Below, one piece after another: positions 1 to 64,000 of a stretch of DNA of 64,000 nucleotides. A program made the position numbers and the translations under genes. Under the pieces are notes generated by a model that ran no database searches, had not been told where the DNA came from, and worked only from the letters and a program-made list of their open reading frames with translations. Source of the stretch: a candidate division FCPU426 bacterium. GTDB lineage: Bacteria > Oederibacteriota > Muellerivitia > Muellerivitales > Muellerivitaceae. The stretch's first letter is position 1. Each line of letters starts with the position of its first letter. The stretch covers positions 224,001 through 288,000 of the forward strand of contig CAWCKJ010000006.1 of the NCBI GenBank assembly GCA_963796105.1. The letters are read 5' to 3'.

Positions 1-321
1 GAAAGGCGCCATGATAAACACGGATGCCAGTCCCAGCTTGAGAAACTTGGAAAACGTGGATGTGGAGTACCAGGTAACAGCCAATGACCCAGTGGTGTTA
101 AATCACTGGTTACCTTGGGTCCACCGATTCATTTCCAACGCCAAGGCTTGGATCCTAGGAACCCATCATGGAGTCAACGTGAAATATCTGCCTGGATACT
201 TGAGCGAATATACTTATCGGTTCAATCGTCGCCATGACCCAGATTCCTTATTTCACCGGGCCTTAACCGCTTGCGCTTTGGCAAAACCCATTACTGCGCA
301 AGCGTTGTTCGGATAGGCATG
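1..321 (+). mobile_element. 3' end of an IS1595-family (ISSod11-like) insertion sequence; transposase C-terminus 11..316, element runs off the left edge of the window
   Basis: Translation contains LPWVHRFISNAKAWILGTHHGV..YL..YLSEYTYRFNRR, typical of the IS1595/ISXO2 DDE C-terminus. GGATAGGCATG (311-321, reverse complement CATGCCTATCC) looks like the right TIR and is followed by AT-rich TAATTTTA (possible 8-bp TSD). Confidence 0.85.
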
Positions 322-406
322 TAATTTTAAGTTTTGTAGAGCCTTTTCACACTTTGGAACAATTTTACCCACATTGGGTAAATAGTAATCCTTAAATTTT
401 TCCCAC

Positions 407-670
407 CTAAAATTTTCGATATATAAAGCCATTTTCATCCCAAAGTTCTTGGCATGTCACTTGCTTTGTTAATCTTATAGGTGAGTGGTTTTTTTGCTCA
501 TCCAAATATTCAATGAACTCACGACGCCCACCTATCTTTTTCCTGACAGGGTTCCAGTGATTGAGATGCAATCCACAACCGTAACAGTCCCTTCCCAAAA
601 CCTCCCGAGGCTGGAATTTGTGTTTCGCCATCCTGAAAAACCATTCCATTTCAATTTGAACGCGAGTCAA
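407..670 (-). CDS. hypothetical protein (87 aa, CxxC motif)
   Basis: ORF only; CYGC motif; divergent from 673..1041; no family recognised. Confidence 0.3.
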   Translation of the reverse strand: MTRVQIEMEWFFRMAKHKFQPREVLGRDCYGCGLHLNHWNPVRKKIGGRREFIEYLDEQKNHSPIRLTKQVTCQELWDENGFIYRKF

Positions 671-672
671 CC

Positions 673-1041
673 GTGATCAGACCCGTTTTAAATTTCTTAA
701 GGGAATTGGACAGGGATTTAGATTCCCTATCCATGCGATTGGCATGGTCTCCCGGGTTGAACCAAAGAATGCTTATGAACTCTTGCCTGGAATTGGAGCA
801 ATGGTTGTACCGGGTTCGTGAAAGGGATAACCATTGGCCCGGTTTGTTTTTAAAAAGGGTTCGAAAAATCGACGAACTTGTCCGGGAAGGAATTCCTTTG
901 ACTGAAATTCAGGACCAGCTTATCAGCTTGATTGGCCTCGTTTCCGGGAAATTCCATGAAGCAAGGTTTTTCGGGTTGTTCTCTCTCAAAGAAGCCTCCA
1001 TCCCTGTGGAACCTTTCGCGGCCAGGGCGGGAACACTATGA
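673..1041 (+). CDS. helical protein, HPt-like but lacking the phospho-His; paralog of 1621..1992
   Basis: Ungapped similarity to 1621..1992; stop overlaps start of the next gene (ATGA). Confidence 0.55.
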   Translation: MIRPVLNFLRELDRDLDSLSMRLAWSPGLNQRMLMNSCLELEQWLYRVRERDNHWPGLFLKRVRKIDELVREGIPLTEIQDQLISLIGLVSGKFHEARFFGLFSLKEASIPVEPFAARAGTL

Positions 1042-1508
1042 TCGCCAATATCAATAAGGAAAAAGACGTGCTTAAGAGGGCGGCTAAACATCACCCGGGG
1101 TCCAAGAAGGGAATGAACGTCAAAGGATCGTCTCGAATCCTTTTGTTGCAAGACAGCGATGAAGTGCGGGATTTCGCACTTAAATTCATCCGCAGGGCTT
1201 TGGGTTGTTGCGACATTCTTGAAATATCCAAGATAGGCCCCGCGCTCTTGACCATGATTAAGGAAAATTTTGATCTCATCGTCATCGATTTGGAAGCCCA
1301 GGGTCTAGTGGGGGGGTCTTTCTTAAGAGAGGCGAGATCCGTTATCAGGATACAAGAGAAACCCATCCTTGCTTTGACCGAGAATATTACGCCCCAACTT
1401 CTAAGGGAATTTAAGGAGGATCGGGAGACTTGGTTTATAGAGAAGAGCGTTCCTGTGAAAGAAGCGTCCGAATTGGTCCGAGTTTTGTTGAACCTTCAAA
1501 AGGCTTAG
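1038..1508 (+). CDS. single-domain response regulator receiver (CheY-like)
   Basis: RILLLQDS...FDLIVIDL...PILALT...FIEK: phospho-Asp, Thr and Lys positions present. Confidence 0.8.
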   Translation: MIANINKEKDVLKRAAKHHPGSKKGMNVKGSSRILLLQDSDEVRDFALKFIRRALGCCDILEISKIGPALLTMIKENFDLIVIDLEAQGLVGGSFLREARSVIRIQEKPILALTENITPQLLREFKEDRETWFIEKSVPVKEASELVRVLLNLQKA

Positions 1509-1620
1509 TTATCGGCTTTAAACCCCGGCGGTGAGCGGGAAGGGAATCGAGAGTTTTTTCGGTCAAGGTTTCTCAGACGTTCGGGGGATTTGCGTTAATA
1601 AAGAAAAATGGGAGAGTGTG

Positions 1621-1992
1621 ATGAACCTCACTCCGGATGAATGGCTAGAGCAAATGGAAAAAGACCTGAATACGCTTGGAACGCAAGTGGCCTTGACCCA
1701 TTCGGCCGATTCCCAAAAACTCAAGACTATCATGGGTAATATGGAAGCTTGGGCGGGAAGGGCAAGGGAGCGCCGCGTTCAATGGGCTGGATCTATTTTG
1801 GAGGAAATCCGGAATTTAGTTCATCAACTCGACGCGGGCCACGCCTGTGAACATGTCCTATTAAAAATGATGCATTTGGTGATTGAATCTTCCCGGAATC
1901 TTTACCACCTTCGGCTGGACATGGAATTGGAAAAGGAAGCCCGAGCCAAGAACAACCACGCGGGAACAGGCAACAATGTTTTCGCGTCCTGA
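1621..1992 (+). CDS. helical protein, HPt-like but lacking the phospho-His; paralog of 673..1041
   Basis: ATG 1621 after GGGAGAG (ORF track starts at 1531); WLEQMEKDL..L...MEAWAGRA..LVHQLDAG pattern. Confidence 0.55.
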   Translation: MNLTPDEWLEQMEKDLNTLGTQVALTHSADSQKLKTIMGNMEAWAGRARERRVQWAGSILEEIRNLVHQLDAGHACEHVLLKMMHLVIESSRNLYHLRLDMELEKEARAKNNHAGTGNNVFAS

Positions 1993-2222
1993 TTGGGGAT
2001 AGTTTCCGGGCTTTTCAATTAAAAAGGCGTTTTTATTACCGCTGAAAAAGCATAAGAAATTAAAAATTCAATCAAATTAAATTATTTTTACGGAAATCCC
2101 CACCCCAACCCTTTCTTTAAGCAAGGTCCCTGGTTTTTCCCATGATGCAATCCGCCTGAACTTTGACGATAATGGAAAGACCAGAACGGTCCTGGTAATA
2201 CCGTTCTTTCCCAGGGGGTTGC

Positions 2223-3605
2223 ATGCCGCGACTATTCACCTGGCCTTTGGGCCAAGTCGTTTTGATCCTGAATTTTCTTTTAACCCTCCTTTTCGTGTCT
2301 TTTGTACTGCGTTCCAAGCGGCCTCCCGGAAATACACTCGCCTGGCTGTTGTTCATCGTGCTGGTTCCTTATATCGGGATCCCCCTCTATGTTCTCTTGG
2401 CGGACCGGAAGTTTCAGACCCGATTGCGGAAGAAAAAACACTTATACCAACCCAACCCCGAGGAAGTTCCAAGGCAGGAAGATACGGTGGATAAGCTCCT
2501 GGCGGGTTTGGGATTGCCGCCCTCCTGCTCGGGGCAAAAAGCCCGTTTGATCCTCAATGGGGAACAGGCATACAAGGATATTGTCGAGTTGATCGAGTCG
2601 GCCCGCAAAAGGATTCACTTGGCGACTTTTATATTCGCCGATGACGAGGTTGGAAAATCCCTCGCTGGACTCCTTGAAAAAAAGGCCGAGCAGGGCGTCC
2701 AGGTTCGTTTGCTTTTGGATTCCCTGGGTTCCTTCATGGTGCGACACCCCTCATTCAAGGGGTTGAAGTCAAAAGGGGGTGAAGCCGTTTTTTTCAATCC
2801 GGTCATCCATATGCCCCTCAGGGGAAGAGCCAATCTGCGCTATCACCGGAAACTCCTGATCATTGATTCCCAAAAAGCCCTTCTGGGAGGGATGAATATC
2901 GCGAAAGAGTACATCGGGCCACAGCCCGATTCAGGCCGTTGGATCGATCTCGGCCTGGAGGCGGAGGGCGCCTGCGTCCGGGACATGGAAGCCGTTTTCG
3001 GGGAGGACTGGAAATTCGCGACCGGGGAAAAGCCAGGCAGGGAAATTGTTGAGGGGCCTGAGGCCCCCGGGGAATCCAGCCTGCGGGTCATAGCCGGGGG
3101 CCCGGATGTCATGTGGGACCCCCTTTACGACACCTTGATCTCGCTGATTTACCAGGCGTCAAAAAGAATCTGGATCGCGACTCCCTATTTCATTCCCGAT
3201 GACGCCCTCAATATGGCCTTGAAGCTGGCGGCCCGGAGGGGAGTTGATGTAAGGGTCTTGGTCCCCCGGAAATCGAATCATTTCCTCGCAGACCTGGCCC
3301 GCGGCACCTACTTGCGGGATCTCCTGCGCTCCGGCTGCCAGGTCTCGCTGGTGGAGAAAATGATGCATGCCAAGGCGGTGCTGGTGGATGGGGACTACGC
3401 CATCTTGGGCTCAGCCAACTTCGACATGAGAAGCCTGCTATTGAATTACGAGATCGGCGTCATGATCCGGTCAGGAGCCCCTTTGGAAGCCCTGCAACAC
3501 TGGTTCCAAAAACAGTTCCATGAGGCTGGGAGACCAGAGCACAAAGTGGGGTACTGGCGGGATCTAGCCGAGGGATTGGGAAGGGTTTTAGGTCCCCTTA
3601 TTTAA
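2223..3605 (+). CDS. cls: cardiolipin synthase
   Basis: Two N-terminal TM helices (PLDc_N; LAWLLFIVLVPYIGIPLY) and two HKD motifs (HRKLLIID, HAKAVLVD). Confidence 0.92.
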   Translation: MPRLFTWPLGQVVLILNFLLTLLFVSFVLRSKRPPGNTLAWLLFIVLVPYIGIPLYVLLADRKFQTRLRKKKHLYQPNPEEVPRQEDTVDKLLAGLGLPPSCSGQKARLILNGEQAYKDIVELIESARKRIHLATFIFADDEVGKSLAGLLEKKAEQGVQVRLLLDSLGSFMVRHPSFKGLKSKGGEAVFFNPVIHMPLRGRANLRYHRKLLIIDSQKALLGGMNIAKEYIGPQPDSGRWIDLGLEAEGACVRDMEAVFGEDWKFATGEKPGREIVEGPEAPGESSLRVIAGGPDVMWDPLYDTLISLIYQASKRIWIATPYFIPDDALNMALKLAARRGVDVRVLVPRKSNHFLADLARGTYLRDLLRSGCQVSLVEKMMHAKAVLVDGDYAILGSANFDMRSLLLNYEIGVMIRSGAPLEALQHWFQKQFHEAGRPEHKVGYWRDLAEGLGRVLGPLI

Positions 3606-3638
3606 GGTGCTTTACGCAGTCTGGATGATCTATCTGGC

Positions 3639-4622
3639 TCAATCGATGGGTATTTCCTTCATGAACTGCTGGTTGAGGTAGATTTGCGCTGAGGCCTTTC
3701 CGGTCACGCTGACCCCCACTTCCACATGATCCTTGGATGATTCCATCCGGTTATAAATTGTCCGGGTTCCAGTACTGTCGAAAACATCGATCTGCAGGCG
3801 TTTGGGTCCGCCCTCGGGAATATCGTAGGAAATCCTCGAGTAACGGGCTTTGAGATCCCTCTCGCCAGACTTGGCGCTGACCACGAAGGATACGGAATCC
3901 TTGGGGAGGATCCGCACTCCCGGCTCCGGGGTTTGTGAAAGAATGGTTTCCGAGTCCAGGTCGTCATGGACCTCGCTGGTGATTTTCTCGATGGTAATCC
4001 CTGCGGGCCTCAAGGCCTTAAACGCCTTTTCCAACGGCTGGTTTTTCATGTCGGGCATCACGTACGAAGGGTCCTGTGGCCCCGTGGAAACCAGCAGATT
4101 CACTTCCGCGAAGGATTCTGCGGTCGTCCCAGGTTCGGGAACCTGGGCCATGACCGTATCCTTAGGCTCCGTAAAAGAGGAGATCATGGATTCGCGCCCC
4201 ACCCTCAGCCGGTTCGCCGCCAGCTGAATTTGCGCCTCTTGAAAGGACAAACCCGCGACCAGGGGAATCTTGACCATCGGGCTGCCCTTGCTGATGACCG
4301 CTTCCACGACCTGCCCCCGCTTGGCGTAATTATTAGCCTTGGGGATTTGCTCGCTGACCAGCCCGGCCGGGACGTGCTCATCGAATTGTGAACGGATAAT
4401 CTTTAATCCCAAACCCTTGGATGATACCAATTTTTCCGCTTGGGCTTGATCTAGGCCGATTATTTTCGGCACGATCATGGGCTGGTGGCGTCGCATGAAG
4501 TACATGGCCCCTGAACCCGCAATCAGGGTGACCAGGGTGAAAATTCCCAGTAGAGCAAGGGCGTTTTGCAGCAATTTTTTCTCGGCGGGAGTCCATTGGT
4601 TTTTTGAAAAAGATGGCTGCAT
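3639..4622 (-). CDS. membrane-anchored PASTA-domain protein (3 PASTA repeats, no kinase domain)
   Basis: One TM helix, then VPKIIGL / IPLVAGL / MPDMKNQ repeats each with a Q.P motif and ending in V(V/I)S; ATG at 4622 just after the rlmN stop. Confidence 0.85.
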   Translation of the reverse strand: MQPSFSKNQWTPAEKKLLQNALALLGIFTLVTLIAGSGAMYFMRRHQPMIVPKIIGLDQAQAEKLVSSKGLGLKIIRSQFDEHVPAGLVSEQIPKANNYAKRGQVVEAVISKGSPMVKIPLVAGLSFQEAQIQLAANRLRVGRESMISSFTEPKDTVMAQVPEPGTTAESFAEVNLLVSTGPQDPSYVMPDMKNQPLEKAFKALRPAGITIEKITSEVHDDLDSETILSQTPEPGVRILPKDSVSFVVSAKSGERDLKARYSRISYDIPEGGPKRLQIDVFDSTGTRTIYNRMESSKDHVEVGVSVTGKASAQIYLNQQFMKEIPID

Positions 4623-4623
4623 T

Positions 4624-5709
4624 TTAGGACCTGCCTTGTTTTGGAGCCCCGGAGGCATTCTCAAACCCTAATTGACCGCAGGCCGCCGCGATATCCTCGC
4701 CTTTTCTTTCCCTTAAAAACGCCTTTAATCCCCGCTCCCTTAATCCGTTTTTAAATTCCTGGACCTCCTCCGCTCCGGGGGACTCGAAGGGAAGGGAAGG
4801 AACGGAATTGTAGCGAATCAGGTTTACCTTGCAAAGCAGATCCTTACAAAAACCCGTTAATTTGTCCAAGTCCCTGGGACGGTCGTTTATACCTTTGAGA
4901 AGAATATATTCCAAAGTGACGGGGAGGCGCCTTGTGAAAGTAAACTGCCGGAGGAGTTTTTTCAATGGGATCAGGGGATTGGACCGGCTGACGGGCATAA
5001 GGCGGTCCCGGATTTCCTGGTCAGCGCTATGAAGGGAGAGAGCCAAGGAAACAGGCCAGTCATCCTTGATGAAACGCTTGAGGGGCTCCATCAATCCCGA
5101 GGTGGATAGGGTAATCCGCCGCCGTCCCAGCCCCAAGCCCTCCGGATCGTGAAGGATTCGCATGGCTTTCTCGGTTGCCTCGTAATTGTCCAGGGGCTCT
5201 CCCATGCCCATGACCACGACGTTATTGAACCTAGTGTTGGAGTCCCGCTCCATCCCGAGGGCTTGGGCGATGATCTCGCCTGTAGTGAGGCTCCTTTGGA
5301 ACTTTGGGACGCCTGTGGCGCAAAAGGCGCATTTCATTCTGCATCCGGCCTGGGTGGAAAGGCAGTGGGTGTAATAACCAGGTTCCCCGCCCTCTTCCTG
5401 GGACATCGGCAGGAGCACGCTTTCCACCAGCGGGGCAAATTCCCGGGAGTCAGGTCCCAGGCTCCAAAGGTACTTGACCGTGCCGTCGGCGGATACTTTT
5501 TTTTCGACTAACGTCATGGGTGTGAGGAGGGCTTTTAAGGAAAGCTCTTCCCTTAGGTCCTTGGGAAGGTCGGTCATTTCCAAGAAACTTCCCGCTTTCT
5601 TCCGGTAAAGCCACTGGAAAACCTGCCCCCCTGTATAACGGGGGGATCCCCATTCCATTAGTAGTCCAGTTATTTCCTCACGGGTAAGATTGTAAAAATC
5701 GGCAATCAT
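4624..5709 (-). CDS. rlmN: 23S rRNA m2A2503 / tRNA methyltransferase RlmN (radical SAM)
   Basis: CLSTQAGCRMKCAFCATG, VVMGMGEPL, IAAACGQL. Confidence 0.96.
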   Translation of the reverse strand: MIADFYNLTREEITGLLMEWGSPRYTGGQVFQWLYRKKAGSFLEMTDLPKDLREELSLKALLTPMTLVEKKVSADGTVKYLWSLGPDSREFAPLVESVLLPMSQEEGGEPGYYTHCLSTQAGCRMKCAFCATGVPKFQRSLTTGEIIAQALGMERDSNTRFNNVVVMGMGEPLDNYEATEKAMRILHDPEGLGLGRRRITLSTSGLMEPLKRFIKDDWPVSLALSLHSADQEIRDRLMPVSRSNPLIPLKKLLRQFTFTRRLPVTLEYILLKGINDRPRDLDKLTGFCKDLLCKVNLIRYNSVPSLPFESPGAEEVQEFKNGLRERGLKAFLRERKGEDIAAACGQLGFENASGAPKQGRS

Positions 5710-6121
5710 TTCCTGGAGCCTTTTCCTTCAATTGAGGGATTAGCATACCAAAAGAATCGGCGGGAGTTAAAGATTCAGCGGGGAATAAAAGATGCGATTC
5801 GGTAAGTGTTTGAACCCTCGGGAAACCAATCATTTTCCAGGAAAAGTAAAAGTTGTTTTGGGTATCTTGGGTTTATGCCCTTTAGGAATTTGAGATGGAA
5901 TGGTTCAAGGCGAATCACCCGAGCGTGAGGAAGTTAGTGGATAAGTCCGGCAAACAAGCCTTGCCAAAGCTTGAAACGGGCTGTTAAATTAAGTGAATTC
6001 AAGGAAACTTCATATTCTCCAAATCGGATGGAATCCGGCGGGAAACAGCGAAGCGTGGCTTTGAAAACTCCCGACGGATTTTGAAGTTTTCTTTTGAAAA
6101 AAATTCAAAAGGAAAGACGAA

Positions 6122-6997
6122 ATGTCAAATATGCTCAAATTGGGATTGCCCAAGGGAAGCCTCCAGGAGTCCACGTTTCATCTCTTCGCCAAGGCTGGTT
6201 ACAAAATCTCGTCAACCTCAAGATCCTACTTTCCTTCCATCAACGACCCGGATATGAAGCCCATGCTTATCCGCGCCCAGGAAATGAGCAGGTATGTGGA
6301 GGATGGAACTTTGGATATAGGCATTACGGGAAGGGATTGGGTGAGGGAGAACGGCTCGGATGTAGTGGAAATGGCCGAGCTCATTTACGCCAAACAGGGC
6401 CTCCGCCCCGTCCGCTGGGTGCTGGCGGTGCCTGCGGGTTCCCCGATCAAGTCGGCCAAGGATCTGCAGGGAAAAAAGATCGCTACGGAACTTGTAAACG
6501 TGTCCAAGGAATACCTGAAAAAGAACGGGGTGACGGCCCACGTGGAATTCTCCTGGGGCGCCACCGAGGCCAAACCGCCGGAGCTGGCTGACGCCATTAT
6601 CGAGGTGACGGAGACAGGCTCCTCCTTGAAGGCTAACAATTTGATCATCCTGGAAACGGTGATGGAATCCAACACTGTGGTCATCGTCAATAAGGCTTCC
6701 TGGGCCGATCCTTGGAAGAAGAAAAAAGCCGGGGACCTGGTCCTTCTCTTGAAGGGGGCTTTAGCGGCGGAGGAAAAAGTGGGCTTGAAGATGAATGTGC
6801 CGCGAGCCAAACTGGAGAAAGTGCTGAAAGTCCTCCCGTCCATGAATTCCCCCACCATCGCGGATCTCACCGATAAGAACTGGGTGGATGTGGATACGGT
6901 GGTGGATGAGAAGACCGTACGCGAGATCATACCCAAACTCAAGGACGAGGGTGCCGAGGGGATCGTGGAATATCCTCTCAATAAAGTAATTCCTTAA
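6122..6997 (+). CDS. hisG: ATP phosphoribosyltransferase, long form
   Basis: [30 protein letters not shown]-terminal regulatory domain. Confidence 0.96.
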
Positions 6998-7083
6998 AAC
7001 AAAATAATCGCTTCCTATTCATTGGGTGTGGATTTTTAAAACTCATATTTTCGTCCATTATCGAATAGACATCAGGGGTTTGA

Positions 7084-7584
7084 ATGTCCGACGCAGCAGA
7101 GCTTAACAAACAAGCGGTTCAGCTTTACAAGGACCAGGATTTATCCGGCGCTGAAAAGCTTTACCGGCAAGCCCTCCATCTCGATCCCTCCTATTTCCCG
7201 GCACAGCTAAACCTGGGAATCGTCCTGTTCAAAACCGGTCATTTCGATGAATCGGTCAAGGAATGCACAAGAGCCGTATCCTTGAGGCCTGAGAACCCTT
7301 CCGCCCATTTCCATCTCGGCAACGCCTATTACGCGAAAATGTGGTGGGAAGAGGCCATGGTGGAGTACGAGAAAGTATTCTTGCTTGACCCCAACCATAT
7401 CGACGTTCATTTCGCGCTGGGCGGCATCTATCTGAACCGTGGGTACAAAGACAAGGCTGTGGAGTGCTGGAAAAAATACCTGGAATTGGCCCCCCTCAAC
7501 ACCCCCAAGGCCAAGCTGGCGGATGAATACGTGCAGGGGACCATCGCGAACCGCGTGAATATCGGCAAATACATCGCCGAATAA
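7084..7584 (+). CDS. tetratricopeptide repeat protein
   Basis: About four 34-aa TPR units (A..NLG, HFHLGNAY, HFALGGIY; L.LDP). Confidence 0.85.
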   Translation: MSDAAELNKQAVQLYKDQDLSGAEKLYRQALHLDPSYFPAQLNLGIVLFKTGHFDESVKECTRAVSLRPENPSAHFHLGNAYYAKMWWEEAMVEYEKVFLLDPNHIDVHFALGGIYLNRGYKDKAVECWKKYLELAPLNTPKAKLADEYVQGTIANRVNIGKYIAE

Positions 7585-7667
7585 TATTGTTTGCCAACTC
7601 GGGATTGTAAATAGTTCAAGGGAAAGCCTGGAAGCGGCTCAAGGGAAATTAAGTTATAATAAAAAAG

Positions 7668-7703
7668 TCGCCATCCGGTTGAAATCGGATGGCGAATCTT
7701 TTA
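7668..7703. terminator. probable intrinsic (possibly bidirectional) terminator
   Basis: TCGCCATCCG-GTTGAAAT-CGGATGGCGA perfect 10-bp stem with A-run upstream and T-run downstream. Confidence 0.6.
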
Positions 7704-7750
7704 TGGGTCAAGACTTATGACGGTGAGACTTGATTTGGAGATTAGGGAAA

Positions 7751-9118
7751 ATGCGGTATTTTATCAAAAAAACTCTTGTTGATGTCCCGGCCAAGGCTTC
7801 GTTTGCGTGGCATAACCGGCTTCCCGTTTTCCGCAGATTATGCCTCCCCTATGAGAAATACCATCCTTCCATCGGCTCCTCGGATGTTGGGCGTCTTGTT
7901 TTGGAGAACCGCTGCGGAATGTTTACCCGCCGTTTTGTCGGCATACAAAGCGATTTCGCGGGAGGGAAACTCCTTTGTGATGAGACGGTCCAGGCGCCTT
8001 TCCCGAATTGGACCCATCACCATCAATTCCTGCCGGAATCGGAGGATGCCTGCCTGATTACCGACCGGGTTGAGTACTCCCCGCCCCTTGGACAATTGGG
8101 GGCGCTGGTCCTGGGAAAATCCGTCGAGAAAAACCTGGACCGTCTCTTCAAATTTCGCCATCAGCGGACCCAAAATGATCTGGGGCGTTATTTCCCTTAC
8201 TCGAACAAGGGGTTATTGAAGATCGCGTTGAGCGGGGCCTCTGGAATGATCGGTTCGGAGCTGGATCTTTTCCTAAATTGCGGGGGTCACCTGGTCAGGC
8301 ACCTTGTCCGCAGAATGCCGAAACCCGATAGCAGCGAGATTTTTTGGGATCCCAACAACCGCCAGCTGGACCCCAATGAAATGGAGGGCCATGACGCGGT
8401 GGTCCATCTCGCGGGGGAGAATATCGGGGCTGGGAAGTGGACAAAGGAAAGAAAAGAAAAGATCCGCAAGAGCCGTGTGGAAGGAACCCGCTTTCTATCG
8501 GGCGTTCTCGCCGGGTTGAGAAACCCTCCAAGGGTTTTGATTGTGGCCTCCGCCATCGGTTATTACGGAAACCGGGAAGAAGAGGCGCTGGTGGAGGAAA
8601 GTCCCGCTGGAAAGGGTTTCCTTCCGGAAGTCTGTCAGGAGTGGGAAGACGCCGCCGAGCCCGCGAGGAAGGCTGGTATCCGCGTGGTTCATCTACGTAC
8701 TGGAATAGTGCTTTCCCCACGGGGAGGGGCTTTGCCCAAGATGCTGGCTCCCTTTAAATGGGGTATGGGGGGGCCTATCGGGAATGGGAAGCAATGGATG
8801 AGCTGGATTTGCATGGAAGACTTGATTGGAATCATCCATTATTTAATTTACTCCGAAAATATCGCGGGTCCCGTGAATGCCACTGCTCCTGATCCTGTGA
8901 GAAACATTGATTTTGTCAAAACCCTGGGAAAGGTCCTGAACCGTCCCGCGGTATTACCTTTGCCTGGATTCGGGGTAAAGGTGTTGTTCGGGGAAATGGG
9001 GGAGTCCTTGCTTCTGGAGAGCCAAAAAGTCCTGCCCGGCTGTTTAAATAAAAACGGCTTTTCTTTCCTCTATCCGGACCTGGAACAGGCCCTTCGCTGG
9101 GAATTAGGCCGCTTTTAA
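7751..9118 (+). CDS. TIGR01777 (YfcH-like) NAD-dependent epimerase with N-terminal SRPBCC-like domain
   Basis: SGASGMIG, VVHLAGENI, ASAIGYYG, WMSWI, GPVNATAP; N-terminal FAWH...W.H.H.F...DRVEY. Confidence 0.88.
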   Translation: MRYFIKKTLVDVPAKASFAWHNRLPVFRRLCLPYEKYHPSIGSSDVGRLVLENRCGMFTRRFVGIQSDFAGGKLLCDETVQAPFPNWTHHHQFLPESEDACLITDRVEYSPPLGQLGALVLGKSVEKNLDRLFKFRHQRTQNDLGRYFPYSNKGLLKIALSGASGMIGSELDLFLNCGGHLVRHLVRRMPKPDSSEIFWDPNNRQLDPNEMEGHDAVVHLAGENIGAGKWTKERKEKIRKSRVEGTRFLSGVLAGLRNPPRVLIVASAIGYYGNREEEALVEESPAGKGFLPEVCQEWEDAAEPARKAGIRVVHLRTGIVLSPRGGALPKMLAPFKWGMGGPIGNGKQWMSWICMEDLIGIIHYLIYSENIAGPVNATAPDPVRNIDFVKTLGKVLNRPAVLPLPGFGVKVLFGEMGESLLLESQKVLPGCLNKNGFSFLYPDLEQALRWELGRF

Positions 9119-9151
9119 CCGGACCTGAATATTCAATTGCCCCTGAGTAAC

Positions 9152-10387
9152 TCAAACGAGTTTGTCCAACCCTTTCAACCTGATGACTTCCGGCCACAGC
9201 GCCATTACCCCCAATACGACCAAAAAAGTTCCAACTCCCCCCACTAAGACCGATGGAATCAAACCGAACCATGCTGCTGTCATGCCGGACTCGAATCCGC
9301 CCAACTCGTTGGAGGAATGGATGAAGATATAGCTGACCGAGGTGATGCGGCCGCGCATGGAATCGGGAGTAAGGACCTGTACCAGCGTGTGTCTCACGAT
9401 GACGCTGATATTATCGAAAGCTCCGGCCAGGAACATCATCAAGAATGAAAGCCAGTACCAACGGGACAAGGCAAAGATGATGGTGACGGCCCCGAACCCA
9501 GCCACGGCCCAAAGGAGGCTCTTTCCAGCCCTTTTCATGGGAAGGTGGGCCACCAGGAAGGATGTGGTAAAGGCCCCCGCGGCGATGGCTGTTTGAAGCA
9601 AGCCGACCCCCGGGGCCCCGCAGTGAAGGATCTTGTCGTCGAAGGCGGGAAAGAGGGCTGTGGCTCCCCCCAGGATGACGGCGAAGAGGTCCATGGTGAT
9701 GGTGGCCAGGATAAGTTTGGTGTCGCGCACGAATTTCAGCCCCTGGAGCAGGGAATGGAGGCTGATGGGTTCTTTTTTATTTCGGGAGGCGTTTTGCCGC
9801 ACAGTTAGGATGAAAATAAAGAAAACAACTTCGATCAAGACATCAATCCAGCAGACCCTCGAGAATCCCAGCCACGTATAAAGCAAACCTCCCATGGCGG
9901 GGCCGGCCACGGACGCAATTTGGAAAATATTGCTGTTCCAGGTGATGGCGTTTGAGAAATGTTTCTGAGGGACGAGTTCGGGCAAAAGGGACTGTTTGGG
10001 GGGATCGCTGAAGGCGCGGGCGATACCGATGAGAAAGAGGAATAAGAATATCAATTGAACAGGCTGGGGCATATGGGCCGCTACCGCCAGGCCCCCGGCG
10101 CAAAGGGCGAACAAAAGGTTGCAGGCCAAGACCAGGACTTTGCGGTTGAAACGGTCCGCCATCATTCCGCCGGGAAGCATGAAAATGAATATGGGAATCC
10201 AGATGAAAAAGCCGATGAGTCCGGAGGCCATCATGGAATGGGTTTGGTGATAGACCTCATAATTCACGGCTACCCTCAGCATCTGCTGGCCCAATACCGA
10301 TAGGAAGTTGCCCAGGGTGTAATACCGGTAATTCGGGAAACGAAAGGCAGCGTAAGGGTCGTGGGTTTTGGCGTTGGACGTTGTCAT
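9152..10387 (-). CDS. MFS transporter (MFS_3/EntS-like)
   Basis: About 12 hydrophobic helices, motif A GMMADRFNRK, PDSMRGR. Confidence 0.9.
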   Translation of the reverse strand: MTTSNAKTHDPYAAFRFPNYRYYTLGNFLSVLGQQMLRVAVNYEVYHQTHSMMASGLIGFFIWIPIFIFMLPGGMMADRFNRKVLVLACNLLFALCAGGLAVAAHMPQPVQLIFLFLFLIGIARAFSDPPKQSLLPELVPQKHFSNAITWNSNIFQIASVAGPAMGGLLYTWLGFSRVCWIDVLIEVVFFIFILTVRQNASRNKKEPISLHSLLQGLKFVRDTKLILATITMDLFAVILGGATALFPAFDDKILHCGAPGVGLLQTAIAAGAFTTSFLVAHLPMKRAGKSLLWAVAGFGAVTIIFALSRWYWLSFLMMFLAGAFDNISVIVRHTLVQVLTPDSMRGRITSVSYIFIHSSNELGGFESGMTAAWFGLIPSVLVGGVGTFLVVLGVMALWPEVIRLKGLDKLV

Positions 10388-10611
10388 AAGCCCGGCATTG
10401 TATGGATTGAAATTCAAAAAGAAAAGGGCTGAGACGAAGCGTTTATTTAACTGGTATTAATAAAAGCCTCTCTGGCTATTCTTTGAGGCTTGATAGACAA
10501 TCCAAATGGGCGTACCTTGTTGTCCTTCTCCTTAGCGGTCTAGGGATTTCAAGGTTAGGTTTAAGAATTTTTAATCTTTTAATTTTTTTACCATTTTCAG
10601 GAGGTTGAGAA

Positions 10612-12279
10612 ATGATTTCCGATACCGTCAAGAAGGGCATTGACCGCGCGGGACACAGGGGCCTGTTGAAAGCCACCGGCGTGACCGACGGGGACATGAA
10701 GAAACCCTTCATCGGAGTGGCCAATTCTTATACCGACATCGTGCCGGGTCATATCAAATTGAACGTCCTTGGCGAGAAGATGAAAAAGGCTATCCGAGAG
10801 GCGGGCGGGGTTCCCTTCGAGTTCAATACCATCGCGGTGGATGATGGTATCGCCATGGGTCATGTGGGCATGCGTTATTCCTTGGCCAGCCGGGAGCTCA
10901 TTGCCGATGGAGTGGAGACCATGGCCATGGCTCATTGCTTCGACGCCCTCGTTTGTCTTTCCAACTGTGACAAAATCACTCCGGGCATGATCATGGGAGC
11001 CCTAAGAGTGAACATCCCGACCTTGTTCCTGACGGGCGGTCCCATGAAGGCGGGAACCGCCGCGGATGGGACCAAACTGGACTTGATCCATATTTTCGAG
11101 GGAGTCGGGAAAGTACAGGCTGGCCAAATGACCGAGGCCCAGTTGAAAGTTCTGGAAGACACAGCCTGCCCGACTTGCGGTTCCTGTTCCGGAATGTTCA
11201 CCGCCAATTCAATGAACTGCCTTTTGGAAGCCGTGGGTCTGGCTTTGCCCGGAAACGGCACGATCCTGGCAACGGATCCCGCCCGGGACGCTTTGATTCC
11301 CCAAGCGGCTAAAGCCATCATGGAAATGGTGAAGAAGAACGTAAAACCGCGGGATATTGTTGACCTGGAATCCCTGGACAACGCTTTCGCGCTGGACATG
11401 GCCATGGGCGGATCCACCAACACCGTCCTGCACACCCTGGCGATCGCCATTGAGGCGGGCATCGAATATCCCCTGGAGCGCATCAATGAGATCTCCGCCC
11501 GAACCCCATGCTTGTGCAAGGTATCTCCATCCCGCATGGACGTGCACATGGAGGATGTGGACAAAGCCGGCGGCATCAGCGCCATCTTGAAGGAACTGAG
11601 CCGTAAAACTGGAACCCTCAATCTCAAACGGCCAACAGTGACAGGAAAAACCCTTGGCGAAAATGTGGCATCCGCAAAAAGTCCGGACGGCAATGTGATT
11701 AGAACGATCGAGAAGCCATTCACCCAGGATGGGGGATTAGCCGTGCTTTTTGGGAATTTGGCACCCAAGGGCGCGGTGATCAAGACCGCAGGGGTAGATC
11801 CGGAATGTTGGACTTTCGAGGGGAATGCCGTGGTATTTGAGTCCCAGGATGAATGCCTCGCGGCGCTGGCCAAGCGGGCCGTACAACCGGGCGATGTGGT
11901 GGTCCTGAGATACGAAGGGCCCAAAGGCGGACCGGGAATGCCCGAGATGCTATCCCCTACTTCCATGATCAAGGGCCAAGGCTTGGGGAAGAAGGTCGCC
12001 CTGATCACCGATGGGAGATTTTCCGGCGGGACTTCAGGAACCTGCCTGGGGCATATCAGCCCCGAGGCTGCGGAGGGAGGGCCCATCGCTTTGGTAAAAA
12101 ACGGGGACCGCATCCTCATCGACATTAACAATCGAAGCTTGACCTTGAAGGTGGATGATGGGGAGCTTTCACGCAGAAAAGCCTCGTGGAATGCCCCGGC
12201 TCCCAAGATCAAAACAGGCTGGCTGGGACGTTATTCCCGCATGGTCACCAGCGCCAACAGGGGCGCGGTGCTTGAGTGA
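10612..12279 (+). CDS. ilvD: dihydroxy-acid dehydratase
   Basis: [46 protein letters not shown]. Confidence 0.97.
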
Positions 12280-12532
12280 CCTGCCGGTGAAAAGGTCGTA
12301 ACAGGACCTTTTTACCAGCTTAACTTTTGTTTGGCGTGGAGGGGATAAACCTCCAATCAAGTTTACATTTACGGCCCTTGAGGCAGTCTTGATTGCCCCA
12401 AATCCCTGTTATTTCCTAGACCTTCTGATATACTTTCGCCTCCCCAAAAGCGGTATTTGATTACCGGCTTTCCCTTTTTAGTTTGCCGGCAAGTAAACGG
12501 ATAATAATCAGTTAAATGAATGAGGTTTTTGA

Positions 12533-14377
12533 ATGACTCTGCGTGAAGATTTAAGAAACATCGCCATCATCGCCCATGTCGACCATGGCAAAACCACCCT
12601 GGTGGATGCTCTCTTTAAACAATCCGGAGTTTTTCGCGCCAATGAGCATATGGAAGAGCGCGTGATGGATTCCAACGCCCTGGAAAAAGAGCGCGGCATC
12701 ACCATTTTTTCCAAGAACGCCTCGGTGGTTTGGAACGGGGTCAAGATCAACATTGTGGACACTCCCGGCCATGCCGACTTCGGCGGGGAAGTGGAGCGAA
12801 TCCTTTCCATGGTGGATGGTGTGCTTCTTTTGGTGGACGCGGCCGAGGGGCCTCTGCCCCAAACCAAGTTCGTCCTTCGAAAGAGCCTGGAAAAGAACCT
12901 CGACGCCATCGTGGTCATTAACAAAATTGATCGGCAGGACGCGAGAGCCCACGAGGTAGTGGACGCGGTTCTGGATCTTTTCATCGCCCTGGGCGCCAAT
13001 GAGCACCAGATAAGTTATCCGGTCATCTATACGGTGGCCCGCGAGGGAACAGCCACCCATGATTTGGCCAAGCCGGGAAAGGACCTGACGCCCCTCTTCG
13101 AGACCATCCTCAAGCATTTCAAACCCATAGATGTGGACATTGTGGGCCCATTCCAAATGCTGGTGACGACCACCGCTTACAACGAGTACCTAGGCCGCAT
13201 GGCCATTGGGCGTATCAAGCGGGGAAAAATCAAGTTGAATGATCCCATCAGCCTAATCAAGCTCGACGGCCGCAAGATCGAAAGCAGCGCCACCAAGCTT
13301 TTTACCTACCAGGGAATCAAGCAGGTGGAATGCCAGGAAGCCTCAGCGGGAGACATCATTTTGCTGGCGGGTTTGGAGGATGTCCAGATCGGAGAAACAG
13401 TGGCATCCACCCTCTTCCCGGAGGCTCTTCCCCCAACCACCATCGATGAGCCCACCATGTCCATGGTATTTTCCGTCAATAACAGCCCCTTCGCCGGGAA
13501 GGAAGGCAAGTTCGTCACTTCCCGGCACTTGAGGGAGCGATTGAACAAGGAATCGGAGGCCAATCCAACGCTCAAAATCTCGGACACGGAAAGCCCGGAC
13601 GCCATCCAGGTTTCCGGCCGGGGCGAACTGCATTTGGGAATCCTGATCGAGACCATGCGGCGCGAAGGATACGAGTTCCAGGTTTCCAGGCCGAAGGTTA
13701 TCTATAAGGAAGTGAACGGCAAGACCCAGGAACCCTATGAAAACCTGGTCATTGACGTGCCCAACAACTCTGTGGGCGTGGCGATGGAGAAGCTGGGATC
13801 CCGCAAGGGCGAGATGAAAAACATGCTTCCCCTCTCGGAGGTGACCACCCGCATCGAGTTCCTGATCCCTTCCCGGTGCCTGATGGGTTTCCGGACGGAA
13901 TTCCTGACCGACACCAAGGGAGAGGGTATTCTGCACCATGTTTTCTCCGGCTACGGAGAGTTCAAAGGCGAGGTCGCCGGGAGAACCCGGGGAGTGTTGG
14001 TGGCTTTCGAGCCGGGTGTCACGGCCGCCTATGGTTTGTTCCAATTAAAGGACCGGGGAAGGTTTTTCCTGGGAGCCCGCGTGGAGGTTTACGAGGGAAT
14101 GGTGGTGGGGGAGCATACAAGGGAGAACGATATCGCGGTGAATCCCTGCAAGACCAAGCACCTCACCAATATGAGGAGCAAGGCTTCAGACGAGGCCCTG
14201 ACCCTGGAGCCCCCGACCCTATTCTCGCTGGAACAATGCCTGGAATATATCCAGGACGACGAGCTATTGGAAGTCACCCCCAAAAGCCTGAGGATGCGCA
14301 AGAAGATCCTGAACAACAACGAGCGCATGAAGGCCGAGAAATGGTTCTCTAAAACCACTCAAAACGCCCGGGCTTAA
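12533..14377 (+). CDS. typA: translational GTPase TypA/BipA
   Basis: AHVDHGKTT, DTPGHADFGGEVER, NKID, GRGELHL, LEVTPKSLRMRK. Confidence 0.97.
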   Translation: MTLREDLRNIAIIAHVDHGKTTLVDALFKQSGVFRANEHMEERVMDSNALEKERGITIFSKNASVVWNGVKINIVDTPGHADFGGEVERILSMVDGVLLLVDAAEGPLPQTKFVLRKSLEKNLDAIVVINKIDRQDARAHEVVDAVLDLFIALGANEHQISYPVIYTVAREGTATHDLAKPGKDLTPLFETILKHFKPIDVDIVGPFQMLVTTTAYNEYLGRMAIGRIKRGKIKLNDPISLIKLDGRKIESSATKLFTYQGIKQVECQEASAGDIILLAGLEDVQIGETVASTLFPEALPPTTIDEPTMSMVFSVNNSPFAGKEGKFVTSRHLRERLNKESEANPTLKISDTESPDAIQVSGRGELHLGILIETMRREGYEFQVSRPKVIYKEVNGKTQEPYENLVIDVPNNSVGVAMEKLGSRKGEMKNMLPLSEVTTRIEFLIPSRCLMGFRTEFLTDTKGEGILHHVFSGYGEFKGEVAGRTRGVLVAFEPGVTAAYGLFQLKDRGRFFLGARVEVYEGMVVGEHTRENDIAVNPCKTKHLTNMRSKASDEALTLEPPTLFSLEQCLEYIQDDELLEVTPKSLRMRKKILNNNERMKAEKWFSKTTQNARA

Positions 14378-14419
14378 CCAGGTCTCTCCCGTTTTAACTA
14401 AATGAGATAAAATATTCCC

Positions 14420-15397
14420 ATGTGTAAACGCGCGATTTTCTTTTTGGTTTTGGGGTTTAGTTTTTTTCCGACGGTCCCCATTCAAGCCCAAACCTACCAG
14501 GTGGCATCCGCTTCTGCTACCTTGCGGGACTCCGCCCGCAATCGAAGCCTGCCCATCAAGGCCTATTACCCAAAGACTTCCGGGGAAGAGCTTTTTCCTG
14601 TCCTAATTTTTTCTCATGGAGCCGGAGGATCCAAAGATGGATACGGCTATCTTGGCCGTTATTGGGCTGCACATGGTTATGTGGTTTTACTGCCGACCCA
14701 TTTGGGGAGCGACAAATCCCTCCTGAAGCCTGGAAGACCTCTTTATAATTTGCGCGCCATAAAAGGAATGATCCATCAAGAGGATAATCTTTCCAACCGT
14801 CCCAAGGACATTTCTTTTCTATTGGATTCCCTCCCGAACATCGATCGATCTTTTCCTGGCTTGAAGGGCCGGATCGACCCGACCCGGGTGGGTGTCGGAG
14901 GGCATTCCTTCGGCGCCTATACCTCTATGGCGGTGGCCGGAGCAGGAATTTATCTTTCGCCCAGTGCGGAAAAACCAGTCCGGTTCACCGACACCAGGGT
15001 GGTCGCTTTCCTGGCCTTGTCCCCGCAGGGACCGGGCCATTGGGCTTTTCGGGAGGATTCCTGGGAAAGCATCCGTCGCCCCGTATTCATGGCCACGGGC
15101 ACCCAGGACAGGGGATTCGAGAATAACGAGGCACCGGATTGGCGGAAGAAAGCCTTTAAGAATCTAAGACCAGGGCATAAATTCCTGGCCGTGATCAAGG
15201 GCGCCAACCATATGGATTTTTCCGATACCCAATTTAACGGCAAGCTGAGAAATCCCAAGACCCATGATTGGCTTCAAAAAACAACCACCTTGTTTTGGGA
15301 CGCTTACGTCAAGGGCGATAGGATATTGCAGAAACAACTAAAGGAAAAGAAACTGCCCAAGGTTTCAAGCGTCCAAATACAGTGGGCGATCAAATAA
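14420..15397 (+). CDS. secreted alpha/beta hydrolase (dienelactone hydrolase / PAF-AH-like)
   Basis: Signal peptide, FSHGAGG, nucleophile elbow GHSFG, GTQD and GANHMDF triad. Confidence 0.85.
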   Translation: MCKRAIFFLVLGFSFFPTVPIQAQTYQVASASATLRDSARNRSLPIKAYYPKTSGEELFPVLIFSHGAGGSKDGYGYLGRYWAAHGYVVLLPTHLGSDKSLLKPGRPLYNLRAIKGMIHQEDNLSNRPKDISFLLDSLPNIDRSFPGLKGRIDPTRVGVGGHSFGAYTSMAVAGAGIYLSPSAEKPVRFTDTRVVAFLALSPQGPGHWAFREDSWESIRRPVFMATGTQDRGFENNEAPDWRKKAFKNLRPGHKFLAVIKGANHMDFSDTQFNGKLRNPKTHDWLQKTTTLFWDAYVKGDRILQKQLKEKKLPKVSSVQIQWAIK

Positions 15398-15459
15398 ACA
15401 TTGATAGGCGGGCGGGTTTGAGGGTTTCTTTAAAAGAACTTCAACGTTACAATAAACCC

Positions 15460-15951
15460 ATGTTTTCCAAGCATACCAAGTTCTTCCTCATTTCGGCCTT
15501 CCTCGTGTTGGGAGGACCCACTTTGGTATCCGCCCAAACGGCGGGCGCGTCTAATCAGCCCGTTCAAGGGAGCCAAAGTTCCCCGGAAGGCTTCGCCAAG
15601 CCCTATGAGTACGAGCGTCAGGCATATGGGTATGATCCCGAGGGTGTCGAATACAACGAAAACCAAACTGAGGATTTCCAGGTGGTTTTCATCACTTCCA
15701 TGCCCTTCACGGCTTTGGCAAGTTTCTGTCTGACTGGGGTGGTGTCCCTGGCGGCCAGAAACAACTTTTCCGTCAATGGGGATTACTTTTGGCCTTTTCT
15801 GGCAGGGGTCGTGGGAGGATCGACCACCATTGCCTGCGTATCGGTCCTGACGAATCGTTATCCTCCCCCTTCCTCCCAATATTATGTCCAAGAGAGCCCC
15901 AACAAACCCATGTTGGCTTGCCAGATCCCGCTGGTTACGGCCCGGTTTTAA
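15460..15951 (+). CDS. hypothetical membrane protein
   Basis: Signal peptide plus two hydrophobic segments; in an operon-like run. Confidence 0.6.
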   Translation: MFSKHTKFFLISAFLVLGGPTLVSAQTAGASNQPVQGSQSSPEGFAKPYEYERQAYGYDPEGVEYNENQTEDFQVVFITSMPFTALASFCLTGVVSLAARNNFSVNGDYFWPFLAGVVGGSTTIACVSVLTNRYPPPSSQYYVQESPNKPMLACQIPLVTARF

Positions 15952-16041
15952 CTTATAAAGATTTTTGTTTTGGCTTTTCAAGATCGGGTTAAAATAAGTA
16001 GCTTTCCGGAAGGCTTTATCTCTCTGCAAGGAGCGTCTGGC

Positions 16042-17259
16042 ATGTTTAAAAGAATTTTAGCCATGGGTATCTTTTGGTTAGGTTTGAGTTTGGCATGGGC
16101 CCAGGATATGCCCCCGCTTCCATCTCTGCCTGGCGATCAGAATGCCGCCCCAGCGGGCAACAGCACCGCCGCGCCATTGCCCGCATTGCCGGGCCAGTCC
16201 ACCGCTCCGTCCGCGGACAATTCCGCTCCCTTGCCCGCTTTGCCCGGACAGACAGCATCTCCGTCAACGGATAATGCATCTCCATTGCCGGCATTACCGG
16301 GACAAGCGCAGGCTCCTGCCGCGGACAATTCAGCCCCTTTGCCAGCTTTGCCAGGGCAAACAACCTCCCCGTCATCTGACAATGCCGCTCCCTTACCGGC
16401 ATTGCCGGGACAGCCAGCGGGTTCTTCGACAGATAATGGAGCGCCTTTGCCCGCGTTGCCGGAGCAAGCTGCGGCACCCGCAGCGGATAATTCCAACGCC
16501 ACCCCACTACCCGCGCTGCCAGGGCAGAATGCCGTGTCTTCTGCCGATAATGCCGCCCCTTTGCCGGCTTTGCCGTCATCCGGCGGAACCCCCACTGCCA
16601 CAGGCAGTTCAGCCGCCATGCCCCCACTTCCTACCTTGGGAGGGATTTCCTCGGATAATACCAATACCGGGGCATTACCTGCACTTCCTGGAAATGGAGT
16701 CTCCGCTCAAGCCAGCCCGACTACGGCGTCGACGGTTGAGACCGCTCCTTCCAAGGGTTCCAGTTCGACAGAAGGGGAGGCGGTTTCCAAAGCGAAGGAA
16801 ACCATCGAGAAAAAATGGCATCCCCCTGTTCCTCAGCCCAACGTCATTTTCGGGGGCTGGGTTTTGGCTAAGGGCGGGAATGATGGATCCAGAATCGCCT
16901 GGGCTTCGCAGGAAATCCTGAATATATTGGAATTTAAGGGTTATAAAGTCGTTAAGGAAGAAGGCCTTTATGAAGGTCAAAAAGGCCGCCAGTGGAGGCA
17001 ATTTAGTTTTAAAAGCCCCAAATCGCATGCCCTTCTGCAGGTCTATGTCCGCACGGCGGGCAAAAAAGTTTGGATGAGGGTAGGGCCTTCCGAGCCTCCG
17101 GCTGGGGAGACGATGGCCTTCGTGAAAAAATTGAAAGCTGAAGATTTGAAGGCGTTGGGCTTATTGCGGAAGCATTTCAAAAAGCATTTGCTTCCCCACA
17201 AGTATGTGCCTCTTTGGGAGGCTTCTTACCGTTGGCACCAAGAAACGGCGGATGAATAA
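16042..17259 (+). CDS. secreted protein with about 11 PLPALP repeats and a basic C-terminal domain
   Basis: AAGGAG RBS before ATG 16042; signal peptide ending AWA; low-complexity repeat region. Confidence 0.8.
   Translation: MFKRILAMGIFWLGLSLAWAQDMPPLPSLPGDQNAAPAGNSTAAPLPALPGQSTAPSADNSAPLPALPGQTASPSTDNASPLPALPGQAQAPAADNSAPLPALPGQTTSPSSDNAAPLPALPGQPAGSSTDNGAPLPALPEQAAAPAADNSNATPLPALPGQNAVSSADNAAPLPALPSSGGTPTATGSSAAMPPLPTLGGISSDNTNTGALPALPGNGVSAQASPTTASTVETAPSKGSSSTEGEAVSKAKETIEKKWHPPVPQPNVIFGGWVLAKGGNDGSRIAWASQEILNILEFKGYKVVKEEGLYEGQKGRQWRQFSFKSPKSHALLQVYVRTAGKKVWMRVGPSEPPAGETMAFVKKLKAEDLKALGLLRKHFKKHLLPHKYVPLWEASYRWHQETADE
16108..16692 (+). repeat. coding tandem repeat, ~54-bp (18-aa) period, DN.APLPALPGQ
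   Basis: 11 PLP(A/S/T)L(P)-type cores counted in the translation; codons diverge between copies. Confidence 0.9.
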
Positions 17260-17268
17260 TAGATCCTG

Positions 17269-17454
17269 ATGTTCCGGCATACTCTTTCCTATTTTCTTTT
17301 CGGCATCGGTATCGCGGGGTTTATGTTTGCCCTTGGCAGGACCTATTACATGGTATGGAAGTCCCGCAAGGAAAGGGAGTCCCGGAGAAGTCCGCGGGGA
17401 GCAAAAGATTTAAAAATCCATTTGATGTCGGGGCAGGACAAGCCTGAGGATTAA
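17269..17454 (+). CDS. small single-pass membrane protein
   Basis: Hydrophobic N-terminal helix and basic tail; packed between neighbouring genes. Confidence 0.55.
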   Translation: MFRHTLSYFLFGIGIAGFMFALGRTYYMVWKSRKERESRRSPRGAKDLKIHLMSGQDKPED

Positions 17455-17501
17455 ATACCTGATGCGAGAGCATTACATCCTGAAATGGATTGGGGAACGA
17501 C

Positions 17502-17972
17502 ATGGCTATTCGCAAGGATAATTTCACCGATTTTTTAAAGGAAGTGAGCTTGTTTGACGGGCTTCAGGATAAGACTTTGAGTCTTATATTTAGGCTGGGA
17601 AAGGTTCAACAATACAAGGCCGGGGATCTCATCATCCGGGAGAACCAGGAGGGCGGAAACCTATATATTATTATTACGGGCCGCGCGGAGGTTGTGAAAT
17701 CCGGCAAGGACCCCGGCAGTAACAAGCATTTGGCGGATTTGGACCGAGGCTCCGTTTTCGGCGAGATGAGTGTTTTTGACAATGCCCCATGCTCCGCCTC
17801 GGTTTTGGCAAAAACGGAATGTTCCGTTCACATGATCCAAGGAACGGATTTCAAGAAATTCCTGAAGAAGAATCCGGATGTGGCTTTTGAGGTTTTTTGC
17901 ACCTTGATCAGCCAGATCTCCAGCCGTCTTCGAAGGACGAATTTAGCCCTATCTCTCCTGGAATTCAGTTAA
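17502..17972 (+). CDS. stand-alone cyclic-nucleotide-binding domain protein (no HTH)
   Basis: LF.GL...Y.AGD.II.E...LYII..G...GSVFGEMS...PCSASV. Confidence 0.88.
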   Translation: MAIRKDNFTDFLKEVSLFDGLQDKTLSLIFRLGKVQQYKAGDLIIRENQEGGNLYIIITGRAEVVKSGKDPGSNKHLADLDRGSVFGEMSVFDNAPCSASVLAKTECSVHMIQGTDFKKFLKKNPDVAFEVFCTLISQISSRLRRTNLALSLLEFS

Positions 17973-17998
17973 TCAAAAGCAGTCTTCCCTTCTTTTCC

Positions 17999-18054
17999 AT
18001 CCCATATTTTGTGGTTTGAAAAGTTTTGACATCTATAGGTGGTGATGGTACATT
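17999..18054 (+). promoter_or_regulatory. sigma70-type promoter of the smc operon overlapped by two NrdR-box-like sites
   Basis: TTGACA (18026-31)-17 bp-TACATT (18049-54); CCCATATTTTGTGG and ATCTATAGGTGG cores 31 bp apart. Confidence 0.55.
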
Positions 18055-18152
18055 TGCTTGAGAATTGCTTTGTCAATTCGTTTTTGCCTGAGCGGCTTCC
18101 GATACCTTTCCTATAACCCCGCGCCGTTTCCCAAACCCGATAGGAGAAGCTT

Positions 18153-21100
18153 TTGTTCCTGAAAAAACTCGAGGTTCACGGCTTTAAGTCCTTTTCCGAC
18201 AAAACGGAACTTCTTTTTGAACCGGGAATCACGGCCATCGTGGGTCCCAATGGCTGCGGCAAAACAAACGTGGCCGACGGCATCCGCTGGGTCATGGGGG
18301 AGCAATCGGCCAAAGGCTTGAGAGCCGCTGAGATGACCGACGTAATTTTCAACGGGACCGAATCCAGAAAACCCTCCGGAATGTGCGATGTCACGCTGGT
18401 CCTTTCCAACGAAGACAAGACCCTCCCCCTCGAATTCAACGAGGTCTCCATCACCCGCCGGGTTTACCGCTCCGGGGAATCGGAGTACCTCATCAACCAG
18501 GTTCCGGCGCGCTTAAAGGACGTGAAGGAACTTTTCATGGGAACAGGCCTGGGCATCAGCGCCTATTCGGTCATGGCCCAGGGCCAGATGGAGCAAATCG
18601 TCACCTCCAAGCCCATTGAAAGACGCGCCCTTTTCGAGGAGGCCGCGGGGATCACCAAGTTCAAGTCCCGGAAAGTCGAGGCCCTGAGAAAACTCGAGGC
18701 CACCGAGCAGAATTTAGTGCGGATCGCCGATATCACCGCGGAGTTGAAACGGCAGATTCATTCCCTGGAACGCCAGGCCAAGCAGGCCGAAAAATACCGA
18801 CAGTTCAAGGAAAAACTTGGGATACTCCAGGTTCAAATCCACCTGGATAAATCCGTCAAATTGAGGGCCAAGTCGGAGAGCCTGCATCAAAAGATGAGGG
18901 AAGTCCAGGAACGCCTGGATTCCGCCCATGCGAACGCGTCGCAATTGGAACAGGAGGAAAAGCAATTCCGGGTACGCCTGGATGAGATCGAGCAGGAACT
19001 GGCGAAGGCGCGGGAAGAAGCCTACAAGGTCTCCAGCGAGGTGGAAGTCACCCAGGGCAGGATCGAAGGAACTAAACGCCACAAGAACATGCTGACGGAC
19101 CTGCGCCAGCGCAATGACCAGGAAACCGCCGAAGCCTTCGGCCGATCCGAACAACTCAAGGTCTGGGTGGAGGAACGCTCCCGCCTTCAGGCCTCAAAGG
19201 AGAGCCAGAAAAACGAGAAAGGCCTCCTGGAACAAGAACTCCAAGGGAAAATGGAGGCCCTGGAATCAGAGCTGGCCGGGAAAACCCGCGACTTGGAGGC
19301 CATGAACGTCGTCGCCGTGGATTTGGTCACCAAATCGGCCCAAATGAAGGCGGAGCTTGATTCGCTTCAGTCCCAGGACGAGGAGACCTCCCGCCGGGTG
19401 GGGGATTTGGTGGCCCAGTTGGAAAAGAACCTGGCGGAATTAAAGGGAGTTTCGGATAAACGCGAGGGATTTCTCACGGGAAAATTGGAATCCCAGGCGG
19501 AAGAAGCCCGGATTGAGGAGAATCTCCTTCGCATCCAAGGGGCCCTGGCCCAGCAGGGAGCCTTGATCGTCGATGCCGAGGAGGAATTGAAAAAGCTCAA
19601 TAACGCTTTTTCCGAGGCCCGGTCCCGCTACGGGGTTTTGGAGGAGCTCCAGAACAAGCTGACGGGCTATGACGCGGGAGTGAAGGCGATTCTCCAGGCC
19701 AGGCAATCCGAACCCCTCATGTGGCAGGAGGTCCTGGGGGTTGTCGCGGACCTGATCTCGGTGGACAAAGTCCATGAGGGCGCGGTGGAGACACTCCTGG
19801 GAAGCCAGCTTCAATCGTTGGTTGTGCGTTACCGATCTACCGCGGAGAAGGTGGTGGCTTATCTAAAATCCGAAGGCCAAGGCAAGGTTTCCCTCCTGGT
19901 TTTGGAGGATTTGGCCAAGCAGGCACAGGCTGACCAAGTCGCCCCTGCCTTGAACGAATCTGGGGTTTTAGGCTCGATTTTATCATTCTTGAAGTACGAA
20001 CCCTCCCTGGAACCCGTGGTCAAGTTCCTTTTTGGCCAGGACCTTCTGGCTTCTGAATGGGCCCTGGCGGAAAATCTCAGCGTCCTTCATCCCCGCTTGC
20101 GTTTTGTGACCCGGGACGGGGACCGGATGGGGCCTTTGGGTTCCCTGAAGGCAGGCTCCGCAGTCTCGGGTGTTTCCCTTTTGGGGCGCCACCGCGAGAT
20201 GAACGAGCTTTCCGAAAAAATGGTGGAGCTCGAGAATCAGGTTCAGCAGGGCGAGGCAAAGTTGGCCACCGCCAAAAAAGAAAGAAAGGAGATGGAGGAT
20301 TCCCTCCTGGCATCGGAAAACCGCCGCCAGCAAGTCCGCATCCTTCTCGCGGAGACTGAAAAAGAGATTGCCCAGTCCCAGGAAACCCTTCTCCGATTAG
20401 AAAACGAGAAAACCGTCCTGGAGAGGGAAAAAGCCCTCTGCGAGGCCCATTGGAATTCCGATAAGAACCGCATCGGGGAGCTGTCAACCCTGCTAAACCA
20501 AAGCGAACAGACTCAGCATTCGACACAGGAAGAGATCAACCAAGCCCGCGGCGGGCTCCAAACCCTTCAAACCCAGAAGGAGGAAATCTCCCGGCAGAAA
20601 ATGCAGGTGCGCCTGGAACTGGATTCCCTGGAGGAAGTCGCAGAAAGGGCCAAGGAAGAGGCCGAGCGTTACCAGGCGGAGCTGAACCAACTGGCCCGTC
20701 TGGTTTCCCAGAAGAAGGATGAGAACCAGCAGTTGGGCCTTCAGGAACAGCAGTTGTCCCTGGACTTGGAGGATCTGGACCGGAAAATCGGCGGCCTTTC
20801 CCAGACCAAGAGGGACGCGGACAAGCAGGCCGGCAAAGTCGCGGAGAAAAGGGCGGCTGTCTCGGCGGAGGCCGGGGAACGGGCGGAGAAGGTCCGGCAG
20901 GCCCGCGTGAGGTTCGAGGAGGTCCAAAAAGAGCTTCATGCCCTGGATCTTCAGGAAGCGCAAATCAGCGTGGAAATCCGGAACATCGAGGAAAAGCTCC
21001 AGTATGAGTACAAGGTGGACCCGGAGAATCCTCCCGTCGCCCTCGAGAAGGAGTTCGACGGGGAAGAGGCCGAAAAGGAATCTATTGAATTGCGGGCCAA

Positions 21101-21734
21101 GATCGATAGGCTGGGCCTGGTGAACATGGTAGCCATGGAGGAATACGACGAATTGTCCCAACGGTACAAGTTTCTTTCCGAGCAGCAGGAGGACCTTTTG
21201 AAGGCCAAGGATGACCTGCAGAAGGCCATCCAAAAGATCAACTTAACCTCTAGGGAGCTTTTTTCCTCCACCTTCGCCACGGTCCAAGAAAATTTTAAGG
21301 ATGTGTTCCAACGCCTGTTCGAGGGCGGAAGGGCCGAGCTGATTCTCGTGGACGAGGGGGATGTCCTGGAATCGGGCATCGAGATCGTGGCGAGGCCTCC
21401 CGGAAAAAGACTACAATCCGTTTCCCTCCTTTCGGGCGGGGAAAAAGCCCTGACCGCCATCGCCCTGTTATTCGCCCTTTTCCTGGTGAAACCCAGCCCC
21501 TTCTGCCTCCTGGATGAGATTGACGCCCCATTGGACGACGTGAATGTCGGGCGGTTCACGCACCTCTTGAAGGAATTCAGCAAAAGGACCCAATTCATCA
21601 TGATCACCCATAACAAGGTCAGCATGGAAACGGCGGATGTGATCTACGGAGTGACCATGCAGGAATCCGGCGTCTCGAAGATAGTCTCCGCTAAATTCAA
21701 GGAAAACCGTCCAGAGGAAACAGCGGTTTCTTGA
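18153..21734 (+). CDS. smc: chromosome segregation protein SMC
   Basis: GFKSF, GPNGCGKT, coiled coils with hinge, LSGGEKAL, LDEIDAPLD. Confidence 0.97.
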   Translation: MFLKKLEVHGFKSFSDKTELLFEPGITAIVGPNGCGKTNVADGIRWVMGEQSAKGLRAAEMTDVIFNGTESRKPSGMCDVTLVLSNEDKTLPLEFNEVSITRRVYRSGESEYLINQVPARLKDVKELFMGTGLGISAYSVMAQGQMEQIVTSKPIERRALFEEAAGITKFKSRKVEALRKLEATEQNLVRIADITAELKRQIHSLERQAKQAEKYRQFKEKLGILQVQIHLDKSVKLRAKSESLHQKMREVQERLDSAHANASQLEQEEKQFRVRLDEIEQELAKAREEAYKVSSEVEVTQGRIEGTKRHKNMLTDLRQRNDQETAEAFGRSEQLKVWVEERSRLQASKESQKNEKGLLEQELQGKMEALESELAGKTRDLEAMNVVAVDLVTKSAQMKAELDSLQSQDEETSRRVGDLVAQLEKNLAELKGVSDKREGFLTGKLESQAEEARIEENLLRIQGALAQQGALIVDAEEELKKLNNAFSEARSRYGVLEELQNKLTGYDAGVKAILQARQSEPLMWQEVLGVVADLISVDKVHEGAVETLLGSQLQSLVVRYRSTAEKVVAYLKSEGQGKVSLLVLEDLAKQAQADQVAPALNESGVLGSILSFLKYEPSLEPVVKFLFGQDLLASEWALAENLSVLHPRLRFVTRDGDRMGPLGSLKAGSAVSGVSLLGRHREMNELSEKMVELENQVQQGEAKLATAKKERKEMEDSLLASENRRQQVRILLAETEKEIAQSQETLLRLENEKTVLEREKALCEAHWNSDKNRIGELSTLLNQSEQTQHSTQEEINQARGGLQTLQTQKEEISRQKMQVRLELDSLEEVAERAKEEAERYQAELNQLARLVSQKKDENQQLGLQEQQLSLDLEDLDRKIGGLSQTKRDADKQAGKVAEKRAAVSAEAGERAEKVRQARVRFEEVQKELHALDLQEAQISVEIRNIEEKLQYEYKVDPENPPVALEKEFDGEEAEKESIELRAKIDRLGLVNMVAMEEYDELSQRYKFLSEQQEDLLKAKDDLQKAIQKINLTSRELFSSTFATVQENFKDVFQRLFEGGRAELILVDEGDVLESGIEIVARPPGKRLQSVSLLSGGEKALTAIALLFALFLVKPSPFCLLDEIDAPLDDVNVGRFTHLLKEFSKRTQFIMITHNKVSMETADVIYGVTMQESGVSKIVSAKFKENRPEETAVS

Positions 21735-22846
21735 TCCGATCCCTCTTCTCCCGAACCGAAAAGATTTTCAAGGCCCTCCTTTGGCTTATTTTGGGCCGAG
21801 TCCTGGATTGGTTCCCTGGAAAAACAAATCTTCCCGCGCCTCCCAGGTCCCTTCTCCTCCTGAGGCCCGACCGGCTGGGGGATTTCATTCTTTCCTCCCC
21901 GGCATTTTTCGCGCTGCTCCGGGAGGCGGGGCCTTCCTGCCGGATCACTTTCTTGGCCGGCGAAAGAAACGAGGCCCTTGCCCGTAAAATTTTTCCGTTC
22001 GCCGAGGTCCTCCTCTGGCGGAAGGGCTGGCTATCCCGGCTTAAGGTGATATCCCGTCTCATCCTGGGCCGGTTCGACGCGGCGATTGATTTTCATTCCT
22101 TCCCCTTTTCAACAACCTCGGCCTTCTTATCGGTCCTTTCCGGAGCCTCCCGGCGGGCGGGCTTTTGGCAGGGGGGCCTGGAAGACGCCGTTTCCAGGAA
22201 GGTTTTCAATGAGGGTATTCCGTCCCCGGAGGAAAATAAACCTGAGCCCGCTAAAAGTTTTTCGCTGGTTAAAAAAATATTCCCGGAGGCGTCTTTACGG
22301 TTTCGCGATTTAAGTTCCCGGCTCGCTTCGCCCCAAGCCGCCTTAAAGGCCCGGCTTTTCTACAGCCATTGCGGTATCCGTAAGGCGGATAAGGTATTGG
22401 GAATTCATCCCACCCTAGGCAAGAAGGATAACCGGTGGAATCCAGCTAATTACGCTCGCCTGATCACGCTTCTCAAGGGAATCAAGGGATTGAAGGTGGT
22501 TTTGGTTCACGGCGAAGGGGAATCCAGGGAACTGGAACTTTTTAATAGCTCCAACCAGGGAATGCCCGGCGTCTTTCTGCTTCCTGAAAGCGATATTTTT
22601 TTTATACTGGAAGCCGCCAAAAGGTTTGGCCTTTTCGTTTGCGGGGACAGCGGCCTGATGCACGCCTGCGCCTTGGTCACGAGGGTATTCGCGGTTTTCG
22701 GGCCCAGTGATCCCGAAAGATGGGGACCCTTGGATATTCATCGAAACAGGATATTCCGGAAAAAAGATCATCTTTGTGATTCGGTCCGTTCAGAGGAAAT
22801 AGCCCGGGCCGTCAGGAAAGAAATCCTGAAACCTCTGAAAAACTAA
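21731..22846 (+). CDS. glycosyltransferase family 9 (LPS heptosyltransferase-like)
   Basis: RPDRLGDFIL, RW, GDSGLMH, VFGPSDPERWGP. Confidence 0.9.
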   Translation: MIRSLFSRTEKIFKALLWLILGRVLDWFPGKTNLPAPPRSLLLLRPDRLGDFILSSPAFFALLREAGPSCRITFLAGERNEALARKIFPFAEVLLWRKGWLSRLKVISRLILGRFDAAIDFHSFPFSTTSAFLSVLSGASRRAGFWQGGLEDAVSRKVFNEGIPSPEENKPEPAKSFSLVKKIFPEASLRFRDLSSRLASPQAALKARLFYSHCGIRKADKVLGIHPTLGKKDNRWNPANYARLITLLKGIKGLKVVLVHGEGESRELELFNSSNQGMPGVFLLPESDIFFILEAAKRFGLFVCGDSGLMHACALVTRVFAVFGPSDPERWGPLDIHRNRIFRKKDHLCDSVRSEEIARAVRKEILKPLKN

Positions 22847-23032
22847 ACTGGAGCTTCAAACAGAGGTTTCGACTCCATGCCAATTTCTACTGAAGCTTCA
22901 AAGAGATCGGAATAGTCTTGAATTCCATCGCGTTTTAACGCGATGGAGGACAAAGATTTCCACGGGAAATCGTGGGGTTATCATTAATGGTTGCTGAAAA
23001 AGCCGGCGCTATGCCGACTTTTTCAGAGCTTA
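22828..23032 (+). mobile_element. MITE-like repeat, copy 1
   Basis: Terminal inverted repeats AAACCTCTGAAAAACT / ACTTTTTCAGAGCTT; homologous to 59592..59722 in the opposite orientation. Confidence 0.75.
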
Positions 23033-23051
23033 CATCCTATAAATTCAGGGG

Positions 23052-23982
23052 ATGAGCATGGGGTTGTTCGATAAGTTCAAAAGGGGTCTCGCGAAAACCG
23101 CCCGACAGTTGACCTCCAACCTGGGTGCCTTGATGGGGGAAAAAGCCCGCCTCTCAGACGGCGCCGCCAAGGATTTGGAGGAGAGATTGGTGTCAACCGA
23201 TATGGGCCTTGGGATGGCTCAGTCGATATTGGGAGAAGTCCAGGAAAGGCTTGAAAAAACGGGAAAAAACGAAACCCCAGCGCTTCCCGTTCTTTTGCGG
23301 GAAATGTTGATACGGCGGCTTTCCGGTTATCATACCCCATGGGAATTGGCCCGGCCCTCGGTGGTCCTGCTGGTCGGGGTCAATGGGGCCGGTAAAACCA
23401 CCACCGCAGGCAAATTGGGGGCCCGTTATTCCGGCGAAGGCAGGAAGGTTCTGCTGGCTGCGGGGGATACCTTCAGGGCGGCCGCTGAAGAACAGCTGAC
23501 GTCTTGGGCCGAACGTGCTAAAGTAGAACTCGTTCGCGGGTCCCATGGCGCGGCTTCTTCCGCGGTGGTCTTTGACGCGATTAAATCAGGTTTGCAAAAC
23601 GGCTCGGATTGCGTGATTGTGGATACGGCTGGAAGGCTCCATAATCGTTCCAACTTGATGGAAGAACTTAAAAAGATCGCCAGGGTGGCCGAAAAAGCGG
23701 CTCCAGGCATCCGCCATGAGAAATGGCTGGTTTTGGACGCCAATACAGGGCAGAATGCCCTTAATCAAACCCGTGATTTTCACCTGGGAATGGGATTGAC
23801 GGGCCTGGTAATAACTAAGTTGGACGGAACCGCCAAGGGCGGCATTGTCGTGAACCTTTGCGAGCAAGAGGGACTGCCGGTGAGGTTCCTGGGAGTGGGG
23901 GAAGGGATAGAAGATACTCATTCCTTTCGACGTGAAAATGTTCGTTGAGGCCCTGGTGCCTGATACCCTGACGATGGTTTAA
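23052..23982 (+). CDS. ftsY: SRP receptor FtsY with an apparent +1 frameshift near the C-terminus (as written, ORF ends at 23948)
   Basis: GVNGAGKTTT, DTFRAAA, DTAGR, TKLDGTAKGG, GVGE; removing one base near 23916 restores EDLIPFDVKMFVEALV ending at TAA 23982. Confidence 0.93.
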
Positions 23983-23996
23983 GAGGAGGAGTTTTA

Positions 23997-24347
23997 ATGG
24001 AACGTTTGGTGCTTGCCACTCGAGCGGCCATGTCGAACACTTCGGTCACGGTCGTCGATATCGAGGGCGTCCTCGACATCAACACTGTCGGTGATTTCGA
24101 GGCGATCCTCCAGGATCTGTTCAAAAAGAAGCAGTATAAAATAGTCCTGAATATGAAAAAGCTGACCTATATCTCAAGCGCGGGCTTCGGGGTTCTTATG
24201 AGCATCATCAAAGATGTCCGGAAGAACCGGGGCGACATCAAGATCGCCAACGTCAACGCGGATATTTACAAGGTGTTCGACCTTCTGGAGTTACCGGGCC
24301 TTTTCCATATTCTAAAAACAGAGCAAGACGCCGTAACGGAATTTTAG
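23997..24347 (+). CDS. STAS-domain anti-sigma-factor antagonist
   Basis: G.LD...IVLNM..LTYISSAGFGVL...VFDLLEL; GAGGAG RBS. Confidence 0.9.
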   Translation: MERLVLATRAAMSNTSVTVVDIEGVLDINTVGDFEAILQDLFKKKQYKIVLNMKKLTYISSAGFGVLMSIIKDVRKNRGDIKIANVNADIYKVFDLLELPGLFHILKTEQDAVTEF

Positions 24348-24356
24348 GTTTAACGC

Positions 24357-25361
24357 TTGTCTTCCCCTTCCTCCCGCCAACAACGTGGGTTCCATTTTCT
24401 TGTTTTGTTTTCCATTTTTAATTTATTCCTATTCCAGGCTCTTCCCCTTTCCGCCACCGAGACGAAATTCACCCTGCTATTCACGAATGACCACCAGGGC
24501 CAGGTGGAGCCCTTAGTCCTCACGGACCCCTCCAAACCAGTCGGGGGTGTCGCGCGGCGGATGGCTTTGATCCAAAAGATCCGAGAGGAGGTTGGGGAAA
24601 AGAAAGTTTTGCTTGTGGATAGCGGGGACTTGTTCACGGGAACTCTCCTTTCCGAGGCCAGCCGCGGGGAAGTCGACTGCGCGGCCTATCAGATGATGAA
24701 ATACGACGCCATCGCTCTGGGGGAGCATGACTTCGCCTATGGCACGAAAACCCTCCTGGAATACCGTAAAAAATTCGGCATGCAGTGGGTCGCGGCCAAC
24801 GTCGTTAGCGGAGTCCAGCCGTTCCTGCGTCCTTACGCGCTGAAGAACGTCGGAATTAGGGTCGGTTTGATCGGTTTCAGCCATCCGGATACCCGGACCC
24901 TGGCCGGAAGGGAAAACGTCAAGGGATTGGTGTTTAACCAGCCAGGCGCAACCGCCAAAGGCCTTCAAACGATATTTAAGAAAGACGCTGATATTTTCGT
25001 GGTTTTAAGCCGTTTGGGAGTGGAGGGAGACAAGAAGTTCTCGAAGGAAAATTCCTTCGTCCATATCATCGTTGGGGGTTACAGCCACACTCTGTTAAAT
25101 GAGCCCCTGGCCACCAAGGACGAGGACGGCAGTCTAGTGGGACCCTTGATCTGCCAAGCGGGATCCCAGGGACTTTATCTCGGGCGCCTGGACCTGACCG
25201 TGGAGGGCCATCGGGATAAAAAGACCAAGCACGCCGAATACAACATCGTGGATTACCATTATCAGCTTATTCCCATCACCGCGGATCTCCCCGAGGATCC
25301 CAAAATGGTGAAGCTTTTGGAAACCTATCGGACCCGGTATAAAGGCGCACAAGAACGTTGA
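24357..25361 (+). CDS. 5'-nucleotidase-like metallophosphoesterase N-terminal domain, degenerate active site, no C-terminal domain
   Basis: FTNDHQG, GGVARR, DSGD, LGEHDF, SRLG, GGYSH, QAG..G.YLGRLDL. Confidence 0.8.
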   Translation: MSSPSSRQQRGFHFLVLFSIFNLFLFQALPLSATETKFTLLFTNDHQGQVEPLVLTDPSKPVGGVARRMALIQKIREEVGEKKVLLVDSGDLFTGTLLSEASRGEVDCAAYQMMKYDAIALGEHDFAYGTKTLLEYRKKFGMQWVAANVVSGVQPFLRPYALKNVGIRVGLIGFSHPDTRTLAGRENVKGLVFNQPGATAKGLQTIFKKDADIFVVLSRLGVEGDKKFSKENSFVHIIVGGYSHTLLNEPLATKDEDGSLVGPLICQAGSQGLYLGRLDLTVEGHRDKKTKHAEYNIVDYHYQLIPITADLPEDPKMVKLLETYRTRYKGAQER

Positions 25362-25526
25362 GCAGGGCGTTTTCAACTTATTTCCTACATTACTGCGAAA
25401 TTAACCGAAGTTTTATCCATTCAGTTTTTTCTGACTCCCGTGAGCGCCTTTAATTAGGCATTATTACGTCTTGTTGTAATCCAACCTTTCCCACGGATGG
25501 TTTTACCGGAGGATTTCATCCATTCC

Positions 25527-25554
25527 TTGACACTCGGCTTTCACCCCATATAAT
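25527..25554 (+). promoter_or_regulatory. consensus sigma70 promoter upstream of glgA
   Basis: TTGACA-16 bp-TATAAT. Confidence 0.7.
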
Positions 25555-25866
25555 GCGACAGTTTAACGGCAAAGCGTTAAAAATCAGGCCCTGAATTACC
25601 ATTTTACCCTGGAAGAAACGTCGAAATGACCGATGGAATCCTGTTGGTCCGAAAGGAATTCCAAGAATAGCACTATTTTCAATCATTACCGGATCAACGA
25701 ATTCTTCCGTTGGTTAACTTTAAGGCGGGAAACCGGACGATTAATTGGGATAATGGATTAGTGAAATCAGGCTTTTGCTGTTTTGAAATGAAAATAAATA
25801 ATTAGAAAGCCGGCTGGTTTGCGGCCTAGGTTTTAACAACGCGGGAAGGGTATAAGAAGGTTTTCA

Positions 25867-27381
25867 ATGGCTCGAAATAATACAACTCAAAATGGCTCTT
25901 CCGGTCAACCGGGGGCGGGACCGTTGAAAAGACGGATCCTGTTCGTTTCCTCCGAGGTGGTCCCATACGCGAAAACCGGGGGGCTCGCCGATGTGGTGGG
26001 GGCACTTCCCCTAGCCTTGGCGAAATTGGGCTGTGAGGTGGGAGTGGTGATGCCCCGCTACAAGGCGGTCACCCAGGAGAAATTCCATCTTCGAATGGAA
26101 GTGAAAGCAATGCCCGTTCCCATGGGAATGGGGGAAATGAGCGCGGACATCCTTTCAGCCCCGTTAGGAAACACGCCCAGCAAGATTTATTTCATTCAGA
26201 ATGACCGCTACTTTGACCGGGAGGGCCTGTACGGCTCTCCTGAGGGCGATTTCCAGGATAACGCCGAACGGTTCGCTTTCTTTTCCCGCGCGGTCTTGGA
26301 AATGCTCAAGTCCATCCATTGGTATCCCCACATCCTGCACTTAAACGATTGGCAGACAGGCCTCGCTGCCGCCTACTTGAAAACCCTATACGGAAACCTT
26401 CCTTATTTCGAGAGGATCCGGACCCTTTTCACCATCCACAATATGGCTTACCAGGGCTTGTTTCCAAAGTATGTGCTTCCCATGACGGGCTTGGGATGGG
26501 AGGAATTCACCCCTGAAAAGATCGAGTTTTACGGCCAGGTGAATTACCTGAAATCCGGCCTGGTTTATTCGGATGCCCTGAATACCGTCTCCGAGAAATA
26601 CGCCCAGGAGATCCAAGCCGACGAATACGGCCACGGCCTGCAGGGACTGCTCCAATCCCGCGCCGCGGACCTTTACGGGATCGTCAATGGGATCGACTAC
26701 CTGGAATGGAACCCCGCCACCGACAAGGAAATACCCTCGCAATATACGGCCAAGAATTCCAGCCTGAAAGCCGAGTCCAAGAAGAAACTCCTGAGGGAGC
26801 TGGACCTGGAATACAAAGCCGACACTCCCGTGATAGGCCTTGTCTCGCGCCTGACGGACCAGAAGGGAATGGATTTGATCGCGGACATCATCCATGAGTT
26901 CCTCTCCATGGACGTCCAATTCGTGCTGTTGGGGACCGGCGACCCGCGCTACCACGCCCTGTTCAAGGACCTTCAGGGCCGGTTCCCGAAAAACCTGGCC
27001 GCGGCCTTCCGCTTCGACAATCCCCTGGCCAAGCTCATTTACGCGGGAAGCGATATGTTTCTCATGCCATCGAGGTTCGAGCCCTGCGGATTGGGCCAGA
27101 TGATCGCCATGAAATTCGGAACCATCCCGATCGTGCGGAAGACCGGGGGGCTTTCCGACACCGTAGAGAACCTTTCCCCTGACGGCTCGAAGGGGACGGG
27201 TTTTGTTTTTGAGAATTACAAAAGCGGGGACCTGTTGGCTTCCATCAAGAGGGCAGTGGAGGCTTACCGCCAAAAACAGATTTGGCATCCCCTCATCCAG
27301 CGGGCCATGGGCCAGGACTTTTCCTGGACTGCCTCCGCTAGGAAATACGAAGAGCTTTATGAGACGATATTGAGAAAGTAA
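25867..27381 (+). CDS. glgA: glycogen synthase
   Basis: KTGGLADV, HLNDWQT, TIHN, NGID, PSRFEPCGLGQM, TGGL.DTV. Confidence 0.96.
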   Translation: MARNNTTQNGSSGQPGAGPLKRRILFVSSEVVPYAKTGGLADVVGALPLALAKLGCEVGVVMPRYKAVTQEKFHLRMEVKAMPVPMGMGEMSADILSAPLGNTPSKIYFIQNDRYFDREGLYGSPEGDFQDNAERFAFFSRAVLEMLKSIHWYPHILHLNDWQTGLAAAYLKTLYGNLPYFERIRTLFTIHNMAYQGLFPKYVLPMTGLGWEEFTPEKIEFYGQVNYLKSGLVYSDALNTVSEKYAQEIQADEYGHGLQGLLQSRAADLYGIVNGIDYLEWNPATDKEIPSQYTAKNSSLKAESKKKLLRELDLEYKADTPVIGLVSRLTDQKGMDLIADIIHEFLSMDVQFVLLGTGDPRYHALFKDLQGRFPKNLAAAFRFDNPLAKLIYAGSDMFLMPSRFEPCGLGQMIAMKFGTIPIVRKTGGLSDTVENLSPDGSKGTGFVFENYKSGDLLASIKRAVEAYRQKQIWHPLIQRAMGQDFSWTASARKYEELYETILRK

Positions 27382-27527
27382 TCCGCCGCCCTTCCAGTTC
27401 CCATTCCTTGAATCACCAAGGTTTTTTCCTTATTGTCCTTTTGGATGTTTTATGAAAGCTGTCGCGGGGCACACAAAGGCGGAAAATAAGGGAACTGAAT
27501 TTTTAATGAAAAACGGTTAAAGGAAAC

Positions 27528-28814
27528 ATGATTCACACTATTAAGGAATTTTTACAAAACAAAGATGACCTGCTGAGGGAGCAGTGGAACGCCTCGTCCA
27601 GGACCCTTTCGTCCCGGGTGGACCAGTTCAAACCCGACTCGCCCATTTTCCACAAGATCCGTAAGATATTGATGGACCTGGTCGACATCGTGGAAAAGAA
27701 GGGCAGCGCTGAACAGGCCGTGGACTCGGCGCTCAAACCCATCGTCTCCGAGCTCCGGAGCCTCCAGGCCGAAAATCAGTTAAATCCCACGGAAATGGTC
27801 TTTTTCCTGTTCCTCATGAGGGATATCCTCCGGGAAACCATCAAGCGGATGGGGGAGGCCTCCGCGAAAGAAGACCAGGCCAACGGGAACCAGGCCTATT
27901 CCGATGAGCTGGACCAGGTTTCCTCCCTCCTGAACCGCCTGGGCCTGGTTTTCTTCGAAAGCGCCATGCGCTTGAAGGAGGAGGATGGGTTCAACCAGGA
28001 TGTACTGGCCATCGAGTACGCCCTCCTTTACGAGAGGACCCGGCAGATCGCCATCACCGACCGCCTGACGGGCCTTTACAACTTCGGGTATTTCCTGGAG
28101 CGCTTGAAGGAGGAGAGGGTCCGCGCCGAGAGGTACCACCGGCTCCTATCCCTGATCATTTTCGATATCGACCATTTCAAGAAATACAACGACGCCAACG
28201 GCCACCCGGCAGGGAACGAGGTTTTAATAGAGATCGCCAAAATCCTCCAGGACGAGGCCCGTGAGGTGGATATCGTCGCGCGCTATGGGGGGGAGGAAAT
28301 GGTCCTGGTGCTCCCGGAAACCAGCCGCAAACGCGCCTTCGAGATGGCGGACCGGATCAGGGAAAAAATCGCGGGGACTGTCTTCCCCCATATGGAATCC
28401 CAGCCCAAAGGTCGTTTGACCGTTTCCGCAGGAGTGGCCACTTTTCCCGTGGACGCCGCCAACGAGGATGAGTTGGTCCAATCAGCCGACAGCAGCCTGT
28501 ACGAGGCCAAGTCGAAGGGGCGTAACTGCGTGGTGGCCTTTGAGCCGCCGCTCAAAGTCACCCTGATTTATAAGCCTCACCGCGAGGTTTCCAAGGTCGC
28601 CTTGGTCGGGGATTTCAACAACTGGGACAAGGATGTGGACTCGATGATCCGCCAGCCGGACGGCAGTTTCCAGTTCATCATTTCCTTGAACCGGGGAACC
28701 TACCATTACAAGTTCGTCTTGAACGACGTGGAATGGATTCCCGATCCGGCCTGTCCGGAAAGGGTTACGGATACCCTCGGGGGCGACAACAGCGTTCTTC
28801 GGGTTGGAAGTTGA
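27528..28814 (+). CDS. diguanylate cyclase: RsbRD_N-like helical domain + GGDEF + C-terminal CBM48/AMPK-beta-like glycogen-binding domain
   Basis: D.LTGLYN, DIDHFKKYND..GH..G, REVD I-site, RYGGEEM, LY.AK..GRN; C-terminal V.LVGDFNNW...G.Y.YKF...W.PDP...GG.NSVL. Confidence 0.9.
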   Translation: MIHTIKEFLQNKDDLLREQWNASSRTLSSRVDQFKPDSPIFHKIRKILMDLVDIVEKKGSAEQAVDSALKPIVSELRSLQAENQLNPTEMVFFLFLMRDILRETIKRMGEASAKEDQANGNQAYSDELDQVSSLLNRLGLVFFESAMRLKEEDGFNQDVLAIEYALLYERTRQIAITDRLTGLYNFGYFLERLKEERVRAERYHRLLSLIIFDIDHFKKYNDANGHPAGNEVLIEIAKILQDEAREVDIVARYGGEEMVLVLPETSRKRAFEMADRIREKIAGTVFPHMESQPKGRLTVSAGVATFPVDAANEDELVQSADSSLYEAKSKGRNCVVAFEPPLKVTLIYKPHREVSKVALVGDFNNWDKDVDSMIRQPDGSFQFIISLNRGTYHYKFVLNDVEWIPDPACPERVTDTLGGDNSVLRVGS

Positions 28815-28969
28815 AGGGCGTTCTTCCTTAAACGCCTCCATGGGGTTTTATCACCCAATTTGGTTGTTCAAATCGCTTGATTCCAGGCCGTCTTCTCATA
28901 GAAAACACTCAACATTTCAATCGGCTTTTGATAATCTTACGGTCTTAATTCGAGTTTATTGGACCTAAA

Positions 28970-31819
28970 ATGGCCGATTACAAAGCGACCCTCAACATCA
29001 CCCAAACCGCCTTCCCCATGAAGGCCAACCTGCCACAGACCGAGCCCCTAAGGCTGAAACTTTGGGAGGACCTGGGCTATCACCAGGGCATTCGGCGCAA
29101 ACCAGGCGCTCCCCAATACATCCTTCACGACGGCCCTCCCTTCGCCAACGGCGATATCCACATGGGCCACGCGCTCAACAAGGTTTTGAAGGACATCATC
29201 GTCAAGTACCGGACCCTGAGGGGGTTCGACAGCCCTTATATCCCCGGCTGGGACTGCCATGGGATGCCCATCGAGCATAAGGTGGTCGAGAAATTGGGCT
29301 CCAAGGCCAGTACCATGACGAAAGTCGAGATTCGGAAGGAATGCAGGAAGTACGCCGATAAATTCCTCGAGCGGCAGAAGGAGGAGTTCAAGCGCCTGGG
29401 GGTTTTCGGGGATTTCCTAAAACCCTATTCCACGATGGATCCCTCCTATGAGCTCTCCCTGGTCAAGGCCCTGACCCAAATGATCTCGGAAGGCTATGTC
29501 AGCAGGCGTTTGAGGCCCATCCATTGGTGTCCCGTTTGCAAATCCGCCCTGGCTGAAGCCGAGGTGGAATACGCGGATCACGAGTCCCTCTCCGTTACTG
29601 TGGCTTTCCCGGCAAAGCTTCTGCCGGAAGGCCTGTTCCCCAATACTCCACGGAAAAACCTCTTCTTCCTGATTTGGACCACGACCCCCTGGACTTTACC
29701 GGCGAACCTGGGCATTTCCGTCCATCCCGATTTCGAGTATGTGACCGTCCAGGTGGGGGAGAACCATTACATACTGGCCAAGGTCCTGCTGGCTCAGGTG
29801 GCAGGGGCCTGCGGGTGGAATATGCCTGAAATCAAGATTGTGGATGAGGCCCGGGGACGATCTTTGGATAAGGCCCTTGCGCGCCATCCCTTCCTCGAGA
29901 AGGACTCGCTCGTCATGGTGGGCCCCCATGTCACCGCCGACACGGGCACGGGGTTGGTCCATACGGCCCCGGGACACGGCCGGGAGGACTATGAGATTGG
30001 CCTTCAATACGGCCTGGAGGTTTATTCCCCCGTGAATGAGGCCGGAAGGTACGACTCCCGCTTCAAGGAATTCGAGGGGGTTTCGGTATGGGACGCCAAC
30101 CCGAAAATCGTTGAAAAACTCAAGGGGTTAGGGCTTTTGCTGTCAGTGGAAACCCTGAAACACAGCTATCCCCATTGCTGGCGGTCCAAGAATCCCATCA
30201 TATTCCGGGCCACGGCCCAATGGTTCATCGAGCTGGACCATAAGGACTTGAGGAAGAAGTGCCTGGAAGAAATCGAAAAGGTCCAGTGGATTCCAACCTG
30301 GGGCAAGGACAGGATTAGGAACATGGTGGAAGGCCGGGCCGATTGGTGTATTTCCCGGCAAAGATCCTGGGGTGTTCCCATCACGGCTTTCTATTGCAGG
30401 AATTGTCACAAAATCGTGGATGACCAAGAAATCCTGAAAAAAATAGTCCTCAAGGTTGAGAAAGAGGGGATCGAGGGCTGGTTTGCGGGGGGCAATTACG
30501 GCTGGTTGGACAACTTAAAATGCCCCAATTGTTCCTCGAGCGAATTCGTGAAGGAAGAGGATATTTTGGATGTCTGGTTCGAGTCGGGGAATTCCCATTT
30601 CGCCGTCCTGGACAATCGGGAAGAATTGAAAAATGGGAAACCAAGCGAAAAGCCCTTTGTCCTGTACCTGGAGGGAGGCGACCAGCACCGGGGATGGTTC
30701 CAAAGCGCCCTTTGGACCGGGGTAGCCTTAAAGGGCCGCGCCCCTTTCAGCGGGGTCTTGACCCACGGCTGGGTTTTGGATGCCGAGGGAAAAGCCATGC
30801 ACAAGAGCGCTGGGAACGTGATTGATCCCATGGATATGGTGAAGAAATACGGGGCCGACGTCCTGCGCCTTTGGGTCTCCTCGGAGGATTTTACGGAGGA
30901 TGTGGCCATCAGCGAGGAAATGCTCAATCGGATGTCCGAGGCCTACCGCCGCATCCGCAATACTTTCCGCTTTATCCTTGGGAACCTTTCGGACTTCAAT
31001 CCCTCTTCACACCGGGTGGTTGAAAAGGATTTTCTTCCTCTCGACCGCTGGGCCTGGATGGAAGCCCAAAGGACCCTTTCGGCCATGACCACGGCCTACG
31101 AGCAATACCAGTTCACGAAGGTTTTCCACCAGGCTGACCATTTCTTTTCCGTGGGCTTGAGCGCTGGTTATTTCGACATATTAAAAGACCGCCTCTACAC
31201 ATTCGAGGCGGATTCCAAGGCCCGCAGGGCCTCCCAAACGGTTCTTTATGACATCCTCATGGGTTTTGTCGTGGCCCTCGCCCCCATCCTTTCCTTCACC
31301 GCGGAGGAAATCTGGCAGTCCCTCCAAGAATCCTTCAAGAAGAAAGGCGAGAAAAGTGTCTTCCTGGCCCAGTGGCCTGAGTTGGAAACCCCGAAGGACG
31401 AGGCGTTCCTCCAGGAATGGGAGGATATTTTTTCCGTCAAGAGGGCTGTCTCGAAATCCCTCGAGACCCTGAGGCAGAATAAAACTATCGGAAGCTCTTT
31501 GGAGGCTGAGGTCGATTTATACGTTGAAAACGAGAAGGTGCTGCAGGTCCTTCAAAAACACATGGAAAACCTCCGTTATTACTTCCTAGTTTCCAGGGTA
31601 GGACTCCAATCCGGGAAGGGTCCCGCTGATAGCGTGGAGGCAGAGGAGGCCCGGCTGAAGACCCGTATTTGGCCCAAAAAATCCCCGGGGCAAAAATGCG
31701 CCAGGTGCTGGAATTACTATCCCGCGGAGCAGATGGATAAGGCCCATCCCGATATCTGCCACCGCTGCGGCCCGATCGTGAAGAAACTGGGCGGAACCGG
31801 CGAGGGAACGGCCTCGTGA
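28970..31819 (+). CDS. ileS: isoleucine--tRNA ligase (IleS1 type)
   Basis: HDGPPFANGDIHMGH, WTTTPWT, WCISRQR, AMHKS, C-terminal KCARCW...CHRC zinc finger. Confidence 0.97.
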   Translation: MADYKATLNITQTAFPMKANLPQTEPLRLKLWEDLGYHQGIRRKPGAPQYILHDGPPFANGDIHMGHALNKVLKDIIVKYRTLRGFDSPYIPGWDCHGMPIEHKVVEKLGSKASTMTKVEIRKECRKYADKFLERQKEEFKRLGVFGDFLKPYSTMDPSYELSLVKALTQMISEGYVSRRLRPIHWCPVCKSALAEAEVEYADHESLSVTVAFPAKLLPEGLFPNTPRKNLFFLIWTTTPWTLPANLGISVHPDFEYVTVQVGENHYILAKVLLAQVAGACGWNMPEIKIVDEARGRSLDKALARHPFLEKDSLVMVGPHVTADTGTGLVHTAPGHGREDYEIGLQYGLEVYSPVNEAGRYDSRFKEFEGVSVWDANPKIVEKLKGLGLLLSVETLKHSYPHCWRSKNPIIFRATAQWFIELDHKDLRKKCLEEIEKVQWIPTWGKDRIRNMVEGRADWCISRQRSWGVPITAFYCRNCHKIVDDQEILKKIVLKVEKEGIEGWFAGGNYGWLDNLKCPNCSSSEFVKEEDILDVWFESGNSHFAVLDNREELKNGKPSEKPFVLYLEGGDQHRGWFQSALWTGVALKGRAPFSGVLTHGWVLDAEGKAMHKSAGNVIDPMDMVKKYGADVLRLWVSSEDFTEDVAISEEMLNRMSEAYRRIRNTFRFILGNLSDFNPSSHRVVEKDFLPLDRWAWMEAQRTLSAMTTAYEQYQFTKVFHQADHFFSVGLSAGYFDILKDRLYTFEADSKARRASQTVLYDILMGFVVALAPILSFTAEEIWQSLQESFKKKGEKSVFLAQWPELETPKDEAFLQEWEDIFSVKRAVSKSLETLRQNKTIGSSLEAEVDLYVENEKVLQVLQKHMENLRYYFLVSRVGLQSGKGPADSVEAEEARLKTRIWPKKSPGQKCARCWNYYPAEQMDKAHPDICHRCGPIVKKLGGTGEGTAS

Positions 31820-32292
31820 TCCTCCTGGGTATCGCCATGTTCGTGATGGCCCTGGACCAGACCACCAAATTCCTGATTATCCGCTCTATCCACCTCAATG
31901 ACTCCACCACAATCCTTCCGAACTATATTTATCTCACCTATATCCAGAATCCGGGAACGGCCTTTGGCTTTATGTCCAACATGGAGCTCTTCGTGCGGAT
32001 CCCTTTTTTCGTGATGGTGACCGGCCTTGCTGCCTTTATTGTCCACATCTACCAGCGGTTCCTGCCTCCGGAACGGCACCTCTCCCGGATTGCCTTGGGA
32101 TTGGTCCTGGGAGGAGCCTTTGGGAATTTCATCGACCGCCTTCTCCATGGGAAGGTCATCGACTTCATCGACCTGCGGTTTCACGGATTCCAGTGGTATA
32201 TCTTCAACGTGGCTGATTCCTGCATAACGGTGGGCCTCCTCTTCCTTTTTATCGAGTATTTACTCCCGAAAAGAGATAAAAAAGCCCTATGA
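31816..32292 (+). CDS. lspA: lipoprotein signal peptidase II, copy 1
   Basis: LDQ.TK, NPGTAFG, GGAFGNFIDR, VIDFI, FNVAD. Confidence 0.94.
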   Translation: MILLGIAMFVMALDQTTKFLIIRSIHLNDSTTILPNYIYLTYIQNPGTAFGFMSNMELFVRIPFFVMVTGLAAFIVHIYQRFLPPERHLSRIALGLVLGGAFGNFIDRLLHGKVIDFIDLRFHGFQWYIFNVADSCITVGLLFLFIEYLLPKRDKKAL

Positions 32293-32771
32293 GAATCCTC
32301 AATGTCTCCCTTTGGGCCCTGCTCTTGGACCAGATCTCAAAATTCTCCATCATCCATTACCTGCGCCCGGAACAATCGGCAACCTTGATCCCCAATTTCT
32401 TCTATTTCACCTATGTGCAGAACCCAGGGGCGGCCTTTGGTTTCATGGCCGACATGAACGCGATGGTCCGGATCCCCTTTTTCATCGCCATCACCTTCGG
32501 CGCCGGCTTGATCATCTATTCCTACCAGCGTTTAATACCGCCCGAGAAGGTTTACACCCGTTTCGCCCTGGGACTGATTTGGGGCGGGGCCTTGGGGAAC
32601 TTCGTGGACCGGGTTTTCCACAGGAAGGTGGTGGACTTCATCGATGTGCGCTATTACCATCACCAGTGGTACGTGTTCAACCTGGCGGATTCCTATATCA
32701 CGGTCGGGTTGTCGATCCTGGTCCTGATTTTCTGGCTGGGTAAAAATGAAAGCCCCCTCGAGAGGTTTTAA
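32289..32771 (+). CDS. lspA: lipoprotein signal peptidase II, copy 2
   Basis: LDQ.SK, NPGAAFG, GGALGNFVDR, VVDFI, FNLAD. Confidence 0.94.
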   Translation: MRILNVSLWALLLDQISKFSIIHYLRPEQSATLIPNFFYFTYVQNPGAAFGFMADMNAMVRIPFFIAITFGAGLIIYSYQRLIPPEKVYTRFALGLIWGGALGNFVDRVFHRKVVDFIDVRYYHHQWYVFNLADSYITVGLSILVLIFWLGKNESPLERF

Positions 32772-33575
32772 ATGTATCCCATTTTGTTTTCCCTGGGCCC
32801 GCTCCACTTCTATTCCTATGGGTTCTGCCTGGCACTGGGGCTGGGTCTGTGCCTTTTCCTCTACGGGAAGGACGCGGGGAAATATATCGCCCCTAAAGTG
32901 AAATTATCCTATGAGCAGGGATTCCAGAAGGTATTTGACTTCGGGATCTGGCTCACCCTTTCCTCCATCATTGGCGCCAGGCTTTTTTACGTCATGGAAA
33001 ATAACGTAGAGTTCCAGAATGGGAAATGGCTGGACGCCTTCAAGATTTGGCAGGGAGGTTTGGTTTATTATGGCGGATTTTTCGGGGCCTTGATCGCGGC
33101 TTTTATCTGGTTTGGGGCGGAAAAATGGCCTCTTACTTATTCCTTTGATTTGATAGCGCCCTATACGCTCCTGGGACAGGCTATCGGCCGGGTCGGTTGT
33201 TTCCTGAACGGTTGTTGTTATGGAAACGTGAGCCAGAAGTACGGGATGGTATTCAGGGGCGGGGATGACCAATTGCCGCATCTTCCCACCCAGCTTTGGG
33301 AATTGGTTGGGGACCTGGCCTTGTTTTTCATCCTCATTTTGGGCCGAAAATACACCCTTCGTTATTCCTGGTTGAACCTCACCCTCTATGGCTTGACTTA
33401 CGGGACCCTCCGGTTCGTGATCGAGTTCTGGCGGAGGGATTGGGATAAAAGATACCTCGTTGTCTTCAACTCGGCATCCCAAGCCGTCAGCGGCATCATC
33501 ATGGCTTTGTCCCTGGCGGCATTGGCCTGGATTTGGGCTAAATACCGGAAGAATAGGCCACCCAATCCGGCCTGA
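32772..33575 (+). CDS. lgt: prolipoprotein diacylglyceryl transferase
   Basis: IGARLFYV, IWQGGL..YGG, GQAIGRVGCFLNGCCYG, PTQL.E, RF.IEF.R. Confidence 0.93.
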   Translation: MYPILFSLGPLHFYSYGFCLALGLGLCLFLYGKDAGKYIAPKVKLSYEQGFQKVFDFGIWLTLSSIIGARLFYVMENNVEFQNGKWLDAFKIWQGGLVYYGGFFGALIAAFIWFGAEKWPLTYSFDLIAPYTLLGQAIGRVGCFLNGCCYGNVSQKYGMVFRGGDDQLPHLPTQLWELVGDLALFFILILGRKYTLRYSWLNLTLYGLTYGTLRFVIEFWRRDWDKRYLVVFNSASQAVSGIIMALSLAALAWIWAKYRKNRPPNPA

Positions 33576-33593
33576 TTGATATATCCTTCCCCT

Positions 33594-34559
33594 ATGAAAT
33601 CCACTTCCTCCAAACCCAAAGAAGTCTCTTTTGCGGTCCCGCCTGAATATTCGGGAAAGCGCCTGGATGTTTTCCTGGTTGGACAAATACCTCATGTCTC
33701 GCGGACCCACATCCATGATTGGGTTAAAAATGGCAACGTGATTTCCTCTACCCGCCTCAAGGGGTTAAAGCCCAGTCTTGTAATCAAGGAGGGTGAGACT
33801 TTCACCGTTCATATTCCGCCCGTGGTGAAATCCCACATGGAAGCCCAGCCCCTGCCCTTGGATGTGGTTTTCGAGGACCAACAGGTCCTGGTGGTGAACA
33901 AACCTGCTGGATTGGTGGTGCATCCGGGAGCCGGAAATCCCGATAAGACCTTGATGAACGCCTTGGTGGCCCATTGTCCCGAAATCGAGGGTGTGGGAGG
34001 GGTTCTCAGGCCGGGAATGGTCCATCGGCTGGACAAGGATACCTCAGGGTTGTTGGCGGTCGCCAAGACAGATGTAGCTTTCCGGGCCCTGGTCAAGCAG
34101 TTGAAATCCAGGAAAATGGGAAGGGAATATTTGGCGATCGTGAAGGGGCTACTGGATGAAAACGGGAAGATTGACGCGCCGGTAGGACGGCATATCATGG
34201 CCCGGAAAAAAATGGCGGTTCAGGCGGAAAGCGGCCGTCACGCAATCACTCATTTCCGGCCATTGGTGAGCGGGGAAAAAGCCAGCCTCCTGCATTTGAA
34301 ATTGGAAACCGGCAGGACCCACCAGATCCGGGTTCATATGTCTTTCATCAAGCATTCGGTACTGGGAGATCCCATTTATGGTGGCGAGACGCAAGGGATA
34401 AACCGTCAAATGCTTCACGCTTTCCGGCTTTCCTTCACACATCCCAAGACCGGCATCAAGAAATCTTTCATGGCCCCTCCTCCAAGTGATTTCCAGGACT
34501 GCCTAGATTCCATCAATGTCCAAGCGCCTGATTGGAAAGAAATTGCTTGGGATGAATAG
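33594..34559 (+). CDS. rluD: RluA/RluD-family pseudouridine synthase
   Basis: S4 domain RLD.FL, NKPAGLVVHP, HRLDKDTSG, ETGRTHQIRVH. Confidence 0.88.
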   Translation: MKSTSSKPKEVSFAVPPEYSGKRLDVFLVGQIPHVSRTHIHDWVKNGNVISSTRLKGLKPSLVIKEGETFTVHIPPVVKSHMEAQPLPLDVVFEDQQVLVVNKPAGLVVHPGAGNPDKTLMNALVAHCPEIEGVGGVLRPGMVHRLDKDTSGLLAVAKTDVAFRALVKQLKSRKMGREYLAIVKGLLDENGKIDAPVGRHIMARKKMAVQAESGRHAITHFRPLVSGEKASLLHLKLETGRTHQIRVHMSFIKHSVLGDPIYGGETQGINRQMLHAFRLSFTHPKTGIKKSFMAPPPSDFQDCLDSINVQAPDWKEIAWDE

Positions 34560-34576
34560 TAATCCCTGACTCAACT

Positions 34577-35077
34577 TTGGCAAATTCAATCTGGACGCAC
34601 TACATCTCCCCCTCTGAAAGAGGGCGAGTTTCGATGCCATTCTGTAGTGTCCAATTATCGGCCAAAAGGCCCCCAAATCCCGCCTATCCTAAAGAGCTGA
34701 AAACCATTGGGGACCACCTGCGTAAGCGTCGTCTTGACCTCGGCCTGTCGCAAAAAAAGGTGGCGGCCACTCTGGGAGTTTCTCTTTTGACCATAACCGG
34801 CTGGAAGCTCGGTCGGTATGGCCCCCAACGCTCCCACCTGCCGGCGATAATTGGCTTCCTCGGATATTCTCCTATCCACCATGACAAGATTGACGAAAAC
34901 AATATTGTCGAGACCATGAAGCGGTATCGCCTTTCCCACGGTCTCTCCCAGAAGAAGTTCGCCAAACTACTTTTGACGGATCAAAAGACGATCACCATGT
35001 GGGAAGTCGGCAGACATGTTCCGTCGATGAAGCTTGTGGAGAGGTTCTCAAGGCTCAAGATAGATCTTTCCTCTTGA
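34577..35077 (+). CDS. double XRE/Cro helix-turn-helix protein, copy 1 (alternative ATG 34634)
   Basis: GDHLRKRRLDLGLSQKKVA..LGVS and YR..HGLSQKKFA...WE.G...P. Confidence 0.8.
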   Translation: MANSIWTHYISPSERGRVSMPFCSVQLSAKRPPNPAYPKELKTIGDHLRKRRLDLGLSQKKVAATLGVSLLTITGWKLGRYGPQRSHLPAIIGFLGYSPIHHDKIDENNIVETMKRYRLSHGLSQKKFAKLLLTDQKTITMWEVGRHVPSMKLVERFSRLKIDLSS

Positions 35078-35246
35078 GTCTCCGAGACGCTCCGAGAATG
35101 ACTTGGTTTTACCGGTATAAAGGACGTTGCGTTGACTCTAGGACTTTCTCGGCGATACCCCGCCACTCTAAAAAAGGTGGGCGACAATAGAAAAATTAAC
35201 CCTCGGCGTGGTGGTGAAAAGAGAAAAGGTTGAAAAACATTAAATT

Positions 35247-37583
35247 TTAGGTAGGTATACCCAGTGATCGATAAGTCTTTTGTCTGCGCCATGTCATTTT
35301 TTTAAGTACCGGCACGAAATCATCCAAATAGTCATAAACCACCGCGCTTTTTTTGTCGTTATAAACCCGTTGGATTCGTCCCAAATATTGAATTAATTTT
35401 CCCTTGAAGGAAATTGGGAAAGTCAAGAATAGAGTGTCCAGCCTTGGGCAGTCAAAGCCTTCTCCCAAGTATTGGCCTGTGGCCACGAGGAGTATTTCGG
35501 CTTCGGGTGCCGCTTCCATGACCCCTTGAAGGACAGACGCCCGTTCTTTCTTACCCATTTCCCCGGTTAAGAGCCCTGGGGTCTTGCCGTGTTTTCTTAG
35601 CATCTCCACCAGCCGATGACAATGTTCTTTCCGTTGGCTCAGCACAAGGCATTTCCGACTTTCCGATAGGGCTTTAAGAACATCCCCAACAATCATTTCA
35701 TTGCGTGATTCATCCTGGTACAAAGCCTGAAAAATTCCTTGAATCGAGAATTCTCCTTCAATTTGTTCAAATCGGAAGTTGGTTGGCCGGGTTTTTAGAA
35801 TAGTCTTCAAGCCATCCTTGGATTCAGTCATACGGTATCGCAAAGGCCCGCATTGCATAAAAATCAAATCTTGTAGCCCATCCCTGCGGATGGGCGTGGC
35901 GGTCATCCCAAGAATGTAGCGGACCGGTGCTTGCTTAACATACTGCTCGAAGGACACGGCGGGCAGGACATGGCACTCGTCCACCAGGATGAAACCATAC
36001 CGACAGAAAAATTCTCTTAAATCCTCCATTCGTTTAAGACTTTGAATCATAGCCAAATCCACAATCCCTGTAGAACGTTTCCTGCCCCCACCCACTTGGC
36101 CGATCTGCCGAGGTTTCAATCCCAACATCTTTTTCAACTGGGCGCGCCATTGGTCCAGTATAGGTTTGCGGTGTGAAAGGATAAGTGTAGGCAAGTTGCG
36201 TTTGGCAACGGCATAACAGCCCATCACCGTTTTTCCGGCGCCCGGGGGGGCCACTAAAACACCCGTTTCATGGCGTAAAACTTCCTGGATGGCTTTTTTC
36301 TGCGTATCGGTCAGCTCGCCTTGAAATTTAAATGTTAATGGTTTTAAAACTGGGCGGGTATCGGTCAACTCTATGGAGCTTCCGGATTCTTCCAGAATTT
36401 TTCTTATATCTTCCAGGGTTCCACGTGGGAAATGGAGATAAGCTGCGTCTTCCTCATAGCATCGGATAAAACGTGGAATGCCATAGGTGGAGAATCGCAT
36501 ATTTTGGCGTTCATAAAAAACGGGATTATGAAGTGACGCCAGGTGTTTGAGTTGGGACAACAGCCAGGGCGGTATTCCTGATTTTTCGATAGCGACGGAA
36601 GCATCCAAGACACAACGGATTAAGGATGAGGCTGGATATTTTTTCTTGAGAACTGGTGATACGGTCTTTGTCGTTATTTGGGGGCCTACTTCAATAATCG
36701 GAATTCTTTCTAACAAAACGGATAATTGAACCGGGCTCAAGCGCCGGATGGAACTTAAGAATGTCCACTGGTCTGGATAGGGTTTCAAATCCGAATCTTC
36801 CAAATTCAGGAACTCCGTGCACCCCATTTTCCGGCATTGTTTTTGTAATGGAAGAGCGATCAAATTTCCGAACCCGCCCCTAGGCATAAAATCTTGGTTC
36901 GGGAAGAAACGGTCGTAGCTGGCCAAGTCCACTTCGGCTCTTTTTTCCATAGTGTCCCGTAAAAGACGAAGACCTAGTTGTCGGGCGGAAACAGCCTGGA
37001 CGGGGGCCGAAAAGAAAACCCAAGCGTGGCCGCCGTTCCCGGATCTGGATTTTTCCAGGTAAACCGGAATGCCGTAAGAAGCGCAAGATTGAAGGTAAGC
37101 CAATGCATCCAATTCCCAACCGGTTTTGTCGAAGTCACAGGCAAGGAACCAACAGGTATTGTCCTTGAGAAGCGGATAAACACCGATGGTTTTCTTCCCC
37201 GAAAGGTGCTCTTGGATAACTTGATCGGTCAGGGGGTGGTACTTTTTGGGCTTACCTTTTCCCACCCAAGGATTTTCGCAGGCCGGGGAATAACCCTTCT
37301 TACCAGTTGTTTGGTTCATCCACAGTGCCGGATACACATCCTCTCGACCCTTAAAGAGGATGCGAAAGAGGCTTATTTTTTCCTGACTAGAAGAGTGGGA
37401 GTTCACCTTTGGTAATGGCTCGGATGGTAAAGGAGTGGGCAGAGGCTCTTCAACGACATAATCGCTAGGAGATTCTTGGACACCAATGACCATTTCATGT
37501 GGCAGGCCCAACCGCTTTTTAAGCTCGACGTTTTCCAGACGTAGTTTTTTTATTTCCTCGAGGGCTTTTTCCAATTCGGACAT
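35247..37583 (-). CDS. AEP primase (TOTE-type) domain fused to an SF2/ResIII-like helicase
   Basis: LF.GREDVY, IGVYPL, DFD, E.SRSGNGGH.W.F, GNLIALPL (AEP); APPGAGKT, DECH, TATP.R.D, GEGFD, Q..GR..R (SF2). Confidence 0.88.
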   Translation of the reverse strand: MSELEKALEEIKKLRLENVELKKRLGLPHEMVIGVQESPSDYVVEEPLPTPLPSEPLPKVNSHSSSQEKISLFRILFKGREDVYPALWMNQTTGKKGYSPACENPWVGKGKPKKYHPLTDQVIQEHLSGKKTIGVYPLLKDNTCWFLACDFDKTGWELDALAYLQSCASYGIPVYLEKSRSGNGGHAWVFFSAPVQAVSARQLGLRLLRDTMEKRAEVDLASYDRFFPNQDFMPRGGFGNLIALPLQKQCRKMGCTEFLNLEDSDLKPYPDQWTFLSSIRRLSPVQLSVLLERIPIIEVGPQITTKTVSPVLKKKYPASSLIRCVLDASVAIEKSGIPPWLLSQLKHLASLHNPVFYERQNMRFSTYGIPRFIRCYEEDAAYLHFPRGTLEDIRKILEESGSSIELTDTRPVLKPLTFKFQGELTDTQKKAIQEVLRHETGVLVAPPGAGKTVMGCYAVAKRNLPTLILSHRKPILDQWRAQLKKMLGLKPRQIGQVGGGRKRSTGIVDLAMIQSLKRMEDLREFFCRYGFILVDECHVLPAVSFEQYVKQAPVRYILGMTATPIRRDGLQDLIFMQCGPLRYRMTESKDGLKTILKTRPTNFRFEQIEGEFSIQGIFQALYQDESRNEMIVGDVLKALSESRKCLVLSQRKEHCHRLVEMLRKHGKTPGLLTGEMGKKERASVLQGVMEAAPEAEILLVATGQYLGEGFDCPRLDTLFLTFPISFKGKLIQYLGRIQRVYNDKKSAVVYDYLDDFVPVLKKMTWRRQKTYRSLGIPT

Positions 37584-37617
37584 GGGAACATCCTTCACCG
37601 TAAAACCAGAAATGAAA

Positions 37618-38838
37618 TTACGCGAAATAACGGAGAGGCTCGGCAGCTCCCGCCACGAGTACTTCTCCGTTTTCTAGTTTGTGATTGTTCCAGACGGGGC
37701 GGTTAACGAGTTGCAGGCCCCTTTTACATGGTAAGTTTGACAAAAAGCGAGGCCAGTTTTTAGAGGGCTCTATATCTGAACTTTTAACCTCCACCGGCAA
37801 CCAAGGTATGCCGTCCCGAACAACAAGGAAATCGATCTCTCGTTTCTCCTTATCGCGGAGATAAAAAAGATCAAAAACGCCCTCACCAGTATCTGTCCAA
37901 TAGTTGCAGGTTTTTAAAAGATGACAGGCCACCAGATTTTCGAATCTCGCGGATTCATCCTGTATGGAAGAATAATCCCACAAGTAAATCTTTCCTTCCT
38001 TACGCAGTGAGCGGGGGATACTTCGGGTAAAGGGCTTTACCTCGAAGAGGTAATAAAGTTCCTTGAGATAGGACGTCCACCTATTCACCGTTGGGATGCT
38101 GGCTTCCAGGTCGCGGCTCAGGGAAGCCGTACTGAAAAGGGAACCGACCCTTTCCGGGAGCATTGCCGTCATCATTTCAATACGACCCAATTCCGGAAGA
38201 TGGGAAAGATCACGCAAGTCCTCTCTTATCACCAATTGTTCCCGGTTATTGTGCCAAATACGCGCCTTGTGCAAGTCTTGGGTAAATAACGGTTCTGGAA
38301 ACGGGCCATAAGTCATCAAGGAAAACAAACGATTTTCAACGGCCTTGTTCGGACCATCTGTCCTCCCGAAGAGGGAAGACAAAGTCTTCTCCGGAGAAAG
38401 AATAACCGGTGTTTCCATTTCCCGAACCGAAAATGGATGAAGTCGGAAATTCAAGTGGCGCCCCAATAAACTGTCACTGCCTTTTCTGTACACATTAAGC
38501 CTAGCGCTTCCTGTTACAAGAAAATCGCAAGGGGTTTCAAGGGTGTCATAAATGCCTTTGAGGTTCCGTTTCCAGCGTCGGTCCTTGTGAATTTCGTCTA
38601 GGACAACTAAGGGTATTTTCTTTCCTTTAGCTTTTGGAATGAGAGAGGAGGGATTGTTCGCCCAAATACGGCGAAAGGCAATATCATCCCAATTCTTGTA
38701 GAGACCTATAGCTCTTTTTTGAAGAAACATCTTGGCGACTGTTGTTTTGCCGCACTGACGTGGCCCCGATAAGAAAGCGATTTTGTGCCCGGAGAACGCA
38801 AATTTCTCGATAGCTTGTGTAATGGATCTGTTTTTCAT
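37618..38838 (-). CDS. AAA_14 ATPase with DUF4143 / PD-(D/E)xK C-terminus
   Basis: GPRQCGKTT, LDEIH, TGSA, K.YL.D, FEN.V, EIDF...VEVK; start codon uncertain (ORF extends to 38898). Confidence 0.88.
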   Translation of the reverse strand: MKNRSITQAIEKFAFSGHKIAFLSGPRQCGKTTVAKMFLQKRAIGLYKNWDDIAFRRIWANNPSSLIPKAKGKKIPLVVLDEIHKDRRWKRNLKGIYDTLETPCDFLVTGSARLNVYRKGSDSLLGRHLNFRLHPFSVREMETPVILSPEKTLSSLFGRTDGPNKAVENRLFSLMTYGPFPEPLFTQDLHKARIWHNNREQLVIREDLRDLSHLPELGRIEMMTAMLPERVGSLFSTASLSRDLEASIPTVNRWTSYLKELYYLFEVKPFTRSIPRSLRKEGKIYLWDYSSIQDESARFENLVACHLLKTCNYWTDTGEGVFDLFYLRDKEKREIDFLVVRDGIPWLPVEVKSSDIEPSKNWPRFLSNLPCKRGLQLVNRPVWNNHKLENGEVLVAGAAEPLRYFA

Positions 38839-38999
38839 TCCGACCATTGTAACGGGGGTCGTTAGTTTGGTCAAATCCTGATGATCGCAGGGAATCAAAT
38901 ATGTTTTTCAAGCCACTCATAAAAGTCGAAAAAGCTTGAAATGCAAGGATCGCGAGCCAGTCTCGGAAGATTCCAACCATCAACCTAGCCGCAGGCCGT

Positions 39000-39395
39000 C
39001 TAAATATCTCCACGATAATTTAAAGAATGACTTTGTTTGAGCTCTTCTTTTAGGTAGTCCATAATAAAACCATCTATTCGTTTCCAAATGTAGGAAACAA
39101 ACCGCACTCTTTTCTTTATGCCTTGCTTATTCCGGTAGTTTAAGTTGTAGGTCTTAATCTTTTCGTAAAGGATAATGACACCTAATGAAACTATATCTTC
39201 CTTGTGCTTATAAAGCAGAGCAGGGATGACTTTCTGGTGTAGCCTATATAGGAGAAATCCGACGTGGCGCAGAACCATTTCCTGTCTGCTTTTTACACAA
39301 CCCTTTTGTGCCAGGGAAATAAGGTGTCTTTCTTGTCTGAGGGAGATATTCTTGTTTCTATAAGCACGGATGCTTTCCCTATAAACTTGTAACAT
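39000..39395 (-). CDS. short sigma70-like protein (regions 1.2 and 2 only)
   Basis: IS..QE..LI..AQKG...SRQEMV..H..., EDIVS.G...L...I..Y, RFVSYIWKRI...I..YL; stops after 131 aa. Confidence 0.6.
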   Translation of the reverse strand: MLQVYRESIRAYRNKNISLRQERHLISLAQKGCVKSRQEMVLRHVGFLLYRLHQKVIPALLYKHKEDIVSLGVIILYEKIKTYNLNYRNKQGIKKRVRFVSYIWKRIDGFIMDYLKEELKQSHSLNYRGDI

Positions 39396-39503
39396 GGAGG
39401 TCAAAAAAAGTTGGAATTAATATGTCTTCAGGAACTTTAATCATATTTTCTCTTTAAAATAATGGATGTTGCCAAATCATCCATGGAAAGATTGGTGTAG
39501 CCG

Positions 39504-39986
39504 ATGCCGACTTTCACTCCAGGTAAAGGTTCGTATATTAGCCTCAGGGAGATTCCATTTTTGCCATTCTGCAGGGTCGTATTAAAAGCGAAAAAGCCAC
39601 CAAATCCCGCTTATCCTAAAGAACTGAATACCTTGGGGGATCATATCAGGAAGCGCCGTCTTGATCTTGGTTTAAAACAGAAGGATGTTGCCTTGACCCT
39701 CGGAGTCGTCGAAGCAACAATCACTGGCTGGGAAAGGAACTGGTTTACTCCCAATATTTCCTGTCTGCCAAGAATTATCAATTACCTTGGTTATATTCCC
39801 CCGCCATACAACAAGGTCAGCAATAATACAGTTGAAAAAATAAAGCTCTATCGACAAATTCACGGACTGAGTCAGGAAAAATTTGCCAAATTGTTGGGGA
39901 TAGATGAAACGACTGTCGCTAAATGGGAGCGGGGCGAACACGAACCATCGAAAAAACTGATTGTAAAATTCTCGAAGTTACCTTAA
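39504..39986 (+). CDS. double XRE/Cro helix-turn-helix protein, copy 2
   Basis: PFC...L.AK.PPNPAYPKEL.T.GDH.RKRRLDLGL.QK shared with 34577..35077. Confidence 0.82.
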   Translation: MPTFTPGKGSYISLREIPFLPFCRVVLKAKKPPNPAYPKELNTLGDHIRKRRLDLGLKQKDVALTLGVVEATITGWERNWFTPNISCLPRIINYLGYIPPPYNKVSNNTVEKIKLYRQIHGLSQEKFAKLLGIDETTVAKWERGEHEPSKKLIVKFSKLP

Positions 39987-40346
39987 TCCGAAAAGGTTAA
40001 TTTTGTAAAAATACGAATGTGCATATTAACTACTGAAGGAAATTTTGGAGTTTTGGGTTTGCTAATTGATGAGAATTGGAAAGCTATTCTGGAAAAGGCG
40101 GAAGAAAAATAGAAGGGACTTTAATCTTGGGCATAGCTGGTTCCGACTTTCACTCTTAGTTAAGGGTCGCTTAACGGCAGAAGCGAGGGGCATTTCGGTT
40201 TCGTGGGTACATAGGGGGTTTTCCCTATGAGCGCCTTTGGAATAAGGGGAAGTTAGTCTTTTCTCGCCTATTTGCCAAACCTAGTACCTGAATTTGAAGA
40301 GTGGATATCTTGAAATTAATCCCTATTCGCCCCAATATCATCCGAA

Positions 40347-41147
40347 ATGACAAAGGAAAATCAAACAACGGACAAGATGGACGCTAAATCTTGGGATGGT
40401 CTTTCCCGCATGGCTTTCGCGGCCAATTGGGACCCTGAAAAGGCAATCGACTGGAACAGGCCCATTGAGTTGGGCGGGATCAAGGAAGGCTGGGTCAATA
40501 TCCTCCAGTATTTTTACGAGGGGGAATGGCAGGGCCTGGAAATCATACAGCGCCTGATGAATAAGGCATCGCATATATTCCGGAAGCCGGACATGGTGAC
40601 TTATTACTCCACCCAATGCTATGACGAATCCAAACACCTGTTCGTTTTCAAGAAATACCTTGAGAAACTGAACTCGCCTCCCTCCAAGCAAAAAGCCTTC
40701 GATTTGCTGGTATTCCTTTCCACCCGGGGTCCTATCCCGGTGGAACGCTGGATCCTTGCGACCTTTTTCACCGAGACTTTGGCCGCGGCGATTTTCCAGC
40801 GGTCTTTGGAGTTGGAGACTGTAGATGATACGGGAAAAGACATGATCCGTATGATGCTCAAGGATGAATCCAGGCATATTGCTGGTACCAAGCTGGGGGT
40901 TCAGACCCTGATGTATCATTCGGGGCCTATCAAGACGGCGGTCTTGAGGTTTTGGTGGGGACTATTCGTGAAACTGGCGGTGGGGGAAGTCAGGAGGTTG
41001 AAGCCCTTCGGAGACCAGGTGGGAATGGATCCTGAAGCCATCCTGCAGAAAACATTCTCCAGGATGTCGGAGCTGGAGGATTTCTCCCGGAAATTTTTAA
41101 GCAGGGGTCTTTCCAGGAGCTTTTGCGCCTCGAAAACAACGGTTTAA
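40347..41147 (+). CDS. ferritin-like di-iron protein (AurF-like)
   Basis: WDPE..IDW, EGE, DESKH, TE, DESRH: paired ExxH motifs. Confidence 0.75.
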   Translation: MTKENQTTDKMDAKSWDGLSRMAFAANWDPEKAIDWNRPIELGGIKEGWVNILQYFYEGEWQGLEIIQRLMNKASHIFRKPDMVTYYSTQCYDESKHLFVFKKYLEKLNSPPSKQKAFDLLVFLSTRGPIPVERWILATFFTETLAAAIFQRSLELETVDDTGKDMIRMMLKDESRHIAGTKLGVQTLMYHSGPIKTAVLRFWWGLFVKLAVGEVRRLKPFGDQVGMDPEAILQKTFSRMSELEDFSRKFLSRGLSRSFCASKTTV

Positions 41148-41214
41148 GGTCAAAGCGCTTAACTTACCAGCCCAAGCGGGTTACAATCGTTTTTAAGTTT
41201 AAACGAAACTCATC

Positions 41215-41325
41215 TTCACCACAGTGGTGCTTTGCACCACACAGAGACACAGTTTAAATCCTGTAAAATTTTGAGGTTTTATCTTACTGTGCCTTTGTGT
41301 GCCTCCAAAGGAGGCCTGTGGTGAA
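41215..41325. repeat. branched palindromic intergenic element
   Basis: TTCACCACAG...CTGTGGTGAA perfect 10-bp outer IR, inner IR CACAGAGACACAGT/ACTGTGCCTTTGTG and two side hairpins. Confidence 0.7.
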
Positions 41326-41377
41326 AGCCTTTTCGTTTGATGTTATTAGTTTATAACTCTTGTGGAGGAAATTTATC

Positions 41378-43030
41378 TTGGGATCACTTTCATTCATTCC
41401 CCTTGGAGGCCTCGGGGAAATCGGCAAGAATATGGCCCTTTTGGAGTATGACGGGCAGGCGGTCATGATTGACGCGGGAATCATGTTCCCGGACGACCGG
41501 CACCCCGGCGTGGATTACATCATACCCGATTTCAACTTTTTGGCGGAAACACCAGGCAGGCTTCAGGCGGTCTTGCTTACCCACGGACATGAGGACCATA
41601 TCGGCGCGGTTCCTTATCTGCTCCAGAAACTTAACGTGCCCATTTACGGGACGAAACTCACCCTGGGTTTTGTGAAGGCCAAGCTGGAGGAATTCAACCT
41701 GCCGGAGGAGCCCAAATTCGTTGAAGTGGACCCCAAACAGCCCTTTGATGTGGGGCCTTTCCATATCGAGTACATCCGGGTGACCCACAGCATCGTGGAT
41801 GGCTGTGGTATCGCCTTTACGACCCCGGCGGGGGTCGTGATCCACACAGGGGACTTCAAGATCGATCCCACCCCCATCGATGGCGTACCCATCGACTTGA
41901 ATCGCTTTGCCCACTACGGCTCAAACGGGGTTCTGCTCCTTCTTTCCGATTCCACCAACGTGGAACGGGAAGGTTATACCCTCTCGGAAAAAGTGGTGGG
42001 GGAGGAATTCGACAAAATATTTCCCAAGGCCAAACACCGCATTATCGTGGCTTGTTTCGCCAGCAACATCCACAGGGTTCAGCAGGTCATCGAGTCCGCC
42101 CGCAAGGTGGGCCGAAAGGTCTGCATCATGGGACGGAGCATGGTGAGAAACACCCAAGTGGCGAGGGATTTGGGGTTCATGAACGTCCCTGCCAATATCA
42201 TTGTGGCACCTGAAAGCTTGAAAGGCATGGACCCTGAGAAGGTTGTCATCGTGACCACCGGAAGCCAGGGCGAACCCATGAGCAGTGTGACGAGAATGGC
42301 CATGGGAGACCACAAGCAGGTTTCCATCCATCCGGATGACCTGGTTATTCTTTCCGCCCGCACTATTCCGGGAAATGAGCGCGCCATTTCCAACATCATT
42401 AACCTGCTTTACCGCAGGGGCGCCGAGGTTCTTTACGAGGCAGTCTCTGAAATACACGTATCTGGGCACGCCTGCCGGGAAGAACAGAAGATCATGCTAT
42501 CCCTGGTAAAACCCAAGTATTTCGCTCCGGTTCATGGGGAGTACCGCCATCTGGTCATGCACGCCAGGATGGCCGAGGAAATGGGCATGCACCCGGAAAA
42601 CACCTTGGTGCTGGAAAATGGGGAGAAACTGCTCATCGAGAATGGGGAAGCCAGGATCGAGAAGGATCAGCCGGGTGGAAGCATCCTCGTGGACGGCAAG
42701 CATATCGCCGATGTGGGCGAGGTGGTCTTGCGGGATAGGCTTCACTTGTCCCAGGATGGGGTGGTTGTGGCATTAGTGACCGTGGACGCGTCCAAGGGGA
42801 TGGTAGTGGGTGGACCCGACCTGGTGACCAGGGGCTTTACTGAAAGCCTGTCGGATGACTTGATGGTGGAGGCCCGGGAACGCATAAAGAAGGTCTTGGA
42901 AAGTGAATTGAAGGACAAAATGACCGATTGGGCAAGCGTGAAGGAAGTCATGCGCAAATCCCTCCAAAAGTTCTTTTCACAGAAATCCGACCGCAGGCCC
43001 ATGATTTTGCCCGTCATCATGGAGATTTAG
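41378..43030 (+). CDS. rnj: ribonuclease J
   Basis: PLGGLGEIGKN, THGHEDHIG, HTGDFK, DSTN, HVSGH, PVHGE; TTG start after GGAGG. Confidence 0.95.
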   Translation: MGSLSFIPLGGLGEIGKNMALLEYDGQAVMIDAGIMFPDDRHPGVDYIIPDFNFLAETPGRLQAVLLTHGHEDHIGAVPYLLQKLNVPIYGTKLTLGFVKAKLEEFNLPEEPKFVEVDPKQPFDVGPFHIEYIRVTHSIVDGCGIAFTTPAGVVIHTGDFKIDPTPIDGVPIDLNRFAHYGSNGVLLLLSDSTNVEREGYTLSEKVVGEEFDKIFPKAKHRIIVACFASNIHRVQQVIESARKVGRKVCIMGRSMVRNTQVARDLGFMNVPANIIVAPESLKGMDPEKVVIVTTGSQGEPMSSVTRMAMGDHKQVSIHPDDLVILSARTIPGNERAISNIINLLYRRGAEVLYEAVSEIHVSGHACREEQKIMLSLVKPKYFAPVHGEYRHLVMHARMAEEMGMHPENTLVLENGEKLLIENGEARIEKDQPGGSILVDGKHIADVGEVVLRDRLHLSQDGVVVALVTVDASKGMVVGGPDLVTRGFTESLSDDLMVEARERIKKVLESELKDKMTDWASVKEVMRKSLQKFFSQKSDRRPMILPVIMEI

Positions 43031-43135
43031 CCCCCGGCAATAATTACGATAAAATCCATCCAGTTCGGATGGTAATAGGTTTTATTTTTGGTCATTGCCA
43101 TCCAAATTAAATAAAAGCCTAAATAAACCAGATTT

Positions 43136-43340
43136 TTAGCTGGGATGCAGGGGATGAATGCAGATAAACGCCTCAAAAAGGTCTCGGGTCATGACAAGTG
43201 CTTTGCACTTGCGCCCGATGGGCGTCATGGTCAAGCCTACGGACCGTGGAAAAATTAATTTTTCCATCGGCGTCAGCTGGACCATAGAACATGATCAAAA
43301 TGCGCTTTAAATCCCATGTATCCCATGCATCCGTGGCTAA
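43136..43340. repeat. MITE-like element with imperfect ~30-bp inverted ends
   Basis: TTAGCTGGGATGCAGGGGATGAATG ... CATGTATCCCATGCATCCGTGGCTAA; internal hairpins; ATCCGTGGCTAA recurs at about 45504-45515. Confidence 0.6.
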
Positions 43341-43549
43341 AGTCTATTTGGGACAGGTGTGATTTGTGGTAAATTCTTTGCCTTAAATACCGATTGTTAA
43401 TGGCATTTTCCCGCTTAAGAGAATTTCCGAAAGTAACTGGCAAATAATAAAATGATGAAGGGCTATTGCTTCTTGTGGGGTAATAGGTCAATTCTAAGCA
43501 CAACGTTAAGTTGTGCCGGAATGAGTAACCCTATATTCAGGACCAATTC

Positions 43550-44818
43550 ATGAACCTGCGAATGCCTGCCGCTTTCAATTTAAGCGATGTTATCGAAGGC
43601 GAATTCGTAGAGCCTCATTTCCAACCCATCGTTTCCATCGGTAAAAAATCCATCCTCGGTTACGAGGGTTTGACCCGTGGAATCCATCCCATTCACCTAC
43701 AGAGTATTTATCCCTGCGATTTGTTCACGGAAGCCAAGATCCAGGGGCTCACCTTCTCCCTTGACCAGCTTTGCCGCCAAAAGGTATTGGAACAGTTCAA
43801 GGTGATATTGGAAAAACAGCCGGATTGTTTCCTGTCCTTGAATTTCGAGGCGTCGGTCATTGACCAGAAGAAAACCGAACCCGTGAACCTGATCCAGCAA
43901 GTCCTTTCCCTGGGCCTGAAACCCGAATGTATCGCCATGGAAGTCATCGAGTCCCAAGTGGAGGATCTGGCGAAACTCCAGGATTTCATCCAGACTTATC
44001 GAGGATACGGTTTCCTGATCGCCTTGGATGACGTCGGGGCAGGGCACTCCAACCTCAATCGGATACCCCTTTTAAAACCCGATATCCTCAAGATTGACCG
44101 TTTCCTGGTGGATGGTATTTCAAAGGATTTTTACAAACTGGAGGTATTTAAATCCCTGGTGGGTTTGGCCCGCCAGATCGGGGCCTTGATCGTGGCGGAG
44201 GGGATTGAAGAGGAGGAGGACGCTTTAACGATAATGGAATTGGGTGTGGACATGCTTCAAGGCTATTACATCACCCCGCCCCAGAGATTTAATGAGTTGA
44301 ATAGCCAAGTCTCGGAAGAACCCATCCAACACCTATCCCAAAGATTCAGGGAAATGGTCCTGGAAAAACTCGACATTAAGCGTTTTAACCTCCGTAAATA
44401 CGAACTCATGACCAGGGATATCCAAATAGAAATTGTCAAAGTCCAGGTAGGTGATTTTGATAGGAAACTTTCCGAGATCATCCATTATTTTCCCTTGGTG
44501 GAATGTGTTTATGTCTTGGATGAGCAAGGCGCGCAGGTCACGGAAACAATCTTCGGTGAAAACGAGGGCATCTCCAGGAACCGAACTATGTTCAGGCCCC
44601 GGAAGGCTGGTTCGGACCATTCCCTGCGGGATTATTACTATATGCTGGTGGAAGGTGGTTTGAAGAAAACCACTTACGTCAGCGAGGCATACTTGTCCCA
44701 ATCCACAGGAAACCTTTGCGTGACCTTCTCCCGGATATTCACCGATTTAAACGGCGCCAACCGCATCTTATGCGCCGATATCAATACCCAATACCTGAAG
44801 CAAATTCCTACTTTTTAA
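43550..44818 (+). CDS. EAL-domain c-di-GMP phosphodiesterase-like protein with YkuI_C-like C-terminal sensory domain
   Basis: FQPIV, YEGL.R, LN, E..E, IALDDVGAG.S, LKID, AEGIE, QGY; C-terminal DHS.R.YY...SE.Y.S..TG..C.T. Confidence 0.9.
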   Translation: MNLRMPAAFNLSDVIEGEFVEPHFQPIVSIGKKSILGYEGLTRGIHPIHLQSIYPCDLFTEAKIQGLTFSLDQLCRQKVLEQFKVILEKQPDCFLSLNFEASVIDQKKTEPVNLIQQVLSLGLKPECIAMEVIESQVEDLAKLQDFIQTYRGYGFLIALDDVGAGHSNLNRIPLLKPDILKIDRFLVDGISKDFYKLEVFKSLVGLARQIGALIVAEGIEEEEDALTIMELGVDMLQGYYITPPQRFNELNSQVSEEPIQHLSQRFREMVLEKLDIKRFNLRKYELMTRDIQIEIVKVQVGDFDRKLSEIIHYFPLVECVYVLDEQGAQVTETIFGENEGISRNRTMFRPRKAGSDHSLRDYYYMLVEGGLKKTTYVSEAYLSQSTGNLCVTFSRIFTDLNGANRILCADINTQYLKQIPTF

Positions 44819-44944
44819 CTGATTGCTGAGGACCCTTTGTTTTGCGGGCCTCTTTGAGACGCTTTAATTATGTTAAAATAGAGTGTCTTTAGGACGTGAT
44901 GAATTTCCGCGATTTTTAAATCAATCGTTTAATGGCTAAAGAAA

Positions 44945-45127
44945 ATGAAAAAATCGGTTAAAAAATTAAAACTTGGCGAGGAATTACCCCGGGATAACGC
45001 CGCTTATTGGTTAAGCCGTTCAGCGGAGGAGCGCATCGCGGCGGTGGAAATATTGCGGAGGGAATATTATGGAAGTTCAGCCCGACTTCAAGGAATTGTT
45101 CGAATTATTAAATCGGCTAAAAGCTGA
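44945..45127 (+). CDS. small protein typically paired with a nucleotidyltransferase (antitoxin-like)
   Basis: YWLSRS.EERIAAVE.LR; overlaps the start of the downstream NTase. Confidence 0.6.
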   Translation: MKKSVKKLKLGEELPRDNAAYWLSRSAEERIAAVEILRREYYGSSARLQGIVRIIKSAKS

Positions 45128-45482
45128 ATATATAATTGTGGGGTCCTATGCTTTAGCTTTTCATGGCGCTCCCCGGAATACGGGGGATATTGATGTTTAC
45201 GTAAAACCTCATCCGGATAATGCCGCTAAGATCCTGAAAGTCTTGAAGAATTTCGGTTTTGATTCCCTTCATCTAAGCGAAGGGGATTTCACTCAGCCGG
45301 GACAAGTCATCCAATTGGGTAACCCGCCTGTCCGTGTTGATTTACTCACATCCATTACCGGCGTCACATGGGAACAAGCCAACCGAGGAAAAGCCGCTGG
45401 CAAGTATGATATAAATCTGCCCCGGCAACCCTCGTATTCGGCTGGTAGCCTCATGCGGCTTGTATCGTACCGATCTCTCTAA
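45069..45482 (+). CDS. nucleotidyltransferase (DUF6036-like), C-terminus probably truncated
   Basis: DFKE...LN....EY.IVGSYA..FHG.PR.TGDID, RVDLLT.I.GV; lacks the usual K...GR.KD..D ending. Confidence 0.75.
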   Translation: MEVQPDFKELFELLNRLKAEYIIVGSYALAFHGAPRNTGDIDVYVKPHPDNAAKILKVLKNFGFDSLHLSEGDFTQPGQVIQLGNPPVRVDLLTSITGVTWEQANRGKAAGKYDINLPRQPSYSAGSLMRLVSYRSL

Positions 45483-45521
45483 GGTTTTATAGATGATCTG
45501 CAAATCCGTGGCTAAAAAGGT

Positions 45522-47123
45522 TTATGCCATATCCACCAGTTTGTGGTTGGGGCATTTGCGCTGGGTATATTCCTTTTCCCATTGGCTCTTGAACAGGATG
45601 ACAGGCCGGTCGAGGCGGTCCCTGGTTTTCACTATTTGAACCGGGGGATCGAAGGTTTCAGGGTCCCCAATCAGCCAGGCGCTGGTTTGATAGGGCAGTA
45701 ATTCCAGCTGGGTGTCGGCCCCATATTCGTTCTTCAACCGGTACTGCAATACGTCGAATTGCAGGCGGCCCACGGCGGCCACGTAATAATCCATGTCATT
45801 CCACCGCCTCAGCAGTTGGGCCGTGCCCTCCTCGGTCATTTGCTTCAATCCCTTGTCGAAAGTTTTGCGCTTGGTTACGTCCTTGGGCCTCAATTGGGCG
45901 AATATCTCGGGCTGGAACTGGGGAAGGGGCTTGAAGTTGAACCCCCCATCCTGGGAGAGGGTGTCGCCGATGGAAAAGACCCCCGGGTTGATGACTCCCA
46001 CGATGTCGCCGGGATAGGCCATCACCAGGCTGTTCCGGTCTGAGGCCAGCATGGAATGGGGCTGGGAAAGCCGCAGTTTCTTGTCCAGCCGGTGGTGCAT
46101 CACCATCATGTCCCGTTCGAACCGCCCCGAGCAGACTCTCATGAATGCCGTGCTGTCCCGGTGCTTGGGGTTCATGTTGGCTTGCAGTTTGAAAATATAG
46201 GCGGAGAAGGGATTCTCCACCGGGTCCACGGAGATTTCATCCCCCGTTGGGAGATCGGCGTGCCTGGCACCTGGCGGGGGGGCTATTTCCACGAAGGCGT
46301 CAAAAAAGGGCTCCACGCCGAAATTGGTCAGGGCTGAGGCGAAAAAGACGGGGGTCACCTCGCCGTTCAGGAATTTTTGGGGGTCAAAGGGATTACCGGC
46401 CACATCGAGGAGTTCCAGCTCATGGCGCAATGTTTCTCGCTGTTCGGGAGTGAGCCGTTCCTGGGCCATCGGGTCCTTCAGGGGGATCCTGTCCACGGAA
46501 GCCTTGGAGGCCCCAGCGACGGACTTCTTGGCGAACAAGAGAAGCTCCCGGGTGCGACGGTCCACCACGCCCGTGAAATCCCGCCCGCTTCCCACAGGCC
46601 AGTTGATGGCCGAGGAATGGATCTTCAAGACCTGTTCCACTTCCTCCATCAGGTCCAGGGGGGCCCTGCCGGGAAGGTCCATCTTGTTGATGAAGGTCAT
46701 GACGGGAATGCCCCTCAGGTGGCAGACGTCGAAAAGCTTGCGGGTCTGGGTCTCCACGCCCTTGGCGGCGTCGATGACCATGATGGCGCAATCGGCGGCG
46801 GTCAGAGTGCGGTAAGTGTCCTCGGAAAAATCCTGGTGGCCCGGGGTGTCCAGGACGTTGATGATGGCATCCTTGTAGGGGAACTGCATGGCCGAGGCGG
46901 TGATGGAAATGCCCCGCTCCTGCTCCATGCCCATCCAATCCGAAACGGCCGTCTTGCCGCCTTTTCGGCCCCGCACCATGCCGGCGGTCTGGATCATGCC
47001 GGAATAGAGGAGAAGTTTCTCGGTCAGGGTGGTCTTGCCCGCGTCCGGGTGGCTGATGATGGCGAAGGTACGGCGTTTCGCGATCGCGTTCTTGATTTCA
47101 ACGGCCAAGGCTGGGTCGGTCAT
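45522..47123 (-). CDS. prfC: peptide chain release factor 3
   Basis: RRTFAIISHPDAGKTTLTEK, DTPGHQDFSEDTYR, QANMNPKHRD, VG.LQFDV. Confidence 0.96.
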   Translation of the reverse strand: MTDPALAVEIKNAIAKRRTFAIISHPDAGKTTLTEKLLLYSGMIQTAGMVRGRKGGKTAVSDWMGMEQERGISITASAMQFPYKDAIINVLDTPGHQDFSEDTYRTLTAADCAIMVIDAAKGVETQTRKLFDVCHLRGIPVMTFINKMDLPGRAPLDLMEEVEQVLKIHSSAINWPVGSGRDFTGVVDRRTRELLLFAKKSVAGASKASVDRIPLKDPMAQERLTPEQRETLRHELELLDVAGNPFDPQKFLNGEVTPVFFASALTNFGVEPFFDAFVEIAPPPGARHADLPTGDEISVDPVENPFSAYIFKLQANMNPKHRDSTAFMRVCSGRFERDMMVMHHRLDKKLRLSQPHSMLASDRNSLVMAYPGDIVGVINPGVFSIGDTLSQDGGFNFKPLPQFQPEIFAQLRPKDVTKRKTFDKGLKQMTEEGTAQLLRRWNDMDYYVAAVGRLQFDVLQYRLKNEYGADTQLELLPYQTSAWLIGDPETFDPPVQIVKTRDRLDRPVILFKSQWEKEYTQRKCPNHKLVDMA

Positions 47124-50100
47124 AGGCCGGGTATCCTACCATAAATTAATTTCGGCTCAAGACGATTGGATTATGGGGTTGGGAACCCTTGGCGGAAGAG
47201 TTGGTAGGACAGCCTGGACAAGGATCGGCATCTGGCGAGGTTATTAACAGGACCCTGCCGCTTTAGGGCTTATCTAAGAATCAGGAGCTTTAGGATATAC
47301 CTTTTCCCATTGATGGTGACCAAAACGTGGTAAAGACCGTTCGCCAAGGGAGCGCCTGATTTGCTGATGAGGTAAACAGGCAAGCCGGTATTTGCCCCGG
47401 CGGGAATTTGTGTGAAAAGTTGATTACTGATCAATCGAAAGGCTGTCGAATAAATTTTTATATCAACCGTATTTATCGGATTGGTAAAGAGGAACTGTAG
47501 AGTGATGGGTCCGGAACCTCTTACGAGACTTGGGAAGAGGTTGGGGCGGTTTGTGGGTGGTGGATTCCCGCCAGGAATGGTATTGGTGGGCGTGATAGTC
47601 CATGTGGGAGTCAGGGTCGGTGTCTGAGTCGGCGTGGGAGTGGATTGAACCGGTGTGTAGGTATAGGTGTATGTAGGGGTAAAGGTAACAGTGGGTGATG
47701 CCAGTGTGTTGGTCGGTGTCGGGGTGGAAGTGGGTGTGATCGTGACACAAGGCCGGTTCACGGTCACTGGAAGGTTTGAGGTGACGGCTCCGCCAGGATA
47801 ACCCACGCTCGCGGTATTAGTGGTAGTCACACAGGCGTTCCCAGCCCAGTAATAATCCTCCATGCTCGCCATAAGGGTCACGCAGGTATTCCCCGGGAAT
47901 GTTCCCCAGGTCGCGGGACTTCCGCCACTGGCTGCTGGTTCCGGCCAATTGGCATTTGCGTTGTAATCGATTAATGTAGTGGAAACTGCTGGAACGACCC
48001 AACCAAGAAAGCTAAAGGGAGTACCGCCGCCTTGGGTGTCAGTCAGTGTCACTCCTCCGGTTGAAACGGGTCCACCTGTATTGCAGATCGCCACCGCGTA
48101 AGTCACGAACATGTCCCCTCCGCTTATATTTGTCCCCGCGAGGCTCTTGGTGATGGTCATGGTGACCGGTCCAACCGTCGGCTGTGGCGCCGGGATCGTG
48201 GCGGCCAAGGTTTCGAAAAACGCGCCGTTGCAATTGCTGGTGCTGTAATCCCCGTCAGTTGTGGACGCGGTAAATGGAACCTGCTGGCCCGTCACAGGGT
48301 TGAAAATGCTTTGCCCCCAACAGCAATATCCGGTGGCGGTATTGACGACTGCTGGTGTCTGCCAGGTGCCGCCCGTGCCTGTGTAATTGGTCGCGTACCA
48401 ATTGCTGGCTGGAGGTGTGGAAGGATTTCCGGAGCTGACATAATCCATTGAAACGCCGTTGCTTGAACTGGTAATTTCTGAATGCTGGCCATTGGAACAG
48501 GTGATATCTAGATCCCAGGAAGTGTACATGGTGTTACAGGCCGTATTTTGGGTATAAACCGCGACATAGACCTGGCTTCCGGTTAATAGGGATGTTGGCA
48601 CTGTAATGCAACCAGGGGGGCAGTTACCGGTGCCATTCCAGTTGCAATAAGCGACTTGTCCCAAGTAAACACCACCGACATAAACTTGGGACCAGTCGTC
48701 ACTGGCCACGCAGATCTTGGCGGAGGAGGGAATGCATGGTGACCCTGATATCGGGGTATATGTAAATGTGGGTGTTTGGAGTGAAGTTGTGGGAGTTGAG
48801 GATAAAGTGATGGTCGGAGAAATGGTATTCGTTGGAGTGCTGGTAGGGGAAGGTGTGTTGGTTCGGGTGTAGGTGGCGACTCCTGTCGGCCAGGGGGTTG
48901 GTGTGTTTGTATAAGTATAGGTATAAGTCGGGGTATAAGTATTAGTAGGGCAGTTCATCACATAGGTGATAGCATTCGAAGTGGAAGCAGGGCTGAGAAG
49001 AGAAAAAGTGTTTACCCGACTTAGACAGTCATACATGGCGTTATTCGTATTGTCATCACCGATGATGGTCGTGGACCAACAATAGGGTGTCCAGCCGGTT
49101 CCGTTATAGGTGGCGCCAGGAAAACCTTGGGAAGCAAGCATGGTCACACTTTGGTCCCAATCGTAATAAAAGCCGTTGGAATCTGGATTGCCGGTGAATC
49201 CTTTGTTTGTGACGCCTAATACGGAGCTTCTGAACCCCTCGCTCCAGAAGAAGGTCGTGCCGTTAGTAATCCCAGAATCAACAAAAGTGACTGGGTTCGT
49301 GACCCATCTTCCGGAGTTGCAAACTTGCACCCCGATACTGACGATCCTATCCGCTGGACTTTCGTTTTGCTGGTAGCCCGGAAAAGTCACGGAGTTAGCA
49401 TTTCCCGTCCCGTTGCTTGACCAGCCTACGAAACTTTTAGTTAGGGAAATGTTTGTTGCGGGCGGGACAGGAATAGGAGGCGGAATTGTGGATGCTTGGG
49501 AGAAGAATAGTGCCCCATTGCAATTACTGGTACTGTAAGCGCCGGTGCTATCAGTGGACAAAAATGGCACACGACCGCCGGTTGTGGGGTTGTAGAGGGA
49601 TTGGCTCAAACAGCAATCGCCTGAGGCTTCACTGACTACAACAGGACTGATCCAACCGGTTGTGTTGTAATTAGTGGCGTACCAATTACTGGCTGGGGGT
49701 GTGGATGGATTTCCGTTATTCACATAATCCATATTAATGCCGCCGGTCGCGCTGGAAATGTCAGAATGTTCCCCGTTAGAGCAGGTAATATCCAGATCCC
49801 AAGAAGCGTAGAGGGTGTTACAGGAGGTGTTTTGGGTATAAACGGCGACATATACCTGGTTTCCACTTAAAAGGGAAGTGGGGACCGTGATGCATCCCGG
49901 AGGGCATGATCCGGTGCCGTTCCAGTTGCAATAATTGATTTGGCCAAGGTAAACACCGCCCACATAAACTTGTGACCAGTCATCGCTGGCCACGCAGATC
50001 TGGGCGGAGGAAGGTGTGCAAGGGGAAATGGAAGTGGATGTTGGCGAAGGGGTTGAAGTGAAAGTGGCGACACTTGTTGGCCATGGGGTGGGGCTGTTCG

Positions 50101-52216
50101 TGATAGTAGGAGTGAAGGTGAGGGGTGGGGTGTATGTGCTGGTAAAGGTGTATGTTGGTGTATAGGTAACTGTGGGTGAGAAACATGGAATTGGAACCGA
50201 GACTGAATTGGAATTAACGCTTCCAGAATTGCTTCCGCTAATCCAGGTCAAGCTGGCGTTATTGACGAGGGTTTGGCATTGGTTACCAGGCAAGTAGAAG
50301 TTTTCAGTGTCCGCCAGCAGGGTCACGCAATTGCCGCCTCCGCCGAAGGAAGACCAATAGATTGAATTCGCGTTTACATCCGGTTGTCCGCCTCCATAGT
50401 AGTAACAACTTCCGGTGGCGGTGGTTGGCCCAAAACCCCAGCATGAGAAATTAAACCCGGCGCTGACCGGGAAATTGTCCGTAATCGTCACGCCGCCTGG
50501 TTGTGTCACGGCTCCGCCATTATTGCAAACTTTGATTCCGAAAGTGGCGAACATATCCATGCCGCTGGTAACAGCCGAGCCTGATACAAGGGAATTGGTA
50601 ATGGTGAAAGAAGGAGGCCCTGCTATCGGAGAAAGTGACTGAATAGTAGCTTCCTGTCGGAAGAAAAGAGCCCCGTTGCAGTTGCTGGTGCTATAGGCCC
50701 CGTTGCTATCCGCTGAAATGAATGGAGCTTGAGAGCCGGTAACAGGATTGAAAATTTGCTGTCCCCAACAACAATAGCCCGATGTCGTGCTGACCGAGAC
50801 TGGAAGGGACGTGAAATCCGTACCGCTATAGTTGGTGGCGTACCAGTTGCTGGCGGGAGGGGTTGTGGGGTTTCCGGAACTGACGTAATCCATACCAATG
50901 CCGCCGCTTCCGCTGGTGATTTCCGAGTGTTGGCCGTTGGAGCAAGTGATATCCAAGTCCCAGGATGTATAAACATTATTACAGGCGGTGTTTTGGGTAT
51001 AGACCGCGACATAAACTTGGCTTCCGGCTAAAAGGGATGTGGGAACGGTGATGCACCCTGGAGGGCAAGATCCGCTTCCATCAAAGTTGCAATAAGCGAC
51101 TTGGCCTAAGTAAACGCCTCCAACATAGACTTGGGAAAAGTCGTCGCTAGCCACGCAAATCTGTGCTGAGGTGGGAACGCAGGGAGATCCTGCGGTGCTT
51201 GAGGGCGTGGGTGAGTAGGTTTGAGTCCAAGTTGATGTAAAGGCTGGGCTTGGGGTTGCCGTGGGCGAAGGTGTGTTCGTCGGGGTATTGCACTGTTGAG
51301 TGATTGAGATGGAATTTGTGGTGATCGGGTTGCTTCCAACGATTTCCCCATAATCAGTGAATACTGAACAAGCCGCAGGCGGGTTCATGAATTGGTAATG
51401 CAATTCAAAGGTGGCGCATTGGCTTGGAGGTAACGCTGAATAAACGATGGTGGAAGGCGCATTGCTCCCATTAAGTCCCATATAGGACAATCCAGCGCTT
51501 GTTGTATGCGGATTGTTATCGAGGATATTGCATCCGCTGGTGTCGCCGCAAAAACCGTTAAATTGGGGATTCCCAGCGGGATAATTAGTAACGTCGGTGA
51601 CGGTCACCGATTGGGCTGTGACAGAACCTGTATTGCATACCCCAATCTGCACGGTGACGGCTGTCCCCCCCGCGATATTTGCCGGAATAGTGTTGATTAT
51701 ATTTTTTGACAAAGTGAGATTGCTCAATGGGTTTGTGGGCGAGGGCGTAGGGGATAAGGTCATGGTCCAAGTGGGTGTTTGTGAGGGGCTGGGAGTCGGT
51801 GAGGGGGTTGGCGTGTTAGATGGACTTGGATTGGGTGTCGGGGATAGGGTAATGGTTGGAGTGTTCGTGGGGGTTGGTGTGATGGTGGGAGTGTAAGTGG
51901 CGACACCTGTCGGCCAAGGTGTTGGGGTGTAGGTATTCGTAAAGGTGAATGTAAACGTAAAAGTATATGTCGGGGTAAAAGTAAAGGTGTTGGTGGCGCA
52001 GTTCATGACATAGGTGATGGCATTTGAGGTGTAAGCTGGACTTAAAGATGAAAAAGTGTTTGTCCTTGTAAGACAGTCATATATGGCGTTATTCGTATTG
52101 TCCCCGCCGGTGATGGTGGCTGACCAGCAATAGGGAACCCAGGCGGTTCCGTTATAGGTAGCGCCGGGAAAACCCTGTGAACCGAGCATTGTCACGGCTT
52201 GACCCCAATCGTAATA

Positions 52217-53860
52217 CCTGAATTTTGCGCCTAATAAAAAAACCATCTAGGAAACCATTATAGGATAAGGGTTGCGAAGCCAACTCATCCTAAAAGAGGG
52301 TCCCCCAGATGGTGAAACGTCAAGATACGCCTCAGAAATCAAACCCGCAAGTCCAGAAAAAAGCCAATCGAAACGGGAGAATCGCGCCCAAGATTACGGC
52401 CAATACTCCCGTAGGTATTTGCGAAGACCGCCTAACAGCTTTTGGCGGATTGTTGGCATTGGCGAAGATGTTCGACCTTCTTGATTTTGAGCGGGAATTC
52501 AAAAAACACTATGCCGCACCTAAACGCCTTCCGAATTTGGGCCACTACCGGATGGTAAGCGGCATCCTAATGCTTCTTTTCATCGGGTTCCAAAGACTTG
52601 GCCATTTTGCCTACCTGCGGGGTGAGGTCATGCTGTGCGGTTTACTGCGGGTTCCCTTGTTGCCGGTAGTGACAACTTTTTGGAGATACCTGAGGTCGCT
52701 GGGGATCGGGCAGTCGGCATCGTTGCTGAATCTGAGTGGGGCGTTACGGGCCAAGGTTTGGGGACAGGTGAAATATGCCCCCAAGAAGGTGGAGATCAAC
52801 ATCGATACCACCACCGCAACGGTCTACGGAAATATCGAGGGAAGCCGAAAAGGATACAACCCCAAGCACCGGGGCAAGAAGGGACTGAGGCCCATTCTGT
52901 GTTTTCTCCAGGAAACCCGGGAATATTTGTGCGGAACCCAAAGACGCGGAACCACCCTTAGTTCTGAGGAAGTGGCCCGCCAAATTAGACAATTCCGGCG
53001 ACTCTTGCCGTCCTGTGTCCGGACGATTCTGGTGCGCGGTGACGGTGAAATGATCGGCTGGGAAAGCGTGAAAGCCTGTGAAAAAGAAGGGTTTTCTTTC
53101 ATCTTCGGGAACAAGCGGCATGACCCGCCTTTCACGAAAAAGGGTTGGTACCGCCATGGAGAACACGAATACAACGAATGTGTCCATCAACCCATAGGCT
53201 GGCAACAACCAGTCCGGTTTGTGGCGATGAGGACGCTGGATGAAAAAGCGCGGGAGAAACAATTGAGCCTTCCTGAAATGGAAGGATATGTCTACCGAAT
53301 CTTCGCGACCAACTGTCTGGGAGCACCCCATCGGGTGGTTGAGGAATACGACCTGCGCGCGGATGTGGAAAACCTGATTGGTGAGGCGCAACGGGAGGGG
53401 TTATTAGCAATTCCCTCTAAGAGTTTCCAAAGCCACCATGCTTTTTTCCAGATCGTGATGCTGGCTTACAACCTCTGGAGGTGGATGAAACTAATGGTGG
53501 GCCATTGTGGAAAAGAAAAGCGACCGGGAAAGAAGCCACAGGAGAAGGAACAGATCACCATGCCGGACCATACCCTTCGGATCGCACGTTTGAAGATGCT
53601 CTTTGTAGCCGCCCGAATCCAGTATCACGGCCATCGGGATGTGGTGAGGTATTCAATCCATGATGATAGGACAGCGGGCCTATTGGGTTTCCTCAAATAC
53701 CTTGATCGAAAACGATTGGAAAGACCCAGGGCGGCCTAGAAGTGGCTTGGTGCAAAAAATTCTTTGCACATAAGTTCACTTCTGATGAAAATGGCCACTG
53801 TCGGGTCCCGATTCAGGCCGATCTGGCCACGGAATCGGTAAACTCGGTGCAAAATTCAGG
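52217..53860 (+). mobile_element. IS1380-family insertion sequence, 1644 bp
   Basis: TIR CCTGAATTTTGCGCC (52217-31) / GGTGCAAAATTCAGG (53846-60), 14/15 match; 5-bp TSD TAATA at 52212-16 and 53861-65. Confidence 0.93.
52309..53739 (+). CDS. IS1380-family transposase
   Basis: LTAFGGL, IDTT...YG..EG...GYN, VRGD, Y..RA.VEN.I.E, LAYNL, RLK. Confidence 0.9.
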   Translation: MVKRQDTPQKSNPQVQKKANRNGRIAPKITANTPVGICEDRLTAFGGLLALAKMFDLLDFEREFKKHYAAPKRLPNLGHYRMVSGILMLLFIGFQRLGHFAYLRGEVMLCGLLRVPLLPVVTTFWRYLRSLGIGQSASLLNLSGALRAKVWGQVKYAPKKVEINIDTTTATVYGNIEGSRKGYNPKHRGKKGLRPILCFLQETREYLCGTQRRGTTLSSEEVARQIRQFRRLLPSCVRTILVRGDGEMIGWESVKACEKEGFSFIFGNKRHDPPFTKKGWYRHGEHEYNECVHQPIGWQQPVRFVAMRTLDEKAREKQLSLPEMEGYVYRIFATNCLGAPHRVVEEYDLRADVENLIGEAQREGLLAIPSKSFQSHHAFFQIVMLAYNLWRWMKLMVGHCGKEKRPGKKPQEKEQITMPDHTLRIARLKMLFVAARIQYHGHRDVVRYSIHDDRTAGLLGFLKYLDRKRLERPRAA

Positions 53861-55137
53861 TAATAAAAACCGTTGGAATCCGGGTAACCTGTGATTCCGT
53901 TATTCGTCGCGCCTAATATTGAACTTCGGAACCCCTCGCTCCAGAAGAATGTCGCTCCATTGGCGATTCCCGTATCGACGAAGGTAACCGCTCCCGGGAC
54001 GGCTTTTCCTGAGTTGCAGACTTGCACCGCGATTGTGACATCCCTATCTGGTGGGCTGTCATTTTGCTGGTATCCGGTAAAAGTAACGGCGTTCGCGTTT
54101 CCGCTCCCATTGCTCGACCAGCCGACGAAACTTTTTGTGAGGGTAAGGTTCGCCGGGGGTGGGGAGTTTACAGGCGCCGGTGGGTTAAAAGCTTGGGTGA
54201 AGAATAGGGCTCCCCCGCAATTGCTGGTGCTGTAAGCCCCATTACTATCCGTTGATAAAAAAGGAATTTTTTGTCCGTAAACAGGATTGTAGAGAACCTG
54301 ACTCCAACAGCATTCAGTTGAGGCAGTACTGACCTGTGTAGGACTAACCCAGCCAGTGGTGTTGTAGTTGGTCGCGTACCAGTTGCTGGCGGGGGGGGTG
54401 GAGGGGGTTCCACTGCTTACGTAATCCATCTTTACGCCAGTGTTTGCGCTGGAGATTGTAGAATGCTGGCCGTTGGAACAGGTGATATCCAGGTCCCAGG
54501 AAGCGTAAAGGTTGTTGCAAGATGTGTTTTGGGTATAAATGGCGATATATGGCGTGCTGCCGGTTAAAAGGGATGTGGGAACTGTAATGCAACCAGGGGG
54601 ACACATACCGGAGCCATCCCAATTGCAATAACCGACTTGCCCCAAGTAAACCCCGCCCACATAGACCTGGGACCAGTCGTCGCTGGCCACGCAAATTTGG
54701 GCTGAGGAAGGTGTGCATTGGGCCCAGGTGTAAACTGGGGAAATAGTAGCGATAAATAAAAACCCCAAAAATCCGAATAGGAATTTGGGGCAGGTGGAGC
54801 GTTTGATATTTTGAAGGAAATTGATATTCAATTTAATCTCCTTATATAACCGCATAGATTCTTCGAAATAAACATGGGTAAATTATACCTCTTAAAAAAA
54901 TCTTTTCGTAACCGCTCTCCCTATATCTAGTGATGGACGAACCGGATTTATTCCATAATTTCCGAAACTATTTGAGGAAGTTTGTTTTATCGTTGCAACT
55001 TGGCTTTCCGGAGTGGTTTTGGCATGGATGGCATGGTCTTGCGATGGTTTGGGAATTGGAAATTGGGTTAAACGCGCATCATTAATGGTTGGTTGAGGAC
55101 GCGGATTCGAAAAATTGAAAGTTGGAAAAGTCGGGGG

Positions 55138-56064
55138 TTATTTTCCTTGGCTGGAGAGCCATCTTTCCGTTTCGATCGCCGCCATACAGCCCATGCCCGC
55201 GGCGGAAATAGCTTGGCGATAGAAATGATCCGCAACATCGCCAGCCGCGAATACGCCCGGGATATTGGTCATGGTCCTGGGGGGGTTCGGCAGTTTCAAA
55301 TATCCCACCTCGTCCATATCCAATTGGCCCTTGAAGAGGGAAGTGTTCGGCGAGTGCCCGATGGCGAAAAAAAGTCCGGTGAAGTTGTGGACTTTTTCCT
55401 CGTTGGTTTTCAAGTTTTTGACCTTCACACCGGTGAGTTCTTTTTCTCCCAACAGCTCTGTGATGACGGAACTAGTCAACCACTTGATCTTGGAGTTCGC
55501 CTTGGTCCGATCCAGCATGATCTTGGAGGAACGGAATTCATCCCGGCGGTGGATAAGGGTCACAGTTTTGGCGAATTTGGTGAGGAAGTTAGCTTCCTCC
55601 ATGGCTGAGTCCCCTCCTCCCACGACGGCGATGTCCTGGTTCTTGAAGAAAAACCCGTCGCAGGTCGCGCAGGCCGAGACTCCATGGCCCACCAATTCCA
55701 TTTCACGGGGAACACCGCCATACTTGGCGGAGGCGCCTGTGGCGATGATCACGGCTTCCGCCTCGATCTTCTCATTGGTATCCAGCCAGACTTGAAAAGG
55801 TTTCTTGGCAAAATCCACCTTGGTCACCAAGGCTGTCTTGTAGCGGGTCCCGAAAGAAGCCGCCTGTTGTTTCATGTTTTCCATCAGTTGAGGACCCTGG
55901 ATGCCCTCGGGAAACCCAGGAAAATTCTCGACAAGGGTGGTCGTGGTCAATTGACCGCCAGGTTGGGGCCCGTCGATCAGGAGGGGATTTAAATTCGCCC
56001 GCGAGGCGTAGAGGGCCGCGGTGTAACCGGCAGGGCCTGATCCGATGATGACTACTTTTTCCAT
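55138..56064 (-). CDS. trxB: thioredoxin-disulfide reductase
   Basis: GSGPAGYTA, GVSACATCDG, GGGDSAMEE, HRRD, GDV.D..YRQA. Confidence 0.96.
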   Translation of the reverse strand: MEKVVIIGSGPAGYTAALYASRANLNPLLIDGPQPGGQLTTTTLVENFPGFPEGIQGPQLMENMKQQAASFGTRYKTALVTKVDFAKKPFQVWLDTNEKIEAEAVIIATGASAKYGGVPREMELVGHGVSACATCDGFFFKNQDIAVVGGGDSAMEEANFLTKFAKTVTLIHRRDEFRSSKIMLDRTKANSKIKWLTSSVITELLGEKELTGVKVKNLKTNEEKVHNFTGLFFAIGHSPNTSLFKGQLDMDEVGYLKLPNPPRTMTNIPGVFAAGDVADHFYRQAISAAGMGCMAAIETERWLSSQGK

Positions 56065-56140
56065 GACATCCCTCCGAATAATTTATGAATGGTCCGTAAA
56101 GCTAAGAATTAATGCCTGGTTAAGTCAAGATTGGACTGCC

Positions 56141-57718
56141 TTAAGGGGCCGGAAAAAGCTGCTTTCGGTATTCCGATAACTCGGCTTTCCGGACGCGAGG
56201 ACTCCACCTCAAAAGGCTTCCCATCAAACGGGCGGCTTTCTGGGAGGCTTCTCCCCAACGCTGGGGTGTGTAGCCTATTTCCAGCCTGCGCAGCATGACA
56301 TCATCCAGGTGGATTGCTTTTTCCTTTATCACCGCGAAGGCGACCTGGGCCAATATCTCGGGCCTGTCCGGATGCAGGGACTGGCGCAATCCCGGCTTCT
56401 TTTTCGTGAGCATCAAAACCTCCCCAGCCCTTTGGCCGTAAAGATTGGCCAGGTGATTCGCCTGGGTTTGGCTGATCTTATATTTGGATACCCATTGGGC
56501 CGTCTCTTGCTTTACAAAAATATCCCAGGGCTGGATGGGTGTTCCAGGAAGGTTATAGCTCAGGTTTCCCTTGGATTTTCGCTTCAGGACCTTAAGGGCT
56601 TTTCGAAGGGTTTTTTCAGCCATGGACCTGTAGGTGGTCAGCTTGCCGCCGATGATGGTGAGGATATTGCCATTGGACAATATCTTATCCTCCCGGGATA
56701 CGGATGAGGCGGACTCGGCCCCAGACCAAGCCAGGGTTCTAAGGCCGGCGAAAGAGGAAATCACCTTGGACCGGGACCAATGGTAATTGGGGAAGATACG
56801 GGAGGCTTCCTGGATAAGGTATTTGATTTCCTCCTCGGTTGGCTTGACCTTGCCGGGATTTCCGTCATCATCCAAGTCGGTCGTTCCCACCAGGCTGTAG
56901 CCCCTCCACGGAATGACGAATATGATCCGGTTATCCCTCCGGCTCGTGACCAGGACCGCGTGGGTACCAAGGACCTCAGGTACGACGATGTGGCTTCCCC
57001 TGGTGGGCCGGATTAATTTCAAGGCGTTCTCATCCAGAAGTTTTGAGATTTCATTGGCCCATGGCCCGGAGGCGTTGACCAAACAGGAGGCTTCCATGAC
57101 GCCCCTGCTTTTGGTGCGGAAATTCTTGTAAAAAATGCGGACCTTATCCGGGCCCTTGTCCAATTGGGTCACCTCGCAATAGTTCATGCAAAGGGCGCCG
57201 TTCTGTTCGGCGGCGAGGATGTTCTCGAAAACAAGGCGGGCGTCATTGACTTGGGCGTCGTAATAAAGCCCGCAACCCAATAAATCTTCCTGTTTTAAAG
57301 TCGGTGCCTTTTGATGTGCTTCGTCGGCGAAAAGCCATTGGTGGCGGTTGATATTTTTTGACCCGGCCAGAAAGTCGTAAAGCCACAAACCCAGCATGAG
57401 CATCCAGGGCGGGCGGCTGTCGCCCTTATAAAGCGGAAGAAGGAAGGGGATCCGATGGACCAAATGGGGAGCGATTTGGAGAAGGCGGTGGCGCTCATGA
57501 AGGGCTTCGAAGACCAGGGGAAATTGGAATTGCTCCAGGTAACGGATTCCGCCATGGATGAGTTTCGTGGATTTACTCGAGGTGCCGGACCCAAAATCAC
57601 CTTTGTCGAAAAGAGTCACGGACAGGCCGGCCTGGGCGGCCTGGAAAGCCAAACCAGCCCCGTTGATCCCGCCTCCGATTATGGCCATGTCCACTTGAGA
57701 TATTTTGGGTGTCTTCAT
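56141..57718 (-). CDS. glpD: FAD-dependent glycerol-3-phosphate dehydrogenase
   Basis: IGGGINGAG, GTSSKSTKLIHGGIRYL, DARL, GSHI, GTTD, GGKLTTYR. Confidence 0.92.
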   Translation of the reverse strand: MKTPKISQVDMAIIGGGINGAGLAFQAAQAGLSVTLFDKGDFGSGTSSKSTKLIHGGIRYLEQFQFPLVFEALHERHRLLQIAPHLVHRIPFLLPLYKGDSRPPWMLMLGLWLYDFLAGSKNINRHQWLFADEAHQKAPTLKQEDLLGCGLYYDAQVNDARLVFENILAAEQNGALCMNYCEVTQLDKGPDKVRIFYKNFRTKSRGVMEASCLVNASGPWANEISKLLDENALKLIRPTRGSHIVVPEVLGTHAVLVTSRRDNRIIFVIPWRGYSLVGTTDLDDDGNPGKVKPTEEEIKYLIQEASRIFPNYHWSRSKVISSFAGLRTLAWSGAESASSVSREDKILSNGNILTIIGGKLTTYRSMAEKTLRKALKVLKRKSKGNLSYNLPGTPIQPWDIFVKQETAQWVSKYKISQTQANHLANLYGQRAGEVLMLTKKKPGLRQSLHPDRPEILAQVAFAVIKEKAIHLDDVMLRRLEIGYTPQRWGEASQKAARLMGSLLRWSPRVRKAELSEYRKQLFPAP

Positions 57719-57807
57719 ATGTTTCCATCCTCAGGGAGAATGGGCCATTTTGGGCAGGTTTTAGCTTTGAATACCAGCTTTTTTTATGAAAATAATGTTC
57801 ACGCAAA

Positions 57808-57836
57808 TTGACGGGATTTGAAGCCGTCAGTAAGAT
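57808..57836 (+). promoter_or_regulatory. putative sigma70 promoter for the tRNA-Leu / tig transcript
   Basis: TTGACG-17 bp-TAAGAT. Confidence 0.5.
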
Positions 57837-57919
57837 GTTCAAGTTTATCGGCAGGTTTTCTCGCGAAGCTTGTTTGTCTGCGTGAAAACATCTCGGCCGG
57901 AATTCGTCGTAATTTCAAT

Positions 57920-58128
57920 GCGAGGATGGCTCGACTAGCTATATATCGAGTTGAATTTAAAGAAGCTAGGTACCTGCCACCCTTCTTTATCGAATAGCGG
58001 CTGGAAACCAGCCGCTTATAAAATGCGAGGGTGGCGCACCCAGCTAAAACTTAAATTAAACAAGGAAGCTGGGTACGTGCCACCCACCTTTATAATTAAC
58101 GGCGGAATGTTTCCGCCGTATGTTCAGC
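57920..58128 (+). repeat. two tandem ~105-bp two-hairpin units upstream of tRNA-Leu
   Basis: GCGAGG(A/G)TGGC at 57920, 58025 and 58129 (the tRNA start); each unit has a long hairpin and a 9-bp-stem hairpin. Confidence 0.8.
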
Positions 58129-58213
58129 GCGAGGGTGGCGAAACTGGCAGACGCACCAGATTTAGGTTCTGGCGGGGCAACCCATGGGGGTTCAACTCCC
58201 CCCCCTCGCACCA
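58129..58213 (+). tRNA. tRNA-Leu (anticodon TAG)
   Basis: Acceptor GCGAGGG/CCCTCGC plus ACCA, anticodon arm CCAGA-TTTAGGT-TCTGG, long variable arm, GGTTCAACTCC T-arm. Confidence 0.96.
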
Positions 58214-58298
58214 TTTGATTCAAGACTCAAAGGAGACCCCGGCCTGGACCTAAGGGCTCCCGCTAATATTTTTCCATAAGATAAAAGAGAGGAACTTC

Positions 58299-59582
58299 GT
58301 GATAGTCACCGTCAAGGACAATTCGGGATGTAGCAAAGAAATCCATGTGGAGATACCGGCTGACGCGGTCCAGTCCAAGGTGGACGCCATTTATAAGAAA
58401 ATCGTTCAGGAAGCCAAACTGCCCGGTTTTCGCAAGGGGAAGGCTCCCCTGGACGTGATAAAAAAGAAATATAAAGACACGGTCAGGGAGGAAATGGTCA
58501 GGCATGAGCTTCCGGAGTACTTCAAGACCGCCTTGATCAACGAAAAAATCGAACCCGTGTCTCAGCCCCAGGTGACCCACCTTCAATTTGACGAGGGATC
58601 GCCCATGAAGTTCATCGGAATCGTCGAAATCAAGCCAAAATTCGACTTGAAAGAATACAAGGGCCTCAAGATTACCAAGGAATCCACGAAGGTGAAAGAA
58701 GAGGACGTGGATAAGACTTTGGACGGCTTGAGGGAGCAGGTCGCGGAATTCATTCCAGTGGAAAACCGTTCCGCTAAGGAAGGGGACCTGGTCGTCATTG
58801 ATTTCGAGGGAAAAATCGACGGGAAAACCTTTGAGGGGGGGAAGGCCAACAGGTATCCCGCGCTTCTGGGAAGCCAGAACTTATTGAAGGATTTCGAGAC
58901 GAATCTGGTGGGCGCGAAAAAGGGGGAATCCAAGACTTTCAAGATCACATTCCCGGCGAACTACGGGAAAAAGGAGCTGGAGGGGAAGGAGGCCGAGTTC
59001 TCAGTCATCCTTCATGAGATAAAGGAAAAGAAACTGCCGATGGTGGACAACGATTTCGCGAAGAAGATCGCCCAAGCAGAGACGGTCAAGGATTTGAGGG
59101 AAAGGCTTGAAAAGGAAATCAAGGCCCACAAGGAAGTGGAGCAGCGCTCAAAAATGATCGAGCAAATCGGCGAAAAGCTGATCGGGGAGCACCCTTTCGA
59201 TATCCCGGTCTCGCTGGTGGATTTGGAACAGCAAAGGCTTGTCCAACAGGGGGTCGAGAGGCTTCGGAACCAGGGGATCGACGCCGCCAAACTTTCCGAC
59301 GAGCAAAAGAAGCAATTTGTCGAGAGCCTGAGGCCCGTGGCCCAGAAGAATGTGCGCATGGCTCTTCTCGTGGAGAAGATCGCCGAGGCTGAGAAAATCC
59401 GGTGCGAGGAGAAGGATTTCGAGGCTTATATCGACCGGCTCTCCAAGAACGCGAACCAGCCGCCGGACGCGGTGAAGCAATACATCCAGAAGCAGGGAAA
59501 TGTCGACTCGGTCCGGGATTGGATCCGTTATGAGAAGACTCTGGATTACCTGATTTCAGTCTCGAAAGTGGACGCGGCTTAA
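58299..59582 (+). CDS. tig: trigger factor
   Basis: PGFRKGKAP, FKBP domain IDFEG...FEGG. Confidence 0.95.
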   Translation: MIVTVKDNSGCSKEIHVEIPADAVQSKVDAIYKKIVQEAKLPGFRKGKAPLDVIKKKYKDTVREEMVRHELPEYFKTALINEKIEPVSQPQVTHLQFDEGSPMKFIGIVEIKPKFDLKEYKGLKITKESTKVKEEDVDKTLDGLREQVAEFIPVENRSAKEGDLVVIDFEGKIDGKTFEGGKANRYPALLGSQNLLKDFETNLVGAKKGESKTFKITFPANYGKKELEGKEAEFSVILHEIKEKKLPMVDNDFAKKIAQAETVKDLRERLEKEIKAHKEVEQRSKMIEQIGEKLIGEHPFDIPVSLVDLEQQRLVQQGVERLRNQGIDAAKLSDEQKKQFVESLRPVAQKNVRMALLVEKIAEAEKIRCEEKDFEAYIDRLSKNANQPPDAVKQYIQKQGNVDSVRDWIRYEKTLDYLISVSKVDAA

Positions 59583-59591
59583 TAGTAAATA

Positions 59592-59722
59592 GTAACCTCT
59601 GAAAAAGTCGGCTATCGCCTCCTTTTTCAGAAAAACATTTATGGAAACCCCGCGATTTCCTGCGGAAATCTTTGGGGTCGAAACCTCTGTCGGCCGCTTT
59701 TAAATAGTTTTTTAGAGGTTTC
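59592..59722 (-). mobile_element. MITE-like repeat, copy 2
   Basis: GTAACCTCTGAAAAAGT ... AGTTTTTTAGAGGTTTC ends; reverse complement aligns to 22828..23032. Confidence 0.75.
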
Positions 59723-59749
59723 AAGTAGAAACAAATTCATGGAGGATTT

Positions 59750-60349
59750 ATGGCTCTCATTCCAATAGTCGTGGAGCAGACGAACCGTGGGGAAAGGTCT
59801 TATGATATCTACTCCAGGCTCCTGAAGGACCGCATCGTCATCCTGGGAACCCCGGTGAATGATGACGTGGCCAATACCATCATCGCCCAGCTTCTGTTCC
59901 TGGAATCAGAGGATCCGGATAAGGATATCAACATTTACATCAACAGCCCCGGAGGCGTGGTGACCTCCGGCCTGGCGATTTACGACACCATCCAGTACAT
60001 GCGGGCGCCGGTTTCCACCATTTGCGTGGGACAGGCCGCCAGCATGGGAGCGGTGCTTTTGGCGGCGGGAGCCAAGGGCAAAAGATACAGCCTTCCCAAT
60101 TCCAGGATCATGATCCACCAACCCTCGGGAGGCACCCAAGGCCAGGCCACGGACATCGAGATCCAGGCCAAGGAAATCCTGAAAATCCGGGAGCGTTTGA
60201 ACGCCATCCTGGCCCAACACACGGGCAAGCCGGTGGAGACCATCGCGCAGGACGTGGAACGGGACTTTTTCATGTCCGCGGAGGAAGCCAAGGATTACGG
60301 GTTGATCGACGAAATCCTGGCCAAGAGGCCGGAGCCGAAGAAAAAGTAA
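59750..60349 (+). CDS. clpP: ATP-dependent Clp protease proteolytic subunit
   Basis: DIYSRLL, YINSPGG, AASMGA, MIHQP. Confidence 0.97.
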
Positions 60350-60366
60350 AACGAGGAGATAGTTCC

Positions 60367-61632
60367 ATGGCGGGTGATCGGGAAAAAACTTCCTTTTTAA
60401 GATGCTCCTTCTGCGGAAAGAACCAGGACGAGGTCAAGAAACTGGTGGCGGGGCCCACGGTTTACATCTGCAACGAGTGCGTGGCCCTCTGCAATGACAT
60501 ATTAAAAGATGATATCAAGGGGGACGCCAAGGCCGGGGCGGCCAAGTCCAAAGTTCTGGTGCCGAAACCAGCCGAAATCAAGGGCATCCTGGACGAATAC
60601 GTGATTGGCCAGGAAAAGGCCAAGAAGATATTATCCGTGGCGGTTCATAACCACTATAAACGCCTGACGGTCAAGCAGGGGCCGCAGGACGTGGAACTGC
60701 AAAAAAGCAACGTGCTCCTGATCGGGCCTACTGGCGTGGGAAAAACCCTTCTCGCCCAAACATTGGCCAGGATTCTGGACGTGCCTTTCGCGGTGGCGGA
60801 CGCCACCACCCTGACCGAGGCGGGCTATGTCGGGGAGGATGTCGAAAACATCATCCTCAAGCTCCTTCAAAACGCGGAATTTGACGTGGCCAAGGCCGAG
60901 CGGGGAATTGTTTATATCGACGAAATCGACAAGATCAGCAGGAAATCCGAGAATGCCAGCATTACCCGCGACGTTTCGGGGGAAGGCGTCCAGCAGGCCC
61001 TCCTCAAGATCATCGAGGGAACGGAAGTCAATGTTCCTCCCCAGGGAGGGCGCAAGCACCCCCACCAAGAATACATCAAGGTGGATTCCACGAATATTCT
61101 CTTCATTTGCGGGGGGGCTTTCGTGGGATTGGAAAAAATCATCGAGAACCGGATCGGCCGCAAGAGCATCGGCTTCAAGGGCGAGGCCTTGAGCCGCAAG
61201 GAAAAAAAACTGGGCGAGCTTTTCGAGAAGACCCAGCCGGAGGATCTGATCAAGTTCGGGCTGATCCCTGAGTTTATCGGCCGGCTGCCGATCGTATCGG
61301 CCCTTCATGAGCTGGATGAGGCGTCTTTGGTGAGGGTGCTCACCGAACCCAAGAACGCCTTGACCAAGCAGTATCAGAAATATTTCGAGATGGAAAACGT
61401 GAAATTGAAGTTTACCCCGGAGGCCTTGAAGGCCGTCGCGTTGGAGGCGATCCAGCGCCAATCGGGGGCCAGGGGATTGCGGGCCATCCTGGAAGAGGTT
61501 GTGATGAACCTGATGTACGAAATTCCATCCCGCAAAGACATCAAGGAAGTGGTCGTGACGGAAGGGGCGATTCTTAAAAAGGAAGAACCCATCCTGGTTT
61601 ACCAAAAAGGGTTCGGAGAAAACACCGCCTAG
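60367..61632 (+). CDS. clpX: ATP-dependent Clp protease ATP-binding subunit ClpX
   Basis: CSFCGK zinc finger, [24 protein letters not shown] loop; ATG 60367 after GAGGAG. Confidence 0.97.
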
Positions 61633-61834
61633 CGTTAACCTGAAGCACTGACAAAATCCCTTTGGAAACCTTTGGAATTTTTAACATTCTCGTTTTCTGC
61701 AGAAATCCCAAAACCCCTTGACAGCGTCTTCGCCCAAGTTAAACTAACCAGACTTTTCACAGTAGGCCTTTGTTTTTTATTTTTGCTCAGGCAATTTAAA
61801 GTTTTCGATATTAAATCTTATAAAGAGGTGTCCC

Positions 61835-62989
61835 GTGAGAAAAAAATACATTATGGCCCCAGGGCCAACTCCCATTCCCCCGGAAGTATTGGCGGAAGCC
61901 AGTATGCCCATTATTCACCACAGGACTCCCCAGTTTCAGGCCATATTTAAAGAGGCCAACGAGGGCCTGCAGTTTGTCTTTCGCACGAAGCAGCCTGTTT
62001 TGACCTTTACCTCGGTGGGGACCGGCGTCATGGAATCGGCGGTCTCCAATATGACCTCCCCGGGCGAGAAAGTGCTCGTGGCATCCTCGGGACATTTCGG
62101 GAACCGTTGGAGGGAAATCTGCAAGGCCTACCAAGTGGAAGTGGAGCATTATGAGGTGGAGTGGGGCCAGGCGGTGGACTCGGCTGAAGTCACCAAAAGG
62201 CTCAAGGCCTCGCCGGAGATCAAGTTGGTCTATACGACCCTCAATGAGACTTCCACCGGGGTTGCCAACGACATCCAAGCCCTGACCAAAGCGGTCCATG
62301 AGGCGGGAGCCATGATCGTGGTGGACGCCATTTCGGGCCTGGGAGCCATTCCCTGCGAGACCGACGCTTGGGGAGTGGATTTGATCCTGGCGGGTTCCCA
62401 AAAGGGTTTCATGATCCCGCCGGGCCTTGGGTTTGTCTGCCTTTCCCCCGCCGCGATGGAAAAGACCAAGACCGCGAAAAGCCCGCGTTACTATTTCAGC
62501 TACGAAAAGGCCGCCAAGAAGTTGATCGAGGAAAAAATGCCGGACACTCCCTTCACACCGGCTATCTCCTTGGTGATCCAGCTCAAGAAGGCATTGGATC
62601 TGATCAAACAGGAGGGAATGGAAAATGTCTGGAAGCGCCATGCCGGCTTGGCGAAGGCCACCCGCGCGGCGGTGCAGGCCCTGGGATTGAGACTTTTTGC
62701 GCCAAGCGCTCCCTCCAACTCCATCACTTCCGTGGACGCGCCAGATGGCATTGATACCGGCTTGATCAACAAGACTTTCCGGGATGTCTATGGGATGAGC
62801 ATCGTGGGAGGGCAGGGCAAGCTGAAGGGAAAGATTTTCCGGATCGGCCATCTGGGCTACGTGGACGGGTCGGATGTTATTCTGGCTATTGCCACCCTGG
62901 AAATGGTTCTTCACAGGGTGGGCAAAAAGGTTCCATTGGGCGCGGGAGTTAAGGCGGCGCAGGAAATTATTCTGGCTGAGAATCTGTAA
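61835..62989 (+). CDS. class V PLP aminotransferase (serine-pyruvate type; probably acts as phosphoserine aminotransferase)
   Basis: PGPTP, HHRTP.F, NETSTGV, VDAISG, GSQKG...PPGL, TPFTP, FRIGHLG; directly upstream of serA. Confidence 0.9.
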   Translation: MRKKYIMAPGPTPIPPEVLAEASMPIIHHRTPQFQAIFKEANEGLQFVFRTKQPVLTFTSVGTGVMESAVSNMTSPGEKVLVASSGHFGNRWREICKAYQVEVEHYEVEWGQAVDSAEVTKRLKASPEIKLVYTTLNETSTGVANDIQALTKAVHEAGAMIVVDAISGLGAIPCETDAWGVDLILAGSQKGFMIPPGLGFVCLSPAAMEKTKTAKSPRYYFSYEKAAKKLIEEKMPDTPFTPAISLVIQLKKALDLIKQEGMENVWKRHAGLAKATRAAVQALGLRLFAPSAPSNSITSVDAPDGIDTGLINKTFRDVYGMSIVGGQGKLKGKIFRIGHLGYVDGSDVILAIATLEMVLHRVGKKVPLGAGVKAAQEIILAENL

Positions 62990-63085
62990 TTGAAGCAATG
63001 GATTTTAGCTGACCTATTTGAAAATTAGGGGAGGGGTCCCGTTCCTTTTCGAGATTCGGAAAAGGGATCCCGCAAAGGAATGGCC

Positions 63086-64000
63086 ATGTTTAAAATTCTC
63101 GTTTCCGACAAGCTTTCCGATGAGGGGATGCAGGTTTTCAGGAAGGAAAAAGACATTCAAGCGGATGAGGTCCTCAACAAGACTCCGGAACAGCTTAAAG
63201 CCGTCATCGAGAATTATGACGCATGGGTCATCCGAAGCGGGACCACCGCTACCGCTGAATTGATCGAGGCGGCCAAGAAATTAAAGATCATTGGGCGCGC
63301 CGGGGTCGGCGTGGACAACGTGGATTTAAAGGCCGCCACCAAGCGCGGGATTATCGTCATGAATACCCCCGATGGAAACACCATTTCCACCGCGGAGCAC
63401 ACCATCGCCATGCTCATGTCGATGGCGCGTCTGATTCCCCAAGCCATGCAATCCGTGAAAGAAGGCAAGTGGGAGCGGAGCAAATTCACCGGCTGCGAGC
63501 TGAATGAGAAGGTCCTGAGCGTGATTGGCCTCGGCCGAATAGGAGCCAACGTGGCCCGAAAGGCCATGGGCCTGGGAATGCGCGTCCTGGCTTTCGATCC
63601 TTTTATCGATCCTTCCAAGGCTTCCGGCCATGATTTTGAGATTGTGACCTTCGAGGACGCCGTCAAGAGGGCTGATTTTATCACGGTCCATACTCCCCTC
63701 ACCCCGGAAACCCGCGGACTTATCGGGAAGAAGGAAATAGCGGCGATGAAACAAGGGGTTAGGCTGGTGAACTGCGCCAGGGGAGGGATCATCGATGAGG
63801 CGGCCTTGTTGGAGGGTCTTCAAAGCGGAAAAGTCGCCGGTGCCGCCCTGGATGTTTTCGAGAAGGAACCCCCCACGGACAATCCCCTGTTGAAATTGAG
63901 CAATGTCGTTTGCGTCCCGCATTTGGGAGCGGCCACCAAGGAAGCCCAGGTCAACGTGGCGGTGGTTGTGGCGGAACAAATGGTAGAGGCCTTGAGGGGA
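63086..64000 (+). CDS. serA: D-3-phosphoglycerate dehydrogenase (runs off the window; absent from the ORF track)
   Basis: Manual translation: MFKILVSDKLS...IRSGT...IGRAGVGVDNVD...NTISTAEH...GLGRIG...VNCARGG...DVFEKEP...PHLGA. Confidence 0.95.
   Translation, partial: MFKILVSDKLSDEGMQVFRKEKDIQADEVLNKTPEQLKAVIENYDAWVIRSGTTATAELIEAAKKLKIIGRAGVGVDNVDLKAATKRGIIVMNTPDGNTISTAEHTIAMLMSMARLIPQAMQSVKEGKWERSKFTGCELNEKVLSVIGLGRIGANVARKAMGLGMRVLAFDPFIDPSKASGHDFEIVTFEDAVKRADFITVHTPLTPETRGLIGKKEIAAMKQGVRLVNCARGGIIDEAALLEGLQSGKVAGAALDVFEKEPPTDNPLLKLSNVVCVPHLGAATKEAQVNVAVVVAEQMVEALRG

What the first reader, a model, noticed from the sequence alone, without database searches (positions are those of the whole stretch)
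25867..28814. Glycogen-binding diguanylate cyclase encoded directly behind glycogen synthase
Seen: glgA is followed 146 bp later, on the same strand, by a 428-aa protein with an N-terminal helical RsbRD_N-like domain, a GGDEF domain with intact-looking catalytic (GGEEM) and I-site (REVD) motifs, and a C-terminal ~85-aa domain with the CBM48/AMPK-beta signature (GDFNNW...Y.YKF...W.PDP...NSV). Known: this CBM type binds glycogen in AMPK beta subunits and glycogen-active enzymes, and c-di-GMP activates the glycogen debranching enzyme GlgX in Streptomyces. Inference: a cyclase that docks on glycogen granules and converts carbon-store status into c-di-GMP, or regulates glycogen enzymes locally. This would be a bacterial analogue of AMPK glycogen sensing, and I do not know of a characterised example.
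Basis: partly seen in the sequence, partly recalled or inferred. Interest (0 to 1): 0.8.

Follow-up and report, generated by a model that had tools for sequence, protein, structure and literature searches.

The report
Glycogen-docking cyclase with altered nucleotide pocket
Right after the glycogen synthase gene, an uncultured bacterial family keeps a soluble signalling enzyme that carries the same kind of sugar-binding module as animal AMPK and an unusual nucleotide pocket, so it likely sits on glycogen stores and may make a mixed GMP-AMP messenger rather than only the usual cyclic di-GMP, all still untested at the bench.

Summary
ORF 27528-28814 has RsbRD_N-like, GGDEF and AMPK1_CBM domains above Pfam cut-offs. 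It matches four of five AMPK glycogen-contact residues. Three of them (W366, K395, W403) and the catalytic residues are invariant in 66 homologues. The protein is in 29 of 31 genomes of the window's family; glgA is directly upstream in 27 of 29, the other two being contig-cut. A sister-family genome has the same block without it. The linkage is thus one event; related fusions elsewhere were never beside glycogen genes. The guanine-reading Asp is Asn230 and the cross-dimer Arg is Phe186, the two positions that set cGAMP output in Hypr enzymes, in 107 of 107 parsed homologues. 'Diguanylate' is therefore unproven. Best reading: a glycogen-docked cyclase with relaxed guanine selectivity (0.4); pure c-di-GMP output 0.27. 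The scan found this system before in four other genomes, and those notes prompted the pocket check. No paper found. New variant of a known kind.

The parts
25527..25554 (+). sigma70-consensus promoter-like site (TTGACA-16-TATAAT, 12/12) upstream of glgA
   Evidence: consensus match only
25867..27381 (+). glgA, glycogen synthase of the ADP-glucose-type family, 504 aa, KTGGL motif present
27408..27436 (+). weak promoter-like site (TTGAAT-17-TATTGT, 8/12) in the glgA-cyclase gap; the same hexamers occur in the same-genus genome
   Evidence: function untested
27528..28814 (+). GGDEF-CBM48 signalling protein, 428 aa (P0001), no transmembrane stretch
27540..27974 (+). N-terminal all-helical domain (aa 5-149), RsbRD_N / non-heme-globin-like, probable input domain
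   Evidence: Pfam 33.9 bits; fold match 3zta Z 8.4, rmsd 4.3, 109 aligned, weak; no conserved His or Cys
27996..28055 (+). conserved signalling helix (aa 157-176, IEYALLYERTRQIA) leading into the GGDEF domain; probable dimer stalk
   Evidence: helix in the model; 73% mean column conservation over aa 151-176; role inferred
28050..28538 (+). GGDEF domain (aa 175-337)
28083..28085 (+). Phe186, cross-dimer base-stacking position (GacA Tyr304; Arg in canonical cyclases)
   Evidence: ungapped alignment to 6d9m; PMC6456294 section 13; F 64, Y 2 of 66
28215..28217 (+). Asn230, Watson-Crick base-reading position (GacA Ser348; PleD Asp344)
   Evidence: N in 66 of 66
28260..28271 (+). I-site RxxD (R245-E-V-D248)
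   Evidence: R 62 of 66, D 66 of 66
28287..28301 (+). GGEEM active-site motif (aa 254-258)
   Evidence: GGEE invariant; fifth residue M 33, L 28, F 5 of 66
28545..28811 (+). C-terminal AMPK1_CBM / CBM48-type module (aa 340-428); W366, K395, W403, L417 match rat AMPK beta1 W100, K126, W133, L146; Gly419 stands where AMPK has T148
28970..31819 (+). ileS, conserved downstream neighbour (context only; follows glgA directly in the sister family)

Best explanation
The protein is a soluble GGDEF enzyme with a C-terminal CBM48 that likely docks it on glycogen granules, and its Asn230/Phe186 pocket likely relaxes guanine selectivity, so it would make cGAMP alongside c-di-GMP at a rate likely tuned by the glycogen store. 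Shown: the domains, the conserved residues, no membrane stretch, one copy per genome in the family, the place behind glgA, and glgA, glgB, glgX-like, glgP and GH57 genes in the genome. Inferred: (1) W366 and W403 sandwich an alpha-1,4-glucan, as in the AMPK CBM; (2) two chains pair through the N-terminal helical domain and helix 157-176, as GGDEF catalysis needs a dimer; (3) binding to the crowded granule surface changes how often the two half-sites meet, direction unknown; (4) the amide of Asn230 can donate or accept a hydrogen bond, and Phe186 gives no cation-pi preference for guanine, so ATP is admitted; (5) c-di-GMP at the RxxD site feeds back; (6) the N-terminal domain adds a second, unknown input and is swappable (EAL, GAF, REC and a small helical domain occur instead).
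For: CBM: Pfam above cut-off; PDB sequence and fold matches to AMPK, SNF1, a plant glucan phosphatase and amylase CBM48s; W366, K395, W403, G418, G419, N421 in 66 of 66, L or M at 417 in 54 of 66. These positions are the glycogen contacts in AMPK (PMC2642990 passages). Catalysis: D213, N221, D222, H226, R252, G254, G255, E256, E257 in 66 of 66 and K218 in 65 of 66; the GGDEF domain is the best-conserved part. Pocket: Asn in 107 of 107 parsed homologue domains with Phe 105 and Tyr 2, in 18 of 18 type A and 38 of 39 other metagenome fusions, against Asp in 162 of 167 CBM-less representatives, 75 of 84 generic loci and 12 of 13 parsed GGDEFs of this genome. In planctomycetes the same small N-domain goes with Asn in 4 of 4 CBM fusions and with Asp in 12 of 12 CBM-less domains. 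These two positions control cGAMP output in GacA (PMC6456294 sections 12 and 13) and the first does in Bd0367 (PMC9140294). Glycogen link: glgA directly upstream in 27 of 29 genomes and in 15 of 15 close metagenome loci; absent from the same block in sister genome G025; only one AMPK1_CBM gene per genome in the family; 8 of 9 tested carriers of other fusion types have glgA elsewhere.
Against: No assay exists for any member. Characterised Hypr enzymes have Ser or Thr with GGDE[F/Y]; I found no data on an Asn enzyme, and the 2016 Hypr paper could not be read. Asp-to-Ser inactivated four of five canonical enzymes, and the fifth motif residue is Met or Leu, so low activity is possible. Fusions with a canonical Arg/Asp pocket and the same CBM exist (Elusimicrobiota, REC and GAF types). 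Asn-pocket fusions form one clade in the best tree (78/77, unstarred), so the CBM-Asn association may be one event, not many. The glgA link is also one event, and 0 of 48 plus 0 of 14 other fusion loci lie near glycogen genes. The genome has 29 PilZ hits, 23 with the c-di-GMP motif, so c-di-GMP readers are plentiful while no cGAMP reader was identified. No canonical glgC is found in 0 of 99 genomes of the phylum, so the route to glycogen is itself unclear.
Confidence: 0.4

Rival explanations
1. One reading: a glycogen-docked enzyme that makes only c-di-GMP. Asn230 still reads guanine, perhaps more weakly, which would make it respond to the GTP level as well as to glycogen.
For: Asn is the same size as Asp, so the distance rule with GGEE is kept. 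The RxxD site is conserved. Many c-di-GMP readers are present: 23 of 29 PilZ hits carry the motif. CBM fusions with the canonical pocket exist. One Asp-to-Ser mutant stayed a pure diguanylate cyclase.
Against: Both specificity positions are changed together and held in 107 of 107 homologues. Arg at the cross-dimer site is in 94% of predicted diguanylate cyclases and favours guanine.
Confidence: 0.27
2. A weak or inactive cyclase that works as a dinucleotide receptor or adaptor on the granule, binding c-di-GMP at the RxxD site and recruiting or restraining glycogen enzymes such as GlgA.
For: Non-canonical base reader and fifth motif residue; conserved I-site; place behind glgA in a phylum with no canonical GlgC, the usual control point.
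Against: All metal-binding and general-base residues are invariant across about 50% sequence divergence, unlike degenerate receptor GGDEFs (recalled). Distant type A members keep the N-domain but are not beside glgA (0 of 4).
Confidence: 0.15
3. The CBM binds another glucan or only tethers the enzyme without regulating it, and the place behind glgA is an accident kept by general synteny.
For: The whole ftsY to lspA block is conserved, with ileS downstream in 23 of 29. The gap often holds a promoter-like site. Type B fusions sit beside HAD phosphatases, sugar transferases and a glycoamylase-domain gene instead. The same CBM family also occurs on probable membrane anti-sigma proteins (L301, L310, my reading of the sequence).
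Against: The protein has no membrane stretch, so its ligand is cytoplasmic, where glycogen is the main alpha-glucan (general knowledge). The only such CBM gene of the genome landing beside one of about seven glycogen genes has a rough prior under 1% (my estimate; gene number not counted).
Confidence: 0.15

Closest known systems
Hypr GGDEF cGAMP synthases (Geobacter GacA, PDB 6d9m; Bdellovibrio Bd0367; PMC6456294, PMC9140294)
   Same: GGDEF fold; best PDB sequence hit for the domain (E 3e-35); both specificity positions differ from canonical; aromatic residue at the cross-dimer site.
   Different: Asn instead of Ser/Thr; GGEE[M/L] instead of GGDE[F/Y]; CBM48 and a helical N-domain instead of a receiver; no cGAMP riboswitch detected in the lineage (search inconclusive).
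Canonical diguanylate cyclases (PleD 1w25, WspR 3bre/3i5c, DgcR 6zxm, SiaD 7e6g)
   Same: Fold (Z 24-27), metal and general-base residues, RxxD I-site, helical stalk before the domain.
   Different: Asp344-equivalent is Asn, cross-dimer Arg is Phe, fifth motif residue is Met/Leu; none of these structures carries a carbohydrate-binding module.
AMPK/SNF1 beta-subunit glycogen-binding domain (CBM48; PDB 1z0n, 2f15, 6b2e; PMC2642990)
   Same: Same module fused to a signalling enzyme; W100, K126, W133, L146, G147 and N150 positions matched.
   Different: Bacterial single chain; output is a nucleotide cyclase, not a kinase; T148 position is Gly; binding and allostery untested.
Streptomyces venezuelae GlgX, activated by c-di-GMP (PMC9530166)
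   Same: Links cyclic dinucleotide signalling to glycogen.
   Different: Opposite direction (messenger to glycogen enzyme). This genome's GlgX lacks an N-domain RxxD and is closer to TreX, which that paper says lacks the binding residues.
RsbR-type non-heme globin sensor domains (stressosome chain 3zta; Pfam RsbRD_N; PMC8717448) and RsbRD_N-GGDEF proteins
   Same: Helical N-domain without heme His; RsbRD_N-GGDEF clusters exist in the ESM Atlas.
   Different: The match is weak (Z 8.4); there is no STAS domain in the chain; the ligand is unknown.

Membership tests
CBM48 / AMPK1_CBM glycogen-binding module | Profile score above the curated cut-off | tested here: met
   AMPK1_CBM 39.7 vs 26.8 bits; CBM_48 itself 16.3 vs 22.4, below its cut-off
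CBM48 / AMPK1_CBM glycogen-binding module | Beta-sandwich fold like AMPK beta CBM | tested here: met
   Z 11.8-12.9, rmsd 1.6-2.1 over 81-85 residues to 6b2e, 2qlv, 4aef
CBM48 / AMPK1_CBM glycogen-binding module | Sugar contacts W100, K126, W133, L146, T148 (rat beta1) | tested here: met
   4 of 5 matched (W366, K395, W403, L417); T148 position is Gly419
CBM48 / AMPK1_CBM glycogen-binding module | Binds glycogen or beta-cyclodextrin | not testable with these tools
   needs a binding assay
Canonical diguanylate cyclase | GGDEF fold with metal-binding Asp/Glu, general-base Glu, Lys, Asn-Asp, His | tested here: met
Canonical diguanylate cyclase | Asp at the guanine-reading position (PleD D344) | tested here: not met
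   Asn230 in 66 of 66
Canonical diguanylate cyclase | Arg at the cross-dimer stacking position | tested here: not met
   Phe 64, Tyr 2 of 66
Canonical diguanylate cyclase | [G/A/S]G[D/E]E[F/Y] motif | tested here: not met
   GGEEM here; M 33, L 28, F 5 of 66; type B relatives have GGDEF or GGEEF
Canonical diguanylate cyclase | Makes c-di-GMP from GTP | not testable with these tools
   needs an enzyme assay
Hypr GGDEF (cGAMP synthase) | Ser or Thr at the base-reading position | tested here: not met
   Asn230
Hypr GGDEF (cGAMP synthase) | Non-Arg, often aromatic, cross-dimer residue | tested here: met
   Phe186 aligns to GacA Tyr304 without gaps
Hypr GGDEF (cGAMP synthase) | GGDE[F/Y] motif (Asp in the middle) | tested here: not met
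   GGEE in type A; that rule was derived for Ser/Thr enzymes
Hypr GGDEF (cGAMP synthase) | cGAMP readers (GEMM-I type riboswitches) in the genome | tested here: inconclusive
   0 of 31 genomes for RF01051, but the control set did not ring either
RsbR-type non-heme globin (RsbRD_N) | Profile and fold match | tested here: inconclusive
   Pfam above cut-off in 3 of 8 full-length members; 3zta Z 8.4, tied with unrelated helical bundles; Foldseek nothing at E<=0.001
RsbR-type non-heme globin (RsbRD_N) | No heme-ligating His | tested here: met
   no His or Cys column above 26 of 66 in aa 1-175
Streptomyces-type c-di-GMP control of GlgX | GlgX with N-domain RxxD | tested here: not met
   no RxxD in residues 21-127 of the genome's GlgX as printed; R438 and R579 equivalents not checked

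The most novel reading that the evidence does not exclude
A third specificity class of GGDEF enzyme, defined by Asn at the base reader and an aromatic cross-dimer residue, is wired to a glycogen-binding module and turns the size or branching of the carbon store into cGAMP or c-di-AMP. A xanthine-containing dinucleotide is also not excluded, by analogy with Asp-to-Asn GTPase mutants (recalled). It would be a bacterial counterpart of AMPK glycogen sensing with its own messenger channel, spread over this phylum, planctomycetes and unnamed lineages, in a phylum that lacks the classic GlgC control point.
Probability: 0.3. Interest if true: 0.87.

Novelty: new variant of a known kind. Interest (0 to 1): 0.68.

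Why it matters
PMC9530166 states that little is known of how second messengers and glycogen are linked in bacteria, and its example runs from messenger to glycogen enzyme. This family is a soluble, single-chain candidate for the reverse direction. It also makes an open enzymology question cheap to test: what does a natural Asn/aromatic GGDEF pocket make? Known cGAMP-making GGDEFs are about 0.17% of the family (PMC9140294). Asn enzymes were 6 of 84 and 5 of 167 even in my CBM-less samples (samples biased towards the query), so a positive result would widen cGAMP signalling well beyond Ser/Thr enzymes.

Tried and rejected
The genome-contig scan with the full alignment was swamped by generic GGDEFs; those 80 loci served only as background. 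The junction pattern found nothing in 351 genomes of the phylum around a Polyangia genome and 3 of 251 around an Elusimicrobia genome; it is strict, so these are not prevalences. The c-di-GMP-I riboswitch search gave 0 of 31 with a silent control, so it is uninformative. No RNA run was listed, so expression and co-transcription are untested. The N-domain fold search gave no clear match. GalT as an ADP-glucose source was rejected because it sits in galE-galT-galK. The STAS and 5'-nucleotidase-like genes upstream were rejected as dedicated partners because G025 keeps them without the cyclase. The hairpin at 27406-27421 was not taken as a terminator; terminator-like sites were 9 against 6.5 in shuffles. 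Literature: 'diguanylate cyclase'+'CBM48' gave 3 papers, 'GGDEF'+'glycogen'+'carbohydrate-binding module' 5, 'GGDEF'+'AMPK1_CBM' 0, 'GGEEM'+'diguanylate cyclase' 0, a four-term glycogen search 11, and two searches on Asn at the D344 position. Judged from listings, none describes this fusion or an Asn enzyme. The lineage was not named: source names read only 'bacterium'.
Full report
Observation. glgA (25867-27381) and a 428-aa ORF (27528-28814) lie on the + strand 146 nt apart. GlgA passes TIGR02095. The second protein scores above Pfam cut-offs for RsbRD_N (aa 5-105), GGDEF (175-333) and AMPK1_CBM (353-426). It has no hydrophobic stretch (highest 19-residue mean 0.94; 2 of 120 homologues exceed 1.8). 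The model has mean pLDDT 87.8 and shows a helical N-domain, a helix at 157-176, a GGDEF domain and a beta-sandwich.

The C-terminal module. Alone it hits AMPK beta CBM chains at E about 2e-6 and aligns structurally to AMPK, SNF1, a plant glucan phosphatase and amylase CBM48s. On the alignment to 1z0n, W366, K395, W403, L417, G418 and N421 fall on rat beta1 W100, K126, W133, L146, G147 and N150; T148 is replaced by Gly (my count along the alignment). PMC2642990 (passages seen) names W100, K126, W133, L146 and T148 as the contacts whose mutation reduces glycogen binding. In 66 homologues chosen from the 120 listed, W366, K395, W403, G418, G419 and N421 are invariant. Binding itself is untested.

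Distribution. An N-domain profile found the protein in 29 of 31 genomes of the window's family and in 0 of 68 other genomes of the phylum. Each carrier has one AMPK1_CBM match. A profile search of 1.84 billion representatives showed the same GGDEF-CBM tail behind other inputs: EAL plus a second domain, GAF-GAF, receiver, and a small helical domain, here called type B. Type B occurs in 8 more genomes of this phylum and in 4 of 251 genomes sampled around a planctomycete. A canonical-pocket form occurs in 3 of 251 genomes sampled around an Elusimicrobia genome. The ESM Atlas has an automatic GGDEF plus AMPK1_CBM cluster of 81 members, so the architecture is in databases, unstudied as far as my searches reach.

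Link to glgA. glgA is directly upstream, same strand, in 27 of 29 genomes; the other two loci start 8 and 2 bases before the match; gaps are 19-257 nt, median 61. In the metagenome scan (99 loci), among the 63 loci with enough upstream DNA, 15 of 15 close members had glgA, against 0 of 4 distant type A, 0 of 39 type B and 0 of 5 others; these loci were not dereplicated. None of 14 genome loci of other types had a glycogen gene nearby. The block ftsY-STAS-5'-nucleotidase-glgA-[gene]-ileS-lspA is conserved as a whole, and the sister-family genome G025 has the block without the cyclase. None of 28 glgA loci from 27 other genomes of the phylum had a GGDEF within 1.5 kb. So the gene was gained behind glgA once in this family, or lost in G025. 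That is one suggestive event, not repeated evidence. Promoter-like sites in the gap (9 of 27 at 8/12 or better, against 3.6 +/- 1.7 in shuffles; kin are not independent) argue that co-transcription should not be assumed.

The pocket. Earlier notes of this scan mentioned an unusual base-reading residue; I tested it. The GGDEF domain aligns without gaps to GacA (6d9m) over this stretch. Asn230 sits on GacA Ser348 and on the Asp of WspR and PleD. Phe186 sits on GacA Tyr304, where canonical enzymes have Arg. PMC6456294 (sections 12 and 13 read whole; supplements listed but not read) shows that S348D makes GacA a pure diguanylate cyclase, Y304R shifts it towards c-di-GMP, and Arg is in 94% of predicted cyclases. 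PMC9140294 (passages) shows the same for Bd0367 S214D. Counts (regex-parsed distinct domains): Asn in 107 of 107 from the 120 homologues, with Phe 105 and Tyr 2; 18 of 18 and 38 of 39 in metagenome fusions; Asp in 162 of 167 CBM-less representatives, 75 of 84 generic loci, and 12 of the 13 parsed of this genome's 22 GGDEF hits. The few CBM-less Asn enzymes also avoid Arg (0 of 11). All catalytic residues are invariant, which fits a changed enzyme better than a decayed one. I found no data on an Asn enzyme; the 2016 Hypr paper (PMC4763787) was not held and its text or supplement may settle this.

Trees. In a careful GGDEF tree of 54 chosen rows, types A and B are each clades (94/96 and 100/99) and all 23 Asn-CBM rows form one side of a branch at 78/77, neither shown nor rejected. 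In a CBM tree of 50 rows with few columns, A and B group at 91/83 and all cyclase-fused CBMs at 80/59. One origin of the Asn-CBM pair is the simplest reading, so their co-occurrence is not independent evidence.

The N-domain. Pfam support is marginal across members and the best relevant fold match is stressosome chain 3zta at Z 8.4, tied with unrelated bundles. No His or Cys is conserved. A non-heme-globin-like input domain is likely (PMC8717448 passages, for the family definition); its ligand is unknown.

Host pathway. The genome has glgA, glgB, a glgX-like gene (505.7 bits, below the 640.9 cut-off), glgP and three good GH57 hits. No canonical glgC was found in 99 genomes of the phylum while 8 of 14 controls rang. 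Its GlgX lacks the N-domain RxxD used by Streptomyces GlgX (PMC9530166 passages). It has 29 PilZ hits, 23 with the binding motif, and one DAC-family cyclase. No reader for this enzyme's product was identified.

Mechanism and verdict. Most likely the CBM holds a dimeric cyclase on glycogen, the granule changes its activity or location, and the Asn/Phe pocket admits ATP so that cGAMP is made with c-di-GMP (0.4). Rivals are pure c-di-GMP output (0.27), a receptor or adaptor role (0.15) and a tether unrelated to glycogen control (0.15). It works like an AMPK-style glycogen-binding signalling enzyme and like a Hypr cyclase, but it fails defining residues of both the canonical and the Hypr class and is filed under neither. 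The parts are known and the combination is undescribed in the searches listed; four earlier notes of this scan report the same system in other genomes. New variant of a known kind, interest 0.68.

Noticed in passing
phylum-wide; G000:C4:1506090-1508640 (L130:6090-8636): No canonical glgC in 0 of 99 genomes of the phylum although glgA is in 27 of 30 sampled genomes outside the family and in the family itself. The best hit is an 849-aa nucleotidyltransferase-phosphomutase fusion. The sugar-nucleotide donor for glycogen is unexplained.
   Followed up: partly
window 43550-44815: An EAL protein 41% identical over 409 aa to the N-half of P0166, a natural EAL-GGDEF-CBM fusion. An EAL-domain gene also lies upstream of the distant type A members L140, L156, L166 and L178. 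A possible cognate phosphodiesterase.
   Followed up: partly
L129:10213-11319 (G000:C3, about 750 nt after glgB): A GAF-GGDEF cyclase gene lies just downstream of the GH57-glgB pair, a second cyclase next to a glycogen gene. Conservation not checked.
   Followed up: no
G000, 29 places: A large set of small PilZ proteins, 23 with the RxxxR and D/NxSxxG motifs, several in tandem.
   Followed up: partly
L006, L012, L013, L014, L070, L080; P0247, P0250, P0255, P0298, P0306: CBM-less GGDEFs with Asn at the base reader, with Tyr, Phe, His or Gln at the cross-dimer site; a wider Asn class may exist. L037, L050 and L052 (Aminicenantes and Acidobacteriota records) have Ser, Gln and GGDE, a Hypr-like signature.
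   Followed up: partly
L303, L304, L306, L307: Type B fusions in this phylum are followed directly by a Cof-type HAD phosphatase.
   Followed up: no
L149, L170, L180, L189, L202: Some type B fusions lie between a bacterial sugar transferase or DUF1003 gene and a very large gene with a glycoamylase domain, which hints at another glucan.
   Followed up: no
L301:5087-5590, L310:2735-3388: Small proteins that read like anti-sigma factors with one membrane helix and a C-terminal AMPK1_CBM (my reading, not scanned).
   Followed up: no
window 31816-32771: Two tandem signal peptidase II (lspA) genes before lgt, also seen in other family members.
   Followed up: no
window 34577-40000: A TOTE-type primase-helicase gene on the minus strand, an AAA_14/DUF4143 gene and two double-HTH genes; looks like a mobile or conflict island.
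   Followed up: no
window 47273-52246 and 52309-53736: A 1658-aa ORF with no Pfam hit next to a DDE transposase that has a same-scoring copy on contig C12.
   Followed up: no
L092 and L122 (G011, G072): GlgA with altered catalytic-region motifs (EPSG for EPCG; changed residues after KTGGL) while the cyclase gene is kept.
   Followed up: no
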